Below are positions 1 to 64,000 of a DNA stretch of 64,000 nucleotides, piece after piece. Position 1 is the first letter of the stretch. Each line of letters begins with the position of its first letter. The notes under the pieces are model-generated. The model saw only the letters and a list, made by a program, of their open reading frames with translations, did not search any database and was not told where the DNA came from. The translations under genes were made by a program, and so were the position numbers. The stretch is from a bacterium (GTDB taxonomy: Bacteria; JAAXHH01), in contig OZ252103.1 in assembly GCA_965248395.1 (NCBI GenBank), forward strand, positions 233,396 to 297,395, written 5' to 3'.

Positions 1-1110
1 CAAGCCTCTCTGAATCTGGCCTTCCCCCAAGAGTGGCAAAACCAATTAGATCGTTTGAACAGAGTACGCGCGGTTCATGGAACTACTGCCATCGAAGGAA
101 ACCCGCTTTCCGAAGCAGAGGTCTCCAAGCAAATGGAGTATCTTGATAAACTAACGCAGAATAGCGAAAGACTGCACGCAACTAGAGAACAACTTCAGAT
201 AAGGAACGCTGGTGAGGCTCAATCATGGGTAAGAGAACGGTTTGTCCCAGATAGTCGACCTCTTCACTTAGAAGACGTTTCTACAATGCACGAAATGATC
301 ACACGAGATTCTGATACTGTTAACAACACACCCGGTAGGCTACGCGGTTTTTCCGCAACTGTGGGTACACCTGAATTAGGAGGTGTCCATATAGGCGCAC
401 CCCACGATAGGTTATCGAATCTGATGCAGGACTATATCAATTTCATAAACTCCCCTTCCACTGAGAGGTACCATCCTGTTATTCAAGCCTTGCTCGCTCA
501 TTTTTTTCTCGTCACAATCCACCCCTTTAGGGATGGAAATGGAAGAGTCTCCCGACTTGTGGAAGCAGCCATTCTCTATCGGTTTGGCTATAATGTCCGT
601 GGCTTTTACGGACTCTCCAATTATTTCTACCTTCACGAGAGAGAATACAAGACAATCCTGCAACAGTGCCGGTATGATCAACCTTTCAATGTGACTCCTT
701 TTATTCAGTTTGGAGTGAAGGGATTTGTGAGTGAGCTCAAAGAGATAAACAACTTTGTAAAAACTAGAATCAACAGGTTGGTGTACCGCAACATGATGGT
801 ACAGGCAATTGATACCAAAACCGGCCCGCGAAGACGTCTCTTGAACCAAAGAGAATACAATTTGTTACTGTATCTGTTGAACGAGACGGAGCCTTTGGAT
901 CCCTTTTCCGATGACCCATCTAGAAGAGTTACACTATCGGAATTATGGGCAGACAGATACATTCGATCTGTATATCAGAGAGTCACCCTCAGGACATTTC
1001 AAAGGGAGTTGATAAGACTTGCTGATTTAGGATTTGTTTGTTTTAACAGGGACGATTCGATACAGGACTGGATTGTAGAACTCGACTTCGGGGCTATCGA
1101 AAAGTACTGA
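1..1110 (+). CDS. Fic family protein (class II, N-terminal inhibitory motif); 5' end probably outside window
   Basis: HPFRDGNGRVSR matches the Fic active-site motif HxFx(D/E)GNGRxxR. TTAIEG upstream fits the inhibitory [ST]xxxE[GN] helix. The frame is open from nt 1 to the first ATG at 55, and the upstream residues (LAFPQEWQNQLDRL) look like a Fic_N domain. The gene is visibly AT-richer than its neighbours. Confidence 0.8.
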   Translation, partial: QASLNLAFPQEWQNQLDRLNRVRAVHGTTAIEGNPLSEAEVSKQMEYLDKLTQNSERLHATREQLQIRNAGEAQSWVRERFVPDSRPLHLEDVSTMHEMITRDSDTVNNTPGRLRGFSATVGTPELGGVHIGAPHDRLSNLMQDYINFINSPSTERYHPVIQALLAHFFLVTIHPFRDGNGRVSRLVEAAILYRFGYNVRGFYGLSNYFYLHEREYKTILQQCRYDQPFNVTPFIQFGVKGFVSELKEINNFVKTRINRLVYRNMMVQAIDTKTGPRRRLLNQREYNLLLYLLNETEPLDPFSDDPSRRVTLSELWADRYIRSVYQRVTLRTFQRELIRLADLGFVCFNRDDSIQDWIVELDFGAIEKY

Positions 1111-2272
1111 CGCCGCCTGTCAACAGTTTCTCCAGCACTGCCGACGCGGACCGGCCTATCTGTTCAACGGAAGCCTGTTCACGGAATACCCGGTGACCGC
1201 CCTCGGCGATCTGGTCCAGCAGATTACGATTTTCGTGTAGCCGGCGTATTGCACCGGCCAGCGCATCGGGATCGCCGTGACGACACAGGATTGCGTTTTC
1301 ACCGTCGGTCAGCAGTTCCCGAATGGCCGGAGAGTCCGCCGTGATGACCGCCTTGCCCATTGCAAGGGCCACAAAAACTTTTCCCGGAATTACGCGGGCT
1401 GCCTTTTCAGTCGTACCGAAGATACCCAGGCATACACCAGGTCCCCGCAGGTAACGGGGGATATTTTCGTACGGAACCCATTCTGTAAATCGGACGTTGT
1501 CCAGGGCCAGTCTCCTCGCGGTCTCATGCATCTCATCGGACAACTGTCCCGATCCGATAAAATGAAAGACGATGTCCGGTTCGTCCCGGAGCCGCTGTGC
1601 CGCCTCCAGCATGAAGGGCAGCCCGTGCAGCGGGGTGAACTTGCCGATGAAAACGACCTGGAACTCCGTGTCCTCGTGCGGTTTCCGACTGGCCGGATCC
1701 CGTGTGACGTCCGGTTCCACCGCGCCGACGAAAACCCGTGCGAATCGGTTGCGCGGCAGGTTGAAAGTATCCACGAAGTAATCGATATGGGCGTCCGTGT
1801 CCAGCAACACGAGATCCGCCCTCGCGCAGGTCCACCGGTCCAGCCAACGCAGGAACCGGCTTATGAGCGTGCCGTCCGCGAAGGACCGTCGGTCGCAGAC
1901 CAGGGTGTCGTACAGGGAAATCAGGGGACTGAATACGAGGGGGCGCCGCGGCAGCCGGGTCAACAGCCACGCCAGCGGCATATCGAGCTGACCGATATAA
2001 CCTACGACCATCATATCGTATTTACCTATGGTGAAAATGTACTTGAATATCAGCCTCAGGTGGGCCAGCCTCAGTTCGATAGCGCGAAGAATCAACGAGA
2101 ACGGACCCAGGTACCTGCCGGTCTTGTTCCGTTCCTTCTCCCAGAGGGGCGTGTGACACTCCTGCACCTGCCAGCCTGAACGTCTCAGGCCTTCAATAAG
2201 CGTGCGGTTACGCAAGTAGTCGCGTTCGTAAGTGCCGAAGAAACAGATTCGCCCGGGTTGGTTGGGTGTCAT
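1094..2272 (-). CDS. glycosyltransferase, GT-B fold (GT4/GT1 family)
   Basis: 392-aa ORF with the typical GT4 C-terminal half (FIGKFTPLHGLPFMLEAA ... GIFGTTEKAARVIPGKVFVALAMGKAVI). It is convergent with fic and the 3' ends overlap. Confidence 0.7.
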   Translation of the reverse strand: MTPNQPGRICFFGTYERDYLRNRTLIEGLRRSGWQVQECHTPLWEKERNKTGRYLGPFSLILRAIELRLAHLRLIFKYIFTIGKYDMMVVGYIGQLDMPLAWLLTRLPRRPLVFSPLISLYDTLVCDRRSFADGTLISRFLRWLDRWTCARADLVLLDTDAHIDYFVDTFNLPRNRFARVFVGAVEPDVTRDPASRKPHEDTEFQVVFIGKFTPLHGLPFMLEAAQRLRDEPDIVFHFIGSGQLSDEMHETARRLALDNVRFTEWVPYENIPRYLRGPGVCLGIFGTTEKAARVIPGKVFVALAMGKAVITADSPAIRELLTDGENAILCRHGDPDALAGAIRRLHENRNLLDQIAEGGHRVFREQASVEQIGRSASAVLEKLLTGGVSTFR

Positions 2273-2346
2273 GATGTTCGCCGGTTTCCCTGGGAACTCG
2301 GATTGTCGTTGTCAGAAACACGTACCACGTGAATCCAAAGCGTTCC

Positions 2347-3306
2347 TCATTCCAGCCGTTCGTGGACGGCGTAGTCTTCCGTCCGCCGCGCCTGGTGGGC
2401 GATCATTTCCGCGATCAGGCCCATGGAGACCAGCTGGATGCCGAGGACCATCAAGAGCACGGAAAACTGGAGCAGGGGACGGGTTCCGATGCCGACACCG
2501 CTCAACCATAACCAGGTCAGGTAGAGGGCGATACCGAAACCCGTGCCAAGGGACAAAAGGCCGAAAGAACCAAAAAGATGCAGGGGACGCCGGGTGTAAT
2601 TCGACACGAAGTACACGGTCAGCAGGTCGAAGAAACCGTGGGTAAACCGTCCCAGTCCGAACTTGCTGCTCCCGTGCTTCCTGGGATGGTGCAGCACCGG
2701 CGTTTCCGTGACGCGGAAACCGGCCCAGTGCGCCAGCACCGGCAGGTACCGGTGGAGTTCTCCGTAAACGGGTATGGTCTCCACGACCTCCCTTCTGTAG
2801 GCTTTCAAGCCGCAGTTGAAGTCGTGCAGCCGCAGGCCGCTGACGATTCCCGTGACCCAGTTGAACAGCTTCGACGGGAGTCGCTTTGAAAGGGGATCCT
2901 TCCGGTCCTTCTTCCACCCGGAGACCAGGTCATAGCCCTCTCCGAGCAGGTCCACCATGCCGGGCACCTCTGCGGGATCGTCCTGCAGATCGGCGTCCAT
3001 GGTCACGACCGCATCGCCGTGAACCGCCTCGAAACCGACGGCCAGCGCCGCGGACTTGCCGTAGTTCCGGCGGAACCGGATGGCCCTGACCCGGTCGTCG
3101 TTCTCCCGGAGCCGGCGTATCGTCTCGAAGGACCCGTCCCGGCTGCCGTCGTCGACGAAGAGCACTTCGAAGGAGGCGCCAGCCTCTTCGAGGGCGGCCA
3201 CGATGCGCTGGTACAGTTCCGGCAGGCTCTCCGCTTCGTTGAACAGGGGGACTACGATGGATACGTCTACCCTGTCATTCGACTTCGCCTGGTTCTCATA
3301 CGACAT
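2347..3306 (-). CDS. GT2 polyprenol-phosphate glycosyltransferase (DPM1/GtrB/ArnC-like) with C-terminal TM helices
   Basis: VSIVVPLFNEAESLPEL...VLFVDDGSRDGS...TMDADLQDDP are GT2 DXD-type motifs. Two C-terminal hydrophobic helices match the GtrB/ArnC layout. Confidence 0.75.
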   Translation of the reverse strand: MSYENQAKSNDRVDVSIVVPLFNEAESLPELYQRIVAALEEAGASFEVLFVDDGSRDGSFETIRRLRENDDRVRAIRFRRNYGKSAALAVGFEAVHGDAVVTMDADLQDDPAEVPGMVDLLGEGYDLVSGWKKDRKDPLSKRLPSKLFNWVTGIVSGLRLHDFNCGLKAYRREVVETIPVYGELHRYLPVLAHWAGFRVTETPVLHHPRKHGSSKFGLGRFTHGFFDLLTVYFVSNYTRRPLHLFGSFGLLSLGTGFGIALYLTWLWLSGVGIGTRPLLQFSVLLMVLGIQLVSMGLIAEMIAHQARRTEDYAVHERLE

Positions 3307-4423
3307 CTGTGCTTCCCCCCATAGTACGCTGGATCATCCGCAGCGTCTGCCGGGCCGTATCCTCCCAGGTGTAACGCCTGCTTCTCGCCAGGGCGTTCCG
3401 GGCAAGCCGTTCGCGCTCATCCGGATCGCGCAACAACCCGATCAACGCGCGCGCCATGGCTTCCCGGTCCCCAAGGGGGGTCAACAAGCCCGTCTCCCCG
3501 TCAACCACGGCGTCGCGAAGTCCGGGTACCCGGGTAGCCACCACCGGGACGCCGCAGGCATTGGCCTCGATCACCGTAATGCCCCATCCTTCCTTACTTG
3601 AAGGGTAGGCCGCCAATTCGGCTCGTATCAGCAGGCGTATTTTCTCCTCTTCGGATACGTACCCGGTGAACTCTACCACCTCTCCCAGGCCCATGGACCG
3701 GGTCAGCGCCTCCAGTGCGCGCCGCCTGTCACCCGTGCCCACGATCATCAATCGCGCTCCGGGAACCTCCTCGCGAACGATGGCCATGGCCTGGATCAGG
3801 TGGTCCACGTTCTTGTACTTTTTAAGACGCCCGAGGTAAACTATCAACCCGGGATCCTTCCTGTCCGTATCTTTGCGGCCTTCGAAGATCCGGGTATCCA
3901 GTCCGTTGTGCACCACGCTGATCCGGTCCGTCGAGATCCCCATGCGGACGAGTTCGTCGCGGCAGCTTTCCGATACCACTTCAATGAGACAACGCCGGTA
4001 CACCCGTGGAATCAGCCGTTCCATCAGGTAGAGGTACGTTGCGGCCACGGGATTGGTTTCCCGGTAGAACGTCGAACCGAAGAGATGGTGCAGCAGGACC
4101 ATCACCGGGGGGTCCTTTATAAACCAGGGAAGCAGGAACGGGATCTTGTTGAGGTCTTCGACTACGACGTCGAAGGACCGGTGGGAGAGGTGCCTGCGAT
4201 AGAACCACGGGACGGTCAGGTTGAACGTCCACTTCCCGCCGTACCGGATAATCTCGATCCCGTCTATGTGGTCGAATTCCCTGGCGCCGGGGAACCTGCA
4301 GCAGAGCAAGGTAACCTGGTGCCCCAGCCCGGCGATCCGCGTAAAGGTCTCGTGCAGATGTACTTCGGCCCCGCCCGCTTCCGGGTTTTGGATATCCCTC
4401 CAGTTGATGACCAGTATGCGCAT
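3296..4423 (-). CDS. glycosyltransferase family 4
   Basis: MRILVINWRD...EGWGITVIEANACGVPVVATRVPGLRDAV is the GT4 E-x7-E region. The start overlaps the GT2 gene by 11 nt, so they are probably co-transcribed. Confidence 0.75.
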   Translation of the reverse strand: MRILVINWRDIQNPEAGGAEVHLHETFTRIAGLGHQVTLLCCRFPGAREFDHIDGIEIIRYGGKWTFNLTVPWFYRRHLSHRSFDVVVEDLNKIPFLLPWFIKDPPVMVLLHHLFGSTFYRETNPVAATYLYLMERLIPRVYRRCLIEVVSESCRDELVRMGISTDRISVVHNGLDTRIFEGRKDTDRKDPGLIVYLGRLKKYKNVDHLIQAMAIVREEVPGARLMIVGTGDRRRALEALTRSMGLGEVVEFTGYVSEEEKIRLLIRAELAAYPSSKEGWGITVIEANACGVPVVATRVPGLRDAVVDGETGLLTPLGDREAMARALIGLLRDPDERERLARNALARSRRYTWEDTARQTLRMIQRTMGGSTDVV

Positions 4424-4505
4424 TTACATAAACCGGTGAAATGCCGACACCAGGCCGCGGGGCGGCGACGCGCCCAATGCATTCCGGGTAGCGAACACGG
4501 CACGG

Positions 4506-7214
4506 CTAGGGGTCGGTCGACTCCGTACTCGGTCCGAGTTCCTCGATCATGGCCTTTACGACGGAATCCCCCGGCGCGATCCGTTGCCACCGCTCGAGCG
4601 TCTCCAGCACACGATCGGTATCGTTCAGCTGGTAGTACAGGTTAACCAGCTGGTCGTAACCCGTCGGGTATTCGGGGTAAGCAGCCACGCCTCGTTCCAG
4701 CAGCGCGGCGGCCTCTTCCTCCCGTCCCTCTTTTCGCATGGCCTGGCTCAGGGCGGTGTAACCGTCGAACGTATTGTAGTCTCCGGCCAGTTCGGACGCG
4801 TAGCGTTCGACCTCGGCAAACACCCCCTTGTCGGCGTGGAACTGGATGAGCATCAGTCGCTCCAGCACGCCGTTGCTGATATTGTACTCCAGGTACTTCT
4901 CGATGGCCGCGATAGCCTGATCGGTTTCGCCCCTTTTCCAGCGGTTGAGCGCCAGTTGATGGAAGGACACCGTATAATTGCGAAGCAGCGTGCGGATCTG
5001 CCTGTCCTTGTAGACCTCCGGATCCGCTATGCCCCGGTACTGGTAGACGTTCCAGAGATTGTGCTCGGTCCTGTCCAGGTCCATCAGGTCCGGGTTGGGG
5101 TTCTGCACGACCCGCCAGACCATGCCTTCCAGTTGCATGTGCTCGTCCAGGCCCACGTCGTTCTCCGGCGAGACGGTCACGGCGAAGAAGACGGGTTTCT
5201 CCCAGTTGTTCTGTTCCAGTATGTGCAGGATCATCAGGTCCTGGACCCTGAGATAACCGATGTCTTCTCCCAGCGTGCCTGCCCTGGGTACGGTCCAGGA
5301 AATACCGGCGATCTCCACCTCCCGGTCGTTCCACCCCTGGACGGAGAGCACGTCGATGGTTTCGTCGGCCAGGGTGATCGGTACCCTGGGTTCCTGGTTT
5401 TTCAATTGCTTGATGTACCAGTTGGTGTTGAGGAGACTGAGATTGATTACGCGCACATCCTTGCGTATGCCTTCCACTTCCTGGAGAAACCACAGGGTAA
5501 AGGTGTCGTTGTCCCCATTGGTGAAGATGAGTCCGTTTTCGTCGCACGACTGCAGGATGTTGTAGGCGTAGTCGTACGGGATGTAGTTGCCCTCGCGGGA
5601 GTGGGATTCGTAATGATAGGAGAAAGGAACCAGAGGCAGGGCGACCGCCAACACCGCGATACCGGCCATACCTTTATCCACGGGCAGCTTCAACCGGCTC
5701 AGCCAGACGCCGATTTGTGCCAGCAGCGCCCGGAGACCGATGCCCATCAGCACCGCGGCGAAGACGAAGGCCGGCGTATAGAAGTAGTCCCGGATGCGGA
5801 CCTCCCGCTGTATACCGCGCGAACCGTCTGAAAAGTTCAGGTACAGGATCAGGCCGATGCTGCACGTAAGCAGCATGGCGACCAGGAACGCCGTGCTGCG
5901 CCGGTCCCGCTCCATCTGCGCGACGAGCCCCAGGGCAATAAGCAGTACTGGAAAGAGCCAGTAGGGGAAGGACGGGTCGCTGAACTGCCGCGAAAAGAAC
6001 CTCCAGAACCCCATGTTTTCGCCATTGCCGAACTGGGAAGACCAGCTGCCCTTGCGATTGAACAGGGATTCGAACATACTAGACTGGCCGTATTGCTTGC
6101 GTTCCAGGAATCCCTCGAAATTCTTCCAGTTCGAAGGATCATTCTCATTGATTACCGGTTGCTGGGCCGCCCGTATCGGCACATAGAAGTTTACGGAATA
6201 TCCCAATACGGCGAGACAGAGCACGATCGCCCAGAACGGCCACCTGTACCGGCCGGAATCGCCGGCCGTGGCCGAGACCAGGGCGAGGGCCGCGCTCACC
6301 AGCGCCAGGCTGAACATGACCGTTCCCCATGTGGCCTCGAATCCGCCGATTTCGATCAGTGGAAGTCCGTTGTATCCGCCCACGCCTTCCATGCCGAAAA
6401 ACATCACGGCGACGGCCAGGATGAACGCCAGCAGCAGAAAGCCCCAAGGCAATCGTCCCCTGGACAGGATCAGTCCGGCGATGGCGAGTGGAACCGCGAT
6501 GAAAAACACGTCGATGGAAGCCACGACGCTGAACAGGATAAGGCCCATCACGGCGCTCAGCAGGATCAGTTTCCGGTTCGACCGGACGACCCGGTCCGTA
6601 AAGACCACGCACAGGAACGCGGCAGGCAGGACCAGCATGGTAAACATGTGCACGGCGATGCCGAGAAAGGCCAGGTAGGCGACCAGGAAGAGATATCGCT
6701 CGCTGCCGCTTTGCTCATGCCTTTCGATCCAGTGCAGGATCAACCAGGTGCAGGCCATCATGATCATCATGGAAAGCGCGTAAACTTCGGCTTCGACCGC
6801 GTTGAACCAGAAAGTATCGGAGAAGGCCAGCAGAAGCGCGCCGGTCAGGGCACTGCAACAGACGACCACGCTTTCGTACAGGGACAGTCCATCCCGGTCC
6901 TGGTTGAGCGTAACCGCCTTCACGATGACCAGGTAAACGGCCGTCACGGTCAGTGCGCTGAACAGGGACGAAGAGAAATTCACCAGCCACGCGATACCCA
7001 TACCCAGGTCGGGCAGTATGGAAAAAAGCCGGCCGATCAGGATGTACAGCGGGGAGCCGGGCGGATGGGGTATGCCCAGGATATAGGAAGCCGCGATGAA
7101 TTCACCCCCGTCCCAGAAGGGCACGGTGGGCGCTATGGTCCTGGTATACGCGGCCAGCGAGACGATGAATGCGGCCGCCATGCCGATCATGGAGACAACG
7201 CGATGTACACCCAT
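4506..7214 (-). CDS. DUF2723/GT-C-like polytopic membrane protein with C-terminal TPR repeats (protein O-mannosyltransferase-like)
   Basis: 902 aa. The N-terminal FWDGGEFIAAS motif is typical of DUF2723. There are many TM segments and a soluble TPR-like tail (YYQLNDTDRVLETLERWQRIAPGD). Confidence 0.6.
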   Translation of the reverse strand: MGVHRVVSMIGMAAAFIVSLAAYTRTIAPTVPFWDGGEFIAASYILGIPHPPGSPLYILIGRLFSILPDLGMGIAWLVNFSSSLFSALTVTAVYLVIVKAVTLNQDRDGLSLYESVVVCCSALTGALLLAFSDTFWFNAVEAEVYALSMMIMMACTWLILHWIERHEQSGSERYLFLVAYLAFLGIAVHMFTMLVLPAAFLCVVFTDRVVRSNRKLILLSAVMGLILFSVVASIDVFFIAVPLAIAGLILSRGRLPWGFLLLAFILAVAVMFFGMEGVGGYNGLPLIEIGGFEATWGTVMFSLALVSAALALVSATAGDSGRYRWPFWAIVLCLAVLGYSVNFYVPIRAAQQPVINENDPSNWKNFEGFLERKQYGQSSMFESLFNRKGSWSSQFGNGENMGFWRFFSRQFSDPSFPYWLFPVLLIALGLVAQMERDRRSTAFLVAMLLTCSIGLILYLNFSDGSRGIQREVRIRDYFYTPAFVFAAVLMGIGLRALLAQIGVWLSRLKLPVDKGMAGIAVLAVALPLVPFSYHYESHSREGNYIPYDYAYNILQSCDENGLIFTNGDNDTFTLWFLQEVEGIRKDVRVINLSLLNTNWYIKQLKNQEPRVPITLADETIDVLSVQGWNDREVEIAGISWTVPRAGTLGEDIGYLRVQDLMILHILEQNNWEKPVFFAVTVSPENDVGLDEHMQLEGMVWRVVQNPNPDLMDLDRTEHNLWNVYQYRGIADPEVYKDRQIRTLLRNYTVSFHQLALNRWKRGETDQAIAAIEKYLEYNISNGVLERLMLIQFHADKGVFAEVERYASELAGDYNTFDGYTALSQAMRKEGREEEAAALLERGVAAYPEYPTGYDQLVNLYYQLNDTDRVLETLERWQRIAPGDSVVKAMIEELGPSTESTDP

Positions 7215-7307
7215 GTTCTATGAGTCCTCTATAGTTCCTTTATCCATCGAGACGGTACGATATTCTTTATCGAACGGTACGCTTTTGGCGCGCGACAAAG
7301 CCGGTGT

Positions 7308-8045
7308 TCATCTGCCGTACGCGAGACGCTCGGCGAGCATATCGGGCAGACCGGCGGCGCGGATCTTCCGTTGCGCGGTATCCATATCGTAGGAAACCCG
7401 CTTGATTTCGACGCGTACCTCCCCAGTATCGTAAACACAGTAAGCCGCCCGGGGATCCTCGTCCCGCGGCTGGCCGACACTGCCGACGTTCACGATATAT
7501 CGACATCCCGGCGCCAGTCGATGTACCTGGGCCGGGATCTGTCTGCATCGATCCTCCGCCGGGTCCAGTTCGAATATGCCGGGCGTGTGCGTGTGGCCGA
7601 TTACGCAGATCGTTATGCCGCCGGGCAGCGCGCCGAATCCTTCGTCCACCCCGCCGGGAGACGTAAGATAGATCCATTCCTCGGGGTTGGCCGGGCTCGC
7701 GTGGACGGCGAACAGATCGTCGATGCGCCGCGTGTAGGGCAGTTCTCCAAGGTAGCGGCGTGCCGCGGGCGTCAGTTGCCGCATCGTCCACAATGCCGCT
7801 TCCGCCGCAAAGTGGTTGAAAGAGGTGATATCCAGCTTGCCGATTGCGGCATGGTCGTGATTGCCGGCGATCACCTCGGTAGTCAACGCGATCACGCGGT
7901 CGAGACACTCATTGGGGTTGGCGCCGTATCCGACGATGTCTCCCAGACAGAGATACCGGTCTATTCCCTCTTCGGTCAGCGCTTCGAGGACGGCATCCAG
8001 CGCCTCCAGGTTGCCGTGTATGTCGGATAGTATGCCGTAACGCAC
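7308..8045 (-). CDS. metallophosphoesterase (calcineurin-like)
   Basis: The MPP motifs LSDIHGN, GDIVGYG, GNHDH and GHTH are all present. Confidence 0.75.
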   Translation of the reverse strand: MRYGILSDIHGNLEALDAVLEALTEEGIDRYLCLGDIVGYGANPNECLDRVIALTTEVIAGNHDHAAIGKLDITSFNHFAAEAALWTMRQLTPAARRYLGELPYTRRIDDLFAVHASPANPEEWIYLTSPGGVDEGFGALPGGITICVIGHTHTPGIFELDPAEDRCRQIPAQVHRLAPGCRYIVNVGSVGQPRDEDPRAAYCVYDTGEVRVEIKRVSYDMDTAQRKIRAAGLPDMLAERLAYGR

Positions 8046-8094
8046 TTATCGGGCTCATTCCCTATATATTCGCTGGTATGCCGGAAGGGTGGGA

Positions 8095-8523
8095 TCACGT
8101 CTGATCAGTCGTCGTGAGGTGTCTCGCGGCCACGGCGTCCAGAACGCCGTTAACGAAACCACCGGACTGTTCCGTGCTGTACTTCTTGGCCAGTTCGATC
8201 GCTTCGTTGATGGAAACCGCCGTCGGAATATCGAGAAAGGCGATGAGTTCGCAGGCGCCCAACCGGAGGATGCAGTCGTCGATTCGGGCAACGCGGTTCC
8301 TGTCCCAGTGACGCACCACCGCGGTGATGTGCCGGTCCACGATTTCGTCGTGTTTGCGGAGCTGGTCGATCAGCAGTTCGGCGAACTGCCGGGCGTTCGG
8401 CGATGCCAGGGACCATCCAGGCAGTCTCGGTAGGGCCTTGCCGGGATCGTCCCCGGTCTGTTCGGCGAGATAAAGCGACTGCAGCGCCAGTTCACGACCG
8501 AGGCGGCGTTCCCCTGCGCGCAC
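8095..8523 (-). CDS. nusB: transcription antitermination factor NusB
   Basis: RELALQSLYLAEQTGD ... INEAIELAKKYSTEQSGGFVNGVLD is NusB-like. The ORF start is trimmed to a GTG just after the ribH stop. It is the last gene of the rib operon. Confidence 0.75.
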   Translation of the reverse strand: MRAGERRLGRELALQSLYLAEQTGDDPGKALPRLPGWSLASPNARQFAELLIDQLRKHDEIVDRHITAVVRHWDRNRVARIDDCILRLGACELIAFLDIPTAVSINEAIELAKKYSTEQSGGFVNGVLDAVAARHLTTTDQT

Positions 8524-8525
8524 AT

Positions 8526-9032
8526 TCACTCCGGTTCCCTCGGTCCGCCTGGTCCGCCTGGTCCGCTTAGGCGGCGCATCAAGTCCGCCATTTCCAGGGC
8601 GGCCAGCGCGGCATCCCATCCTTTGTTGCCCGCCTTCGTTCCGGCGCGTTCGATAGCCTGTTCGATGTTTTCCGTGGTCAACACGCCGAAGATCACCGGG
8701 ACCCCGGTTTCCCGGGCGGCCGCGGAGATTCCCCTGGCGGCTTCACCGGCCACGTATTCGAAATGGGGCGTGGCGCCGCGGATGACGCATCCCAGGCAGA
8801 TCACGGCGTCGTAGCTTCCACTTTCCGCCATTTTTTTTGCTGTCAGCGGAATCTCGAAGGCGCCGGGCACCCATACCACGTCGATCCGATCGTCGTCGAC
8901 CCCGTGGCGACGGAGCCCGTCCAGCGCGCCCTTGAGCAGGGATTCGCTGATGAAGCCATTGAAACGGCCTGCCACGATACCGTACCGGTCGTTTCCGCCG
9001 TTGACCAGGCTGCCTTCAATAGTTTTCGTCAC
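8526..9032 (-). CDS. ribH: 6,7-dimethyl-8-ribityllumazine synthase, with an unusual Gly/Pro-rich C-terminal tail
   Basis: GRFNGFI...[10 protein letters not shown]...[12 protein letters not shown] is the lumazine synthase signature. The tail [12 protein letters not shown] is encoded by 3 tandem GGTCCGCCT units. Confidence 0.9.
8542..8568. repeat. 3 tandem copies of the 9-bp unit GGTCCGCCT (third copy GGTCCGCTT) inside the ribH 3' end
   Basis: Direct reading gives ggtccgcct ggtccgcct ggtccgctt. The same 9-mer period recurs at 45724-45813. Confidence 0.6.
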
Positions 9033-9100
9033 GTACTCGCTCCTTGTCGATCATTCCCGTTCGCCCGGATCTCATTTCATCGCAGTCCGGACGGGTGAAA

Positions 9101-10360
9101 TCACAGTAGGCTGTCGAAACCGACGTCTTCCGGGGGTTCCTCGAGGTCGAGCAGGTGGCCGAGCTTGCCGCGCTTGGTCTTTAGATATCCGACGTTGTAC
9201 CGGTTCGGCGACGTCTGCAGCGGGACACGCTCCGTAACGTCGAGGCCGTAACCCTCGATCCCGATCCGCTTCGACGGATTGTTGGTCATGATCCTGATCG
9301 TGGTCAAGCCCAGGTCCGCCAGGATCTGGGAACCGATCCCGTAGTCGCGCGCGTCCACGGGCAGGCCCAGCGCCTGGTTCGCTTCCACGGTGTCATGGCC
9401 CTGGTCCTGGAGGGCGTAGGCCCTGAGCTTGTTGGCCAGTCCGATGCCCCGGCCCTCCTGGCGCATGTAGAGGAGCACGCCGCGGCCCTCGGCGCTGATG
9501 CGCTTGAGCGCCTGCTGCAGCTGATCGCCGCAGTCGCATCGCATGGACCCGAAAACGTCCCCCGTAAGACACTGGGAGTGAACGCGGACGAGCACGTCCT
9601 TCTCGCCGTCCACGTCTCCCTTGACCAGGGCGACGTGGTGATCACCGGTCAGTTCGTCTTCGAACAGGTGCGACTCGAATTCGCCGTATTTGCTCGGGAT
9701 GGTCGTCGTGACCAGCCGTTTGACGAGTTTCTCGCTGCCACGCCGGTATGCTATCAGGTCCCTTATGGTAATGATCTTCAGGTTATGTTCATTCGCGATC
9801 TCGACCAGCCGCGGCAGACGGGCCATGGATCCGTCATCGTCCATGATTTCGCAAAGCACGCCCGCGGGATAGAGCCCGGCCAGCCGCATCAGATCGACGG
9901 TCGCCTCGGTATGGCCAGCCCGCCGCAACACGCCGCCATCGAAAGCCTGCAGGGGAAAGATATGACCCGGCCGCGCCAGGTCATCGGGCTTGCTGTCCGG
10001 GCGGACGAACACCTGGACCGTCTCGGCGCGGTCCGCCGCCGAAATGCCCGAGGTCGTACCGTTGACGGCGTCCACAGATACGGTGAAGCGCGTGCCCAGC
10101 AGCGCCGTGTTGACCTCTTCACCGACCATGGCGGGCACCTTCAGTTCTTCCAGCCGGTCGCGGGTGGTCGGAAGGCAGATCAATCCCCGGCCATAACGGG
10201 CCATGAAATTAATGGCCGCCGGAGTTGTTCTTTCGGCGGCCATGATAAAATCGCCTTCGTTTTCGCGGTCTTCGTCGTCGATGACTATCAGTATGCGCCC
10301 GGCCTTGATCTCTTCGATGGCTTCCGGGATGGAACTAAAGGGGGACGACATGCGGTTCAA
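9101..10360 (-). CDS. ribBA: bifunctional 3,4-dihydroxy-2-butanone-4-phosphate synthase / GTP cyclohydrolase II
   Basis: The N-terminal DHBP synthase motifs ([10 protein letters not shown]) and the C-terminal GTP cyclohydrolase II zinc motif (CxCxxxxC, here [15 protein letters not shown]) are both present. Confidence 0.9.
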
Positions 10361-10430
10361 CCGTTTTTTCGGTTACCCGGTCACGGCGCGTCCCGGTCAA
10401 TAATGGGACCGTCGCCGGGTCGTGCCGACG

Positions 10431-11090
10431 CTACATTTTCTCTTTCAGCCAGTCTTCGGTGATGGGCGATCGACCCTGGTTATCACCAGGATTCGGGTTC
10501 CGGCCGGAATGCAACAGGGACGCGACGTACCGGCCGATCATGTCCACTTCTATGTTTACCTCGTCACCGATCTGCCTGCTGCCAATCGTCGTAATCGATG
10601 CGGTATGCGGTATGATCGATACCGCCGCCAAATTACCCGTCAGACCGGCGATTGTCAAGCTAATTCCATCCAGCGCGATGGACCCTTTCTCGATGACGAA
10701 GGGCGTCAGATCATCCGGGATTTCCACACCGAACCACAGGCTGTTGCCCCTATTTTTCCGCTCCGTGATTCGTCCCACACCGTCGACGTGTCCCTGTACC
10801 AGGTGACCGTCGATACGGTCCGACAGGCGCAGCGGTCTTTCCAGATTGACCTCGTCCCCGACCCGCATATTGCCGAAGGTCGTCCGGGAGACCGTCTCGG
10901 GTACGATTTCCACAAAAAATACGCGGTCCCCGTGATCCACGACGGTCAGGCAGACGCCGTTGACGGCAACGCTTGCGCCTTGCTCGAACCCGGCCGATAT
11001 GGACGGCGCCTCCACGGACAGCCTCAGGCCGCCCCGGTCGCGGTCCAGGGTACGTACCGATCCAGTTGTTTCGATGATACCCGTGAACAT
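10431..11090 (-). CDS. ribE: riboflavin synthase alpha subunit
   Basis: MFTGIIETTG ... GHLVQGHVDGVG ... is the duplicated lumazine-binding repeat. The start is trimmed from the 291-aa track ORF to the internal MFTGII start. Confidence 0.85.
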   Translation of the reverse strand: MFTGIIETTGSVRTLDRDRGGLRLSVEAPSISAGFEQGASVAVNGVCLTVVDHGDRVFFVEIVPETVSRTTFGNMRVGDEVNLERPLRLSDRIDGHLVQGHVDGVGRITERKNRGNSLWFGVEIPDDLTPFVIEKGSIALDGISLTIAGLTGNLAAVSIIPHTASITTIGSRQIGDEVNIEVDMIGRYVASLLHSGRNPNPGDNQGRSPITEDWLKEKM

Positions 11091-11160
11091 GTAATGAACT
11101 CCATGCCTGGTAGTACTTGCCCGTGGCTTCTTCTTCGGCTGGTCACTCTCCGGTGGGCTT

Positions 11161-12255
11161 TTACGGATACCCTGGCGTACCTGTGATGAGGAAATCACCG
11201 TCCAGTTGCTCCACCTGCGCATCGTGCAGGTCGATGGCCTGAGAAAGGTCGTCCAGTTCCAGGTCGGCAACGGATGGGACCCCCGCGCCCAGTATGCGCG
11301 GCGCAACGAAACAGGCGATACGGTCGACGGCCCGCTCCCGCAGGAAGGACGTGGACACGCGGCTTCCGCCTTCCACCATGAGGGTTACGATCCCGGCCTT
11401 TCCAAGCTCGGATTTGAGGTGCTCCACCGGGACGCGTCCATCCTCCCCGGGCAGCACGAGCACCTCGGCGCCCGCCTTTCTAAGCACGTCGATCCGGTCC
11501 GCCGGCGCCGCATCCGTAACGCAAACGGTGGTCGGCGCGTCGCCGTCTAATATATGTGCGTCGACCGGGGTCCGGGCCCGGCTGTCGAGCACGATTCGTC
11601 TGGGTTGCCGGCCGTCCACGTGCCTGACCGTAAGCCTCGGGTCGTCCGCCAGTACGGTATCGATGCCCACGAGCACGGCGTCCGCCCGGCTGCGCATCTG
11701 GTGTACGCGTTCCCGCGCGGACTCTCCGGTGATCCACTGCGACCGGCCGTTCCGCGTAGCGATGCGTCCGTCGAGAGTCTGGGCCAGTTTGAGCAGCACG
11801 AAGGGCCGGCCGGTTTGCCTGTGATGTACATAGGCGGCGTTCAGTTTCTGTGCTTCCTCTTCCAAAAGCCCTGTCTCCACGGCGACGCCCGCCGCGCGTA
11901 GCCGTTCGATCCCCTTGCCCGAAACGCGCCGGTCCGGATCGGTCATGGCCACGTAAACCCGTGCGATTCCCGATTCGATGATCGCGTCCGTGCACAGCGG
12001 CGTGCTGCCCTGGTGACAGCAAGGTTCCAGGTTGACGTACATCTCCGCCCCCCGGGCGCTGCCGCCGGCGTCGCGCAGCGCCTGGGGCTCGGCATGCTGC
12101 CCTCCGTACTCGCGGTAGTATCCCCGGCCCACGACGACGCCGTCGTGGACGACCACGGAGCCCACCATGGGGTTGGGGCTGGTCCGGCCCATACCCCGTT
12201 CCGCCAGGTCCAGCGCCTGGCGCATGAAAACGGTGTCATTTTCGGTTTTCATCAT
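11161..12255 (-). CDS. ribD: bifunctional diaminohydroxyphosphoribosylaminopyrimidine deaminase / 5-amino-6-(5-phosphoribosylamino)uracil reductase
   Basis: The deaminase zinc motifs HAE...PCxxC ([15 protein letters not shown]) and a C-terminal reductase domain are present. The start is placed at [15 protein letters not shown]. Confidence 0.85.
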
Positions 12256-12301
12256 GGGGTAAGCTAGGCAGTTTCCGAAGAGGGTGTCAAGGCCTTTTAC
12301 C

Positions 12302-12330
12302 CTTGACATCAAGGGGTTCGCCCCATAGTT
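12302..12330 (+). promoter_or_regulatory. sigma70-like promoter for ilvE (TTGACA-17-TAGTTT), overlapping a 7-bp inverted repeat
   Basis: TTGACA at 12302-12307, a 17-nt spacer, then TAGTTT at 12325-12330. The inverted repeat GTCAAGG/CCTTGAC lies at 12285-12306. This is the divergent ribD/ilvE intergenic region. Confidence 0.4.
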
Positions 12331-12377
12331 TGCGCCAGATTGTCAACGCGAGACGAACCTCAAAAAGGAGATCGAGC

Positions 12378-13301
12378 ATGGCCACGCTGCCGGAGGCCGA
12401 ATACATCTGGTTGAATGGGAAACTGGTACCCTGGCAAGACGCCAGGATTCACGTGCTGTCTCACGTGGTGCATTACGGCTCGAGCTTCTTCGAAGGCATG
12501 CGCTGCTACAAGACGAGCCAGGGTCCCGCGATATTCCGGCTCGACGAACACGTGGACAGGCTCTTCGATTCCTGCAAGATCTACCGGGTGGATATTCCGT
12601 ACAGCAAGGACGAGGTCCGCGAGGCCATCCTCGAGACCATCCGATCCAACAAACTCGTTTCCTGTTACGTCCGTCCCGTGGTGTACCGCGGGTACGGTCT
12701 GCTGAGCGTCGATCCCATGGGCTGCCCCGTGGAAGTCGCCGTGGGCGCGTGGAACTGGGGCACCTATCTTGGCGACGACGCACATGAGAATGGGGTGGAC
12801 GTGTGCGTCTCTTCCTGGAACCGTCCCGCGCCGAATACCCATCCGGCCCTATCAAAGGCGGGCGGCAACTACCTCAATTCCCAGTTGATCCGGATGGAGG
12901 CCATCGAGAACGGGTACAGCGAGGGCATCGCCTTGAATACCCATGGCCTGATCAGCGAAGGCAGCGGTGAGAACATCTTCCTCGTGAAGGACGGCACGGT
13001 CATCACGAACAGCCTGGCGGCTTCGGTCCTCGGCGGCATCACGCGCAACGCCGTCATGACGCTCGCCCAAGACGCCGGATTCAAGGTTGTCGAACAGGAT
13101 ATCCCCCGCGAAATGCTCTACATCGCCGACGAGGTGTTCTTCGTAGGCAGCGCCGTGGAAGTGACGCCGGTTCGGTCCATCGACCGCATAGACATAGGCG
13201 ACGGATCCCGCGGTCCGGTCACGAAGGAGATCCAGGAACGGTTCTTCGGGATCACCACCGGCGACCGCGAAGATGTCCACGGCTGGCTGACGTGCGTGTG
13301 A
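12378..13301 (+). CDS. ilvE: branched-chain amino acid aminotransferase
   Basis: [44 protein letters not shown] is a canonical IlvE N-terminus. An AAGGAG Shine-Dalgarno sits 7 nt upstream of ATG 12378. Confidence 0.85.
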
Positions 13302-13334
13302 TTCGTTTGTTTTTACTTATTACGAGTTTGAATT

Positions 13335-14240
13335 ATGAAGAGTAGCGGATTCTCGGATTACGAAAAACTAGCGATTGATCAGATCCACGCCTGGAAAACC
13401 CCTGAATTAACTTGGTTTGGACAGGCGATGCAGGTTGTGAACTGGCCACTGAACAAAGCTGGCGACGCTGTCCTAAACACTCCGGGTATTGGTGAGGCTA
13501 TTAGGAAATCCATTAGCGGTATAGTACGTGTCAGTAACGACTTTGCTCAGTGGACCGTGAGACCAGAGTCGATTTACAAAGAGTTCAGAGCGTCAGGATA
13601 CGATGTCGATAATGCTAAATGCATATTGAATTTAGATCTTGAAGAAATCGACAAAACCGTAGGCTTCTTAGACGCGAAGTACAAGGGAGTTGCATGTTTA
13701 GAAGGCGCAGCCACTGGAGCCACTGGCATCATTGGTTTAGTCGCAGATATACCATTGCTTGTTTCTTTGAATTTGCGAGCAATCGGTGAGTACGCTACGT
13801 ATTACGGTTTTGATATCTCTTTACAGTCAGAACGACTGTTCGCCATGAACGTATTGGGATTAGCCTCCAGTCCAAAAGATGCTTCGAAGCAAGTTGCATT
13901 GTCAGAACTTGTCCGAATCGCAAAAGATGTAGCCGCAAAGAAAACCTGGAAGTCGCTGGAGGAGCGGGCTTTTGTAAGGATTATACAACATATTGCGCGG
14001 GCACTTGGTATCCGTCTTACAAAAGCGAAATTGGCTCAATTTGTGCCCGCTGTTGGAGCGGTCGTAGGTATGGGGTTTAATGCCTATTTTACTTCAAGAG
14101 TTTGTGAGGCATCGTACAACCTGTATCGTGAAAGATTCCTGGCTGCTAAATACGGCCCAGATAACATCGAAATCACTGTCGAACCAGCAGACGACTTAGA
14201 TCCCGGATATGAGGAATCATTTGAAGACATACCCAACTAA
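13335..14240 (+). CDS. EcsC family protein
   Basis: 301 aa with an EcsC-like core (CLEGAATGATGIIGLVADIPLLVSLNLRAIGEYATYYGFD). The gene is visibly AT-richer than its flanks. Confidence 0.55.
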   Translation: MKSSGFSDYEKLAIDQIHAWKTPELTWFGQAMQVVNWPLNKAGDAVLNTPGIGEAIRKSISGIVRVSNDFAQWTVRPESIYKEFRASGYDVDNAKCILNLDLEEIDKTVGFLDAKYKGVACLEGAATGATGIIGLVADIPLLVSLNLRAIGEYATYYGFDISLQSERLFAMNVLGLASSPKDASKQVALSELVRIAKDVAAKKTWKSLEERAFVRIIQHIARALGIRLTKAKLAQFVPAVGAVVGMGFNAYFTSRVCEASYNLYRERFLAAKYGPDNIEITVEPADDLDPGYEESFEDIPN

Positions 14241-14303
14241 CTACCGTCTCCAGTCTTAATTACGAATGTTCATACACATACCAAGTTTGCACTACCGCTT
14301 CCA

Positions 14304-15446
14304 CTACCCCACCCACACCGGGTGATCAGCGCCTTCGTGTTCGAATCCGTCCGTCAACCTGCGCAGGTCGCCGCCGGCGGCGTTGACCAGCCAGATGCTG
14401 CTCGGGGAACCAACCTCGGCGCGGCAGAAGGCGAACACGGAACCGTCCGGCGACCAGGCCGCACGGAAATTCCAGACGCGGGCTTCATAAGGTATGAATT
14501 CCCTTTCCTCGCCCGTAAAGGGGTCGAGCAGGGCGATGGCAGTGCCGCCGCGGGCGCCTTCGGGGTAGTAATCCCGGTTGAAATGGTCGGTGTCCGGACG
14601 TTCCGCCTGGTATGGCCATGCGGTTCGGGAACCGGGCTCAGCGCGGGTGTAGGCAACCCTTTTTCCGTCGGGTGTCCACTGGGCCATGTTGGAACCCCCG
14701 CCCCGGGTTTCCGGGTCGCCGTAGGACGTGGCGAACCACTGTCGCTGACCTGTCGTGACCTTCCGGTTGATCGACCCGTCCAGGCCGCCAAGACAGAGGT
14801 CCGCCCAGTCGTGGCCCGGATCGTCGGCATAATGGCAGTCCTGGTAGATCAGCCATTTTCCGTCCGACGACCACATGGGTCCGAAGTACAGGTGGCCCGG
14901 CGCTGAGGCGACTTCCACCCGGTTGCCCCCGTCCAGGTCCGATATGAATATGCAGTAGCTGTCCCGGTCGGTCAGCATGGTCGAATGGTAGGCGATCTTC
15001 TGGCCGTCCGGGCTGATCTGGACGCAGTAGACGAACCCGTCTTCGGCATCCGTGATCTCCCCTGGGTCTGAACCGTCCACGTCCATGGTCCAGATACGCT
15101 GTTTCCCGTCGATGATCGGGTTCACCAGGAGTCGATCCTCCCCCGGTAGGATGTGGCTGCACCCCATGAAAGGCGCGGGCCGGTTTTTGAGCGCGATCTC
15201 CTCCAGCAGGCGGTTTTCTTCCAGGTCGTAAATCCAGAGATGGACCCTAACGTTGCCTTCCCAGGCCTTACCGGGTTCGTAACTGGACAGGATCACCCTG
15301 CGCCTGTCATCGAAGACGGGTCCCCAGCCCCAGCTGGCCATGTCCGGCACGTCCAGGTGGGGATACCATGTACTCGAATCATCCAGTTCGTATACGCCCA
15401 GGCGCCCACGGGAATTGAATAGCAGCCGGAGACAAGTGTTGTTCAT
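14304..15446 (-). CDS. TolB-like / PD40 beta-propeller repeat protein
   Basis: Repeated SPDG / SxDGKxxAY motifs (SPDGQKIAY, SSDGKWLIY, TPDGKRVAY, SPDGSVFAF). Confidence 0.6.
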   Translation of the reverse strand: MNNTCLRLLFNSRGRLGVYELDDSSTWYPHLDVPDMASWGWGPVFDDRRRVILSSYEPGKAWEGNVRVHLWIYDLEENRLLEEIALKNRPAPFMGCSHILPGEDRLLVNPIIDGKQRIWTMDVDGSDPGEITDAEDGFVYCVQISPDGQKIAYHSTMLTDRDSYCIFISDLDGGNRVEVASAPGHLYFGPMWSSDGKWLIYQDCHYADDPGHDWADLCLGGLDGSINRKVTTGQRQWFATSYGDPETRGGGSNMAQWTPDGKRVAYTRAEPGSRTAWPYQAERPDTDHFNRDYYPEGARGGTAIALLDPFTGEEREFIPYEARVWNFRAAWSPDGSVFAFCRAEVGSPSSIWLVNAAGGDLRRLTDGFEHEGADHPVWVG

Positions 15447-16546
15447 GGCGATCTCCTCCACGCGATCCCGGCATGGAGCCCGAAGTCAGGGGTATTCTGG
15501 TACTGGCTGAGATTCTCGGTTATTCCGATCTCCAGGGTCAAGGTCTCCGACAGGGCATACCTCGCGCCGCCGCTGATCTCGAAGGCCGTGCGGTCCAGGG
15601 GACCCAGCACGCTGTCCGGAAAGGGGCCGGTGTTGCCCTGTGCCTGGATCAGCGCCGCCAGCCGATTCGTGGCTCGGTATTCGAAGGCCAGCAGGTGCGT
15701 CGTGACGGCCCGCAGGGGGAATCCCTCGCCTCGGGACGGTCTCCCCAACCGGCTATGGGCGATGTTGTAGTGGACGGCCAGGATCTTTACCGGCCACCAG
15801 GTTGCGAACAGTGCCGCCTGGATATCGAACCCACCGCTTCCGGTCAGTGCTTCCAGGCTGCCCGTGGGCAGTTTCACGGCGCCGGCCAGTGCCAGGTCGA
15901 GGACGCCCGCGCCATGGTAAAGCGGCGTCTTCATCCGAAGGACGAGGTCTCCCGGCCGAAAAGCCGCGGCCTCCGCACTCTCTATCCAGAACCGGCCGTT
16001 TCGTACGACGTATACCCCGTAGCCGTTCCGCAGGGTCTCCTCCCTGCCTCCGTTGGTCAGGTTGAACAGGCGGTGGAATCGCTCCACCGTGCCGTCCAGA
16101 GCACCCCCGCCGTGCTTCATGAACGGAAGGGTTAATCCGATCTGCAGCCTCGATACGATCCGCCAGTCCAGGTCCACCGCCAGACGCAGGGTCTCCGTAT
16201 CCGCAAACAACCGGTATTCGTTCAGCGGCGCGGCCTGGTAGTAATCGCCGGCGACACCGGGGTCGCCCACGGGACGCGTGACCGCGTGGGTATTGGCGTA
16301 ATCCAATCGAAACACCCATTGCCTCGATCCCCGTGGCAGGAGGTTGCCCGCCTCGGGACGGAGTCCGAGAAACAACATTCGGATGGGGAACTGGTCGCGT
16401 TGAATGAAGGGACCGGCGGCCGGGGACTGGGAGAAGGCTGGACAGGCAATGAACAACAGGCCGCAGGCGAGCGCTTGCAGCAGCCTGCTTCTTACTTTAA
16501 CGGAGAACTTCGTGCGCGGGATGTAGTGGAATGGGAATCCGGCCAT
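15443..16546 (-). CDS. hypothetical secreted/outer-membrane protein (possible beta-barrel)
   Basis: Signal peptide (KVRSRLLQALACGLLFIACPAFSQ), a beta-strand-rich sequence and a C-terminal aromatic residue. The 3' end overlaps the TolB-like gene by 4 nt. Confidence 0.45.
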   Translation of the reverse strand: MAGFPFHYIPRTKFSVKVRSRLLQALACGLLFIACPAFSQSPAAGPFIQRDQFPIRMLFLGLRPEAGNLLPRGSRQWVFRLDYANTHAVTRPVGDPGVAGDYYQAAPLNEYRLFADTETLRLAVDLDWRIVSRLQIGLTLPFMKHGGGALDGTVERFHRLFNLTNGGREETLRNGYGVYVVRNGRFWIESAEAAAFRPGDLVLRMKTPLYHGAGVLDLALAGAVKLPTGSLEALTGSGGFDIQAALFATWWPVKILAVHYNIAHSRLGRPSRGEGFPLRAVTTHLLAFEYRATNRLAALIQAQGNTGPFPDSVLGPLDRTAFEISGGARYALSETLTLEIGITENLSQYQNTPDFGLHAGIAWRRSP

Positions 16547-16636
16547 TCGACGCTCCAGCCATGGGTCGATCCGGACAAGGGTCCGCGATACGGTTTTCAA
16601 CCCGTCGACACAGGCGTCCTGCACGCCCCATGCGAC

Positions 16637-18448
16637 TCAGCCTATGGATGCCAGCGTCTGGCCCGCGATCACCTGGGCGCCGGGGTGTGTGGAAACGTCC
16701 CTCACGGTTCCGCCGACTTCGGCTGTGACCTGCATTTCCATCTTCATGGCTTCCAGGACCACGATGACGTCCCCTGCTTCAATAGCCTGCCCGGGGGTGA
16801 CTGCCACGCTGAGCACTTTTCCGGGGATCGGCGCCTTGACCGGCGTGGTTCCCTCGCGGTCCTGCGCGCCCGCCGTAGCCCCGGCCCCATCGGGTTGCAG
16901 GTCGACTTCGTAGGCCCTGCCGTTGACGGTTGCCGTTTTTCCATCGATACGCAGCGCGTATCTTCTGCCATTGACCGTCACCTGGTATCCCCTGGGACCG
17001 CCCGGCCTGGATGATGCGGCTTCCTGGGGTTTCTCCCGGTCCGACGCGGCCTGCTTTCGCACGCCGATCACACCCTCGCCCTTCAGGTAGGCCAGGCCCC
17101 GTTCGCCGCAGGCCGCGACGATGAAGATGTTCTCGTCCGTGTCCTCGACCCCGGCTTCTTTCAGCACCCCGCGCGCCGCCTCGATGCCCTTCTTTGGATC
17201 GTCGTCATTGAGTTCCAGGACGGGCCGGTCATTGGGCGGCATACCGAGCTGTTCCGATGCGATCCCAACGACTTCGGCGTCCGGTGGGACTGGCGTCCTG
17301 CCAAAATAGCCCAGGACCATCCGGCCATAATCTTCGGCGATCTTCTTCCACGGCCCGATCATTACGTTGTTGAAGGCCTGCTGGAAGTAGAACTGAGACA
17401 CCGGCGTGACCGACGTGCCGTATCCGCCCTTCTCCACGACCTCGCTCATGGCCTTGATGATGGCCGGATAACGGTCCATGATCCCGTTGTCCCGCAACAT
17501 CTGCGTGTTGGCGGTCAAGGCGCCGCCCGGCATGGGGCTCCAGGGGAGCAGGGGTTCGACGGCGACGGCCTCGGGTGGAAGAAAATAGTCTTTCATGCAC
17601 TCCTTCAGGATCTCTTCCGCTTCCCGGACACCTTCGAAGTCGATGTCAAGGTCGTATTCCGTGCCGCGGAGCGCGTGCCACATGACGAGGATGTCCGGCT
17701 GCGACGTGCCGCCCGACACGGGCGCGAAGGCCAGGTCGATGGCGTCGGCCCCGGCATCGAGCGCCGCCTGGTACGCCGCTACGGCGATGCCGGCCGTTTC
17801 GTGGGTGTGGAAGTGGATCCAGGTACCTTCGGGCAGCAGCTTCCGGGCGGCCTTGACGGATTCGTACACCTTGGATGGAACGGCCGTACCCGACGCGTCC
17901 TTGAAACACACCGAATCGAAGGGAATGCCAGCGTCGAGGATCTTCCGCAGCGTCGCCGTGTAGAACGCCTCGTCGTGGGCGCCCGAGCATCCCGGCGGCA
18001 GTTCCATGATGGTGACGCACACCTGGTGCCTGAGGCCGGCTTCGGTGATGCACCGCCCGCTGTGAACCAGGTTTTCAACGTCGTTCAAGGCGTCGAAATT
18101 TCGGATGGTCGTCATGCCGTGCTTGCGGAACAGCTGCGCGTGCAACCGGATGATATCGCCGGGCTGAGAATCCAGCCCCACCACGTTGACGCCCCTGGAC
18201 AGGGTCTGCAGGTTGGCGTCGGGACCCGCCGCGCTCCTTATGGCATCCATGCGATCGAAGGCGTCTTCGTTGCAGTAGAAATAGGGCGACTGGAACATCG
18301 CGCCGCCGCCGGCTTCAAAGTACTCGATCCCCGCGTCCCGCGCGGCTTCCACGGCGGGCAGGAAGTCCCGGGTAAAAACGCGCGCGCCATAAACGGACTG
18401 AAATCCGTCCCGGAACGTGGTGCACATGAAATTTACTTTCTTCTTCAC
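16637..18448 (-). CDS. oadA: oxaloacetate decarboxylase alpha subunit (carboxyltransferase plus biotinyl domain)
   Basis: FRDGFQS at the N-terminus, a pyruvate-carboxyltransferase TIM barrel, and the C-terminal biotin attachment motif EAMKME. Confidence 0.8.
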   Translation of the reverse strand: MKKKVNFMCTTFRDGFQSVYGARVFTRDFLPAVEAARDAGIEYFEAGGGAMFQSPYFYCNEDAFDRMDAIRSAAGPDANLQTLSRGVNVVGLDSQPGDIIRLHAQLFRKHGMTTIRNFDALNDVENLVHSGRCITEAGLRHQVCVTIMELPPGCSGAHDEAFYTATLRKILDAGIPFDSVCFKDASGTAVPSKVYESVKAARKLLPEGTWIHFHTHETAGIAVAAYQAALDAGADAIDLAFAPVSGGTSQPDILVMWHALRGTEYDLDIDFEGVREAEEILKECMKDYFLPPEAVAVEPLLPWSPMPGGALTANTQMLRDNGIMDRYPAIIKAMSEVVEKGGYGTSVTPVSQFYFQQAFNNVMIGPWKKIAEDYGRMVLGYFGRTPVPPDAEVVGIASEQLGMPPNDRPVLELNDDDPKKGIEAARGVLKEAGVEDTDENIFIVAACGERGLAYLKGEGVIGVRKQAASDREKPQEAASSRPGGPRGYQVTVNGRRYALRIDGKTATVNGRAYEVDLQPDGAGATAGAQDREGTTPVKAPIPGKVLSVAVTPGQAIEAGDVIVVLEAMKMEMQVTAEVGGTVRDVSTHPGAQVIAGQTLASIG

Positions 18449-18487
18449 TTCAGTCCCTTCGTGATTGGAGACAGGTTATCACTGTTT

Positions 18488-19618
18488 CTACGTACCCACC
18501 AGTACCGACCAGAGTATTCCCGCGCCGATGGCGGAACCGAGTACACCCGCTACATTGGGCGCCATGGCGTGAAACAACAGGAAGTTCTGCGGATCTTCCC
18601 GGTGGGCTTCGACCTGGGCTACCCTCGCCGCCATGGGTACGGCGGAGACCCCCGCGGCGCCGATCAACGGGTTGATCTTGTCTTTCCCTAACAGGTTCAT
18701 AAACTTGGCGAAGAGTACGCCGCCGGACGTCGCGATGCAGAAGGAGATCACGCCCAGGGCGAATATGAAGAGCGACTGCAACGAGAGAAAGGTTTCTGCC
18801 TGCGTGCTGGCGCCGACCGAAAACCCCAACAGAATGGTGACGATGTCGATCATCGAAGTGCGGGCCGTGTTGGCCAGCCGCTCCGTGACGCCGCATTCCT
18901 TGAGCAGGTTGCCGAAGAATAGCATGCCCACCAGCACGATTGAATCCGGCGCGATCATCGCGGCGACGATAAAGGCCATGATGGGAAAGACGATCTTTTC
19001 CCGTTGTGATACCTCCCGGGGCGGCGCCATGCGGATGAGCCGTTCCTGCCGCGTGGTCAAAAGTCGCATGATGGGCGGCTGGATGATGGGTACCAGGGCC
19101 ATGTAGGAATACGACGCGATGGCGATCATGGAAAGCAGGTGGGGCGCCAGTTTCGAAGAGAGGAAAATGGCCGTTGGGCCGTCCGCGCCGCCAATGATGG
19201 CAATGGCTCCGGATTCCGCCGGTGTGAATCCGATGGCCATGGCGCCCAGGAGGGTCAGGAATATGCCGATCTGCGCCGCGGCGCCCAGGAGGACGAGCCG
19301 CGGGTTGGACAACATGGCCGAAAAATCGGTCATGGCCCCGATGCCCAGGAAGATCAGGGGTGGGAAGATCCCTTCCTTTACGCCGAAGTAGATGTAGTAA
19401 AGTACGCTGCCCTCATCGTAGACCCCGTGGCCATCCCCTTCCAACATGGGAATGTTTCCCAGCATCACGCCGAATCCGATGGGCACCAGCAACAGCGGTT
19501 CGTAGCGGCGGGCGATCGCGAGGACGATCATGACCAGGCCGATAAGGATCATTATGGCATGGCCCGGGGTCGCCGCGGCCAGACCGGAACCTGACAGAAA
19601 GTCATACAGTATCGTCAT
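18488..19618 (-). CDS. oadB: Na+-translocating decarboxylase beta subunit
   Basis: 376-aa polytopic membrane protein. IIGGADGPTAIF and related motifs are typical of OadB/GcdB. Confidence 0.85.
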   Translation of the reverse strand: MTILYDFLSGSGLAAATPGHAIMILIGLVMIVLAIARRYEPLLLVPIGFGVMLGNIPMLEGDGHGVYDEGSVLYYIYFGVKEGIFPPLIFLGIGAMTDFSAMLSNPRLVLLGAAAQIGIFLTLLGAMAIGFTPAESGAIAIIGGADGPTAIFLSSKLAPHLLSMIAIASYSYMALVPIIQPPIMRLLTTRQERLIRMAPPREVSQREKIVFPIMAFIVAAMIAPDSIVLVGMLFFGNLLKECGVTERLANTARTSMIDIVTILLGFSVGASTQAETFLSLQSLFIFALGVISFCIATSGGVLFAKFMNLLGKDKINPLIGAAGVSAVPMAARVAQVEAHREDPQNFLLFHAMAPNVAGVLGSAIGAGILWSVLVGT

Positions 19619-19641
19619 TGAAATCCGTCCGTATGGCCTGG

Positions 19642-19905
19642 TTACCGGGTGTTGTTTTCCTCGTCGAGAACGAATCCGACGGCCGCGGCCACGGCTTCGT
19701 CGTCGTGCGTGGCTTCCTGATCGGAGGGAAGTTGCGGGTGTTCAGGGAGAATACTCCCCAATGCCGCCATGACCTTCGGCAGCATGGCAATGCAGAGGCT
19801 GATCACAGCGAGGGCCAGGAACACGACGAACATGCCAGTGAACGCGATATCGAGACCCTGGCCGTCCATGATGCGTTGCCAGCCGATGTTCAGGGGAATG
19901 GACAT
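19642..19905 (-). CDS. oadG: Na+-translocating decarboxylase gamma subunit (small single-TM protein)
   Basis: The internal start gives an ~87-aa protein with one TM helix (IAFTGMFVVFLALAVISLCIAML) and an acidic tail. It is the first gene of the oadG-oadB-oadA transcript. Confidence 0.5.
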   Translation of the reverse strand: MSIPLNIGWQRIMDGQGLDIAFTGMFVVFLALAVISLCIAMLPKVMAALGSILPEHPQLPSDQEATHDDEAVAAAVGFVLDEENNTR

Positions 19906-20062
19906 TAGCCGTTTGACAGAATACACGATGACAGTAGATATTACCGATGGCTCCAAGTAAAAGACGGTACGCGCTCCGAGCAAGGGAATTATAGCGCGCC
20001 GGATGACGTACACGAGGCAGGATCTTAGCAACCATTCAAAGACCGACAATCAGGAACCAGGG

Positions 20063-21370
20063 ATGACCAGCGACACAAGGAACTGCACGTACGCGCTGAT
20101 CGCGGACCGGCTATGGGACGGCGTATCCGACGGGACGCAATCCGCGGTGGCCGTGGTCGTAAAAGAACGCCTCATCGACGCGGTACTTCCAGTGTCCGAG
20201 GTCCCTGCGGGCATGGAAGCCTTACCGTTGCCCGATTGCACGCTCTTGCCCGGCCTGATGGACGCCCATGTCCACTACAGTTCCGTGATGGGACCGGCTT
20301 TCCTGGCCGCCGGCGTAACCACGATCCGTGACGTGGGCAACGACCTGCAGTGGATCCTCGGCGAGCGCGACCGCCACGCGGGAGACCTGTCCGCGGGTCC
20401 CGCCATCCTCTGCTGCGGACACCTGCACGACGGACCAGGGGTCTACTGGCCCCACATGGGCCGCGCCCACGGCAGACCCGGAGAGATCGCCGCTTCAATC
20501 CACAGACACGTGGAAGCGGGAGTGGACGCGATCAAGCTTTATGCGGGACTGGATCCCCCACTTCTGAAGGCGGCTATTGACGCCGCTCATGAATCGGGTA
20601 AATTCGTGGTTGCCCATCTGCATGCGACGTCCGCCGAAGATGCCGTTCGGTACGGCCTGGATGAATTCGAGCACCTGGCCGGCTGTGGCGTGGCCTGGCG
20701 CGCGGCGTCCCAGGTGGAAGACGATCTCATGATCGATCAGCTTTTGGAAAGCGACGTGATCATCGACCCGACCCTGGTGGTCTGGGACCGGCTGGGACGC
20801 ATCCTGGACCGGCCTTTCCACCACGACGCCCGGAGGATCTGGGTCCACCCCCGCCATCTCGACATATGGCAACGGTACCCCAGTCGTTTCGGACCGGCGG
20901 AAGACCGGTGGCGCTATCAGGGCGCCATGGTGCACTTGAAGCGTTTCCTGCGCAGGGCCCATCAGCGGGGAGTTACCGTCGCGCTGGGCACCGATACGCC
21001 CTTCCCCCACCTCGTGCCGGGGATGAGCGTGCACGACGAACTCGCCATGTACGTAGACGCCGGCATCCCGGCCGTGGATGCGCTCCGGTCGGCCACTTCG
21101 ATTAACGCCAGGGTGCTGGGCATTGAAGACAAGACCGGTTCAATCAGGCCGGGGCTGCAGGCTGATCTCGTGGCGGTCCGGGGGAATCCCCTCGAACGAA
21201 TCGAAGATATTGGCAACGTGGCCTGCACGACCCGCGAAGGACGGCGTTTCGAACCGCCGGGTCTGCTGCAGTCCGTGAAGGCGTTCTTCGACCGGGAACC
21301 TGACGGTGCGGTCACCCGGGACCTGCTGGATTACGTCGACGGTAAACGGGTGAATCGACCTACCTCATGA
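20063..21370 (+). CDS. amidohydrolase family metal-dependent hydrolase
   Basis: PGLMDAHVHY (the HxH metal motif), HLHATS and ALGTDTPF match the TIM-barrel amidohydrolase pattern. Confidence 0.7.
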   Translation: MTSDTRNCTYALIADRLWDGVSDGTQSAVAVVVKERLIDAVLPVSEVPAGMEALPLPDCTLLPGLMDAHVHYSSVMGPAFLAAGVTTIRDVGNDLQWILGERDRHAGDLSAGPAILCCGHLHDGPGVYWPHMGRAHGRPGEIAASIHRHVEAGVDAIKLYAGLDPPLLKAAIDAAHESGKFVVAHLHATSAEDAVRYGLDEFEHLAGCGVAWRAASQVEDDLMIDQLLESDVIIDPTLVVWDRLGRILDRPFHHDARRIWVHPRHLDIWQRYPSRFGPAEDRWRYQGAMVHLKRFLRRAHQRGVTVALGTDTPFPHLVPGMSVHDELAMYVDAGIPAVDALRSATSINARVLGIEDKTGSIRPGLQADLVAVRGNPLERIEDIGNVACTTREGRRFEPPGLLQSVKAFFDREPDGAVTRDLLDYVDGKRVNRPTS

Positions 21371-21570
21371 AACGCATGATCAAGGATCTCCTGTTCAGCC
21401 TCGTGATAACCTCCTTCACGGCGGGAATTCCCGCGGTAGGCGCCAGTACGCTGCTGGCCATGACCGGTTTGATCGAGGACGACCGGGTGCTGATCTGGAT
21501 ATTCCTGGCCCTCGCGATACCCCTGTTCATTTTCACGTACACGCGTGTAGCACGAAACCCGCGCGACTGA
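21367..21570 (+). CDS. small hypothetical membrane protein (2 TM)
   Basis: 67-aa ORF with two hydrophobic helices. Its ATG overlaps the amidohydrolase stop (ATGA). Confidence 0.35.
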   Translation: MKRMIKDLLFSLVITSFTAGIPAVGASTLLAMTGLIEDDRVLIWIFLALAIPLFIFTYTRVARNPRD

Positions 21571-21712
21571 ATGTGGATGAGCGCGATTGAGTGAAATTCG
21601 GGCGACCGGGGTGACCGAGCGCGACTAAGCGCACATGATCACGACCAAGGTGACTGAGCGCAACCGAGGTGGACGTAACTTTAAAGACCTCCATCACTGG
21701 GAGGATGGAAAC

Positions 21713-22252
21713 ATGGCACAGCAGACGCAGACGGCAACGCTGGGCGGGGGTTGCTTCTGGTGTCTCGAGGCGATCTACCAGCAGATAAGAGGCGTATCGA
21801 GCGTGCTGTCCGGCTACGCCGGCGGCAGTGTCGAAAACCCGGACTACAAGTCCGTTTGCACCGGCGCGACCGGCCATGCGGAGGTAGTGAGCATCACCTT
21901 CGATCCGGCTGTGATCACCTACGCGGTTCTCCTGCATATCTTCTGGCGTATTCATGATCCGACCACGCCGAACCGCCAGGGCGCGGACGTCGGCACCCAG
22001 TACCGTTCGATCATTCTGTACCACGACGATGAACAGCAACGCGCGGCCGAGTATTCCAAGACGGAAACGGATGCCTCGGACCTGTGGAGCGGCGCGATCG
22101 TCACGGAAATCGAACCTCTCCGGGACTTTTTTGCGGCTGAAGACTACCACCACGACTACTATCGCAACAATCCCAACCAACCCTACTGTTTCATGGTCAT
22201 CGACCCGAAAGTGAACAAGTTCAGAAAGTCCTTTCAGCACATGATGTCGTGA
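21713..22252 (+). CDS. msrA: peptide methionine sulfoxide reductase MsrA
   Basis: GGGCFWC is the active-site motif, and HDPTTPNRQGADVGTQYRS is the conserved MsrA core. Confidence 0.9.
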   Translation: MAQQTQTATLGGGCFWCLEAIYQQIRGVSSVLSGYAGGSVENPDYKSVCTGATGHAEVVSITFDPAVITYAVLLHIFWRIHDPTTPNRQGADVGTQYRSIILYHDDEQQRAAEYSKTETDASDLWSGAIVTEIEPLRDFFAAEDYHHDYYRNNPNQPYCFMVIDPKVNKFRKSFQHMMS

Positions 22253-23748
22253 TCCGCAGTCGCTGGAGAACCGAATCCGTGCGCGTGGGCATCCTCTCGC
22301 TGATCCACGAATCCAATACCTTTATCCACACGCCGACGACCCTGGACCTTTTCCAGCGCGACGGGCTCCTTACGGGCGAAGCCGTAGCCGACCACTTCAG
22401 GGGCGGATTCCACGAAATCAGCGGCTTCCTGGAGGGCCTGGACGACGCACGCATCGACGCCGTGCCGCTGTTCTACGCCTCGACCTCCCCGTCCGGCCGG
22501 ATCACGCGGGATACCTGCGACGCGCTGATCGACCTGATGTTCGAGCAACTCACGGGCGCGGGTCGGCTGGACGGCCTGCTGGTCGCTCCCCACGGCGCCA
22601 ACGCCGGCGAGGGGGCGGACTACCACGACCTGGATGGATTCTGGTTGTCCCGGTTGCGGAGTGAAGTCGGACCGGACCTCCCGATCATCTGTACCATAGA
22701 TCCCCACGCCAATCTCTCCCGCCGCATGATCTCCGCCTGCGACGCCACCATCGCCTACCGCACCAATCCGCACCTGGACCAGAAGCAGCGAGGCCTGGAA
22801 GCCATGTCGCTGATGGCCCGGACGCTGCGCGGGGAAGTCCGCCCCGTGCAAGCGGCGTCCTTCCCTGCGGTGGCCATCGGCATCGAGCGCCAACACACGT
22901 CCTCGCCGCCCTGCCTGCCCCTTTACGAACAGGCGGACGCCTGGCTGGAGGAAACAGGCGTCCTGTCCGACAGCATCGTCCTGGGATTTCCTTACGCGGA
23001 CGTGCAGGAGATGGGTTCGGCCTTCATCGCCGTGACCGATGGCGACCTGGAACTGGCCCAACGTATCGCGGACTCCCTCGCCGCCTACCTGGAGGAGCAC
23101 CGTGATGAATTCGTCGGTGAGTTCGTCTCCATTCCCGACGCCGTCGACGCCGCACTAGAGAGCAAGGGACCCGTGTGCCTGCTCGACATGGGGGACAACG
23201 TGGGCGGAGGATCGGCCGCGGACGGCACGCTCATCGCCCACGAACTGCTGGATCGCGGAGGTGCGAATACCTTCCTATGCCTGTACGACCCCGACTCCGT
23301 TGAACAGGCCGTCGCCGCGGGGATCGGCGGGCGGCTCACGCTGAGCATGGGAGGCAAGACGGACGACCGGCACGGTCCGCCCATCCGGACCGAGGTGCGC
23401 GTGCTCGGCATCCACGAGGGGCGTTTCACCGAGTCTGCCGTGCGCCACGGCGGCAGAACGGCCTTCAACATGGGCCGGACGGCGGTCGTGACCACGGACA
23501 ACGGTCTGACGGTCAGCCTTACTTCGCTGCGGACCGTGCCGGTGAGCCTGGGCGTGATGACCAGCATCGGCCTGGACCCGGCCGATTTCCAGGTCCTGAT
23601 CGCCAAGGGCGTCCACGCGCCCACGGCGGCCTACGCTCCCGTGAGCAAGCGCCTGATTCGTGTGGACACGCCCGGCGCCACGACGGCGGACATGCGCAGA
23701 TTTACGTACCGGTACAGGCGGCGGCCGCTCTATCCTTTCGAAGGATGA
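22249..23748 (+). CDS. MlrC-family (M81) metallopeptidase-like protein
   Basis: VGILSLIHESNTF at the N-terminus (DUF1485-like) plus a DUF1446-like C-terminal half. The GTG start overlaps the msrA stop. Confidence 0.7.
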   Translation: MIRSRWRTESVRVGILSLIHESNTFIHTPTTLDLFQRDGLLTGEAVADHFRGGFHEISGFLEGLDDARIDAVPLFYASTSPSGRITRDTCDALIDLMFEQLTGAGRLDGLLVAPHGANAGEGADYHDLDGFWLSRLRSEVGPDLPIICTIDPHANLSRRMISACDATIAYRTNPHLDQKQRGLEAMSLMARTLRGEVRPVQAASFPAVAIGIERQHTSSPPCLPLYEQADAWLEETGVLSDSIVLGFPYADVQEMGSAFIAVTDGDLELAQRIADSLAAYLEEHRDEFVGEFVSIPDAVDAALESKGPVCLLDMGDNVGGGSAADGTLIAHELLDRGGANTFLCLYDPDSVEQAVAAGIGGRLTLSMGGKTDDRHGPPIRTEVRVLGIHEGRFTESAVRHGGRTAFNMGRTAVVTTDNGLTVSLTSLRTVPVSLGVMTSIGLDPADFQVLIAKGVHAPTAAYAPVSKRLIRVDTPGATTADMRRFTYRYRRRPLYPFEG

Positions 23749-23824
23749 TGCATCTGGCCATCGAGGAAATCCGCGGAACGATTTCGCCGCAGTTCCGCAT
23801 TACACGAAAGCCCGACCGTATGCC

Positions 23825-23853
23825 TTGACAGGAATCGGCGGGCCCATTATGGT
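23825..23853 (+). promoter_or_regulatory. sigma70-like promoter (TTGACA-17-TATGGT) upstream of a PhyH gene
   Basis: TTGACA at 23825-23830, a 17-nt spacer, then TATGGT at 23848-23853. The predicted transcript start is downstream of the first in-frame ATG, so the CDS start is placed at GTG 23960 (a GGAGA Shine-Dalgarno sits 5 nt upstream). Confidence 0.35.
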
Positions 23854-23959
23854 TTTCCGAGAACGTCCGAACCACCCGGTCCGGTCTGCAAGTGACCATC
23901 CGGACCTATTAATTAGAAGACCCGCACAGATAAACACCCAGAGACGAACACGGAGACGC

Positions 23960-24712
23960 GTGGTGGAAGATCTAAACGAAAAACTCGATCAACTGGAACG
24001 GGACGGTTTTGTGCTCCTCAAAGGCGCCCTGTCCCCGGAGGAGACGGAACAGGTCCGGTCCTGCATTTTCCACGCGAAGGAAAAGGGGTGGGAAGAAGGC
24101 CTGAACTCGGTCGGCAACATGTGGTTCGATACCCTGCTGGACCGGGAACCCGATGTCTTCAGTCCCCTCGTGGGCCATCCTAGCGTGGCGCCCCTGCTCT
24201 ACGCCATGATGGGCAAGCAGTGCCAGCTGCGCAGTTTCCGGGCCCACATCAATCCCAAAGCCTATGTCCAGGAATGGCACATGGACTTCTACGGATATTG
24301 GAACGAAAAGCGGGAAACGAAAAAACGCAGGCTGGCGGTCCAGCCCAGCAGCATGAACACGACCTTCTACTTCCAGGACAACGTCCCCGGACAGGGCCAT
24401 CTCAGGTTCGTCAAGAACGGCCACCTGGCGGAACCGCCCCATCTTTATCCCCGGATCGACCACGTCGCGTTCGAAAAGTGGTGTTATGCGCAGGAACACG
24501 TCGTGCTTCATCCCATGGCGGGCGACGCCGTAGTCTTCCTGAGCCACATCCCGCACCAGGGCGCCAAGGAGGATGACGGCATGGAACGCTGCAACGTGGT
24601 CTGTCACTACCAGACCTGTCCCATGTACGAGGGCGTCTGGTACGTTTCCAGTCCTCGCCCCTTCAAGGGTTCCTTTCCCTTTCACAAGACGGCGCCCGCA
24701 GGGATGAACTAA
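23960..24712 (+). CDS. phytanoyl-CoA dioxygenase (PhyH) family Fe(II)/2OG oxygenase
   Basis: LERDGFVLLKGAL at the N-terminus, HxD (WHMDF) and a distal His (SHIPHQG), as in the PhyH family. Confidence 0.7.
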   Translation: MVEDLNEKLDQLERDGFVLLKGALSPEETEQVRSCIFHAKEKGWEEGLNSVGNMWFDTLLDREPDVFSPLVGHPSVAPLLYAMMGKQCQLRSFRAHINPKAYVQEWHMDFYGYWNEKRETKKRRLAVQPSSMNTTFYFQDNVPGQGHLRFVKNGHLAEPPHLYPRIDHVAFEKWCYAQEHVVLHPMAGDAVVFLSHIPHQGAKEDDGMERCNVVCHYQTCPMYEGVWYVSSPRPFKGSFPFHKTAPAGMN

Positions 24713-24754
24713 GCCGGAAAAATCCTGGAGCGAAACCCGTCCTTCACCTCACCC

Positions 24755-25498
24755 ATGACCAGGACATCGCATTTCTATAGAACCGGCCTGGTGGGCAGAA
24801 TCGCCTGGTTCATCCGCCGGTTTGGCGCGAAGGAAATGGTGATGAAGCCCTTGCGCCGGGTCCTGGCGCCGCTTGTTATCCCCCGCCTGAAGGCATCTTC
24901 CTTTGAATACCAGGGTCGGGCACTGCCGCTGACCTATCACCGGCACAATGTCACCTGGGCGAACGAACGGGCGGTGGAAGTTACGATCGCCCGGGAATAC
25001 CGGGACCGGTACGCCGGAAAGTGCGTCCTGGAAATAGGCAATGTCACATCCCACTACTTCGATGTGCGGCATTTGATCCTCGACAAGTACGAAAAAGGGA
25101 CGGATTCGGTCCCGGTGATCAACCAGGATGTTGTCGACTTCGCAACCGACAGGCGATTTGACCTGATCCTCTCTGTCTCGACGGTCGAGCACATAGGCTT
25201 TGATGACGATGGCGACAGCCGGCAGAAGATTCCTCTGACTATTTCAAAATGCCGAAACATGCTGCAACCCGGCGGGATATTCCTCATCACGGTACCGTTG
25301 GGCTACAACCCGGTGCTGGACGATCTAATAGCTGCCGATGAGCTGGGTTGTGAACGGGCGACCTATATCAGGCGGGACGCCCGGCGCAAGTGGGCGCGAT
25401 GCGGGAAGGAAGACGCGCTTCGCTGCGAGTATGGAAGGCCGTTCCCCTACGCCAACTGCATCATGGCGGCTGAATTCGATGGACCCGCCGCAAGATGA
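24755..25498 (+). CDS. hypothetical protein with a class I SAM-methyltransferase-like fold (degenerate motif I)
   Basis: VLEIGNVTSHYFD resembles motif I, and FDLILSVSTVEHIGFD resembles motif II-III of Rossmann methyltransferases. Confidence 0.4.
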   Translation: MTRTSHFYRTGLVGRIAWFIRRFGAKEMVMKPLRRVLAPLVIPRLKASSFEYQGRALPLTYHRHNVTWANERAVEVTIAREYRDRYAGKCVLEIGNVTSHYFDVRHLILDKYEKGTDSVPVINQDVVDFATDRRFDLILSVSTVEHIGFDDDGDSRQKIPLTISKCRNMLQPGGIFLITVPLGYNPVLDDLIAADELGCERATYIRRDARRKWARCGKEDALRCEYGRPFPYANCIMAAEFDGPAAR

Positions 25499-25558
25499 GT
25501 CCCAACCCCTGTCATTTCCCGGTCGAGGTATGCCTTCCGGCCACACTTACGAAATCCG

Positions 25559-25587
25559 TTGACATGGTGAAAGCCGGCCGTTAGTAT
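25559..25587 (+). promoter_or_regulatory. sigma70-like promoter (TTGACA-17-TAGTAT) upstream of HU/IHF
   Basis: TTGACA at 25559-25564, a 17-nt spacer, then TAGTAT at 25582-25587. Confidence 0.35.
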
Positions 25588-25696
25588 ACCTTGCGGCGTT
25601 GTTAAGTTAAGAGACTGCATAGGGATAGCGTCCAGTTTCACCGGTGGATACCGTTGCCGGGAGGAGGCCCTTCATGACCACCACAAGAAGGAACTG

Positions 25697-25969
25697 GTGG
25701 AACAGATCAGCAAGCGCCTGGGGTTGAAGAAAGAACAGGTGTTTCCCGTGGTCGACCAGACGTTTGTGGCCATGCGGGATTCGCTGGTCCAGGGTGATCG
25801 AATCGAAATCCGTGGTTTCGGCGTTTTCGAGGTCAAGGACACGAAGGCCCGTACTTCCGCGCGCAATCCCCGTACGAGTGATATCGTTTACGTCCCGGCT
25901 GGTAAAAAGACCCGTTTCAAACCCGGAAAACTGTTGAAAGAAGCCCTTCGGGTCCCTCTTGATGAGTGA
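25697..25969 (+). CDS. HU/IHF family DNA-binding protein (start ambiguous)
   Basis: VEQISKRLGLKKEQV...GFGVFEVKDTKARTSARNPRTSDIVYVPAGKKTRFKPG is the HU arm. The GTG start is as in the track; see the frameshift note in the findings. Confidence 0.8.
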   Translation: MEQISKRLGLKKEQVFPVVDQTFVAMRDSLVQGDRIEIRGFGVFEVKDTKARTSARNPRTSDIVYVPAGKKTRFKPGKLLKEALRVPLDE

Positions 25970-26798
25970 AACAAAGGCGGATCACAAAACTCCCGCCGTT
26001 CTGCCGAAACTTGCAGCTTTCGTGCGACTGAATTTGTTCAGGTGGTTGATGTGCCTGTGTCCCTTCCAGGTCGCCGATCAAGACACGACCGTACATACGG
26101 CCCCGCCGCAGATCCCCTTCATATCGCTTGGCGAAGCCATCGCTTTCTACGAGGCCGGTCAGAACGATCAGGCCCGCGACGCCTTCCTGCGTATACTGGA
26201 CGACCAGCCCATGGAGCCGACAGTCCTCTACCACCTGGGGCGCCTGGATCCGGACCGGGAAACCGCGGAACAGTACTTCCTGCAGGTCCTGTTCCACGAA
26301 CCGGATCACGTACTGGCGGACGACGCACTGCTCGAGGTGTCCCGCATCCAGTTCGACCTCGAAAGACACGACGAAGCGGTGAACGCCTGCAACCGGCTCC
26401 TGAAAGTTTACCCGGATTCGGACCTGAAGGATGAAACGCGCTTTCTTTTGGGCCGTGCGCTCCTTGCCGGACGTCGGCCGGCTCTGTCCCGCATGGTTTT
26501 CCAGCAACTGCTCTCGTCTGCGCCCGATTCGACGCGCGTGCGTTCGGCGCGCCTGGCCATTGCGGACAGTTACCGTGACCAGGAAGACTTTATCGAAGCC
26601 GCCCGGCAGTACCTGAAGTTCGAGGCCGATTTCCCCGGTGCCGACGGCCTGGAGAAGGTGCTGTGGCAGGCCGGGCAGTGCCTGGTGGACGCAGGACGCA
26701 CGGTCGAAGCCGGTTACGTGTACCAGCGCTTGATCAAGCGGTATCCCGACACGCCCGAGGCGAGACGCGCCCGGGTGGAAAGACCTCTGCCTGAGTAG
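25959..26798 (+). CDS. TPR repeat protein
   Basis: Several TPR-like helical hairpins (AIAFYEAGQNDQARDAFLRIL... RQYLKFEADFP...). Its start overlaps the HU gene end by 11 nt. Confidence 0.6.
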   Translation: MMSETKADHKTPAVLPKLAAFVRLNLFRWLMCLCPFQVADQDTTVHTAPPQIPFISLGEAIAFYEAGQNDQARDAFLRILDDQPMEPTVLYHLGRLDPDRETAEQYFLQVLFHEPDHVLADDALLEVSRIQFDLERHDEAVNACNRLLKVYPDSDLKDETRFLLGRALLAGRRPALSRMVFQQLLSSAPDSTRVRSARLAIADSYRDQEDFIEAARQYLKFEADFPGADGLEKVLWQAGQCLVDAGRTVEAGYVYQRLIKRYPDTPEARRARVERPLPE

Positions 26799-26812
26799 CG
26801 GCGCGGCTGGTT

Positions 26813-29386
26813 CTACTGTGCTGGTTTGAAGTACACGGAATGGTCCGGCGCAATGATGATGCGTTTAACTTCGTCCGGCACGGGATATTCGAAGGTCTGG
26901 CGTCTTTGCGTATTCCTGACGACCCTGGTAATCCGATCGCCGTTTTCCAACTCGATGACCAGGGGCACGACCGCGCGGAAGACCCGGCCTTCCTGTTCCT
27001 GCAGAAGCTGTCCACGTAACGTGAACCCCGGCCCCGGCCCCTCGCTGCTGGTGTGATACACCCGGTAGACCGGATAGCCCGTGTCCCGGATCCACTGGTC
27101 GAAGAACCAGTCCATTTCCTGTCCCGTTACCGCCTCCACCATTTCCTCGAAGTCGTTCGTGGTCACCAGCTTCCCCGCGTTGTCCCGGTAGAAGCGGGAC
27201 AGCACGGCCATGAAGTGCTCATCGCCTATGGTGCGCCGCAGCATGTGAAGCACCAAGGCGCCCTTCTCGTAGACGATGGCCTGGTAATGTTCCCGAAGCC
27301 GCCTTCCCAGGTCGACAGCGCCGTGCCGGTCGACGTGCAGCGACTGCGTGGTGTGTCTTTTGAGCATATCGAGGAAACCGTCCGGACCGATTTCACGCTC
27401 GATGTACATGTCCGCCGCATACGTCGCCATGGCCTCAGAAAGCCAGGCGTCGCGGTAGGTCTTCGGTATCACGGCGGCGCCCCACCACTGGTGGGCCAGT
27501 TCGTGGGCCAGGAAGCTGCGGAAGATATGCTGCACTTCCGTGTACATGTGGGCATGCAGATTCATGTCCAGGCGAATGGCATCCTGGAAATACAGGCCCC
27601 ACAGCATCAGCATCGATGGCAGTGCCCGGCCGAATACGTAGTCGTCCGGCATCTGGACGACGTCGAGTTTCTCGTAGGGATAGGGACCGAAGATACCGCC
27701 GTAGAAGTCGAGCAAGGGCCCGGTGAAGCTGATGATGCGCTCTGCCCTGGCATTATCCGCGCCCGCGTCCTTATCCACGTTAAGCGACACGTCGACTCCG
27801 CCCACGGAAACCGTACGAGTGCGGTTTTCAGATAATGCCACGCCCACTGAAGATGCGGAACGAAGCCGCTGCCAGCGCGATACCTTCGTATCTTCCTCCT
27901 CGTACTCTTCCACTTCCGTGCCGGTGGTCACCGCGGTCATCTTCTCCGGGTAGCGCAGTTCCAGGTCGAAGGTGTACAAATCCTCGTCGGAATGCACGGG
28001 CAGCCACTGCTGGTTGTTCAGCAGGCCGAAGAAGGCGCCGTTACTCCGTTGAAAAACGTCTCCATCGTACCACAGGGTGAGCGTGGTGGTGGTGTCCTTC
28101 GGTACCGGACGGAGAAACGGAATGGTGAGATACGTTCCCTGTCTCGTAAAGAGGGCGCCCCCACCATCGGCATATTCCACGCGAAAGACGTTCAATTCGG
28201 GATTCAGCGTGAAAGTCGCGGCGGTAAGGGTGTCCGCTCTGGCCACGAGCTCCACGGTCGTCTTCATCCTGAGCCGTTTCCCATTCCTATCGAGCGCCCC
28301 CTGGATCCCAAAGTGTTTTACGGACAACAGCGGACCTCGGACCATCCCGTCCCCGGCTTTACGGCGGGGCTGTTCATCCGGGAAACGGCACCACGTTACG
28401 GGAGGACTGATATCCGGGTTCCTGGGAAAACCGCTCTTCTGCACCAGGCTGACCGCTTCTGATTCGTAGGGACTGTACGTGTAGACCAGCCATCGGTCCG
28501 AATCCGCGAGGTCGATTTCCGCCTGCAGGAACGCGGGATGCGAATGGGCCAGGGAGAAGCGTTCCCGGGCGGGCTCCATGTCCATCAGGTAGTCTCTGTC
28601 AACGCGCTTCAACAGGGCGTTCGCCCGGTTGAACGTCCGGCCGCCCTCAACGCGCGAGAGGTCGGCGCCCTCCACGAGCTTTTCATATCCTTCGGGGGAC
28701 AGGATCAATACCATCCGGTCAAACCGGATCGTGTACACCGCGCCGGTCGTACGGGCATACTTGTTCATCTGCTGGCGCTCGACCCGGTTGGGCGGCGTGA
28801 AGGTGAAACGGCCCTTTCCCGAAAGGACGACGCGGCCGATGCGGTCCCCGGAAAAACCGGGCATGAGCATGCCGTCCTCGATGTGGAATACACCGGCGGT
28901 ACTCTCGATCGTCAGGCGGTCGAAGGCGTAGACCTCGTCTTCGCGCAACGAAAACCGAAAGCCGAGCCGGGCTGCCAGTATCGAACGGTATCGAGCGGCT
29001 TTCCAGCCATCCCCGTCCGGGACGAAATGGACCTTCCACAGTTCGGCCGAAAGCCGGTCTTCCTCTTCGATGAAAACGCTGAGATGGACTTCAGGACGCG
29101 TGAGCAGGCTGTCCACCGCGTAGCGCTTCCTCAGCCTGATACGGGCTGCTTGGTACCGCTCGGCCAGGGATGGAGCGCCTTTGTCGAGGATCTCCTCCAG
29201 GGGGTTCTCGTCGACGTCCCGGTCATTCAGAAGCCGGTACAGTTCTACCAGGGCCCGTTCGATGGCCTCGGGTGAAGGCGACGCCGCACGGGCACCGTCG
29301 ATCGCAACTGGAAAAACGTGGGACAGAACGAAAAAAGAAGCGGAGAGTATTGCCAGTGCTGATGGTCGTGGAAGGGAGGCGATCAT
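26813..29386 (-). CDS. M1 family aminopeptidase (aminopeptidase N-like), secreted
   Basis: The gluzincin motif HELAHQWWG, a downstream E (LSEAMATY) and an N-terminal signal peptide. Confidence 0.85.
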   Translation of the reverse strand: MIASLPRPSALAILSASFFVLSHVFPVAIDGARAASPSPEAIERALVELYRLLNDRDVDENPLEEILDKGAPSLAERYQAARIRLRKRYAVDSLLTRPEVHLSVFIEEEDRLSAELWKVHFVPDGDGWKAARYRSILAARLGFRFSLREDEVYAFDRLTIESTAGVFHIEDGMLMPGFSGDRIGRVVLSGKGRFTFTPPNRVERQQMNKYARTTGAVYTIRFDRMVLILSPEGYEKLVEGADLSRVEGGRTFNRANALLKRVDRDYLMDMEPARERFSLAHSHPAFLQAEIDLADSDRWLVYTYSPYESEAVSLVQKSGFPRNPDISPPVTWCRFPDEQPRRKAGDGMVRGPLLSVKHFGIQGALDRNGKRLRMKTTVELVARADTLTAATFTLNPELNVFRVEYADGGGALFTRQGTYLTIPFLRPVPKDTTTTLTLWYDGDVFQRSNGAFFGLLNNQQWLPVHSDEDLYTFDLELRYPEKMTAVTTGTEVEEYEEEDTKVSRWQRLRSASSVGVALSENRTRTVSVGGVDVSLNVDKDAGADNARAERIISFTGPLLDFYGGIFGPYPYEKLDVVQMPDDYVFGRALPSMLMLWGLYFQDAIRLDMNLHAHMYTEVQHIFRSFLAHELAHQWWGAAVIPKTYRDAWLSEAMATYAADMYIEREIGPDGFLDMLKRHTTQSLHVDRHGAVDLGRRLREHYQAIVYEKGALVLHMLRRTIGDEHFMAVLSRFYRDNAGKLVTTNDFEEMVEAVTGQEMDWFFDQWIRDTGYPVYRVYHTSSEGPGPGFTLRGQLLQEQEGRVFRAVVPLVIELENGDRITRVVRNTQRRQTFEYPVPDEVKRIIIAPDHSVYFKPAQ

Positions 29387-29416
29387 GACCGATTCCTCAT
29401 GCGGAATGCATGATCC

Positions 29417-29770
29417 CTAGTCCATCATTTCCCGCATGTCGACCAGGCGGGTTCGGATCCATTGTAAGATTTCGGATTCGGTTGCGGTGCCGGGCAGGGC
29501 GGCCTTTTCCGCGCCGCGGTCCGAGGAGGATTCCTGGAGCTTCTTCCTGGCGCCGGCTATCGTGTATCCCTCGTCCCGGGTGAGCCGCTTGATCGTCCGG
29601 ATGAGCTCGATGTCCTTTTCCCGGTACATCCGCTTTCCGGCGCGGTTCCGCTTGATGCGAAGCTGGCTGAACTGATCTTCCCAGAACCGTAGTACCGACG
29701 GCTCCAGGTCCAGCATGGTCGAGACCTCGCTGCTGGAGTAGTACAGCTTGCCCATCGGTTCCCTGTTCAT
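29417..29770 (-). CDS. MerR family transcriptional regulator
   Basis: N-terminal HTH (YSSSEVSTMLDLEPSVLRFWEDQF) and a 117-aa MerR-like architecture. Confidence 0.7.
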   Translation of the reverse strand: MNREPMGKLYYSSSEVSTMLDLEPSVLRFWEDQFSQLRIKRNRAGKRMYREKDIELIRTIKRLTRDEGYTIAGARKKLQESSSDRGAEKAALPGTATESEILQWIRTRLVDMREMMD

Positions 29771-29899
29771 AGGCGACCACTCCTGTGGATACCGTTTCTT
29801 CCTCGCGCGACTTCCTCGCGCGTATTGGCCGGGCTCTTTCGTGACGTCCCCTCTCTTTGCCGGTCGGACTATCGGCGGTTCCCGGCCGGAGGAACGCGG

Positions 29900-31228
29900 C
29901 TACTTATCTCTCCCCACCCGCCCGCGGATCAGCACCCGTATGGGAGAGCCCTCGAATACGAAGGCCTTGCGGAGCCGGTTAGACAGGTAACGCTTGTACG
30001 AATCCGGGATGGCGTCCGCATGGTTTACGAAAAACACGAAGGTGGGCGGGGCGGCTTGTACCTGCGTGCAGTAAAGTATCCGGGTCGCCCGACCGTTCGG
30101 TGACGAAGGGGGCGGATAATAGTTCGTGATGCTTTCCACGATACGGTTCAACTCGCCGGTGGACACCCGGTGCGAGCGCATTTCGTTCACGTGCCGCGTT
30201 TTTTGCATGATCTGCGTCACGCCGCGGTGGGTCTCGGCCGACACGAAAAGGACCGGGGCGTAGTCGGCGAAACGGAGGTACTCCCTGGCCGCCCGGACGT
30301 ACGCTTCGGTCGATTCCTGCGTCCTGTCCACCAGGTCCCACTTGTTGAACGCGACGACCAGTCCCTTCCCCGCTTCCTCCACCTGGGAGACGATGCGCTG
30401 TTCCTGCGCGGACAGGCCATCGACCGCGTCTACCAGGAGAACCGCCACGTCGCAGCGTCCGATGCTCCGCAGTGTCCGCGTAAAACTGTAGAACTCTATA
30501 TCGCTTGAGATCCTGGCCCGGCGCCTGAGGCCGGCGGTATCGATCAGGTTGTACCGCACGCCCTGCCGTGTGATTTTCGTGTCGACCGAGTCCCGCGTCG
30601 TTCCCGGCACATCGGAGACGATCACAGTGTCCTTGCCCACGATGGCGTTCACCAGGGACGATTTCCCGACGTTGGGCTTGCCCACGATCGCCACCTTGAT
30701 CGCCTCGTCTTCTTCGTCGGCGACCGGCGCGGGATCGGGCATACGCTCCGCCAGCAAGTCCATCAGGTCGCCTGTATTGCGTCCCTTCAGGGCGGAGATC
30801 ATCATGGGTTCGCCCAATCCCAGGGAGCTGAACTCGTAGGCGTGGTTTTCGTGGGCGCTGCTGTCCACCTTGTTGGCGACGACGATGACCTTCTTGCCGG
30901 CACGCCGGACGACTTCGGCCGCCTTCCAGTCCAGGGGGGTGATCCCCGTGCGAACATCCATGACCAGCAGGATCACGTCGGCTTCGCTGACGGCCAGCCG
31001 GGCCTGCTGTTCGATGGCCGCTTCCATGGGTTCGTCGGATTCCGGGACCAGGCCGCCTGTGTCCACCACGGTGAACTTCTTCCCGAACCAGTCGGCCTCG
31101 GCGTAGTGGCGGTCCCGCGTGATGCCCGGGGCATTGTGCACGATCGCGTCGCGGCGGCCCACAATTCGGTTGAACAACACCGACTTGCCGACGTTGGGGC
31201 GTCCTATGATGGCAATGATCGAAGACAT
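29900..31228 (-). CDS. der: ribosome biogenesis GTPase Der (EngA), tandem G domains
   Basis: Two GxxxxGKS P-loops (GRPNVGKS, GKPNVGKS), DTAG/DTGG motifs and a C-terminal KH-like domain. Confidence 0.9.
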   Translation of the reverse strand: MSSIIAIIGRPNVGKSVLFNRIVGRRDAIVHNAPGITRDRHYAEADWFGKKFTVVDTGGLVPESDEPMEAAIEQQARLAVSEADVILLVMDVRTGITPLDWKAAEVVRRAGKKVIVVANKVDSSAHENHAYEFSSLGLGEPMMISALKGRNTGDLMDLLAERMPDPAPVADEEDEAIKVAIVGKPNVGKSSLVNAIVGKDTVIVSDVPGTTRDSVDTKITRQGVRYNLIDTAGLRRRARISSDIEFYSFTRTLRSIGRCDVAVLLVDAVDGLSAQEQRIVSQVEEAGKGLVVAFNKWDLVDRTQESTEAYVRAAREYLRFADYAPVLFVSAETHRGVTQIMQKTRHVNEMRSHRVSTGELNRIVESITNYYPPPSSPNGRATRILYCTQVQAAPPTFVFFVNHADAIPDSYKRYLSNRLRKAFVFEGSPIRVLIRGRVGRDK

Positions 31229-31249
31229 GGTAGTTTTTCCATTCAATGG

Positions 31250-32539
31250 TTACAGTCCCCGCAGGTCCTGCACGTAGTCCGGGAAAAGCTCCACCGGTGC
31301 GCCGACCCGCTCGCTCAGCGCAGGCAGGGTCATTTCATCCAGCAGCAGGCCGTCATCGTTAAGCACGTTCGGCGGAAGGTATACCCGGTCGCCCACTTCC
31401 TCGTCCTTCAGCGCTCGAAGGATATCCTGTCCGGTCAACAGTCCCGATACGGTGATACCCGGTCCAAAGAAGGTGTTCTGCGCGACGACCAGTTTCGCTT
31501 CGACGTTCTCCACGCGGTTCAGCGGTTCCACGAGCGACGACCTCACCACGTCCTTCGCCAGCACGGCCGTGACGAGCGTCGGGTTGAATGGCTCGGTTGC
31601 CCGTACGGGAAGCGACCGCGTCTGCTCGGCCATATCGGTTTCGAACTGCGTGACCATGCCGACTCCGTTCTCCACGACGGGACAGTCTTCGTAGAAGGAG
31701 GGCGGAGGCAGCGGCGTGGAAGACATCAGGTACCATTCATCGGATAAATAAACCAGCGGGTGGCCGAGCCGTTCGCGGAGCTCATCCTGCCAGGCGCTGA
31801 CCGTGTCGATCATGCTCCGCGCGTAATCCACGGTAACCGGTTCGAGGTGGTAAAGCCCCTGCCGGTGTTCGGAGAGTCCGACCGGTACGATGGATATGGA
31901 CTCCACCGCCGGATACATCGTGGCCAGGTCATCCACGGTCTTTCTCAGTGCCGCGCCGTCGTTGAGACCGGGGCATAGCACGATCTGCGTCTCGATCAGG
32001 ATACCGCCCCCGGCCAGCCGCCGGAGTATGGGCAGGATGTCCTTCGCTTTCGGCGAACCCAGCAGCATCCGGCGCAGCTCCGGGTCCGTGGAGTGGACCG
32101 ATACGTAGATCGGGCTCAGCCGCTGCACCATGATGCGTTCAAGGTACGCGTCGGAAGCAAAGGCCAGCGTTACGTAGTTGCCGTACAGAAACGTTAGGCG
32201 GACGTCCTCGTCCTGAAAGTAGACGGCCTTGCGCATGCCCTTCGGGTTCTGGTGGATGAAACAGAAAACGCACTTGTTCGCACAGGCCTGGTAGGGAGGT
32301 TCGTGCAGGGACAGCCCCAGGTCTTCGTCCGGATCCTTCTCGACGTCGATCAGCACCCTGCGGCCGTTCGCCTGGAGTATATCCAGTTCCAGCACGTTCT
32401 CGCTGGACCAGAACCGGTAGTCGAGCGAATCCCTGACCCGTGCCTGGTTGATCCGGATCAACCGGTCCCCCGGCACCAGGCCGACATCTTCCGCAATGCT
32501 GTCAGGACGCACCTGTTCGATACGCATATTACATAACAC
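31250..32539 (-). CDS. DUF512 family protein: N-terminal PDZ plus radical-SAM-like CxxxCxxC domain
   Basis: CANKCVFC is a CxxxCxxC cluster motif. The N-terminal PDZ-like segment (VGLVPGDRLIRING) is present. This is the conserved neighbour downstream of der. Confidence 0.65.
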   Translation of the reverse strand: MLCNMRIEQVRPDSIAEDVGLVPGDRLIRINQARVRDSLDYRFWSSENVLELDILQANGRRVLIDVEKDPDEDLGLSLHEPPYQACANKCVFCFIHQNPKGMRKAVYFQDEDVRLTFLYGNYVTLAFASDAYLERIMVQRLSPIYVSVHSTDPELRRMLLGSPKAKDILPILRRLAGGGILIETQIVLCPGLNDGAALRKTVDDLATMYPAVESISIVPVGLSEHRQGLYHLEPVTVDYARSMIDTVSAWQDELRERLGHPLVYLSDEWYLMSSTPLPPPSFYEDCPVVENGVGMVTQFETDMAEQTRSLPVRATEPFNPTLVTAVLAKDVVRSSLVEPLNRVENVEAKLVVAQNTFFGPGITVSGLLTGQDILRALKDEEVGDRVYLPPNVLNDDGLLLDEMTLPALSERVGAPVELFPDYVQDLRGL

Positions 32540-32902
32540 TTTGAAATTGCTGTGACAAACGTAGCGTCATCACAAGCAATCGTTTATGTTTTTCGATTAA
32601 CAAACTGCGACTCTTGACAATATAGAGAATAGAGACCCTTCTGTCAAGGAGATTGGCGCGCTTAGGGGGCCGCGGTCAGGGCGTTTTACCGGCTCGAACA
32701 TCGACCCGCGGCCCCCTGGACTTTTCGCTTGCTCGCAGCCCCTTTTCTGGTCTATATTGGATGAGTTGGCCCGTTGCAAGGTTATGCGGGCGTAAGCGTA
32801 TGATTTTACGGCCTTTAACGGCCATTGCGCGGAACGCTTTCCTTTAGTCGACTGAAGTGTTCCACGCCTGTTTACGCATTCGAGATTACCGGGGAATACA
32901 CC

Positions 32903-34303
32903 ATGTCAGCCAAAACAATGTACGAGAAGGTCTGGGACCAGCACGTAGTCAAGGAGATGCCCGACGGGCTGTCCGTCCTCTACATCGACGCCCACCTGAT
33001 CCACGAGGTGACCTCTCCGCAGGCCTTCGAGGGACTGCGGGCCGCGGGCCGGAAGCTGCGGCGGCCGGATCTGACCTACGCCACGATGGACCACAACGTG
33101 CCCACCACCGACCGGTCCCTTCCCATGTCCGACGAGATCGCCAAGCTGCAGGTGGATATGCTGGCCCGGAACTGCAAGGAATTCAGCGTTCCCCTCTACG
33201 ATCTCGACTCTCCCCGCAACGGCATCGTCCACGTGATCGGGCCGGAACTGGGCATCACGCAGCCGGGCAGGACCATGGTCTGCGGCGACAGCCACACGTC
33301 CACCCACGGCGCCTTCGGCGCGCTGGCTTTCGGCATCGGCACCAGCGAGGTCGAACACGTCATGGCCACGCAGTGCCTGCTCCAGCAGCGCTCCAGGACC
33401 TACGAAATCCTCGTCGACGGAGTGTTGAGCGACGGGGTTACCGCCAAGGACATCATCCTGAACATCATCCGCCATACCGGTACGGCCGGGGGTACGGGAT
33501 CGGTGATCGAATACACGGGAAGCACCATCCGAAGCCTGTCCATGGACGAGCGGATGACGATCTGCAACATGTCCATCGAACTGGGAGCCCGCGCCGGTCT
33601 CATCGCGCCCGACGATACCACTTTCGAGTACCTGGCGGGGCGGGAATTCGTCCCCGCTGGAGCGGATTTCGACCGGGCCGTGGAGCGATGGCGCAAGCTG
33701 GCGACCGACGAGGAAGCGGAATACGACGAGTGCCTGACCATCCAGGCGGAAGGAATCATTCCGCAGGTGACCTGGGGTACCAATCCCGGCATGGTTACAG
33801 ACGTAACCGGCATCGTGCCCGATCCCGGCGATATGACCAGTGAAAACGACCGGCGCGCCGCGGAAAAGGCCCTGACCTACATGGCGCTGGAACCCAACAC
33901 GTCGATCACGGATATCCCGATCGACCGGGTTTTCATCGGCAGTTGCACGAATTCCCGGCTCAGCGACCTGCGCGCGGCCGCGGACGTCATCAAAGGCCGC
34001 CGGGTATCGTCCCGGGTCACTGCCCTGGTGGTGCCCGGATCCCACTCGGTCAAACAGCAGGCGGAAGCCGAGGGACTGGACCGGATCTTCAAGGAGGCCG
34101 GATTCGAGTGGCGCGAAGCCGGTTGCAGCATGTGCCTGGGGATGAATCCGGACATCCTGCAGCCCGGAGAACGGTGCGCAAGCACCTCCAATCGCAATTT
34201 TGAAGGCCGGCAGGGCCGGAACGGAAGGACGCACCTGGTCAGCCCGGCCATGGCCGCGGCGGCAGCCGTCGCCGGCCATTTCGTCGACGTGAGAAACTGG
34301 TAG
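32903..34303 (+). CDS. leuC: 3-isopropylmalate dehydratase large subunit
   Basis: [16 protein letters not shown] ... the aconitase-family Cys ligands ([21 protein letters not shown]). The start is trimmed to ATG 32903. Confidence 0.9.
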
Positions 34304-34326
34304 CCACAAAGGAAACGGAGTACAGC

Positions 34327-34923
34327 ATGGCGGAACCCTTTACCCGTCACAGCGGCCCGGTCGTCCCCCTGGACCGGATCAACGTGGATACGGACCAGAT
34401 CATCCCCAAGCAGTTCCTGAAGCGGATCGAGCGCACCGGGTTCGGACAGTTCCTGTTCTACGACTGGCGTTTCACGAACGACGGTTTGCCCAATCCCGAT
34501 TTCGTGCTCAACGAGGACAGATACCGGAACGCCACGATCCTCGTTACCGGGGATAACTTCGGCTGCGGGAGTTCCCGCGAACACGCCCCGTGGGCCCTGC
34601 AGGACTATGGCTTTCGCGCGATCATCGCGCCTTCCTTCGCGGACATCTTCTACAACAACTGCTTCAAGAACGGGCTGCTTCCCGTCGTGTTGCCCGCCGA
34701 TACCGTGCACCGTATGCTCGCAAGCGCCACGGAACAGCACCCCTATTCCGTTTCGATAGACCTCGAAAGGCAGATCGTCACCGAACCGGACGGCGCCTCC
34801 GACCGGTTCGAGGTCGATCCCTTTCGCAAGACCTTTATCCTGAAGGGTCTGGACGAAATCGGCTGGACCCTTCAATACAAGGATGATATAGCGGAGTATG
34901 AACGTACCCAGTGTACCGGTTGA
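34327..34923 (+). CDS. leuD: 3-isopropylmalate dehydratase small subunit
   Basis: [17 protein letters not shown] is the LeuD/aconitase swivel-domain motif. Confidence 0.9.
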
Positions 34924-37657
34924 CCAACTGCTCGCGCTGTCCCAGGTAAGCGACGAAATGTTGCGCAGCGTGTTCCACCGGGATCATCATGCCACGCTGC
35001 GCACGGTGACCCGGTGCGTCCACGATCTGCTCAACGCCGAGTACTGCGGGATCTTCCTCGTCCCGGAGGACGCGCCCCACGAACTCGAACTTACGGCGCA
35101 GTGCTCCGACCTTACCGGCCACGACGATCCCCCGCTTGTACGCCTCCCGATTCACAGCGCGCCGAAGGGCGGGATGACCGGCCACATCGCCGAGCAGGGG
35201 GACGTAGTCCGTCTCCACGGGACCCAGATCACGCAGAGCCCCTTTTACACCGGTGATGTCCGCGATTACCTGGCCGACAAGAAACTGCGGTCTCTCCTCG
35301 CCATCCCGATCAAAGACCGTAAGAACGTGATCCTGGGACTCGTCAAGGCGGAGAACAAGCGTCGTACGGACGGTTCGCCGTCTTCAGACGGATTCGACGA
35401 GGCGGACGAATACGTCGCCCGGATCCTGGCCAACAAGATCTCCATCGTACTGGAGCACCTGCGGACTGTTACTATAAACCGGAACCTGGTGCACGCGATC
35501 CATACCCTGCGGGACCGCGGGTCTATTCTCGACGAGATCCTCCGGTGCAGCCGGGCGCTCGTTCGCGCCGATCGCTGTGATCTCCTGCTGTGGAACGAAG
35601 CGCTGGGCGACCTGGTAGCCGGCGCCCACCTTGGGGAAACGGTCCTTACCCTGGGACGTCCGGTTCCGGGACCGAGCATCGTGCGCCGGCTTTGGAACGA
35701 TCCCTCGCTGGCCGAGATCCAAGTGCCCGACGTGTCGATGAATCCCTATTACCATGAGATCGACGGCCGGACCCGTAGCCAGACGTCGGTCAAGCTGCGG
35801 TTCGAAGACCGGGATATCGGCGTGCTGAGCGTGGAATCCTTCCAGTCCGACTCCTTCGACGATCACGATCTGGAGATGCTTCAATGGCTCGGCCACCACG
35901 CGGCGATCGCCTACCAGGTCGTCGGGCGGGAGGTCCAGTTCCGCGGCATCGTGGAGCGCCTGGTCGAACATTCCCCTCCCCGGGACGAACTGCTCAACCG
36001 GATCCTCGTCAGCATACGGTCGATCTACGGTTTTACCGACTGCGTCATCTACACGGTCGACAACACGGAACAGATGCTTCAATGCCGATCATACATCGGT
36101 TGCGAGGGATTCGATGAAGACCCTTCCGTGCTCAGCTACCGGTTCGACGACAACACCCTGGCGAGCAAGGTCTACCGCGAACGCAAGGGATACCTGTGCG
36201 TCGACCCGAAGACCGACCCGAATATCAGCCGACGCGCCCTTGACCGGTTCGGTTTCAATGCCCCCATCCTCGCCATCCCCCTGATCTACAACGAAAAGGT
36301 CGTGGGCGTCTGCACGCTCTGGAGCCAGTCCGGCAAGGTTACGCCCGGCGCGCAGCACCTGGAAGAAATGGAGCCCTTCGCCCGGCTGGCGGCCGCCAAT
36401 ATCGCACTATCCGAAACCGAGCGGCATCGGGGCAAGGTGCTGGAATGCATCCAGGAAATCCTGACCCAGATGCAGACCGAGATGTCGCGGGAGAAGAACC
36501 TGCGGCTCATCCTTCACGGCGTGCAGTCCGCCGGGTTCGATCGAGTACGCATATACGAAGTGGACGAGACCCAGGAGCATCTCGTGGGTATCGACTCCGT
36601 GGGCATGGAAGATCCGGAAGCCTTCATCGGTTATTCCATGTCCATCAGGGAGAACCCCTACGTCAACCACGTGGCCAGGCAGTCACGAACCCGTCCCGCC
36701 GCCTGCTGGTTCGATCCCGCCGACCCGGCCTTCTGGGGTCCGGATCCTGCCGCAGCCAGCCTTGGCAAGGCCGACGACCTGCCCTGGCTGGACGTGCCCC
36801 TGGTCATCGCCGGTCGGCTCTATGGCATGATCGGAGCGGACAACATGCATACCCGCCGTGAAATCACGCGGGACCACCTGGAATTCATGAACGTCGTGGG
36901 CGCCCTGACCGCGCAGGTCATCGCCAATTCGCAGACCGTGGAACTCCTGCGGGACCGCACCCGCGCCGAGGCGCGTAGCGAACTGGCCCAGCGGACGCTG
37001 CACGCTTTGAAGACGCCGGCCATGGCCACGCAGATCTTCCTCAGACATCTCAACCAGGCGGTTGACGGTGGAGTATCGGGCAATGGCCAGGCGGGACAGC
37101 TCGTGGACAAGATCCGGGGACAGGTCGATCGTATCGCCGCTATCGCCGAGGACATGCAGCGGCTGACCAAGCTGACACTTACGCCTAAACGGCGGGTGGA
37201 TATCAATGAAATCGTGCGGCGTACCGTCATGGACAGCCTGGTCAGCGAGGCATGCCAGGCGGAATTCGATTTCATCGAGCCGCCCCCTTTCGCGGAGGTC
37301 AACGTGGAGGAGATCGACCAGGTCATCACCGAACTCACCGGCAACGCCTGGAAGGTCATGGAGTACAACGGACGCATCCACGTATCCACGCGGCTCGGAA
37401 GCGCTTCGCAGTACCCCAAGCTAATGCACGGGCAAAAGGGGGAGTACGTATTGATAGACATCCGTGACACGGGTCCGGGAATCCCCGAATCCGTGCTCAA
37501 CGAACTGTTCGAACCCGGCGTGTCCACCACCGGCGGTTCCGGACTCGGGCTGTACGCCATACGGACCATCGCCACGGAACACCAGGGCGAGGTCTGGCTC
37601 GAAGATACCGGTACGAACGGCGCTACCTTTACCTTTGCCCTGCCCCTGGCGGGCTGA
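34898..37657 (+). CDS. cytoplasmic multi-GAF sensor histidine kinase
   Basis: 919 aa with no TM segment. There are 3-4 GAF-like modules, a phospho-acceptor region ([10 protein letters not shown]) and C-terminal HATPase_c motifs ([16 protein letters not shown]). The start overlaps the leuD stop by 26 nt. Confidence 0.75.
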
Positions 37658-37669
37658 ACCCCAGGCATT

Positions 37670-38833
37670 ATGGCGAAACCCCTCGTACTTATTCTCGACG
37701 ACGACCCCGCCATGCTGGACGCGGTCTCCCTCGACCTGGCGCCTTCCTTCAACGTGATCTGCGCCTCCGGGGTGGAGGAGAGCGTGGAGAAGATCGTCAA
37801 CGCCCGGGGCGCCGTGGAAGCGGCGGTCATCGACATGTGGATCGAGACGGACCGGGAAGGCGGCCTGGACGCGATCCAGCGCATCAGGGCCTGCGACGCG
37901 CCGCCTGAATGCATCGTTTTGACGGCCTATGGCACCCAGCCAAACATCGTCAAGTGCATGGAGGCGGGCGCCTTCAGCTACGTGGAAAAATCGGGCCGCA
38001 TCGCCGACGACACCACCGGCTTGTTGATTACGACCATCAACCGGGCAGTGGAAACGCGCGGTCTGAAACAGCTCGAGGCGGCCCAGGAGCAGATCAAGGC
38101 GGACGAACGCCTCAAACAGGATATTCAGCGCGCCTACGAGATCCAGCGGTCCATGCTGCCCCAGGGCGACTTCCACCAGGCCGGCCTGCACTTTACCGGC
38201 TACTGCCAGCCGGCGGAAAACGTGGGAGGCGACTACTACGACTACTTCGCACTGCCCGATGACCGGGTCGGACTGCTGATCGGCGACGTGACCGGCCACG
38301 GGTTCAACGCGAGCATGATCATGGCCATGGCGCGCAGTTGCCGCTCCACGCAGACCCAGGTCGATCCGGGCGTCTCTTCGGTCATGGACGCCCTCAACCG
38401 GATCGTGCAGACCACCGGACCGGACTGGCTTTTCATGACCGCGTGCTATTTCCTCATCGATCCGTCGAATCGCCGTTTTTCCTATGCCAACGCCGGCCAT
38501 CACTTCCCTTACCACTACCAGGCAAAGACCGGAAAAACGGAAGCGCTGGAATCGACCGGGCCGCTGCTCGGCGTGGACGCCACCCTGACCTATACAGCCC
38601 TGGAGCGAACCTGGGCCTCCGGCGACCTGCTGGTCCTCTACTCTGACGGGATCGTCGAAGCCGAAAATGCCGAGGGGGACTTCTTCGGAGAGGAGCGGCT
38701 GCGGACCCTCGTGGAATCCAACGGGCATCATTCTCCGCCCGATATGAAGAAGACGATCATCGACAGCGTGGAGGCGTTCTGCCAGGGCGTGCCGATTCAG
38801 GACGACGTGACGCTCGTCGTGGCGAAACTCTAG
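37670..38833 (+). CDS. response regulator with REC domain fused to a PP2C (SpoIIE/RsbU-like) phosphatase domain
   Basis: The N-terminal receiver (LVLILDDDP ... D in VIDMWIETD), then the PP2C metal-binding motifs (GGDYYD, GDVTGHG, DGIVEAEN). Confidence 0.8.
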   Translation: MAKPLVLILDDDPAMLDAVSLDLAPSFNVICASGVEESVEKIVNARGAVEAAVIDMWIETDREGGLDAIQRIRACDAPPECIVLTAYGTQPNIVKCMEAGAFSYVEKSGRIADDTTGLLITTINRAVETRGLKQLEAAQEQIKADERLKQDIQRAYEIQRSMLPQGDFHQAGLHFTGYCQPAENVGGDYYDYFALPDDRVGLLIGDVTGHGFNASMIMAMARSCRSTQTQVDPGVSSVMDALNRIVQTTGPDWLFMTACYFLIDPSNRRFSYANAGHHFPYHYQAKTGKTEALESTGPLLGVDATLTYTALERTWASGDLLVLYSDGIVEAENAEGDFFGEERLRTLVESNGHHSPPDMKKTIIDSVEAFCQGVPIQDDVTLVVAKL

Positions 38834-38844
38834 GGGGACGGTCG

Positions 38845-39432
38845 GTGGAGATCGTGGAAGAACCCCTTTCCGGGCTGGCGGAATACGGTGAGGTGCCCAT
38901 CGCGTTCGAGGTGACATCGCGATACCGGCTCGATCCGGTGGACCGCGGCCTGGGCGGCATCGGGCTGGTGGAAGAACCGGTGGATCCGCCCTACGTCAAG
39001 GACTACGACACGACATCCGAAGAAGGACCCGCCCGGTGGCTCCGGCGCTGGGATACGTCGTCATGGGGATTGCTCGCGGGCTACGACGGGCCCCGCCGGG
39101 TGGGCGGAGCAGTGTTGGCCCGGCAAACGGCGAACGTCAACATGCTGGAGGGACGCGATGACCTGGCGGTGCTGTGGGACCTGCGCGTCCACCCGGACTA
39201 CAGGGGAACCGGTGTGGGGCGAAGTCTCTTCGAAGCCGCCATGGTCTGGGCAAAGCTGCACCAATGCGCCGAGTTGAAGATAGAGACCCAGAATATCAAC
39301 GTCCCGGCCTGCCGGTTTTACGCCCGCCAAGGATGCCGGCTGAGTGCCATCGTATCTCACGCCTACGCCGAATTTCCCGATGAGATCCAGTTGATCTGGC
39401 GGCTGGCGCTGTGTCACCGGCCCCCAACATAG
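38845..39432 (+). CDS. GNAT family N-acetyltransferase
   Basis: LRVHPDYRGTGVGRSLF is GNAT motif A (the R/Q-x-x-G-x-G/A acetyl-CoA site). Confidence 0.7.
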   Translation: MEIVEEPLSGLAEYGEVPIAFEVTSRYRLDPVDRGLGGIGLVEEPVDPPYVKDYDTTSEEGPARWLRRWDTSSWGLLAGYDGPRRVGGAVLARQTANVNMLEGRDDLAVLWDLRVHPDYRGTGVGRSLFEAAMVWAKLHQCAELKIETQNINVPACRFYARQGCRLSAIVSHAYAEFPDEIQLIWRLALCHRPPT

Positions 39433-39557
39433 GCCACGTAGTCGATACCCACGTGTAGTCTGACGTCGTGATTATCGCGTCGTTGGAACCGTAGTAGCGC
39501 ACCGTGATCTTCGGTGCGTCCGCGCGACTCCGGCATGACAGTTATGCTCGCCGCCTC

Positions 39558-40433
39558 TTACCCGATCACGACCGTGATCGTCGCGGTTATCGAAACGCCT
39601 CCAGAGGTGGCCGTCACCAGCGTCGTGCCATTGGATACCGCCGCCACAAGACCGGTCGAGTCTACCGTGGCCACTTCAGGATGACTGCTCGACCACTCTG
39701 CCATCGCGCCCGGAATGGCCACGCCTTCCGCATCGTACCCCAGTACTTGCAACTGAAGGGTCTGGCCGATGGACGTCAGCGTCGCTTTGAGTATGTTGAT
39801 ATGGAAAGAAACAACCACCCGTTTGATCTCCACATATACGGGCCGCGACGTGTTGACGCCGCCCGAGGTGGCCGTGATCTGTGTGGTGCCTCTCGATACC
39901 GCCGCCACAAGACCGGTCGAGTCTACCGTGGCGAATTCCGGGTGGCTGCTGGACCACACTACCGCCGCACCCGGGATCGCCGTGTTGCCCGAGTCGTACA
40001 CCACCGCCTCCAGCTGAACGGTCTGGCCAACCCACTCCAGGGTCGCAAAGGACGGGGTGACTACGATGCTGCCCGCTTCCTGATCCACGGTGACCGTCGC
40101 GCTTGCCGTGGCGTATTCTGACGAGACCGTAATCTGTGTGGATCCCATCGATACCGCCGTAACGACACCCCGGTCGCTCACCGTGGCGATATTCTCGTTG
40201 CCGCTTCGCCAGAATATCTCCGCATCCGTTGTCACCTTGCTGTTCCGGTCCTGTACCATGGCCTCGATCCATATCCGCTGACCGATGGCGGTAAGCACGA
40301 TCGTACTGGACGAAAGGTTGATGGTGAATTGTCCCTGGGTCGCCGGCTCCGAGGGACTTTTGCCACAGCCCGACAGCATGGCCAGGACTAGAACAAAAAC
40401 ACAACGCGATAATTGAAACCGATGGGAAATCAT
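39558..40433 (-). CDS. lipoprotein with tandem bacterial Ig-like (Big_2) domains
   Basis: Lipobox LAMLSGCGK after a signal peptide. The Big_2 motifs VDSTGLVAAVSxGTTxxTATSGGV recur with an ~87-aa period, and the DNA carries near-identical ~40-bp direct repeats at 39641 and 39891. Confidence 0.65.
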   Translation of the reverse strand: MISHRFQLSRCVFVLVLAMLSGCGKSPSEPATQGQFTINLSSSTIVLTAIGQRIWIEAMVQDRNSKVTTDAEIFWRSGNENIATVSDRGVVTAVSMGSTQITVSSEYATASATVTVDQEAGSIVVTPSFATLEWVGQTVQLEAVVYDSGNTAIPGAAVVWSSSHPEFATVDSTGLVAAVSRGTTQITATSGGVNTSRPVYVEIKRVVVSFHINILKATLTSIGQTLQLQVLGYDAEGVAIPGAMAEWSSSHPEVATVDSTGLVAAVSNGTTLVTATSGGVSITATITVVIG

Positions 40434-40888
40434 GTCATAGACCTTAAAAGATGTTCGAACGAGCGGATATGCGCCAGACCACGTAAACGAACCTCTCGGA
40501 ACGATCTGCCAAACGGAACGATCTGCCAAACGGATTGATTACTGTAATTTCAGCATGTCCTTTCTGTAAGTCGGCAATATAGCACACGATTGTATACTGC
40601 TCAACCATATTAGGGGAGAGGGGAATTAACAGAAACGACGAGTTTTGTGGTATGCCTAAAAATCAATAAGATCAATTTGCAATAACGGTGGGTTGTGAAT
40701 ACCTGCAAGGGCAATGGGATTCCTGAGACCTGGCAATGTGCCTGAGCATTTCCTTTCTTTATCAGTTTGATTGTGTTCAGAATTAGATACACTATATGTT
40801 GTCCAGCAGTTATTTTGCAGGTAAAATGGAGTGGTAATTCAGACCTGTTGTGGTTCAACAGCCTGGAGTGTAACAACGGCCAGTATTA

Positions 40889-40904
40889 TTGTACAATTGT
40901 ACAA
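40889..40904. promoter_or_regulatory. 16-bp perfect palindrome TTGTACAATTGTACAA in an AT-rich intergenic region
   Basis: Read directly from the sequence. It lies about 90 nt upstream of the PhyH gene start at 40994, inside a ~460-bp AT-rich gap. Confidence 0.4.
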
Positions 40905-40993
40905 TTTGAAATGGTTGAATTTGACCAAACCGCGGCGGAAAGTACAGATCTGATAGGTTAATCCAGATCTCAATATCCACCAGGAACTTCTTT

Positions 40994-41842
40994 ATGTATC
41001 CCACGCCCCTGACCGAATCCCAGCGCCATTCCTTTGAAGCAGACGGTTACCTGATCGTCCCCAACGCACTGGATTCCTCGGAAATCGAAGCACTGACGGC
41101 GACCGGCGACCGGCTCATGGACGGGTTTGAACACCCCGACTACTATGCCCATCGGCGTCCCGGACTCCTGCAGGAAAAGGCCTTTCTGGACCTTGCCACG
41201 AACGAGCGTACGGTCCCGCTGATCGTGGCCCTGCTTGACTTCAACATCCACATCACCAATACCGCGCTGATCTACAAACATCCACAGGCGCCGGAGGAGG
41301 TGAAAGAGGTCAACTGGCACCGGGACGTGGGGGTTTCCCTGGACGTCGGCCACGTCGTGCTTCCCCTCGTCGGCCTGAAGATCGGCTATTGCTTGACGGA
41401 TTTCCCGGAGCCGGACACGGGAGCGACCATGTTCGTCCGGGGCAGCAACAACCTGAAGTCCGCCCTGGCCATACGCCGGGGCCAGATCCATCCAGACGAA
41501 TACGAACAGCCGATCCTACGGGCCGGCGACGCCTTTCTCTTCGAGAACCGGACCTACCACGCGCCTGCGTCGAATTACACGGACCGGGTCGCCAAGGTGG
41601 TCATCTACGGCTATCACTACCGGTGGATCAAGCCGGACCACTACATGCGGTTCTACAACGGGGTAACGCAGCCCGATGCCGGCCTGCTCGAAGCTACCGG
41701 TGACATCGGACGCCAGTTGCTGGGCGCTACCACAGACTCCGAAGGCCGTGAGGCCCCCGATGGCATCGACTGGCCCATCCGGGAATGGGCCGAACTGCAC
41801 GGACTGGACGTGGCCCAGGACGTTCACACGGTAGAGGTCTGA
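40994..41842 (+). CDS. phytanoyl-CoA dioxygenase (PhyH) family Fe(II)/2OG oxygenase
   Basis: FEADGYLIVPNAL at the N-terminus, an HxD facial triad (WHRDVG) and a distal His (YHAPAS region). Confidence 0.7.
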   Translation: MYPTPLTESQRHSFEADGYLIVPNALDSSEIEALTATGDRLMDGFEHPDYYAHRRPGLLQEKAFLDLATNERTVPLIVALLDFNIHITNTALIYKHPQAPEEVKEVNWHRDVGVSLDVGHVVLPLVGLKIGYCLTDFPEPDTGATMFVRGSNNLKSALAIRRGQIHPDEYEQPILRAGDAFLFENRTYHAPASNYTDRVAKVVIYGYHYRWIKPDHYMRFYNGVTQPDAGLLEATGDIGRQLLGATTDSEGREAPDGIDWPIREWAELHGLDVAQDVHTVEV

Positions 41843-41868
41843 TCCGTACCCTTGCCAGACAGGATGTC

Positions 41869-42594
41869 ATGTACCTGAAGCACATGCGACCCCATCAGCT
41901 GCGCGAGGCAGTGGAACGGTGCGATCCGCTGCTGGTTCCCGCCGGCTGCATCGAGACCCATGGTCCGCACATGGCCATCGGTCACGACACGATCATCGTC
42001 GAGGAGATCTGCGCCCTGGTGGCGGAACGCACGGACGTGGTCATCTCCCCACCCTTCGATTTCGGGCCCACGGGTTATGCGCTGGGTGGTCCCGAGGACG
42101 GAACCATCGATCCGGACTACGAGTCCTTCGGGTCGTACGTGAAGTCCATTCTGCGCAACTTCCTGGAAATGGGCTTCCAGCGCATCTATGTAATCATCAT
42201 GCACCAGGGCATGGAAGCGCCCCTGGCGCTGGCGTTCAAGAAAGCCGCGGCTGAACTGTCCTTCGAAATGGTCCTGGACGAAGGCCATCCCCGGGGATGG
42301 TGGGCCGACGCCAGGCTGTCCCGGGAGTCCCACAAATTTGGACGCGTGCATGTCCATCCCATGATCCTGCCGAAAGCCTCACCGCCGGCCGGTGGGGACC
42401 ACGCAGGGTACAACGAGACTTCCTTTCTCCTGGCGACGCGCCCAGAACTGGTGGACCAGGGCCGGCTGGACGAAAACGCGCCGTGGTACTGCCGACAGGA
42501 GGAAGATCGGAACAGCTGGACCGCCAACGCGGCCCATGGAGAAGCCATGGTCGACGCGGTCGTCAACGCCTGGGTCGATTTACTGAACAGTTAA
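41869..42594 (+). CDS. creatininase-family amidohydrolase
   Basis: LVPAGCIETHGPHMAIGHD and the HQGMEAP / GDHAGYNETS motifs are typical of creatinine amidohydrolase-like proteins. Confidence 0.75.
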   Translation: MYLKHMRPHQLREAVERCDPLLVPAGCIETHGPHMAIGHDTIIVEEICALVAERTDVVISPPFDFGPTGYALGGPEDGTIDPDYESFGSYVKSILRNFLEMGFQRIYVIIMHQGMEAPLALAFKKAAAELSFEMVLDEGHPRGWWADARLSRESHKFGRVHVHPMILPKASPPAGGDHAGYNETSFLLATRPELVDQGRLDENAPWYCRQEEDRNSWTANAAHGEAMVDAVVNAWVDLLNS

Positions 42595-42631
42595 GTTTAC
42601 TGAAAGTTAAATTGTCGAAAGGAGCATCAAA

Positions 42632-43342
42632 ATGCGGTCCATTTTCGTCGGCATCGAATACGTCGGCAAGTCTACCCTCATCGATCTGCTGGATGCCTAC
42701 TACCAGAAACGAAGGCGCCGGACACATCTCGATGATCACTTCACCATCCCGGACTCGTCCCTGAGCGCCGCGTCTCGTGCCCAGTACATCCATTACCCCA
42801 ACGACGTGAAGGAACGCATGCAGCGCATGCAGCTGCACTACCACGTAGAGGTGATCAAGAACTATCCCCATACGCTGATCGCCGGCTGGCATATCGAGGA
42901 AGCCATCTACTGCGACGTGTACGGCGACGTGGTTGGAAATCCCTACTATCCCAATTACATCCACCACAACCAGCGGCATTACGAGGGACTGGTGCTGGAA
43001 GCCCGGCTGCCCGATGTCGTGCTGATCCACCTCACGGCCGACGACGAAGCGATACGCGAACGCATGCGCACCGATCCGCACGAGTACCAGATCATAGACG
43101 AGAAGGATATTTCGGATATTAAAAAACGCTTTGAGGATGAAGTCGGCCAGTCGCTCCTGACACGCAACGGCCACCTCGTTACGATGGATACGACCGACAA
43201 GTCACCGGAGGAGTCGCTGGACGAACTGCTGCTCAAGACCGAACCTCTCGTGACCGACGGAGAAATGGCCATGCGGGCCGTGCCGGTGCCTGAGGGGGAT
43301 TTCCTGGTCCGGTATGAGAACGGTGTGCGGAAGACGGTGTAA
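42632..43342 (+). CDS. P-loop NTPase, nucleoside/nucleotide-kinase-like
   Basis: Walker A GIEYVGKST near the N-terminus. A later LPDVVLIHLTADDEAIRERMRTDPHE segment resembles the kinase LID/basic region. Confidence 0.45.
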   Translation: MRSIFVGIEYVGKSTLIDLLDAYYQKRRRRTHLDDHFTIPDSSLSAASRAQYIHYPNDVKERMQRMQLHYHVEVIKNYPHTLIAGWHIEEAIYCDVYGDVVGNPYYPNYIHHNQRHYEGLVLEARLPDVVLIHLTADDEAIRERMRTDPHEYQIIDEKDISDIKKRFEDEVGQSLLTRNGHLVTMDTTDKSPEESLDELLLKTEPLVTDGEMAMRAVPVPEGDFLVRYENGVRKTV

Positions 43343-43418
43343 GACGAGAAGTAGAATCAGTTTTGATTTTGTTTTATGGCCAGTACGAGATCGGTTTCCC
43401 GTTTTCGACCAATTAAGT

Positions 43419-43676
43419 ATGGACATCTTTGTTTTGGTCATAGGCTCAGTATTTACCGCATGTCTCGTAGTCGTAGCAATGGTCACGCTGTCCTGGAAGT
43501 TCTCACAGCGGAATCAAAGCGAGATGACAGCACTTCGTGTATCCATTGATGAAATAAAAAGCGTACTGTTCGAAATCAATGGCAGGTTAGGAAGAGTTGA
43601 GGGAAGGTTGGGAAGAGTTGAGGGTCAACTAGGTTTGGACCCGATTACTGGCAGGATGAAGGACAGTGACAGTTAA
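43419..43676 (+). CDS. small hypothetical membrane protein with a tandem heptad-like GRLGRVEG repeat
   Basis: One TM helix (IFVLVIGSVFTACLVVVAMV), then GRLGRVEGRLGRVEGQLG, encoded by a 21-bp tandem DNA repeat at about 43572-43630. Lies in the AT-rich islet. Confidence 0.3.
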   Translation: MDIFVLVIGSVFTACLVVVAMVTLSWKFSQRNQSEMTALRVSIDEIKSVLFEINGRLGRVEGRLGRVEGQLGLDPITGRMKDSDS

Positions 43677-43938
43677 GTTATCCGAAGAAGCCAAAACGCT
43701 TGTTCGGAAGGCCTTACAGACCGGAGATGGACTGATTTTGACCGGGCAAACGTTCTCGGGTTGGTTCGTTCAGACAGGTAATTGGAATTCCGGTTTTATA
43801 AAAAGCAGCGAGGCGAATGCATGGAAAGAAGCGTTGGAGTCTCTCTGCCTGAGAAGGCTTGTGGCGTTATCAGGGGTCCATATGTATAGACTGACGTCCA
43901 AAGGCCGGGAATTGAGCGATTCGCTCAGAACCGAATAG
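43666..43938 (+). CDS. hypothetical protein (orphan)
   Basis: 90-aa ORF overlapping the previous gene by 11 nt, AT-richer than the surrounding genome. No recognisable motif. Confidence 0.3.
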   Translation: MTVKLSEEAKTLVRKALQTGDGLILTGQTFSGWFVQTGNWNSGFIKSSEANAWKEALESLCLRRLVALSGVHMYRLTSKGRELSDSLRTE

Positions 43939-43978
43939 TGTCTGCCCTTGTATGCCGGGTTATTGACGCGTAAGCCTC

Positions 43979-44185
43979 ATGAAGACCGATCCTAATAAAA
44001 CAACTCTAAATGAACATCTTAATGCGAGTTTAAATCGCGATGCCGGTGTCGTTGTGCATGATTCTATTGAGGGTGAACTCAGTTTACTCTATGATGCTAC
44101 GGATAATACCGTTTGGCTTTGCTGGAAGGAAAATGGGAGTATTTACATGGAGGATAATCCCTATACAGTCAAGGAGCCAGCATGA
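43979..44185 (+). CDS. hypothetical protein (orphan)
   Basis: 68-aa ORF in the AT-rich islet. No recognisable motif. Confidence 0.25.
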   Translation: MKTDPNKTTLNEHLNASLNRDAGVVVHDSIEGELSLLYDATDNTVWLCWKENGSIYMEDNPYTVKEPA

Positions 44186-44292
44186 GTGAGAGCGAATTGT
44201 TGGCTTGACATTGATAACAGTGGTTGGTGCTGCTATTGTTGGATTCGCCGGACTGAGTGAATAACGATCGTTGATTTATTGGTTACATCAAG

Positions 44293-44321
44293 AAGCCCCG
44301 GGCGGAAGTCCGGGGCTTTTC
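44293..44321. terminator. Rho-independent terminator, probably bidirectional
   Basis: AAGCCCCGG gcggaagt CCGGGGCTT followed by TTTT on the plus strand. It sits between the convergent islet ORFs and the aminotransferase gene. Confidence 0.55.
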
Positions 44322-44397
44322 CATACTGGATGGTTATTCAGGGTAATAGTTCCCTTTTGAAACCCATACAGACCGGTTTGTCTAACTTGTCAGATTT

Positions 44398-45540
44398 CTA
44401 CGCCGCCAGCCCCTCTCCCTGGGCTGCCCGGATGCATTCCGCGAGGATGGGTACGCCTTCGTGTATATCCTCTATTGTGGGGAAGCCGTAGGCGATACGA
44501 AGATAGGGAATGTCCTCACCCAGGGCGCTGAAACCCTGTCCGGGCGTGTAGTAGACTCCACGGCTCGCCGCCAGCTGGTGGGCCTTGCGGGTGTCCGTCG
44601 CCGATGGGATCCGCACCCACACGAACATGCCTCCGGGTGGGTCCGTCCACCACATCTCCTCACCCAGGTCGCCGAAATGGGCCGCCAGCGATTCGACGAC
44701 CGCATCTTTACGGGCCTTCATGACGCGATTCACCTCGCGGATGTGGTCCCAGAGATGCTCGCCTAAGTATTCAGCCACGATCATGCTCGCCAGGGCGTTT
44801 GTACCGCCGTCCATCTTGTTCGCCACGATGCGCTGCTGCAGCGCCTCAGGCGCCATGAAATATCCCTGCCGCACGCCCGGTCCGAGGATCTTGGAAAAGG
44901 AGCCTACATAGACGACCCGGTTGTCTTCATCCAACTGGTACAGGTTCGGCGGCACCGGATCGGATTGGAACACGATGTCCCCGTAGCAGTGATCGTCCAC
45001 GACCAGCGTATCGTACTCCCGGGCCAGTTCGAGCAGGCGTTTCCGCCGTTCCAGCGGCAGGATGGATCCCGTGGGATTATGATGCGTGGGAATGGTATAG
45101 ATGAACTTCGGCGGCGTACCTGCTTCGACAAGCCCTTTCAATACAGACTCCAGCTCGTCTGTCATCAGGCCCTGGTCGTCGATAGGCGCCGGCGCAATGC
45201 GCATCTGCCGGCTCCTGAACACGCTCAGCGAACCACCGTAGGAAAAGGATTCCGTGACAATCGTGTTTCCGGCAGACGCGAGGGCGTCCGTGATGAGCTG
45301 TAGCGCCTGCATGGATCCGGATGTCAGCACGATCTCCTCCAGCGGCACCGCCTGACCCGCGCTGCGCTCGAACCTTTGCGACGCGATGGCTCTCAGGGGT
45401 TCGTAACCCCGGCCGTCCGGGTAATTCACGAGTTCCGCGCCACGGCTTGAAATGACCTTTGCGGCGGCCTCTGCCAGCGCGTCCGAGGGAAAGGACAGCG
45501 GATCGGGCCGTCCCGCGCCCAAGTTGATTTCACGCATTGA
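44398..45540 (-). CDS. PLP-dependent aminotransferase, class I/II
   Basis: The lysine in SFSKILGPGVRQGY matches the PLP-binding position, and the fold is aminotransferase class I/II. The start is placed at MREINLGAG. Confidence 0.75.
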   Translation of the reverse strand, partial: SMREINLGAGRPDPLSFPSDALAEAAAKVISSRGAELVNYPDGRGYEPLRAIASQRFERSAGQAVPLEEIVLTSGSMQALQLITDALASAGNTIVTESFSYGGSLSVFRSRQMRIAPAPIDDQGLMTDELESVLKGLVEAGTPPKFIYTIPTHHNPTGSILPLERRKRLLELAREYDTLVVDDHCYGDIVFQSDPVPPNLYQLDEDNRVVYVGSFSKILGPGVRQGYFMAPEALQQRIVANKMDGGTNALASMIVAEYLGEHLWDHIREVNRVMKARKDAVVESLAAHFGDLGEEMWWTDPPGGMFVWVRIPSATDTRKAHQLAASRGVYYTPGQGFSALGEDIPYLRIAYGFPTIEDIHEGVPILAECIRAAQGEGLAA

Positions 45541-45723
45541 TCTGCTCCTCGAGGGGTTCCTTAAGGGTTTCCGTTCCTTAGAGTCTGATGGGAAGTCAAT
45601 CGGTGAATGTAGAGACGCCACCGCGCATCTGTCAACCGCTTATGCGGAAACCGGGGCGGCGTTGACAGGATATACCGCGCATCCTACATTGAACCTACTT
45701 GTCACCGGATCGTACTGTCCGTT

Positions 45724-45813
45724 AGGTCCGACCAGGCCGTCTCGTCCGCCTGGTCCGTTTAGTCCGACTGGCCCATCTCGACCGTCCAGTCATACCGGTC
45801 CGTCCCGTCACCG
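45724..45813. repeat. about 10 tandem degenerate 9-bp units (consensus nGTCCGnCT) in the divergent intergenic region
   Basis: ggtccgacc aggccgtct cgtccgcct ggtccgttt agtccgact ... read directly. They lie upstream of the ABC transporter signal-peptide start at 45842. Confidence 0.5.
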
Positions 45814-45841
45814 GAACCCGATTTCACCGAATCATCCAACC

Positions 45842-48202
45842 ATGATCCCGTTCCGAATCTTCCTCCTGCTCGGCATGTTCATGTCGTACCCGGCCGTTGC
45901 CGGAGCGCAGGCTGATCCGGCCGTTGCCGGAGCGCAGGACCAGCCCCCCGTACGCGTCGAAATGCCGATTTTCGAGGGCGGCCAGGGCCTCGAATTTTTC
46001 TTCGAAGCCGCCCGGACCTACGAACAGGAGCATGATGGCGTACAAATCGACCTTTACGGCGATCCCCGAATACACGACAAGGTGCGGGTGCGCATCCTGG
46101 AACGGTCGTTCCCCGAGGTCACCAACGCCCGCCTGAACTACTGGGCGCTCATCCGGAACGGCGACCTGCTTCCGCTGGACGAGTTCCTCGACCAGCCCAG
46201 TTGGGAGAGCGACGGCACCTGGCGCGAATCCTTCCTTCCCGGGACCCTGTCCCAGTACACCCATGAAGGCCAGACCTACGGCATTCCCCTGATGGCCTCG
46301 GCTTACGCCGTGTGGTACAATAAGAACCTCTTCGAAGAACACGGCTGGCAACCGGCGACCACTTGGGAGGAGTTCCTGGCACTATGCGAACAAATCAGGG
46401 CCGCCGATATGTGGCCGCTGGCCTTCCAGGGCCGGTACCCGGGGTACGTGCAGGCCGTGATCGACCACGCGTACTATCACCTTGCCGGGCCGCAACGATA
46501 CACCGACCAGAAGAACCTGCTGACCGGCAGCTTCGACAATCCCGAATTCATCGAGTCCCTCTCCCTCGCGCAGCGGATCGCGCTGAATTACTTCCAGCCG
46601 GGCGCGATGGGGATGAGCCATACGGAGTCCCAGCTCGAGTTCTTCCTGGGCCGCACGGCCATGATTTTCTGCGGTTCCTGGCTCAAGAGCGAGATGCTAG
46701 GCAAGATACCGGACGATTTCCGCCTGGGCTCCTTCAACATCCCGATCGCGCCTGGCGGAAAGGCGGATCCCTCGGCCGTCTATGGGGGTTCCGGGTACTA
46801 TTTCGTCATGAAGGAAAGCGACCACCCGCGGGAAGGGATCGAATTCCTTCGGTTCATGACCTCCCGGCGCATGGCGGGTCGGTTCAGCCGTATGCGCGAT
46901 ATCCCCGTGGCCGTGGCCGGCGTATCCGAGGATAACCTGTCAGACGACATGGCGGACCTGGCGGCCATGCTGAAGAATGCGGCCGTTACCTACGGCACAC
47001 CGCCCGGGGAAGGATATCCGGCCATGACACAGTACTGGACCGACGCCCGGTTCCGGGTCATCACCGGCCAGACTACGCCGGAAGAAGCCGCCAGGGAACT
47101 GGAAGCAAACGCGGCCGTGGTACGGCGCCAGACCCTGTCCCCCGACGAGATCAACATCCGGCATGTATGGAAGCCCTCTCTGCTGATCGGTCTCATGGCC
47201 CTGGCCGTGATCTACTGGTCGGCCACCACCTACAAGCGCTACCGGGACCGGCGCCGCGCGGGCGCTACCCATGGAACCGGCCTTCCTTTCCTGCACAGGA
47301 CCGACCGGATCATCCTCATCGCGCCTGCCCTTCTGCTGTATTCGGTGTTCGTGATCATCCCGAGCGCAAAATCGTTTCTATGGAGCCTGAACGAATGGGA
47401 TGGGCTGACCGAGATGCGGTTCACGGGCCTGCTGAACTTTGGCCGGCTGCTTTTCGAAAGCGACGGGTTCTGGATCGCGCTGAACAACAACCTTTTCATC
47501 ATGTTCGTAATTCCGCTGTTCGTCATCCCCCTCTCTCTCTTCCTGGCCGTCTGCATCAGCCGCGAGATCCGGGGATCGAAGTTCTTCCGCATCGCCTTCT
47601 TCTTTCCCAACATCCTGGGGGCCGTCGCGGCGACGCTGCTCTGGATGCACCTCTACAACCCCCAGGGCGGTCCGATCAACGCCGCGCTGGTGGCGATGGG
47701 CGAGATACTCACGGCGGTCGGCATGGCCGGTCTGGGGAGTTTGTTGCTCGCCATGGAGGGATTCGCCTGGCTTTCCCAGTCCAACCTGTACTGGGCGCTG
47801 ATCCCCATGTCCATCTGGGGCGCCTGCGGTTTCAACATGATCCTCTTCCTGGCAGCCATGGAGAGCATTCCCCAGAGCCTCTACGAAGCGGCGGACATCG
47901 ACGGCGCCTCTTCGTGGAGACAGTTCTGGACCATCACCCTGCCGCTGATCTGGGAAGTGCTGTCCATCTCCATCGTATTCATGGTCATCGGCGGGATGAA
48001 GGCCTTCGAGGCCATATGGCTGCTGACCAACCAGTCTCCGACCACGCAGGTGCACGTCATCGGCACGCTCATGGTCCAGGACATGTTCACCGAGTTCAAA
48101 ATCGGCGAGGCCACGGCCATCGCGGTACTGCTGTTCATCATGGTCTTCTTCGGCACGGCCGCCACGCTGCGGCTCATGAGAAGGGAAACGGTGGAATTCT
48201 AA
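45842..48202 (+). CDS. ABC transporter: extracellular solute-binding protein (CUT1/sugar type) fused in-frame to a MalF/UgpA-like permease
   Basis: A signal peptide (MIPFRIFLLLGMFMSYPAVAGAQA), then an SBP domain, then six TM helices and an EAA-like loop, all in one frame with no stop. The track ORF starts further upstream at 45452, but the signal peptide argues for 45842. Confidence 0.65.
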   Translation: MIPFRIFLLLGMFMSYPAVAGAQADPAVAGAQDQPPVRVEMPIFEGGQGLEFFFEAARTYEQEHDGVQIDLYGDPRIHDKVRVRILERSFPEVTNARLNYWALIRNGDLLPLDEFLDQPSWESDGTWRESFLPGTLSQYTHEGQTYGIPLMASAYAVWYNKNLFEEHGWQPATTWEEFLALCEQIRAADMWPLAFQGRYPGYVQAVIDHAYYHLAGPQRYTDQKNLLTGSFDNPEFIESLSLAQRIALNYFQPGAMGMSHTESQLEFFLGRTAMIFCGSWLKSEMLGKIPDDFRLGSFNIPIAPGGKADPSAVYGGSGYYFVMKESDHPREGIEFLRFMTSRRMAGRFSRMRDIPVAVAGVSEDNLSDDMADLAAMLKNAAVTYGTPPGEGYPAMTQYWTDARFRVITGQTTPEEAARELEANAAVVRRQTLSPDEINIRHVWKPSLLIGLMALAVIYWSATTYKRYRDRRRAGATHGTGLPFLHRTDRIILIAPALLLYSVFVIIPSAKSFLWSLNEWDGLTEMRFTGLLNFGRLLFESDGFWIALNNNLFIMFVIPLFVIPLSLFLAVCISREIRGSKFFRIAFFFPNILGAVAATLLWMHLYNPQGGPINAALVAMGEILTAVGMAGLGSLLLAMEGFAWLSQSNLYWALIPMSIWGACGFNMILFLAAMESIPQSLYEAADIDGASSWRQFWTITLPLIWEVLSISIVFMVIGGMKAFEAIWLLTNQSPTTQVHVIGTLMVQDMFTEFKIGEATAIAVLLFIMVFFGTAATLRLMRRETVEF

Positions 48203-49068
48203 TGAATCAGACTGAAGATAAGAACCGGTCTGCCGTGCGGCATCTCTTCGTGTATCCCGTCCTGCTCGCCTACCTGCTCATCGTGGTCTACCCGATGGCC
48301 TGGCTGCTGTACACGTCGCTCAAGACGGACCGGGAGATCTTCCTGGCGCCGTTCACGCTGCCGGACTGGGCAAATCTGCAGTGGATAAACTTCTCACGGG
48401 CGTGGACGGTGGGGCAATTCGGGGACTACTTCCTGAACAGCGCGGTGCTGACGGTGCTGACGGTGATCCTCTCGCTGCTCTTCGCGGCCATGGCGGCCTA
48501 TGCCCTCTCGCGGTTTCGATTCGCCGGCGCGCGGCCCCTCTTCTATTTCTTCCTGGCGGGCCTGATGGTGCCACTGCAACTGGCCATCGTGCCCCTCTTC
48601 TTCCAGATGAAGGACCTGATGCTGCTCAACTCCCGGCTGGGGCTGCTGCTCGTGTACATCGCCTTCGGGATGCCCTTCGCCATCTTCATCCTGGCGGGAT
48701 TCTTCAAATCGCTGCCGTCGGGACTCCACGAATCTGCGCTGATGGACGGCGCCGGCGAACTGCGGGCCTTCTGGCACATCATGCTGCCGCTGGCCAAGCC
48801 CGCCCTGGTCACCGTTGGCATCTTCGCCTTCCTGGGCACCTGGAACGAGTTCTTCCTGGCCTTCATGTTCCTGTCGGGGGAAAACGCCGAGAACCTGCGC
48901 ACGCTTCCCCTCGGACTGGCCAATATCACCATTGTGAGCCAGTACCGAAGCGACTGGGGCATGGCCTTCGCCGGCCTGGTGCTCATGATGCTGCCCACGA
49001 TGGCGGTCTACGCCCTGCTCCAGCGCCAGGTGACCAAAGGCATTACGGTGGGCGCCCTCAAGGGGTGA
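48202..49068 (+). CDS. ABC transporter permease (MalG/UgpE-like)
   Basis: MNQTEDKNRS... the EAA motif region (ESALMDGAGELRAFWHIMLPLAKPAL). Its ATG overlaps the previous stop (TAATG). Confidence 0.8.
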   Translation: MNQTEDKNRSAVRHLFVYPVLLAYLLIVVYPMAWLLYTSLKTDREIFLAPFTLPDWANLQWINFSRAWTVGQFGDYFLNSAVLTVLTVILSLLFAAMAAYALSRFRFAGARPLFYFFLAGLMVPLQLAIVPLFFQMKDLMLLNSRLGLLLVYIAFGMPFAIFILAGFFKSLPSGLHESALMDGAGELRAFWHIMLPLAKPALVTVGIFAFLGTWNEFFLAFMFLSGENAENLRTLPLGLANITIVSQYRSDWGMAFAGLVLMMLPTMAVYALLQRQVTKGITVGALKG

Positions 49069-49070
49069 TA

Positions 49071-49430
49071 CTACGGCTTCGCGATCCAGACCGGGTCTGG
49101 CGTGATGCTCGTCTCTGGCGTGGGACCGGTGTCGGTCCACTCCTCTTCGTTCTCGAGCAGAAAACCCGGCTCGACCGACATGTCGTGGTCGCAGATGATC
49201 TGGCAGGAAAGCCGCACCTCGCCGAGGGCCCCCTTCTCGGTCAGCACGTCGCGCTCGGCCTCGGTCATCGTGCCCGGCTCACCCTCTGTGAAAGACACCC
49301 GGCACGTCGTGCACTTGGCGTTACCGCCGCAGCGGTGGCCGATGTCGACTCCGGTTCCCTCGATGGCCAGTACGAGGCGCTGCCCCGATTCGACCTGGTT
49401 CTCCACTCCGTTCACGGTAAGTTTCGGCAT
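49071..49430 (-). CDS. 2Fe-2S ferredoxin
   Basis: CGGNAKCTTC ... C is a plant-type 2Fe-2S Cys ligand pattern. Confidence 0.75.
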   Translation of the reverse strand: MPKLTVNGVENQVESGQRLVLAIEGTGVDIGHRCGGNAKCTTCRVSFTEGEPGTMTEAERDVLTEKGALGEVRLSCQIICDHDMSVEPGFLLENEEEWTDTGPTPETSITPDPVWIAKP

Positions 49431-49586
49431 GTTTCCACGCTCCTTTCCAGTGTGTGACAGTTTCGTGTGAATCGGTCTCTATGCGAACTGGTTGCTCAGC
49501 AATACTTCTACAGCCTGCGACACACAGCTCCAGCCTACTACCTGTGTCCTACCGCCTGCGTCATACTGCTAACGCACATACCGCTT

Positions 49587-50384
49587 TCAACCCCCGGAAA
49601 CGTAGCCCAATCGATCCCGGGAGTGTTCGATGTCCACCCAGCGGTGCGGTCCGTCGGTCACGGCGTAACACACCTCGTACACTGGGTTTTCCGTGGCTTT
49701 CAAAGCCAGTTCGATGATCTGCGTGATATCCGCCTGGCTGCACCAGACCGATCTCAGAAAGGGCTTGGTGGCCTCGTTCTGCTTGTTGACCCAGCCGATG
49801 CGCAGGCAGACGACGGACAGGTCGTGGGCGTCGTGGTAGGTCCGGCATATGCCCTCGCCCCATATCTTGCTGGCCGAATAGGGTTCCGTGGGCCTCGGCG
49901 GGTCGGTGACCTTGACGATCGGCATGGGGTCGGGCAACCCCTCGAGGCGGCCGTCCTTCAGGGACACGTAAGGTTCGTCGAACTGGCCGTAGCCCCAACT
50001 CGCCATGACGGAACTCGCGTAGATCATCCTCTTGATGCCCGACTCGCGGCAGACCTCAAGCACGTTGTAGGTCCCCACGATATTGCTATTCTGTATCGCT
50101 TCGAAAGGCGCGCCGGGGTCGGGTACTGCGCCGAGATGGACCACCGCGTCCATGCCGGAAAGGGCCTCGGCCACGGCGTCCCGGTCGGTCAGATCCGCGA
50201 GAAAGAAGCGATCATCGGGAATCCGCATGAGCGCCTCGTCATCAATACGGTCCGATGAGGCTTTACGCCGGCCGCTGCCATAGACATCGTATTCATCCTT
50301 CGCACTCAGATGGCGATAGGTCAGATTGCCGATCAATCCGTGCGCTCCGGTCACGTGCACCTTCAGTGGTCTTCCTTCGCTCAT
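49587..50384 (-). CDS. NAD-dependent epimerase/dehydratase (SDR family)
   Basis: VTGAHGLIGNL is the Rossmann GxxGxxG motif, and YSASK is the catalytic YxxxK. Confidence 0.75.
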   Translation of the reverse strand: MSEGRPLKVHVTGAHGLIGNLTYRHLSAKDEYDVYGSGRRKASSDRIDDEALMRIPDDRFFLADLTDRDAVAEALSGMDAVVHLGAVPDPGAPFEAIQNSNIVGTYNVLEVCRESGIKRMIYASSVMASWGYGQFDEPYVSLKDGRLEGLPDPMPIVKVTDPPRPTEPYSASKIWGEGICRTYHDAHDLSVVCLRIGWVNKQNEATKPFLRSVWCSQADITQIIELALKATENPVYEVCYAVTDGPHRWVDIEHSRDRLGYVSGG

Positions 50385-50464
50385 TGCTTCCTCCGGTTAA
50401 CTTCCGTGAATCCTTTGTACCTCCACGCGCAGTTCAGATTACGTGGAACGCGGACTGCATTTGC

Positions 50465-52096
50465 TCAGGCCTCGTCCATGAAAGGATAACACCAGTCCGT
50501 CGGCGGAACCATGGTTTCCTTGATCGTCCGGGCGCTCATCCACCGCAGCAGGTTCATCGGGCTGCCCGCCTTGTCGTTCGTCCCAGACGCCCGCGCCCCG
50601 CCGAAGGGCTGCTGTCCCACGACGGCGCCGGTGGGCTTGTCGTTGATATAGAAATTGCCGGCCGCGTTGCGCAGGAAGTCCGATATGCGGACGATGGCCT
50701 CGCGGTCCCGGGCGAATACGGCGCCGGTCAAGGCATATGGCGAGGTGTCGTCGCACAGCGCGAGGGTCTCGTCCAGCCGCTCGTCGTCGTAAACGTATAT
50801 CGTCAGTACGGGTCCGAAGATCTCTTCTTCCATGGTCCTGAACCGTGGGTTCGACGTCACGATGGTCGTGGGTTCGACAAACCAGCCCCGCTCCCGGTCG
50901 CACCCGCCCCCGGTGATGATCTCGGCATCGTCCGCCGACCGGGCGTATTCGATGTATTCGGCGATCCGGTCGAAGGACGCCTCGTCGATCACGGCCGCCA
51001 TGAAGTTAGTGAAGTCTTCCGGATCGCCCACCCGGATCTTCGCGACTTCCGCGGTGAACCGCTCCCTAAAGATCGGCCACAGGGAACTGGGCACGTACAT
51101 CCGGGAGGCCGCGGAACACTTCTGCCCCTGGTATTCGAAGGCGCCGCGGATCGCCGCTGCGACGAGGGCTTCTACGTCCGCCGAAGCGTGGACGAAGATG
51201 AAATCCTTGCCGCCCGTCTCGCCCACGATGCGGGGGTAGTACTTCATGCGCGCCAGGTTTCCGGCCACGCTGCGGTACATCTGCTGAAACGTGGATGTAG
51301 AACCCGTGAAGTGGATGCCAGCCAGGTCGGGGCTTTTCAGCACCGGATCGCCCACCTCGCCGCCGGAGCCGGGGATGAAGTTGATCACGCCGGGAGGCAG
51401 TCCGGCCTCCTGCAGCAACCGCATGACGTGCCAGGCCGAGTAGACAGCCGTGGATGCCGGTTTCCAGAGTACCGAACAGCCGGTGAGGGCCGGCGCCGTC
51501 GGCAGGTTGCCGCTGATGGCGGTGAAATTGAAGGGGGTTACGGCGAAGACGAATCCCTCCAGGGCCCGGTACTCGACGCGGTTCCAGACACCCGGGGAGG
51601 AGGCCGGCTGGTCGCTCATCAACTGCGCAAGGTAAGAGACGTTGAACCGCCAGAAATCGATCAGTTCGCAGGCCGCATCGATTTCGGCCTGGAATACCGT
51701 CTTGGACTGTCCCAGCATGGTCGCGGTGTTGACCGTCTGGCGCCAGGGTCCGGCGAGGAGATCGGCCGCCTTCATGATAACGGACGCGCGGTGCTCCCAG
51801 GGCATGTCCGCCCACGTCTTGCCGGCCTCGAGAGCCGCGTCGATCGCCATGCGAACTTCGGTCTCGCCCGCCTTGTGGTACACACCCAGGTCGAGGGCGT
51901 GGTCGTGGGGAGCGCGGAGTGGTGCGGTGCGCCCCGTCCTCACCTCCCGGCCGCCGATGATCAACGGGATATCGACGGGCGTTGATTTCATCTGTTGAAG
52001 CGTCGCCTTGACGGCCGCTCGTTCAGCCGATCCGGGCGCATAGTCCAGGACCGGTTCGTTGTAGGGGTGAGGCGGATTGAAGCGTGCGTTGGCCAT
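50465..52096 (-). CDS. pruA: 1-pyrroline-5-carboxylate (L-glutamate gamma-semialdehyde) dehydrogenase
   Basis: ALDH superfamily with the catalytic Cys (GQKCSAASR) and Glu (IVGETGGKD). The PruA/RocA-type N-terminus is MANARFNPPHPYNEPVLDYAPGS. Confidence 0.8.
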   Translation of the reverse strand: MANARFNPPHPYNEPVLDYAPGSAERAAVKATLQQMKSTPVDIPLIIGGREVRTGRTAPLRAPHDHALDLGVYHKAGETEVRMAIDAALEAGKTWADMPWEHRASVIMKAADLLAGPWRQTVNTATMLGQSKTVFQAEIDAACELIDFWRFNVSYLAQLMSDQPASSPGVWNRVEYRALEGFVFAVTPFNFTAISGNLPTAPALTGCSVLWKPASTAVYSAWHVMRLLQEAGLPPGVINFIPGSGGEVGDPVLKSPDLAGIHFTGSTSTFQQMYRSVAGNLARMKYYPRIVGETGGKDFIFVHASADVEALVAAAIRGAFEYQGQKCSAASRMYVPSSLWPIFRERFTAEVAKIRVGDPEDFTNFMAAVIDEASFDRIAEYIEYARSADDAEIITGGGCDRERGWFVEPTTIVTSNPRFRTMEEEIFGPVLTIYVYDDERLDETLALCDDTSPYALTGAVFARDREAIVRISDFLRNAAGNFYINDKPTGAVVGQQPFGGARASGTNDKAGSPMNLLRWMSARTIKETMVPPTDWCYPFMDEA

Positions 52097-52357
52097 GTCG
52101 CATATGTACCCGGCGAGGGGCCGTGATGTCAACAGTTTTCGGACCGCAGACTGTGCTGGCGATTCGTTCTCCGAATGCCGGAAAACCGGCCTTCCGCCGT
52201 GAAACCGAATCATCACGTGCCAGCCCATTTTACCCTTGCCAGAGCGGCCGGGGATATGAGATATTGGAGGTATTCAGGAATAGGAACGCACGATTCAAAG
52301 ACATGCAGGCTGTCGCGGCAGGACGGGACAGCCGCCACCCGTACCGGGGGTAGGATC

Positions 52358-53437
52358 ATGAGCACCAAACAGGAACACGGCATCAAGGCGGTAAACCAGG
52401 AATACACGCAATTTGACCAGGTGAAGAAGGAGCAGACCTACAACCTGGCCGAAGGGGCGGAGGGGGAAGCGTTCGACGAGGAAACACAGATCCGGACCTG
52501 CGACATTGGCCAGTTCCTCCACGGAGGCCCAGAGGGCAAGGCGCGTTTCGCCCGCGAGATCGGCGAGGCCATGGAAGGTATCGGCTTCGTGATCCTCGAG
52601 GGACACGAAATACCGGCCAGCCTTTACGTCGAAGCCGAGCAAAAGGTGGCCGAATTCTTCACGGCCACGCCCTTAACCGACAAGATGAAATACCAGGCCG
52701 AGCGCTTCGGTTCGGTCAACCAGGGGTATTTCCCCATCAAGCAGACCAGCCGAATGCATCCCGATCTCGTCGAAGGCTGGGTCTTCTGCCGCCGGGCCTT
52801 CAACCTGGGTGAAAACCCGGATTACCGCGAGACGGACTTCTGGCCCGCCGCCGGGTACGAGCCCTTCTTTCGGGAGATCATACGAAGCCACGAAAAATTG
52901 ATCCTGCCCCTCATGCAGAGCATCCTGACCTATCTCGGCTGCGACACGACACTTTACGACGATAAACTCACCCGGACGAACTTCGGCTTCCGGCTAAACT
53001 ACTACCCGCCCATTACCGAGGAAGACGACGCGTCCGGCGCGGGACGCATGCTGGGTCATGAAGACGTCGACCTGTTCACCATCCTCCCCTCTCACGGGGT
53101 AGACGGGTTGCAGGTGCTGAACCGGGAGAACATGAAGTGGATCCGCCTCAATCCCCCGGAGGGCAGCATCATCATCAACACGGGCGACTACATGCAGCGG
53201 ATCACCAACGACCGCCTCCCCTCCACCACGCACCGGGTCAGCAAGCCGCTCGACGCCAGTCTCTTCGATTCGGCGCGCATCAGCATACCCATGGCCGTCT
53301 ACGTCTGGGAGGAGGAGATGCTCGAGGTGCTGCCCAACACGGGTGAACCGAAGTACGAACCCATCTCCGCGGTCCAGTTCCATACCCGGACCACGAGCAA
53401 GTACTACGGCGACGACTATGCCGTGGACGACGATTGA
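52358..53437 (+). CDS. 2OG-Fe(II) oxygenase, isopenicillin-N-synthase-like family
   Basis: An N-terminal DIOX_N-like region (GFVILEGHEIP) and the HxD...H triad (GHEDVDLF ... TTHRV). Confidence 0.7.
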   Translation: MSTKQEHGIKAVNQEYTQFDQVKKEQTYNLAEGAEGEAFDEETQIRTCDIGQFLHGGPEGKARFAREIGEAMEGIGFVILEGHEIPASLYVEAEQKVAEFFTATPLTDKMKYQAERFGSVNQGYFPIKQTSRMHPDLVEGWVFCRRAFNLGENPDYRETDFWPAAGYEPFFREIIRSHEKLILPLMQSILTYLGCDTTLYDDKLTRTNFGFRLNYYPPITEEDDASGAGRMLGHEDVDLFTILPSHGVDGLQVLNRENMKWIRLNPPEGSIIINTGDYMQRITNDRLPSTTHRVSKPLDASLFDSARISIPMAVYVWEEEMLEVLPNTGEPKYEPISAVQFHTRTTSKYYGDDYAVDDD

Positions 53438-53463
53438 GACCTTAGCCTGAGAAAGGGCGACGC

Positions 53464-54237
53464 ATGACACCCCAGGAACGCTACCTTTTCGACCTGCAGG
53501 GCTATATCACCGTCCCGGACGCGCTGGACGCCAGGCTGCTCGCCGAATTGAACCGGCTCCTCGATGAGAAAATCGCCCAGGAGATGGACCCCGGCGCGAC
53601 CACACACCGGTTCTCCTTCACGCTGCTCGACTGGGGACTCGCATACCGGGAACTGATCGACAATCCGCGCATCTTGCCGTACCTGGAGCAACTGGTCAAT
53701 CCCAAGTTCCGGCTGGACCACGACTACGCCGATATCATTCGCCGGGACGACGGCCCCATCGGCACGACGCTCCACGGCGGCGCCATCCCCTTCGACCCCC
53801 TCTATTCCTACACCTGCGTCAACCAGGAGATCCGGTGCGGCCTGACCGTGGTCGCATACAACCTGAAGGACGTGAATCCCGGTGACGGCGGCTTCGGCTG
53901 CGTGCCCGGCAGCCACAAGAGCAACTTCAGGTTTCCCGACGAGTGGCGCAACCTGAAGACCGATCAGCCCTTCGTCCGTGCCGTCACAGGAAAGGCGGGG
54001 ACCGCGATTATCTTCACCGAGGCGCTGACCCACGGTACGATGCCCTGGCACGGTGACGAACGCCGAACCGTCTTCTACAAGTATTCGCCCAACTCGGTGT
54101 CCTGGTACGCCCATTACTACGACGCGGACTGGTACGTCGACCTGACGGACCGGCAGCGACAGATCCTCGAGGCTCCCAACGCAAGATACGGGAATCGCGA
54201 GCGGAGCCGACGCGGGATCGGGGTCGGGATGGAGTGA
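53464..54237 (+). CDS. phytanoyl-CoA dioxygenase (PhyH) family Fe(II)/2OG oxygenase
   Basis: LFDLQGYITVPDAL at the N-terminus, LHGGAIPFD and a distal His (LTHGTMPWHG). Confidence 0.7.
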   Translation: MTPQERYLFDLQGYITVPDALDARLLAELNRLLDEKIAQEMDPGATTHRFSFTLLDWGLAYRELIDNPRILPYLEQLVNPKFRLDHDYADIIRRDDGPIGTTLHGGAIPFDPLYSYTCVNQEIRCGLTVVAYNLKDVNPGDGGFGCVPGSHKSNFRFPDEWRNLKTDQPFVRAVTGKAGTAIIFTEALTHGTMPWHGDERRTVFYKYSPNSVSWYAHYYDADWYVDLTDRQRQILEAPNARYGNRERSRRGIGVGME

Positions 54238-54321
54238 AGGCTTAGAATGCCGGCTTCTTATTATCGAATTCTAGACTGTTTCCTACCTGCAACAATACCA
54301 ATTTCGCGTAGTAACTGACAA

Positions 54322-56856
54322 ATGGCCCTGAAGAAGTCCCAACTATACTCCTCAATCTGGCAAAGTTGTGATGAACTTCGCGGTGGCATGGACGCCTCCC
54401 AGTATAAGGATTACGTCCTTACGCTGCTGTTCATGAAGTACGTCTCGGACAAGGCGGCCAAAGACCCGAATATGCTCATCGAAGTGCCCGAGGGCGGGAG
54501 TTTCGCCGATATCGTAAAGCTGGTCGGCGATAAAGAGATCGGCGATAAGATAAACACGGTGATCGCCGCGCTCGCGGAAGCAAACGATCTTGGGGACGTC
54601 ATCGACCAGGCGGATTTCAACGACGAAAAGAAGCTGGGGTCCGGCAAGGAGATGCAGGATAGGCTCTCCAGGCTCGTCGCCATATTCGACGATCTCGATT
54701 TCGGAGCGAACCGGACCGATGGGGATGATCTCCTCGGCGACGCCTACGAGTATCTCATGATGCACTTCGCCACGGAATCCGGCAAGAGCAAGGGACAGTT
54801 CTACACGCCAGCGGAAGTGTCACGAGTCATGGCAAAGGTGGTCGGTATCGGTCCGGACACACGTCAGGATCAGACCATCTACGACCCGACCTGTGGATCC
54901 GGATCACTGCTCCTCAAAGCTGCTGACGAAGCGCCTATTGGCATTACCATCTATGGGCAGGAGAAGGACATCGCCACATGGTCGCTTGCGCGAATGAACC
55001 TGATACTGCACGACCATCCAACGGCATTTATCTGGCGTGAAAACACGCTGGCTGCTCCATACTTCACGGACCAACACGGTATCAAGACCTTCGACTTCGC
55101 AGTCGCCAACCCACCATTCTCCGACAAAGCCTGGTCCAACGGCCTCGATCCGGCTAATGACGAGTTTGGACGTTTCGCCTACGGCATCCCACCTGCCAGG
55201 AACGGCGACTACGCATTCCTTCTTCACCTCATTGCGTCGCTTAACAGCAGGGGCAAAGGCGCGATCATACTGCCGCACGGCGTACTGTTCCGGGGCAACA
55301 GGGAAGCGGACATCCGCAGAAACCTCATCCAACGAGGGTTCATCAAGGGTATCATCGGCCTGCCGTCCAACCTGTTCTACGGCACCGGTATCCCCGCCTG
55401 CATCCTGGTTTTGGACAAGGAAAACGCCCATGCGCGCGGAGGCATCTTCATGATTGACGCGAGCAAGGGCTTTCGCAAGGACGGTAACAAGAACCGCCTG
55501 CGCGAACTGGACCTCCACCGGATCGTCGACGTGTTCAACCGGCAGACCGAGTTGCCGCGTTATTCTCGCCTGGTACCGATCGCCGAGATCGCTAGTCCCG
55601 CTAACGACTACAACCTCAGCATCCCGCGCTACGTCGATTCCAGCGAGCCGGAAGACCTGCACGACCTCGACGCCCATTTGCACGGCGGTATTCCCGACCG
55701 TGATATCGATGCGCTCGACACCTATTGGGATGTCTTCCCGTCGTTGCGCCGAACGTTATTCGTCGGTAACGGCCGCGCGGGATACAGCGAGAGTCTCGTC
55801 GAGATCGGACATGTACAGACCGCCATTCTCGATAACGAGGAATTCAAATCGTACGAAGCCCGAGTTGCGGCCATTCTCAACGATTGGTGCAAGGCACTCG
55901 AGCCAACTTTGAAGGGTCTCAATACTGATGCCATCCCCAAGGAAATCATTCGCACCCTTGCGGAGGGTCTGCTGGCGCGTTTCGCTGACCTGCCGCTGCT
56001 TGACCCGTACGACGTGTACCAGCGGTTGATGGACTATTGGGACGAAACGATGCAGGACGATGTGTACCTTATCGCCGCGGAAGGCTGGCAGGTAGGCCGC
56101 AACCTTCGTTCCTCCTATGACAAGGAAACACCGGATTTCACTATCAAGAAGGGCCGAAAGACTACCAAGTACGTTGGTGAACTAATCCCGCATTCTTTGG
56201 TTCTCGCAAGATTCTTCAAGAACGAACAGCAAGAACTGGAGCAACTCGAGGGGGAAGTTTCCGAATTGGCGGAACGTAAGGAGGAATTCGAAGAGGAACA
56301 TGGTGCCGATGAGGGCGCTCTCAACGGCCTTGAAGGGAAGAGTGGTATTACCAAGGGTAATATACAGCAGCGCGTCATAGAGTTAAAGGAAGCCATTCTA
56401 AAGACTTGTTCCGAAGGAACGCCGAAGCACAATCAGGCAAAGTCCATCAAGAAAACAACCTTTGGCGTTCATGATTGGACCAAGAACGTCCAAGACGAAG
56501 AAGGACTATTCAAGGAGTTGGATATTCTCTACGACTATCTCCAACTCATGGAAGATGAGAAGATCCGGAAGGATACATGCAAGCAGACACGGGACACGCT
56601 ACATACTTCGGTGATCCAGAAGTACGCCACGCTCAACGAAAACGAGATAAAGACACTTGTGGTCGAAGACAAATGGTTTGCCAACATTCGGATCGCCATT
56701 GAGGGCGAGGTGCAGAGCCTGACACTGCGGCTTGCCGGGCGCGTGACAGAACTGGAAGAACGCTATGCCTGTCCGTTGCCGGAGTTGGAGCGGGAGGTTG
56801 AGGTGTTTGGTGCCAAGGTCGAGGGGCACTTGAAACGTATAGAAATTTCGCTATGA
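54322..56856 (+). CDS. hsdM: type I restriction-modification system DNA methyltransferase subunit
   Basis: The HsdM_N region, the SAM motif (DPTCGSGSLL) and the N6-adenine catalytic motif NPPF. It has a long C-terminal coiled-coil-rich extension, and GC is lower than in upstream genes. Confidence 0.85.
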   Translation: MALKKSQLYSSIWQSCDELRGGMDASQYKDYVLTLLFMKYVSDKAAKDPNMLIEVPEGGSFADIVKLVGDKEIGDKINTVIAALAEANDLGDVIDQADFNDEKKLGSGKEMQDRLSRLVAIFDDLDFGANRTDGDDLLGDAYEYLMMHFATESGKSKGQFYTPAEVSRVMAKVVGIGPDTRQDQTIYDPTCGSGSLLLKAADEAPIGITIYGQEKDIATWSLARMNLILHDHPTAFIWRENTLAAPYFTDQHGIKTFDFAVANPPFSDKAWSNGLDPANDEFGRFAYGIPPARNGDYAFLLHLIASLNSRGKGAIILPHGVLFRGNREADIRRNLIQRGFIKGIIGLPSNLFYGTGIPACILVLDKENAHARGGIFMIDASKGFRKDGNKNRLRELDLHRIVDVFNRQTELPRYSRLVPIAEIASPANDYNLSIPRYVDSSEPEDLHDLDAHLHGGIPDRDIDALDTYWDVFPSLRRTLFVGNGRAGYSESLVEIGHVQTAILDNEEFKSYEARVAAILNDWCKALEPTLKGLNTDAIPKEIIRTLAEGLLARFADLPLLDPYDVYQRLMDYWDETMQDDVYLIAAEGWQVGRNLRSSYDKETPDFTIKKGRKTTKYVGELIPHSLVLARFFKNEQQELEQLEGEVSELAERKEEFEEEHGADEGALNGLEGKSGITKGNIQQRVIELKEAILKTCSEGTPKHNQAKSIKKTTFGVHDWTKNVQDEEGLFKELDILYDYLQLMEDEKIRKDTCKQTRDTLHTSVIQKYATLNENEIKTLVVEDKWFANIRIAIEGEVQSLTLRLAGRVTELEERYACPLPELEREVEVFGAKVEGHLKRIEISL

Positions 56857-56965
56857 GAGAGGGTTTTGCACTCTTAGTTGGGTGTGGATATTTCTATTAA
56901 GAAGTACGATATGATAATCGGCCATCTGTTGACAACCTGAAGGTGTGTACGTTGGAGGAACAGAG

Positions 56966-57013
56966 ATGGCAGAACAGATAACCGTTTCGGTTGATCCCGA
57001 AGTAACCAGATGA
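56966..57013 (+). pseudogene. remnant of a ribbon-helix-helix-type antitoxin gene (in-frame TGA after 15 codons, then interrupted by the IS)
   Basis: A GGAGG Shine-Dalgarno then ATG 56966 gives MAEQITVSVDPEVTR-stop, which looks like an RHH N-terminus. The paired toxin remnant is at 58524-58568. Confidence 0.3.
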
Positions 57014-57101
57014 TACCGTTCGGCTTCTTATAATGAGCGTCGCAAGCTGGATTTGCTTGTCATTTTGCGTTTGCTTGGTGCGAATCCGGGAAATCGCTCA
57101 G

Positions 57102-58434
57102 GGGTCTGTCACGGATTTTGTGTAACTGACAGTTTCATGTGATGGGCACTCTGTCTTCGTACATGATGATGAACTGGTTGATTGCGGCTGTCCAGTGGAC
57201 AAGGGGCCGGGTCCACCTTCGGGACAGATTGAGCAGGGCCAGATAGAGCAGTTTCCTGGCCGCCTCGTCCGTGGGGAAAGCGCCTCTGGTCTTGATGATC
57301 TTGCGCAGGCCCCGGTTCATGGATTCGATGGCATTCGTAGTGTAGATGACCTTCCTGATCTCCTGTGGGAAGGCGAAGAACGGGGTCAGATGGTCCCAGT
57401 GTCTGCGCCATAGCCGGCTGATCGTGGGATATTGCTTATCCCAGTGTTCGGCAAAGCGATAAAGCGCGGCCTCAGCCTGCTCCAAGGTAGCGGCCTGGTA
57501 TATCGCCCGGAGATCCTTGGCCACCTGCTTACGGTCCTTCCAGGAGACGTAGGTCAGGCTGTTACGCACCATGTGGACGATGCAGAGCTGCACCTGGGCC
57601 TTGGGGTACACCGTCTCTATGGCCTGGGGGAAGCCGGTGAGGCCGTCGCAACAGGCGATGAAGATATCGGCAACGCCCCGGTTCTTCAGTTCGGTCAGTA
57701 CGTGGAGCCAGAACTTTGCCCCTTCGTTCTGCTCGATCCAGAGCCCCAGGAGTTCCTTGTCGCCGCGCAGGTTAACGCCCAGGGCCAGGTAGACCGCCTT
57801 GTTCCGTACGCTGCCGCTATCACGTATCTTGACGAACAGGGCATCCAGGAACAGGATCGGGTAGATCTCATCCAGGGGCCGCGACTGCCAGGCCAGGGCC
57901 TCGTCGGTCACGGCGTCGGTGATCCGCGAGACCAATTCGGGCGAGATGGACACCCCGTAGAGGTCTTCGATATGGCCCTGGATATCCCGGGTGCTCATGC
58001 CCCTTGCGTACATGGAGATGATCTTGTCGTCGAAGTCGGGCCAACGCGTCTGGTACTTGCGGATCAACTTCGGATCGAAGCTGCCTTCGCGGTCCCGGGG
58101 GATCTCTACCGGCAGAGCGCCCTTGTCGTCCTTGAGCGTCTTGGTGGTCTTGCCGTTGCGACTGTTGCCGCGGTTCCTGCCATCGGGGGCATGCTTCTCG
58201 TAGCCGAGATGATCGGTGAGCTCGGCTTCCAGGATCCGCTCGGCCATGCGCTTCTTCATGCGCTTGAGCAGGCCGTCTTCGCCGAAAAGGTCCTCGGCGT
58301 CCACCCCGTCTTCCATAAGTTCATCGAGAAGACGGTCGATCTTACCTGGGGGTTTTCTTTCTCTGGCCATAGCACTTCCTCCTTTTGAGCAAGATACAGG
58401 CTATTGCCAGTTACACAAAACATGTTACAGACTC
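57102..58434 (-). mobile_element. IS256-family insertion sequence, copy 1 (1333 bp) with 8-bp target-site duplication TCGCTCAG
   Basis: Identical to copy 2 at an offset of 2481 bp. Imperfect ~30-bp terminal inverted repeats (GGGTCTGTCACGGATTTTGTGTAACTGACAG vs GAGTCTGTAACATGTTTTGTGTAACTGGCAA). The direct repeat TCGCTCAG sits at 57094-57101 and 58435-58442. Confidence 0.85.
57135..58370 (-). CDS. IS256-family (Mutator-type) transposase
   Basis: 411 aa with the Mutator/IS256 signature Q-x-C-x-x-H-x-x-R-N (VQLCIVHMVRNS) and DDE-type spacing. Confidence 0.85.
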   Translation of the reverse strand: MARERKPPGKIDRLLDELMEDGVDAEDLFGEDGLLKRMKKRMAERILEAELTDHLGYEKHAPDGRNRGNSRNGKTTKTLKDDKGALPVEIPRDREGSFDPKLIRKYQTRWPDFDDKIISMYARGMSTRDIQGHIEDLYGVSISPELVSRITDAVTDEALAWQSRPLDEIYPILFLDALFVKIRDSGSVRNKAVYLALGVNLRGDKELLGLWIEQNEGAKFWLHVLTELKNRGVADIFIACCDGLTGFPQAIETVYPKAQVQLCIVHMVRNSLTYVSWKDRKQVAKDLRAIYQAATLEQAEAALYRFAEHWDKQYPTISRLWRRHWDHLTPFFAFPQEIRKVIYTTNAIESMNRGLRKIIKTRGAFPTDEAARKLLYLALLNLSRRWTRPLVHWTAAINQFIIMYEDRVPIT

Positions 58435-58523
58435 TCGCTCAGAGACACGGTGCAGGAAATCAGTCGTAGCACGCAACAGCGTAGTCTGACTCCAGAGATA
58501 CTGCAATCCATCCTGGACGAAGC

Positions 58524-58568
58524 ATGACTCGCGTCGTCTTCGATACGAACGTCACTATCAGCGCCTAA
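58524..58568 (+). pseudogene. remnant of a PIN-domain (VapC-like) toxin gene truncated by a premature TAA
   Basis: MTRVVFDTNVTISA-stop is a canonical PIN N-terminus. Its ATG overlaps the upstream stop as ATGA, as in vapBC pairs. Confidence 0.3.
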
Positions 58569-58711
58569 CTCTTCACCGATTCCGTGCCAGGGCGGGCGTT
58601 CATCTGGGCTTTGGGTCACGAAACGATTGAAGATAGATACTGTGCGCAGGAATAGGGTATTACTTGCTCAACTATCGGAACTGCGTTACTGCCTTTCGAA
58701 ACTAGGCGAAT

Positions 58712-59582
58712 GTGATGAATACGAAACGGGAGACTGTGAATAACGCCCCTGGTGATGGATGCCCTGCATTACCTGCCTGTACGCACCCGCAGACTATGCC
58801 CGCGCCGTTGCACGGCACGCAGGCAGACAGGTTGGATGAGGTGCCAGTGGGTTACAAGCGGACTGAGGTGGGGGTGATTCCAGAAGATTGGGACGTAGTG
58901 CTACTCGGCAATCTCTTTATATTCAAGAACGGTTTAAACAAGGCCAAAGGGTTTTTCGGTACGGGAACACCCATAGTCAATTACATGGACGTTTTTAAAA
59001 CCCCCGGGCTTAGAATGGACGATCTATCTGGACGAGTAAACCTGAGTCACGAGGAGATCAAAAACTTCGAGGTCCGGTTGGGTGATGTGTTCTTTACACG
59101 CACATCGGAGACAGTTGAAGACATTGGCGTGGCATCCGTTATGCTCGAAGAACCTTGTGATACCGTATTCAGTGGGTTCGTTCTTCGTGCGCGGGCTCGA
59201 GATGATCGACTTGACGACCACTATAAGCAGTACTGCTTTGGCTCCAGAGCAATCAGGTCCCAGATCGTATCAAATGCGACATACACGACGCGCGCATTGA
59301 CCAATGGTCGATCGCTGTCAGTTGTGTGGGCCACTGTACCCCCGAAACCTGAACAACGTGCTATAGCCGAGGCATTGTCGGATGTAGATGGGTTGCTCGT
59401 TGCTTTGGACGCGCTGATCGCAAAGAAACGGGCCGTAAAGTTGGCTGCAATGGAGCAACTTCTCACTGGAAAGATTCGTCTGCCGGGGTTCAGGGGGAAG
59501 TGGGAGACAACAACGCTTGGAGATATCGCAGAGATATACAATGGAGCAACGCCAAACACTCAGATTAGTGCCTACTGGAACG
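58712..59582 (+). pseudogene. hsdS: type I R-M specificity subunit hsdS, 5' part (target-recognition domain 1), disrupted by the IS insertion
   Basis: EVPVGYKRTEVGVIPEDWDVVLLGNL is the HsdS TRD N-terminal motif. The frame runs into the IS at 59583. After removing the IS and one TSD copy, the frame continues perfectly into 60924-61447 (..ISAYWNG|PIPWCTPTDIT..). Confidence 0.75.
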
Positions 59583-60915
59583 GGGTCTGTCACGGATTTT
59601 GTGTAACTGACAGTTTCATGTGATGGGCACTCTGTCTTCGTACATGATGATGAACTGGTTGATTGCGGCTGTCCAGTGGACAAGGGGCCGGGTCCACCTT
59701 CGGGACAGATTGAGCAGGGCCAGATAGAGCAGTTTCCTGGCCGCCTCGTCCGTGGGGAAAGCGCCTCTGGTCTTGATGATCTTGCGCAGGCCCCGGTTCA
59801 TGGATTCGATGGCATTCGTAGTGTAGATGACCTTCCTGATCTCCTGTGGGAAGGCGAAGAACGGGGTCAGATGGTCCCAGTGTCTGCGCCATAGCCGGCT
59901 GATCGTGGGATATTGCTTATCCCAGTGTTCGGCAAAGCGATAAAGCGCGGCCTCAGCCTGCTCCAAGGTAGCGGCCTGGTATATCGCCCGGAGATCCTTG
60001 GCCACCTGCTTACGGTCCTTCCAGGAGACGTAGGTCAGGCTGTTACGCACCATGTGGACGATGCAGAGCTGCACCTGGGCCTTGGGGTACACCGTCTCTA
60101 TGGCCTGGGGGAAGCCGGTGAGGCCGTCGCAACAGGCGATGAAGATATCGGCAACGCCCCGGTTCTTCAGTTCGGTCAGTACGTGGAGCCAGAACTTTGC
60201 CCCTTCGTTCTGCTCGATCCAGAGCCCCAGGAGTTCCTTGTCGCCGCGCAGGTTAACGCCCAGGGCCAGGTAGACCGCCTTGTTCCGTACGCTGCCGCTA
60301 TCACGTATCTTGACGAACAGGGCATCCAGGAACAGGATCGGGTAGATCTCATCCAGGGGCCGCGACTGCCAGGCCAGGGCCTCGTCGGTCACGGCGTCGG
60401 TGATCCGCGAGACCAATTCGGGCGAGATGGACACCCCGTAGAGGTCTTCGATATGGCCCTGGATATCCCGGGTGCTCATGCCCCTTGCGTACATGGAGAT
60501 GATCTTGTCGTCGAAGTCGGGCCAACGCGTCTGGTACTTGCGGATCAACTTCGGATCGAAGCTGCCTTCGCGGTCCCGGGGGATCTCTACCGGCAGAGCG
60601 CCCTTGTCGTCCTTGAGCGTCTTGGTGGTCTTGCCGTTGCGACTGTTGCCGCGGTTCCTGCCATCGGGGGCATGCTTCTCGTAGCCGAGATGATCGGTGA
60701 GCTCGGCTTCCAGGATCCGCTCGGCCATGCGCTTCTTCATGCGCTTGAGCAGGCCGTCTTCGCCGAAAAGGTCCTCGGCGTCCACCCCGTCTTCCATAAG
60801 TTCATCGAGAAGACGGTCGATCTTACCTGGGGGTTTTCTTTCTCTGGCCATAGCACTTCCTCCTTTTGAGCAAGATACAGGCTATTGCCAGTTACACAAA
60901 ACATGTTACAGACTC
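59583..60915 (-). mobile_element. IS256-family insertion sequence, copy 2 (1333 bp) inserted in hsdS, 8-bp target-site duplication CTGGAACG
   Basis: Identical to copy 1. The direct repeat CTGGAACG sits at 59575-59582 and 60916-60923. Confidence 0.85.
59616..60851 (-). CDS. IS256-family (Mutator-type) transposase (identical to the copy at 57135-58370)
   Basis: An identical 411-aa product. Confidence 0.85.
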   Translation of the reverse strand: MARERKPPGKIDRLLDELMEDGVDAEDLFGEDGLLKRMKKRMAERILEAELTDHLGYEKHAPDGRNRGNSRNGKTTKTLKDDKGALPVEIPRDREGSFDPKLIRKYQTRWPDFDDKIISMYARGMSTRDIQGHIEDLYGVSISPELVSRITDAVTDEALAWQSRPLDEIYPILFLDALFVKIRDSGSVRNKAVYLALGVNLRGDKELLGLWIEQNEGAKFWLHVLTELKNRGVADIFIACCDGLTGFPQAIETVYPKAQVQLCIVHMVRNSLTYVSWKDRKQVAKDLRAIYQAATLEQAEAALYRFAEHWDKQYPTISRLWRRHWDHLTPFFAFPQEIRKVIYTTNAIESMNRGLRKIIKTRGAFPTDEAARKLLYLALLNLSRRWTRPLVHWTAAINQFIIMYEDRVPIT

Positions 60916-60923
60916 CTGGAACG

Positions 60924-61447
60924 GGCCGATTCCGTGGTGTACACCGACCGACATCACGGCTAAGCCGGGGAAGTACCTCCTTCATACTGAGCGGAGCGTC
61001 ACTGCGGCGGGATTGGCCAGTTGCGCAGCACGACTGCTTCCTGTCGCCACTCTTCTCTTGTGCAGCCGTGCAACCATCGGGGAGATTAAGATCGTTGTAT
61101 CACCGGTATGCACTAACCAAGGCTTCAAGTCAATCGTCTGTAAAACCGATGTGTCGAACGAGTTTCTGTATTACCTGCTTTTGACATTTAAGCCGCAACT
61201 GATAGAGCGGGCCATCGGGTCAACTTTTCTTGAAATCAGTAAGTCTGATGTGGCATCACTTACATTACGTATCCCTACTCATACGGAACAGCACGCCATC
61301 GCCAACATTCTCTCCGACATGGACGACGAGATAACCGCACTGGAACATCGCCGGGACAAGACACAAGCAGTCAAGCAGGGTATGATACAGCAGCTTCTCA
61401 CCGGACGGGTACGATTGGTCGAATCAGAGAGAACTGCATATGCCTGA
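60924..61447 (+). pseudogene. hsdS: hsdS 3' part (target-recognition domain 2 and C-terminal conserved helix)
   Basis: PIPWCTPTDIT (the GxIPWxxxxDl HsdS motif) and the C-terminal conserved region EQHAIANILSDMDDEITALEHRRDKTQAVKQGMIQQLLTG. Confidence 0.7.
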
Positions 61448-64000
61448 CATTGAACATGAGATTCGTACTTGGCTTCACCAACAACAGGATTGGCTTCAGG
61501 AAGCGGTCGAGAAACTGCTCGCTACGGGCAGTTTGGACGATAGCGACATCCAAGCCATCACCGATCGTCTCAAGACCACGTCCGGGCAAAAGGTAACCAC
61601 TCACCGCACATTCGAAGGTATTGGATCTACCTCCGCTTCCTCGACTGCAGTACACCTCCTAGAAATCGGCGACATCTGCGGCATTGAGAATCTATGTCCG
61701 CACAGTCCCCTAAAGTTCGGAACTGGAAATCTTGCGGTGATCTACGGTCCCAACGGATCGGGAAAAACCGGTTACGTTCGCATCATCAAGCGAGCGTGTG
61801 GGAAACCCCACGCGACAGAGCTCAAGTCCAACGTCTTCGAATTTCGGCCTGCAAGGCAACTATGTCAGATTCGCTACAGTTTGGCGGGAAGCGAGCAATT
61901 GATTACATGGCAGGCAAACTCCACTCCGATACAGGACCTCCGAGCCGTCGATGTTTTTGACGCTGATGCTGCCACTTTTTATATCAGCCAAGAGAAAGCA
62001 ATCTCCTACACACCACCGACCATCAGTTTGTTCGAGGCGTTGGCATCTGTGTGCGACAGAATTAAAAAGAGACTTCATTTTGAACGGGATCGTCTGGTCA
62101 GCACACTCCCCTCTTTGCCGCCAGAATACCGTGCTACTAAAGCTGGTAAAGTTTATGCTGCGTTGAGATACGATATTAGCAAGCAAGAGATCCAAAGTCT
62201 AACACAATGGGGTCAGGATAACGAAGAAGAACTCAAGAAACTGACTGAACGTCTAAATGCGGACGACCCGGCAAAGTCCGCGCAATTAAAGCGTAAAACA
62301 AAGAGCCAACTTGACCGACTCGGTGCAGAATTGAAACACGCCGCATTCGCCGTTGGACCTCAACAGTTGGAAACCATTCGGAATTCTCGTAGGAAGGCAC
62401 ATCAGAAACGTAAGATAGCCACTGAAGTGGCTGACGCTCAGTTAGGTAGTGCTAAATTAGACGGCATTGGGACGGAAACGTGGAATGCACTATGGAAGGC
62501 AGCACGCCTTTATTCACAGACAGCCTATCCAGAATTTGAATTCCCCGTTACAGAGAACGGTGCCCTATGCGTTTTGTGTCATCAGGAATTGGCTCAAGAA
62601 GCACAGAATCGTTTGCAAGAATTTGAAGCATTTGTCCAAGGGGTAGTGGAGACTGAAGCTAAGTCGGCTGAAGAAGCCTACAGCAAAGCACTAGCGAGGT
62701 TGCCGACGCAGTGGGATGACGAGGAAACCCGTACGAGATGTGAGGTCGCCGGGCTGACCGATGAGGATTGGACCGAGAAATTAGGAGCCTTTTGGTCCAA
62801 ATTAGGCAAGGCCCGCGATGATCTCCTAAACGGCGAGGCAGATGCAGAGGCTGTCGCAATAGAGCCACCTGATGAACTTTTGACCGAAGTAGCATGCCGT
62901 GCCGAATCGTTGGAGCACGAAGCCCTGCAAAATGATGAGGATGCGAAGAACTTCGATCGGGAAAGGGCGATTCAAGAAAGGCTGAATCTGGAGGCTCTGC
63001 GCTGGACAGCACAGCAAGCTACTGCAATCCACTGCGATATTGCACGTCTAAAGAATATGAGGAAGTATGAGAAATGGGAGCAATTGGCGAACTCACGAAA
63101 GGTATCCCTTGAGGCTAGCCATGTCGCCGAGAAGGTAATCACGCAGGTGTACGTGGATCGGTTCAACCAGGAACTCAAGATGTTGGGTGCATCGCGAATA
63201 AAGGTTGAGCTAACCAAAACCCAAACGAAAAAAGGGCAAGCACTACATGGGCTTCGCCTGAAGGGTGTCAAACTGACAACAGAGAACGCACCTGAACAAA
63301 TTCTGAGCGACGGAGAGCGGCGCGTCGTTTCTCTGGCGGCGTTTTTGGCCGATGTGGCAGAGAAGCCTCACGCGGCACCATTCATTTTCGACGATTCGAT
63401 ATCGTCGCTGGATCAAGACTTCGAGTGGCAGGTGGCGACTCGCCTTGCACAACTAGCGCAGAGCCGTCAGGTCCTGGTGTTCACACATCGGCTTTCTCTA
63501 TATGGTGCGATGGAGGACGCCGCAAAGAAAGTTGGCCAAGATTGGAAGAATAGAAACCTCCAGCAATGCTGCATAGAATTTTTTTCAGGAACCGCAGGGC
63601 ACCCGGCGGATGATTCTGTTTGGAATGTCAACACCAAGACGGGAAACAATATCCTTTTGGCGCGTCTTGACGAGGCTAAAAATGCCGGTAAAACGGGTGG
63701 TGCCAGTGCTTACCGGATCCAAGCGCAGGCGATTTGCACTGAATTTCGAAAGCTTCTGGAGCGAACAGTCGAAGATGACCTACTGAACAAAATAGTACGA
63801 CGCCACCGAAGGAGTATCACGACCGACCATAGACTTAAACCACTTGCAAGTATAATCCCTAGTGACTGCAGGTTTATAGATGATCTTATGACTAAGTACT
63901 CAGGCTATGTGCACAGTCAGTCAGAGGAAGCGCCGATTCCACTACCTGATGAGGCAGAACTGCGGAAAGACATGGAGTCGCTGAAGAATTGGCGCGAGGA
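61441..64000 (+). CDS. RloC-like anticodon nuclease (ABC-ATPase head with coiled-coil CxxC zinc-hook insert plus C-terminal PrrC-type nuclease region); 3' end beyond window
   Basis: ATG 61441 overlaps the hsdS stop (ATGCCTGA). The frame is open for more than 850 codons to the window end. It is absent from the ORF track because there is no in-window stop. Walker A VIYGPNGSGKTG, a long coiled-coil-like segment with CVLC at its centre, the signature-like LSDGERR, Walker B IFDDSISSLD, and a C-terminal R-x3-E (FRKLLER) followed by His residues. Confidence 0.65.

Follow-up and report, generated by a model that had tools for sequence, protein, structure and literature searches.

Two independent insertions of an IS256-family element in one type I restriction–modification operon with an RloC-like gene

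The locus studied here raises the question of whether two identical copies of a mobile element in one type I restriction–modification operon go back to two separate transpositions, and what these would have done to the specificity gene hsdS and to the RloC-like gene that follows it. The window—the whole stretch of 64,000 nucleotides that was analysed, taken from contig OZ252103.1—contains the operon in the order hsdM, a probable relic toxin–antitoxin pair, hsdS and the rloC-like gene. It stops inside the rloC-like gene, and hsdR is absent from it; in the related locus L062, an hsdR gene (HSDR_N, ResIII) begins downstream of hsdS, about 8 kb from its stop.

54322–56856, plus strand: hsdM, 844 aa, intact, long form

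The HsdM protein is extended at its C-terminus by about 400 aa and is identical to protein P0001. It matches Pfam HsdM_N and N6_Mtase, NCBIfam TIGR00497 hsdM (262 bits, cut-off 242.75) and, end to end, the PADLOC model MTase_I PDLC03027 (1212 bits). The first-pass annotation had described, downstream of hsdM, a 1333-bp element occurring twice at an offset of 2481, with identical 411-aa Mutator-type transposases, imperfect terminal inverted repeats of about 30 bp and intact 8-bp target-site duplications, and our analysis located all of these parts:

57094–57101, no strand: left target-site duplication of copy 1, TCGCTCAG
57102–58434, minus strand: insertion sequence (IS) copy 1, IS256 family, 1333 bp, terminal inverted repeats at 57102–57131 and 58405–58434
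57135–58370, minus strand: transposase of copy 1, 411 aa (Pfam Transposase_mut and NCBIfam NF033543)
58435–58442, no strand: right target-site duplication of copy 1, TCGCTCAG
59575–59582, no strand: left target-site duplication of copy 2, CTGGAACG
59583–60915, minus strand: IS copy 2, IS256 family, in the same orientation as copy 1 and 100% identical to it
59616–60851, minus strand: transposase of copy 2, 411 aa, same protein sequence as in copy 1
60916–60923, no strand: right target-site duplication of copy 2, CTGGAACG

The repeated run at this offset comprises 1334 nt (57101–58434 and 59582–60915), but its first base, a G, is also the last base of both duplications, and the element is therefore 1333 bp long. 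Its terminal inverted repeats match at 22 of 27, 24 of 30 or 29 of 39 positions, depending on the length compared, and the core TTTTGTGTAACTG occurs four times in the window (0.02 expected), at the four ends of the two copies; a search of the whole window with this core found no third copy. A single transposase reading frame takes up 1236 of the 1333 bp and leaves 33 and 64 nt at the element ends, and the protein matches Pfam Transposase_mut (PF00872, E 1.3e-128, profile positions 13–377 of 379) and the NCBIfam model NF033543 for IS256 family transposases (439.9 bits, cut-off 150). Members of the IS256 family are compact elements of about 1.2–1.5 kb that are filled by a lone transposase frame, generate target-site duplications of 8–9 bp and transpose via a circular double-stranded intermediate (copy-out, paste-in). 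Judged by transposase type, size, inverted repeats and duplication length, which all fit, the element is a member of this family.

Copy 2 lies in hsdS and divides it into two parts:

58715–59582, plus strand: hsdS 5' fragment, encoding an N-terminal extension, the N-terminal target-recognition domain (N-TRD), the central conserved helix and 26 residues at the start of the C-terminal target-recognition domain (C-TRD)
60924–61447, plus strand: hsdS 3' fragment, encoding the remaining C-TRD and the C-terminal conserved helix, with the stop codon TGA at 61445–61447

The frame of the 5' fragment continues into the IS up to a stop at 59621–59623, which results in a 302-aa product with 13 IS-encoded tail residues, called as P0124 in the source genome, and an in-frame TTG at 60866 within the IS would give a 193-aa reading frame with the 3' fragment. 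When copy 2 and one duplication were deleted in silico, 466 codons were open from stop to stop, and the restored HsdS, which begins at the ATG 58715, has 463 aa, with the junction ISAYWNG|PIPWCTPTDIT. It matches Pfam Methylase_S, shows the two-TRD architecture with its conserved helices only after this removal, and aligns over its full length and without gaps across the junction to the intact homologues P0121 (80%) and P0122 (75%). The earlier proposal of a clean split with a restorable frame of about 465 aa thus agrees with our reconstruction, and we conclude with confidence that the system has lost its original bipartite specificity. The annotation should give hsdS as an IS-disrupted pseudogene, of which the 302-aa and 193-aa reading frames are pieces.

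Copy 1 was thought to occupy a spacer between hsdM and hsdS, and while this position is correct, the region itself contains the remains of genes:

56966–57101, plus strand: antitoxin-like pseudogene, 5' part (six-frame reading), cut by IS copy 1
58443–58527, plus strand: antitoxin-like pseudogene, 3' part (six-frame reading), ending in DTVQEISRSTQQRSLTPEILQSILDEA and a stop
58524–58655, plus strand: probable relic of a PIN-family toxin N-terminus (Pfam PIN_3), truncated and with stop codons, reading MTRVVFDTNVTISA, a stop and LFTDSVPGRAF

The antitoxin-like gene comprises 74 codons and carries a TGA nonsense codon at 57011–57013 and a 4-nt deletion near 57080. It is intact in L063, a related metagenomic contig (positions 4507–4731), and broken by a single stop in L062. 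The encoded protein had no family match in Pfam or NCBIfam, and on cyanobacterial plasmids, homologues with 41% identity immediately precede genes for PIN-family toxins. The presumed toxin gene survives as a fragment of about 26–43 codons, truncated in L062 and L063 as well, which matches only the first 27 profile positions of PIN_3 (E 0.011) and shares 46% of 24 aligned residues with the annotated PIN toxin N-terminus of the Geminocystis plasmid pGM3709_03. In pairs of this family, a small antitoxin gene lies just upstream of the PIN-domain toxin gene and overlaps it. By these similarities, the supposed spacer is probably a decayed PIN-family (VapC-like) toxin–antitoxin pair, with copy 1 inside the antitoxin pseudogene.

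As to the consequences, hsdS and the rloC-like gene have probably lost both their link to the hsdM transcript and their translational coupling, and their expression would be reduced or altered. The 5' half of hsdS, flanked by 1333-bp direct repeats, would in addition be prone to deletion by homologous recombination between them. It had been expected that the system should lose both restriction and modification, and this is plausible, but total loss is not assured, since the remaining fragment keeps the N-TRD and the central helix, and truncated HsdS proteins of this kind have been active. When Tn5 was inserted into the C-TRD of EcoDXXI hsdS (Meister et al. 1993, reviewed in PMC3874165), or when HsdS of EcoR124I was truncated (delta-50; PMC3874165), active homodimeric half-subunits with palindromic specificity resulted, and NgoAV is a case of a naturally truncated HsdS (PMC3874165). 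It is thus conceivable that the system was changed and not killed, either by dimerisation of the 302-aa fragment, which together with HsdM would methylate, and with HsdR restrict, a new palindromic target, or by precise excision of the IS at the 8-bp repeats as a reversible off-switch. In staphylococci, IS256 is known for reversible excision. The position of the break, 26 residues into the C-TRD, resembles the three precedents, hsdM is intact, and a search of the plus strand inside the IS gave no site resembling an intrinsic terminator, so that transcripts from hsdM may read through both copies. However, copy 1 separates hsdM from the hsdS fragment, which has lost its normal transcriptional context, and a promoter scan gave four sites where 2.5 were expected, none of them convincing. 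Furthermore, the precedents are type IC enzymes with dimerisation helices that are unusually alike, a family to which this enzyme may not belong, and the 13 IS-encoded residues may destabilise the fragment. We consider such a changed system unlikely: the 302-aa fragment is most likely not made in useful amounts and would less likely act as a homodimeric half-subunit of new palindromic specificity.

That the two copies arose by separate events is evident from their flanks and from the empty sites in relatives. The flanking 8-mers are perfect and differ between the copies, and a single 8-nt flank match has a chance probability of 4^-8, about 1.5e-5. In L063, the same operon is present with both IS sites unoccupied and each target present once (TCGCTCAG at the place homologous to site 1 and TTGGAACG at that of site 2), and this contig is colinear with the IS-deleted window across both sites at about 88–89% identity. 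L062 likewise has an unoccupied site 1, with TCAATCAG present once, and is colinear there with the IS-deleted window. The two copies are independent insertions of one IS, each with its own 8-bp duplication. An assembly artefact, in which the assembler set down twice a single IS or one that belongs to another genomic site, with hsdS uninterrupted in reality, is very improbable. The copies are completely identical and only 1148 bp apart, such repeats are a classic source of misassembly, and the window probably derives from a metagenome-assembled genome, as do its relatives; yet each copy has a duplication of a sequence that is single in the relative, a misplaced repeat would create neither such duplications nor an exactly restorable frame, and the 1140 bp between the copies are colinear with the locus of L062 and L063. 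Arrival of both copies together with the DNA between them as one composite transposon, as an identical IS pair in direct orientation around a 1140-bp segment might suggest, is scarcely credible and ruled out by the duplication pattern, as the outer flanks differ (TCGCTCAG left, CTGGAACG right), each copy has its own duplication, and the enclosed DNA is the native 3' end of the putative toxin–antitoxin relic plus the 5' part of hsdS.

Double independent transposition into one type I operon is, as a whole, the best explanation of the locus, and we hold it with high confidence. An active IS256-family element would have transposed twice, independently and recently, once into the small antitoxin-like gene that separates hsdM from hsdS, and once into hsdS, 26 codons into the region for the C-TRD. 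Part of the population from which the assembly was made may lack one or both insertions. As the copies are identical, the IS is active or very recently was. In related genomes, we found 30 full-length relatives of the element with 88–97% identity, whose ends coincide with those of the window copies; at the matching ends, 25 of the 30 have perfect 8-bp duplications, and one relative has 9 bp. The nearest sequenced relatives are copies in the metagenome-assembled genomes OZ245326.1 (96.8% nucleotide identity) and OZ253560.1 (94.2%), the latter with at least 13 full-length copies of the related IS. No copy of the exact sequence outside the window was found in the related genomes and collections searched. 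In the plasmid collection, the closest annotated members of the IS256 family have only about 71% nucleotide identity over one third of the element, and no related IS256-family element was found in E. coli. With a dozen or more copies in related genomes, the IS can usefully serve to mark strains and likely drives gene loss in the lineage.

The remaining question concerns the nuclease gene behind the broken hsdS:

61440–64000, plus strand: rloC-like gene for an ABC/Rad50-type ATPase (PADLOC PDC-S06, Pfam AAA_13), cut by the window end after codon 853 of 864

RloC proteins cleave the tRNA anticodon loop with excision of the wobble nucleotide, and PrrC proteins, about 400 aa long, have an ABC NTPase without coiled-coil insert, a PrrC box and a tRNA-Lys recognition region. 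The ATG of the rloC-like gene overlaps the hsdS stop by 8 nt (operon coupling), and an identical full-length protein of 864 aa is present in the source genome (P0241). PADLOC PDC-S06 (PDLC04893) matches residues 1–853 to positions 1–854 of 862 (1022 bits), and Pfam AAA_13 scores 55.5 bits (cut-off 36). The ABC motifs GPNGSGKT, LSDGERR, FIFDDSISSLD and FTHR (Walker A, signature, Walker B/D-loop and switch histidine) are kept across 120 homologues, and C377 and C380 of a CxxC motif are invariant in these sequences. In the AlphaFold model, residues of about 193–581 are helical, the CxxC lies in a low-confidence loop (371–384), and SMC/Rad50 heads bearing coiled coils rank first in the fold comparison; the CxxC at the apex of the helical insert is a predicted zinc hook. 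The C-terminal domain had no Pfam match and contains R770-x3-E774-x50-H825, with all three residues invariant in the 120 homologues, a triad that we assigned from its pattern rather than from an alignment with an RloC studied by experiment; the triad described for RloC is Arg-X3-Glu-X36-52-His (PMC2610378). The length of 864 aa falls within the RloC range of 658–897 aa (PMC2610378, Table 1). The protein departs from conserved columns at 11 positions, compared with 2–17 in relatives, and the gene is judged to be intact. All RloC features that can be tested on a sequence are present, and the protein is a predicted nuclease. A PrrC identity was rejected, since an insert of about 390 aa is part of the 864-aa protein, and the match to the PrrC model of PADLOC was limited to residues 648–697 (E 1.5e-4).

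The suggestion that PrrC/RloC-type nucleases are held latent by their partner restriction–modification complex is correct for PrrC, for which such silencing is documented, but the gene here is RloC-like, and RloC is governed mainly by its own zinc hook and Rad50-like region and a DNA-dependent ATPase (PMC2610378, PMC3458546) and is seldom linked to restriction–modification genes (8 of 73; PMC2610378, PMC3458546). Intact rloC-like gene and broken specificity subunit nevertheless provide a natural genotype for testing whether the nuclease depends on the neighbouring restriction complex. It is quite unlikely that an IS burst in this lineage produced a natural half-HsdS with new palindromic specificity, or cut the link between an intact RloC-type suicide nuclease and its neighbouring restriction complex; the former would be "macroevolution by transposition" observed in nature, and the latter a natural test of whether an RloC embedded in a restriction–modification locus needs the partner complex for its silence. 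As far as the sequence alone tells, the locus shows a clean but ordinary disruption of a defence gene by a mobile element, with nothing unexpected.

Among known systems, the element resembles the prototype IS256 of Staphylococcus and Enterococcus in its single Mutator/DDE-type transposase gene and its size of 1.3 kb, and the IS256 family in its imperfect inverted repeats of about 30 bp, its 8-bp target duplication and its several copies per genome. As in EcoDXXI hsdS::Tn5, an element in a type I C-TRD leaves a fragment with the N-TRD and central helix, but a second IS stands here between hsdM and the HsdS fragment, and activity and palindromic specificity have been demonstrated for EcoDXXI::Tn5 and EcoR124I delta-50. 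The rloC-like gene lies between hsdS and the rest of the type I locus, as prrC does in the prr locus of E. coli and the rlo genes do in hsd loci of Campylobacter jejuni. Its product, whose best label in the databases is that of an uncharacterised candidate, PDC-S06, differs from PrrC by the Rad50-like insert, and it resembles RloC of Geobacillus kaustophilus and Acinetobacter baylyi in ABC motifs, helical CxxC insert, R-x3-E-x50-H triad and size (PMC2610378).

The type I specificity gene of this locus is disrupted by an insertion sequence (IS), and a full-length two-domain HsdS cannot be made from it. When copy 2 of the element, which lies inside hsdS, is deleted together with one of its target-site duplications, a 463-aa open frame (ATG at 58715) is restored that reads ..ISAYWNG/PIPWCTPTDIT.. 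across the junction, as the first-pass annotation had predicted. The restored HsdS matches Pfam Methylase_S and aligns with intact HsdS homologues (80% for P0121, 75% for P0122, and others), without gaps at the junction and with homology in both target-recognition domains. The first 26 residues of the C-terminal recognition domain precede the break point, which comes after the complete central conserved helix, and in the annotation of the source genome a 302-aa truncated HsdS is called (P0124), the last 13 residues of which are IS-encoded. A TTG in frame within the end of copy 2 opens a 193-aa ORF (60866-61447, plus strand), in which the IS end (17 codons) and the right-hand duplication (2 codons) contribute a 19-codon start that is fused to the C-terminal HsdS fragment. 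This fragment is unlikely to fold, as the first 26 residues of its recognition domain are absent.

We infer that the original bipartite specificity is lost, and the 1.3-kb inserts with their opposite-strand gene have probably broken the operon context in which the two hsdS fragments and the downstream rloC-like gene normally stand. It is rather improbable that an active half-enzyme persists or that the insertion represents a reversible switch: the 302-aa fragment does resemble active truncated type I subunits in its make-up, but copy 1 stands between this fragment and hsdM, promoter signals are no commoner than chance, and the present enzyme may belong to another family than the type IC precedents. 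In the region 56700-61700, the counts of promoters and terminators did not exceed the shuffled expectation (4 promoter pairs versus 2.5 expected).

The two insertions are listed here together with the neighboring features.

Features of the hsdM–hsdS–rloC-like region (window coordinates, unless a relative is named)
57102-58434, transposase ORF on the minus strand: IS copy 1, 1333 bp
57094-57101 and 58435-58442: 8-mer duplication of copy 1, TCGCTCAG
59583-60915, transposase ORF on the minus strand: IS copy 2, 1333 bp
59575-59582 and 60916-60923: 8-mer duplication of copy 2, CTGGAACG
56857-58711 (minus copy 1): gap between hsdM and hsdS; L063:4507-4919 and L062:2680-3193 in the related metagenomic contigs
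56966-57101 and 58443-58527: window's version of a 74-codon gene in this gap
61440 to beyond the window end: RloC-like gene, with an 8-nt overlap at the hsdS stop; full form P0241, 864 aa

A repeat search of 54000-64000 gave a single long direct repeat with a spacing of 2481, and base-by-base extension yielded an identical run of 1334 nt (57101-58434 and 59582-60915). The element proper is 1333 bp in length, because the initial G of this run is also the final base of both flanking 8-mers, and over these 1333 bp there are zero differences between the copies. Each copy contains a minus-strand ORF of 411 aa. An 8-nt match is expected by chance with p ~1.5e-5 per copy. The element's two ends, written as a search string, are GGGTCTGTCACGG...ACAGACTC; its imperfect inverted repeats, GGGTCTGTCACGGATTTTGTGTAACTG... 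and GAGTCTGTAACATGTTTTGTGTAACTG..., agree at 24 of 30 positions, and their 13-nt core occurs four times in the window, each time at one of the four IS ends (0.02 expected). All previously reported coordinates and numbers for both copies hold.

Relatives provided the unoccupied state of both sites. For HsdM (54322-56856), the database contains one entry with 100% identity (P0001, which forms a singleton cluster) and close relatives at 86-92%. The contig L062 (HsdM 92%) is colinear with the window minus copy 1 and one duplication (the 3363 nt aligned around the site are 91.6% identical) and has TCAATCAG once at site 1, versus the TCGCTCAG that is present twice in the window. L063, with about 88-89% nucleotide identity and synteny from the upstream PhyH-like gene via hsdM and hsdS to the downstream gene, is colinear over both sites and has a single TCGCTCAG at the first and a single TTGGAACG at the second. 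Both insertions are, as read from the assembly, genuine transposition events. An assembly duplication of one IS is very unlikely, as it is contradicted by the two distinct duplications and by the unoccupied, colinear homologous sites in the relatives, and the same observations exclude the joint arrival of both copies as one composite transposon.

The hsdM–hsdS gap had been described as a spacer, but it is not empty. With the IS removed, the distance from hsdM to hsdS is about 500 bp in the window, L062 and L063, and the gap of L063 contains an intact 74-codon gene, MAEQITVSVDPEVAKRYRSAS...LTPEILQSILDEA. In the window, this gene contains a premature TGA stop, lacks 4 nt and is interrupted by copy 1 at codons K-S-L-R. 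L062 has a different nonsense codon; the nonsense mutations of the two loci are independent, and only L063 has an intact copy. Cyanobacterial plasmids encode homologues with 41% identity to the small protein, and these genes lie directly upstream of, and overlap with, annotated 140-aa PIN-family toxin genes. In all three loci (window, L062 and L063), the small gene is directly followed by a short decayed ORF that begins MTR(V/I)VFDTNV.ISA.LF, agrees at 46% over 24 aa with the N-terminus of the plasmid PIN toxin and gives a weak PIN_3 match (E 0.011); it would represent the first ~26-43 codons of a PIN-family toxin. The PIN-toxin neighbors of the plasmid homologues and this PIN-like remnant together mark the gap as a probable decayed toxin–antitoxin module. 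The gene that copy 1 interrupted is antitoxin-like and, in this genome, a pseudogene.

The 411-aa ORF corresponds to Pfam Transposase_mut (E 1.3e-128, almost the entire profile covered) and scores 439.9 bits with the NCBIfam IS256-family transposase model (cut-off 150). Its size, its lone ORF, its imperfect terminal repeats and the length of its duplication (8 bp) are those of an IS256-family element. By comparison with plasmid, E. coli and one-genome-per-species collections, the IS would be a so far unnamed member of this family. The plasmid collection gave just distant Rhizobium IS256-family matches, with 71% identity along 36% of the IS; the E. coli genomes gave none. A pattern covering both IS ends, scanned over one genome per species, found 61 loci, the bulk of them in a few metagenome-assembled chromosomes of 3.5-3.9 Mb. 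Full-length relatives with 88-97% nucleotide identity are present at 30 loci, the nearest in OZ245326.1 (96.8%). A perfect 8-nt duplication lies outside the same end positions in 25 of these 30, and a 9-nt duplication in one more, which independently fixes the element boundaries and the 8-bp rule. OZ253560.1 contains at least 13 full-length copies (L002, L005, L007, L010, L021, L026, L027, L040, L046, L048, L051, L057 and L059), all with 94.224% identity to the window's element, and this equal identity suggests a recent burst in that genome too. At L010, one IS is apparently nested in another, with four end matches and a copy split into 1127 + 210 nt around a full one. The IS has proliferated in this lineage. 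When the 61 IS-bearing loci were searched by tblastn with the three proteins of the hsd locus, no other orthologous hsd locus with this IS came up, and the contig index contained no exact transposase, HsdM or RloC-like (P0241) sequence. With ~25 copies in 3.72 Mb, a copy number as suggested by OZ253560.1, our own arithmetic gives ~0.4 expected pairs within 2.5 kb and a probability of ~0.3 for one such pair, and the closeness of the two copies then need not mean anything. A low copy number (fewer than 5) would speak for short-range transposition, for selection at this locus, or for an operon that turned into neutral ground for further insertions once the first had occurred.

The surroundings of the locus vary among relatives. 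In L056 (CBDBLQ010000002.1), positions 1-4390 are syntenic with window 49786-54192 (aldehyde dehydrogenase, 2OG-oxygenase, PhyH-like; 83-87%), and past the PhyH-like gene (4500-8000) the restriction–modification (R-M) island is absent; its place is taken by unrelated genes, by an IS3-type element and by pieces of the window's IS. This difference places the island boundary at ~54240-54320, a variable spot in the lineage. The interval from the PhyH-like gene to hsdM contains a DUF1828 gene in L063 (139 aa; L063:1437-1856) and measures just 84 bp in the window (54238-54321). The slot after hsdS has varying cargo: the 864-aa RloC-like ATPase in the window (61440-64000) and L063 (6240-8834), and a 1227-aa "Upx-like" protein in L062 (4662-8345; HsdM 92% identical). 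Next in both relatives, L062 and L063, are an MmeI-type methyltransferase gene (981 aa) and a 222-aa gene, followed in L062 by hsdR, which starts ~8 kb 3' of the hsdS stop; hsdR lies outside the window. Within 54000-64000, the R-M island has a G+C content of 0.50-0.57 (hsdM 0.55, rloC-like gene 0.50, IS 0.59), lower than the ~0.60-0.63 of the window's housekeeping part, which fits a horizontally acquired island. Farther upstream, a mechanical ORF call joins SBP_bac_1 and BPD_transp_1 domains in 916 aa (45452-48202, plus strand), an unusual fusion if real and possibly two merged genes. Rfam families were found nowhere in the window.

The genes on both sides of hsdS, hsdM and the rloC-like gene, are intact. 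HsdM is a long form of 844 aa that aligns from one end to the other with a type I methyltransferase model of PADLOC and exceeds the TIGR00497 cut-off. The RloC-like protein has a full-length match to PDC-S06, a PADLOC candidate, and also matches Pfam AAA_13; PADLOC does not justify PrrC membership. RloC has been defined by ABC motifs, a Rad50-like zinc-hook insert, an Arg-X3-Glu-X36-52-His motif and a length of 658-897 aa (Davidov and Kaufmann; PMC2610378). In an alignment of 120 homologues, the ABC ATPase motifs (Walker A, signature, Walker B/D-loop and switch His), the CxxC residues C377 and C380 and the motif R770-x3-E774-x50-H825 are conserved or invariant. The AlphaFold model (mean pLDDT 81.9) has an ATPase head interrupted by a ~390-residue helical insert. 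The CxxC lies in the low-confidence loop at the apex of this insert, and the C-terminal domain beyond the head is helical. In the PDB fold search with the full-length model, which was dominated by the ATPase head, the best matches were coiled-coil-bearing heads of SMC and Rad50 proteins. NCBIfam gave generic ABC matches alone, the PDB sequence search weak SMC/Rad50/ABC matches alone, and the C-terminal 177 aa had no Pfam match even at E <= 10. As all defining features are present, the sequence justifies the label RloC-like. Changes at conserved positions number 11 (relatives 2-17), and without an excess there is no sign of decay. A sigma-70-like pair, AAGACA-17-TATGAT (61358-61386, plus strand), lies in the hsdS 3' fragment, 54 nt before the rloC-like start codon; with a scan overall no higher than chance, it is only a lead for rloC-like expression. 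That the status of this gene after the loss of HsdS is an open question was a fair point of the first-pass annotation, but it was built on the PrrC paradigm: silencing by an adjacent R-M complex is established for PrrC, whereas RloC is described as seldom linked to R-M genes (8/73) and as controlled by the zinc hook and the DNA-dependent ATPase of the protein itself; an R-M input has been proposed, not shown (PMC2610378, PMC3458546).

In summary, the disruption of the type I specificity gene by an IS is well-supported and ordinary in kind, and what is added here is the corrected view of the gap as a probable toxin–antitoxin relic, the caveat of half-HsdS activity, and an RloC-type protein that is intact at the sequence level. 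From the broken hsdS, a loss of both restriction and modification had been expected; a complete loss of both activities is not assured, given the precedents of active half-HsdS subunits. In EcoDXXI, a Tn5 insertion in the C-terminal recognition domain of HsdS results in a homodimeric half-subunit that recognizes a palindrome of the N-terminal domain's half-site, the delta-50 truncation of EcoR124I has the same outcome, and NgoAV represents a natural truncation (reviewed in PMC3874165). The 302-aa HsdS fragment has the same make-up as the EcoDXXI Tn5 and EcoR124I delta-50 half-subunits.

Follow-up and report, generated by a model that had tools for sequence, protein, structure and literature searches.

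Organization of the locus

The stretch analysed here (the window) comprises 64,000 nt of contig OZ252103.1 (assembly GCA_965248395.1) from a member of the Latescibacterota. At its end lies a type I restriction-modification (R-M) operon that carries two insertion sequences (IS) and includes a long open reading frame after hsdS, here referred to as gene X. The following features were assigned:

54322..56856, plus strand: hsdM (844 aa), first gene of the operon (Pfam HsdM_N and N6_Mtase, E 2e-98; NCBIfam hsdM, 262 bits vs a cutoff of 242.75)
57102..58434, minus strand: IS256-family IS copy 1, between hsdM and hsdS (8-bp target duplication TCGCTCAG)
58712..59582, plus strand: hsdS 5' fragment, start codon uncertain, cut by IS copy 2 (Pfam Methylase_S)
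59583..60915, minus strand: IS256-family IS copy 2, inside hsdS (8-bp target duplication CTGGAACG; Transposase_mut, E 1e-128)
60924..61447, plus strand: hsdS 3' fragment with the second target-recognition domain (Pfam Methylase_S, E 5.8e-21)
61440..64000, plus strand: gene X, long-type RloC-like ABC ATPase, 853 of 864 codons, with 11 codons and the stop beyond the window (open frame, P0001, PADLOC PDC-S06, Pfam AAA_13 and SMC_N)

The start codon of gene X is the ATG at 61440-61442 on the plus strand, which overlaps the hsdS stop codon at the junction ATGCCTGA (the hsdS C-terminal fragment ORF spans 60866..61447). The first-pass annotation had described this overlap correctly but placed the ATG at 61441, a frame that is full of stops. 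Its claim of an uninterrupted frame of more than 850 codons running off the window was borne out, as 853 codons without a stop were counted from 61440 to the window end. Across 2000 composition-preserving shuffles, no open frame of this length arose (the longest reached 196 codons), and the other five frames across the region contain 27-55 stops each. A protein in public data, P0001 (864 aa), is 100% identical to the gene X product, which leaves no more than the final 11 residues (DFKKRPAEDGV) outside the window. Gene X is a genuine gene, nearly all of which lies in the window. It is absent from the ORF list because the lister omits ORFs that run off the source, as had been supposed; the accompanying remark that RloC-type genes are often left unannotated does not apply, since this is the only reason for its absence and databases name the homologs 'AAA family ATPase'.

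Domain architecture of the gene X product

The gene X product consists of an N-terminal extension (~70 aa), an SMC/Rad50-like ABC head, a coiled coil of ~400 aa with a CxxC motif, and a helical C-terminal domain (C-domain). All elements lie on the plus strand:

61440..61649, plus strand: N-terminal extension, helical and conserved (aa 1-70); PrrC and short RloC lack it
61746..61769, plus strand: Walker A/P-loop GPNGSGKT (aa 103-110); G103, N105, S107, G108 and K109 invariant
62007..63182, plus strand: coiled-coil helical insert with two arms (aa ~190-362 and 386-581) that splits the ABC head (AF2 secondary structure; Foldseek)
62568..62579, plus strand: CVLC (aa 377-380), a predicted zinc hook of the CxxC type where the two arms meet (invariance; non-helical turn in the AF2 model)
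63303..63323, plus strand: ABC signature LSDGERR (aa 622-628); S623, G625, E626 and R628 invariant; aligned by hhalign with the RloC and PrrC signature
63378..63494, plus strand: Walker B/D-loop PFIFDDSISSLD (aa 647-658) and His-switch FTHRL (aa 681-685)
63525..64000, plus strand: C-terminal alpha-helical domain (aa 696-864, ~165 aa, cut at 853), putative effector
63744-63767, plus strand: FRKLLERT motif of the C-terminal domain (R770, E774)
63798-63815, plus strand: RRHRRS motif of the C-terminal domain
63894-63923, plus strand: KYSGYVHSQS motif of the C-terminal domain (H825)

The N-terminal extension is modelled as three helices (pLDDT 77-94 in the AF2 model), has seven invariant residues (W11, L12, D17, W18, Q20, K45 and G49), and matches nothing in Pfam. 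The P-loop expected near aa 100 was found at aa 100-111 (VIYGPNGSGKTG), and its Walker A lysine is K109, vs K44 in GkaRloC. The central CxxC motif (ALCVLCHQE) is present as well, at aa 375-383 and not at ~395. Its two cysteines, C377 and C380, are invariant in 42 family sequences, and the Pfam AAA_13 match begins at the hook (aa 375); CVLC is described here as a predicted zinc hook at the coiled-coil tip, based on conservation and the structure model. Likewise, the ABC signature and Walker B (IFDDSISSLD, aa 649-658) had been recognized correctly but misplaced at ~680-700. D651, D652, S655, S656, D658, T682 and H683 of the Walker B/His-switch region are invariant in the family, and both BLASTP and hhalign pair its Walker B Asp and His-switch with D215/D216 and H251 of PrrC. 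The structure prediction suggested for detecting a Rad50-like head and hook agrees with this architecture: Foldseek searches with the gene X model retrieved the heads and coiled coils of SMC, Rad50, RecN, LmuB and JetC proteins, with E values as low as 4e-8, and the AF2 model turns at CVLC.

The R-x3-E element reported for the C-terminal region is present (FRKLLER, aa 769-775). Among 225 sequences, R770, E778, R788, S821 and H825 are invariant and E774 is kept in 224, giving a strictly conserved polar set of R770-x3-E774, E778, R788, R790/R791, S821 and H825-S-Q. Only three near-conserved positions deviate in the window copy (E824V, N797H and C822G).

Family placement and genomic context

The protein is matched from end to end by the PADLOC PDC-S06 sub-model PDLC04893 (1022 bits; aa 1-853 on profile positions 1-854 of 862), and the related models PDLC04891, 04888 and 04892, as well as the LmuB and mad3 HMMs of PADLOC, also match. 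Pfam AAA_13 (PF13166) is matched at 55.5 bits (gathering cutoff 36) over profile positions 256-583 of 713 only, vs 595 bits over 1-713 for canonical RloC (ANA-3). By tblastn, gene X aligns over 98-99% of its length with two entries of the founding list of RloC orthologs, here identified by length and flanking genes, namely, Swit_4992 of S. wittichii (#30; E 4e-51) and a B. phymatum protein (#31; E 3e-111). Both keep the R/E/H columns, and #31, the closest listed relative, is flagged in that list as 'Poor ACNase triad?'. The founding definition of RloC is R-x3-E-x36-52-H (PMC2610378), in proteins of 658-897 aa. R770-x3-E774-x50-H825 and a length of 864 aa fit this pattern and size range, which is a match of pattern only; in the gene X family, Walker B and the triad Arg lie 118-119 aa apart, vs 120 aa in GkaRloC. 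The RloC architecture proposed earlier (ABC head, long coiled coil with central CxxC, extra C-domain, size in range) was thus confirmed. The gene X family is an RloC-like branch known since 2008, of which gene X is a new Latescibacterota member. No experimental work on any long-type member was found in the literature on RloC-like proteins.

The context downstream of gene X was taken from relatives, and hsdR is expected beyond the window. In 11 of the 12 relatives' loci with intact gene X, hsdM-hsdS lies upstream and hsdR-YgjP downstream. The module order is hsdM-hsdS-X-[variable defence cargo]-hsdR-ygjP, with gene X as the third gene, and stop and start codons often overlap on both of its sides. 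These loci come from several phyla. PrrC homologs occupy the same place after hsdS, with a 4-nt overlap with its stop. According to the literature, PrrC is always linked to type I genes and RloC in general in 8 of 73 cases. The characteristic linkage to type I genes that was earlier ascribed to RloC therefore fails for RloC overall and holds for the gene X subfamily, while the coupling of gene X itself to the R-M operon stands, given the overlapping ATG and its position between hsdS and hsdR in these relatives. Both the RloC-type architecture and the R-M coupling of gene X are supported.

Proposed function

We consider it probable that the gene X product, a long-type RloC-like protein within a mobile type I R-M module, serves abortive infection in the manner of PrrC/RloC, as a latent effector coupled to the R-M system. 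By analogy with these systems, it would be made alongside the restriction complex and kept inactive. A signal from DNA or from failed restriction would then be sensed by ATPase and hook, upon which the C-domain, probably a metal-independent HEPN-like RNase, would be released onto tRNA or another RNA and translation would stop. The analysis establishes the gene with its architecture and conserved motifs, its family and its place in the operon, whereas cleavage of RNA, the anticodon of tRNA as the target and control by the R-M complex are inferred by analogy only.

The C-terminal domain and validated nuclease domains

[quoted passage not shown] In a control, the alignment of PrrC with canonical RloC spanned 171 columns (E 2.6e-14) and took in the complete nuclease domain, whereas the alignments of the gene X family with short RloC (77 columns, E 8e-14) and with PrrC (76 columns, E 2e-7) were confined to the ATPase. 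Anchored alignments with either protein end ~12 residues past the His-switch. With the domain in isolation, short RloC gave a P of 0.34 and PrrC one of 0.033 in a non-collinear alignment, vs 4.5e-4 with correctly aligned triads in the PrrC-RloC control, and block-shuffle nulls agree with the absence of C-domain similarity. The same boundary is seen with existing models: the PADLOC PrrC HMM, Pfam AAA_13 and PHROG 2801 match the gene X product in the ATPase part only, the first at aa 648-697 (E 1.5e-4; EcoPrrC scores 491 bits). No Pfam family covers the C-domain, PDB searches with the single sequence and with the C-domain profile yielded only SMC, Rad50 and ABC heads and left the C-domain unmatched, and a viral fold library gave no match. 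A HMMER search with the C-domain profile returned 1380 clusters, the best 150 of which all belong to the same family.

At the level of residues, R349 and N352 are essential in PrrC and also conserved in RloC (PMC3025547). The equivalent of R349 in the gene X family is K in 188 and R in 24 of 225 sequences, that of N352 is an invariant S, and no LARP-like stretch was found in the gene X product. Greedy hhalign gave a weak collinear signal that pairs CIEFFSG with YMLESFEDG of PrrC and R770/E774 with R320/E324, and two independent profile builds placed H825 on PrrC H356 in weak local hits. These recurrent hits keep a very remote homology of the C-domain to PrrC/RloC possible. Residue 797 (H in the window copy), aligned together with D796 on PrrC H356, was rejected as the catalytic His of the family because 151 of 225 sequences have N and just two have H at this position. 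A swap of the effector domain in relatives on Klebsiella and Pseudomonas plasmids, suggested by tblastn matches to aa 1-683 only, was discarded as well: the 896-aa protein aligns through the C-domain and retains R-x3-E and H-D.

The identification as an anticodon nuclease, put forward in the first-pass annotation, was not supported: there is essentially no detectable similarity between this C-domain and the PrrC/RloC nuclease domain, an outcome that the annotation itself had named as refuting. Since the family aligns with PrrC and RloC through the ATPase only and R349/N352 are changed, the name stays an inference. A different effector on the same ATPase/hook chassis then has to be weighed, e.g., an RNase of other specificity, a DNase, or a non-catalytic binder of HsdR or HsdM, which would make the gene X product a DNA-sensing SMC-like type I accessory with a logic nearer that of LmuB, JetC and retron ATPases than that of a suicide module cutting tRNA. 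The long-type R-M-embedded branch (PDLC04893-like) would in that case be a distinct restriction-coupled effector, whose N-terminal extension and remodelled catalytic C-domain (invariant R770, E774, E778, R788, S821 and H825) would confer another substrate or chemistry. Profile similarity is missing precisely where the PrrC-RloC relation is detected, Pfam is silent on the domain, the R349/N352 equivalents differ, and the invariant E778, R788 and R790/R791 (the latter in an inserted loop), which are not in PrrC/RloC, suggest a remodelled site; the similarity of the head, moreover, is not limited to Rad50 and extends to LmuB, JetC and retron ATPases. However, R-x3-E...H-S, the Walker B spacing, the order of the helices and a Pro-rich loop that follows the His parallel PrrC/RloC, the best local hits fall repeatedly on H356, and the invariant Arg, Glu and His favour catalysis over mere binding. 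On balance, we regard a different effector as possible though unlikely. If true, this would be a third, independently evolved 'second line' type I R-M module on the RloC ATPase-hook chassis.

State of the operon in this genome

As encoded in this genome, the R-M part of the module probably does not function. The two IS256-family copies, one of which splits hsdS, are 100% identical, with terminal inverted repeats and target duplications, and joining 59582 to 60924 gives a single unbroken hsdS ORF. Expression of gene X may be altered by the insertions. A promoter/terminator scan from IS copy 2 to gene X gave one site vs 0.6 expected, i.e., no promoter-like signal above chance, and in related Latescibacterota loci (L006-L010 and L012) gene X is interrupted, apparently frameshifted or truncated. 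These features would suit a decaying remnant, in which gene X is silent or heading to a pseudogene after the insertions inactivated the operon, and which would encode nothing functional. Against this stand an intact gene X that keeps all family-invariant residues, and insertions that appear recent because the copies are identical and their target duplications intact. Translational coupling may persist too, since a hybrid ORF from the IS end (60866) terminates across the gene X start. Decay is judged improbable. Lastly, an ordinary housekeeping ABC/SMC ATPase lying beside R-M genes by chance, a reading in line with JGI calls of several homologs as 'energy-coupling factor transporter ATP-binding protein EcfA2' and with weak NCBIfam matches to ABC-transporter ATPases in the signature and Walker B region, is effectively refuted by the coiled coil, hook and extra C-domain, by the end-to-end match to a defence-candidate HMM, by the 11 of 12 loci in mobile R-M modules of several phyla, and by the fact that all NCBIfam matches span only ~70 residues far under cutoff.

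Implications and comparison with known systems

With gene X, a Latescibacterota example is added to a widespread branch of the RloC-like defence ATPases. The long-type branch unites the genomic logic of PrrC (insertion between hsdS and hsdR, overlapping frames) with the Rad50-like architecture of RloC. Because its presumed nuclease domain is so diverged, the name 'anticodon nuclease' is unproven for this branch, and the terms 'RloC' and 'wobble-nucleotide-excising tRNase' should not be transferred to all AAA_13 or PDC-S06 proteins during annotation. PDC-S06 itself, a computational candidate only, covers with a single name both the long-type models and the short-type ones, which resemble canonical RloC.

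Rad50, SMC and RecN proteins, LmuB (Lamassu) and JetC (Wadjet) share the head fold and an antiparallel coiled coil with the gene X product, and Rad50 also has a CxxC hook. The gene X coiled coil is much shorter and segmented; moreover, no Mre11, kleisin or LmuA partner adjoins gene X, whose product has a putative effector domain at its own C terminus. HEPN domains are four-helix up-down bundles with a conserved R-x4-6-H catalytic motif, and HEPN superfamily RNases include MNT-HEPN toxins, Csx1/Csm6 and RnlA. PrrC and RloC were reportedly placed in this superfamily by Anantharaman et al. in 2013.

PrrC, from the EcoprrI type Ic R-M locus, resembles gene X in its position after hsdS, with overlapping stop and start codons and usually before hsdR, in its homologous ABC-type NTPase motifs, and in the similar order of R-x3-E, H-S, Pro-rich loop and last helix. 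It differs in being ~400 aa long with an uninterrupted NTPase that has neither coiled coil nor hook, vs 864 aa with a coiled coil, and its LARP tRNA-Lys motif and essential H295, H315, R349 and N352 have no clear counterpart in gene X. RloC (Davidov & Kaufmann 2008), validated for the Geobacillus kaustophilus and Acinetobacter baylyi proteins, shares with gene X a coiled coil with central CxxC that splits the ABC head and an extra C-domain with R-x3-E-x(36-52)-H (x50 in gene X). Relative to RloC, the gene X product has ~65-70 additional conserved N-terminal residues and a C-domain that cannot be aligned, profile to profile, with the canonical (short-type, AAA_13 full-length) nuclease domain; it carries [KR]-Y-S-x-Y-E-H-S instead of R-x2-N-x2-S-H and an inserted RRHRRS loop. 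Moreover, whereas RloC overall is rarely found with type I genes (8 of 73), the gene X subfamily almost always lies between hsdS and hsdR.

Gene X and its operon

Gene X, which encodes a long-type RloC-like ABC ATPase, is read on the plus strand from 61440 to the end of the window as 853 codons without a stop, in line with the frame of more than 850 codons proposed in the first-pass annotation. The ATG had been placed at 61441, where the frame is full of stops; the actual ATG lies one nucleotide away, at 61440-61442, and does overlap the hsdS stop (junction ATGCCTGA; upstream hsdS-fragment ORF 60866..61447). Because none of 2000 shuffles reached this length (longest, 196 codons) and the five remaining frames of the region contain 27-55 stops each, the open frame is not due to chance. 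Its absence from the ORF track was correctly attributed to the missing stop, since ORFs running off the source are not reported by the ORF lister. P0001, an 864-aa database protein from a 3.7-Mb contig, is 100% identical to the gene X product, so only 11 residues lie outside the window.

Features of the operon (window coordinates)
54322-56856: hsdM, first gene of the operon, followed by hsdS and X
57102-58434: IS256-family copy 1 (minus-strand transposase), between hsdM and hsdS; 8-bp target duplication TCGCTCAG
59583-60915: IS256-family copy 2 (minus-strand transposase), splitting hsdS; 8-bp target duplication CTGGAACG
61440-64000: gene X, plus strand

The two IS256-family copies (1333 bp, 100% identical, each encoding a 411-aa Mutator-type transposase) are recent, independent insertions into one restriction-modification (R-M) operon. 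Excision of copy 2 together with one duplication restores an uninterrupted hsdS; the recent insertions have probably inactivated hsdS in this genome and may alter gene X expression. Gene X itself keeps every invariant residue of a 225-sequence alignment, deviating only at E824V, N797H, and C822G.

The GC content of the module at 54322-64000 (hsdM 0.548, hsdS 0.52, X 0.505) is below that of the rest of the window (0.602, 1-54000), which is consistent with horizontal acquisition. The genes upstream of it (aldehyde dehydrogenase, 2OG-Fe(II) oxygenase, PhyH) are moreover syntenic with those of the relative at locus L013, which suggests that the R-M/X module entered a conserved chromosomal site as an island.

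Protein family, conservation, and fold

RloC has been defined by ABC motifs, a CXXC coiled-coil insert, a manually found Arg-X3-Glu-X36-52-His pattern, and a length of 658-897 aa (PMC2610378). The gene X product displays every one of these patterns, with x50 between Glu and His, which bears out the RloC architecture assigned to it earlier. All motifs quoted at that time are present in the translation, several of them at other positions.

Motifs of the gene X product
aa 100-111: P-loop
aa 377-380: CVLC
aa 622-628: LSDGERR
aa 648-658: Walker B
aa 769-775: FRKLLER

The 118-119 aa between Walker B and the triad Arg match the spacing in GkaRloC (D572 to R692). The product matches the phage-defence candidate PDC-S06 of PADLOC end to end (PDLC04893, 1022 bits, profile 1-854/862), and the PADLOC PrrC model reaches only its Walker B region (E 1.5e-4). 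Pfam SMC_N is also matched, as is AAA_13 (aa 375-697, 55.5 bits, cutoff 36), the latter only over profile positions 256-583 of 713; NCBIfam gave no match above cutoff.

Among 42 homologs (52-85% identity), both hook cysteines, the N-terminal cluster W11/L12/D17/W18/Q20, and, C-terminally, R770, E774, E778, D780, R788, R790, H825, S826, and Q827 are invariant. Across the 225 sequences, R770, E778, R788, S821, and H825 are invariant and E774 is kept in 224. In the AlphaFold model (mean pLDDT 79), three helices at the N-terminus precede an ABC head; two multi-helix arms (about 190-362 and 386-581) meet at the CxxC turn, and a long-helix bundle (732-753, 755-781, 807-823, 838-861) follows the head. 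Foldseek against the PDB retrieved the heads of SMC, cohesin, condensin, Rad50, RecN, Lamassu LmuB, Wadjet JetC, and retron-associated ATPases (E down to 4e-8).

The conserved three-helix extension at aa 1-70 (61440-61649; invariant W11, L12, D17, W18, Q20, K45, and G49), which only the long-type family has, PrrC and short-type (canonical) RloC lacking it, had no Pfam match and may serve as an R-M-interaction or DNA-binding module.

The C-terminal domain compared with PrrC and RloC

The sets compared were 12 diverse PrrCs, nine short-type RloCs, and four deep long-type relatives. EcoPrrC was recovered by back-translating the LARP peptide KYGDSNKSFSY (PMC3025547) and scanning viral contigs; the 396-aa protein lies downstream of hsdS and agrees with every published residue number. 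Its gene is complete within L019:79-1957, on a viral-classified contig of 95 kb (IMGVR_UViG_3300029516_000004). Copies 99.7% identical to it occur on E. coli plasmids CP057689.1 and CP057875.1, from pig and cattle faeces; mobile elements therefore carry the classic prr locus. The short-type reference, RloC #60 of the founding 2008 ortholog list (746 aa), came from a scan of the Shewanella ANA-3 plasmid; it matches AAA_13 over positions 1-713 (595 bits), and AAA_13 is thus in effect a model of canonical short-type RloC.

Profile comparisons (hhalign) of isolated C-domains, with block-shuffle nulls
PrrC vs short RloC (control): P=4.5e-4, score 28.4, 49 columns, triads correctly paired; null 14.8 ± 3.1, 0/60 reach 28.4
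Gene X family vs short RloC: P=0.34, score 12.2; null 12.8 ± 2.4, 34/60 reach 12.2
Gene X family vs PrrC: P=0.033, score 18.2, non-collinear 12-column match; null 12.3 ± 2.4, 0/60 reach 18.2
Swit-like subset vs PrrC: P=0.073, score 16.5; null 12.7 ± 2.7, 4/60 reach 16.5

Anchored comparisons, ABC signature to C-terminus
PrrC vs short RloC: 171 columns, E 2.6e-14, reaching H356
Gene X family vs short RloC: 77 columns, E 8e-14, stopping ~12 residues past the His-switch
Gene X family vs PrrC: 76 columns, E 2e-7, stopping ~12 residues past the His-switch

Homology is clear for the ATPase and hook chassis of gene X. The anticodon-nuclease label of the first-pass annotation was not supported: hhalign, which recovers the PrrC-RloC control, did not establish homology of the gene X C-domain to the validated domain. 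PHROG 2801 (RloC-type) covers only aa 569-702, and a Pfam search with the isolated C-domain found no family at E<10. R349 and N352, which PrrC requires and RloC conserves (PMC3025547), are replaced in the 225 sequences by Lys (188; Arg in 24) and by an invariant Ser, respectively. Given these results, homology to a validated anticodon-nuclease domain is not demonstrated. The main rival explanation, a C-domain with a different activity on the same ATPase/hook chassis, is judged rather unlikely.

Several residual signals point to very remote homology, none of them significant alone. Greedy hhalign against PrrC places CIEFFSG on YMLESFEDG and FRKLLERT on LRNLYEKT, with R770/E774 on R320/E324. Two differently built profiles align H825-S826 precisely with H356-S357; a Pro-rich loop and the final helix come next. 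S. wittichii Swit_4992 has M-S-R-A-N-T-H-S-H where short RloC has R-A-I-N-R-H-S-H, and in the two founding-list long-type proteins the AAA_13 match extends to profile position ~645, the Glu of R-x3-E in ANA-3 RloC.

Relatives and genomic context

Two full-length homologs that tblastn found on plasmids are entries of the founding list, with neighbours agreeing with it: #30, Swit_4992 (881 aa, beside a carbamoyltransferase), and #31, a B. phymatum protein (between a diguanylate cyclase and a DNA ligase). All three proteins keep the R, E, and H columns. Entry #31, the closer to gene X (same PADLOC sub-model, 1081 bits), was flagged 'Poor ACNase triad?' by the authors of the list (PMC2610378).

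The order hsdM-hsdS-X-hsdR-YgjP, often flanked by integrases and frequently with X overlapping both hsdS and hsdR, occurs in 11 of the 12 relatives' loci with intact X (Latescibacterota, Acidobacteriota, Armatimonadota, Gammaproteobacteria, and others), one Marinobacter locus being the exception. The type I linkage previously ascribed to RloC thus holds for the gene X branch but not for RloC overall, where 8/73 orthologs are R-M-linked, whereas prrC always is (PMC2610378). The linkage of canonical RloC may have been under-counted, since on Shewanella sp. ANA-3 plasmid NC_008573.1 (L032:11255-21386) short-type #60 lies beside a type I R-M operon, in divergent orientation to it, with a Qat system and mobile mystery proteins A/B close by, and the 2008 table gave only transposases as its neighbours (PMC2610378).

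Between X and hsdR the type I operon has a slot whose defence cargo varies. It contains a SLATT_3/SLATT_1 effector, TGT-like protein, Ogg-HhH glycosylase, QueC, ThsB-type TIR, and PIN at L001:12704-17451, an MmeI-like type IIG/L enzyme and a 222-aa ORF at L013:13035-16645, and, at other loci, DUF1828 or a Schlafen/AlbA_2-type ATPase with HsdR_N fragments (L050).

In related Latescibacterota MAGs, X is often broken: by a ~1.7 kb insertion between aa 583 and 578 (L006), by apparent frameshifts (L007-L009), or down to aa 1-389 (L010) or 2-60 (L012). Either a toxic gene is truly decaying here, or the assemblies are at fault. An 896-aa long-type relative (L045:4001-6691), adjoining tmexCD2 on Klebsiella michiganensis plasmid NZ_CP075883.1, is widespread on clinical multidrug-resistance plasmids (about 110 from Klebsiella, and many from Pseudomonas and Raoultella); tblastn covers only aa 1-683, yet it aligns through a C-domain that, though strongly diverged, retains R-x3-E and H-D.

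Proposed function and relation to known systems

The best-supported model, which we hold to be reasonably probable, has the gene X product acting as a latent abortive-infection RNase coupled to the R-M system. Its overlapping frames and obligate place between hsdS and hsdR argue for co-production with the restriction complex, which would probably control the product, by analogy with PrrC-EcoprrI. The Rad50/RloC-type chassis points to regulation that depends on ATP and DNA, and the polar residues invariant in 225 sequences to a catalytic C-domain, the putative effector. Specific cleavage of tRNA anticodon loops, suggested by analogy, is a more tentative proposition. Proteins of the gene X family have appeared under 'RloC orthologs' since 2008, and the family is also PADLOC candidate PDC-S06, for which surveys but no functional work were found in the literature. 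What is new is that the 'anticodon nuclease' label of this branch fails a controlled homology test, and that the branch is PrrC-like by genomic context and RloC-like by architecture.
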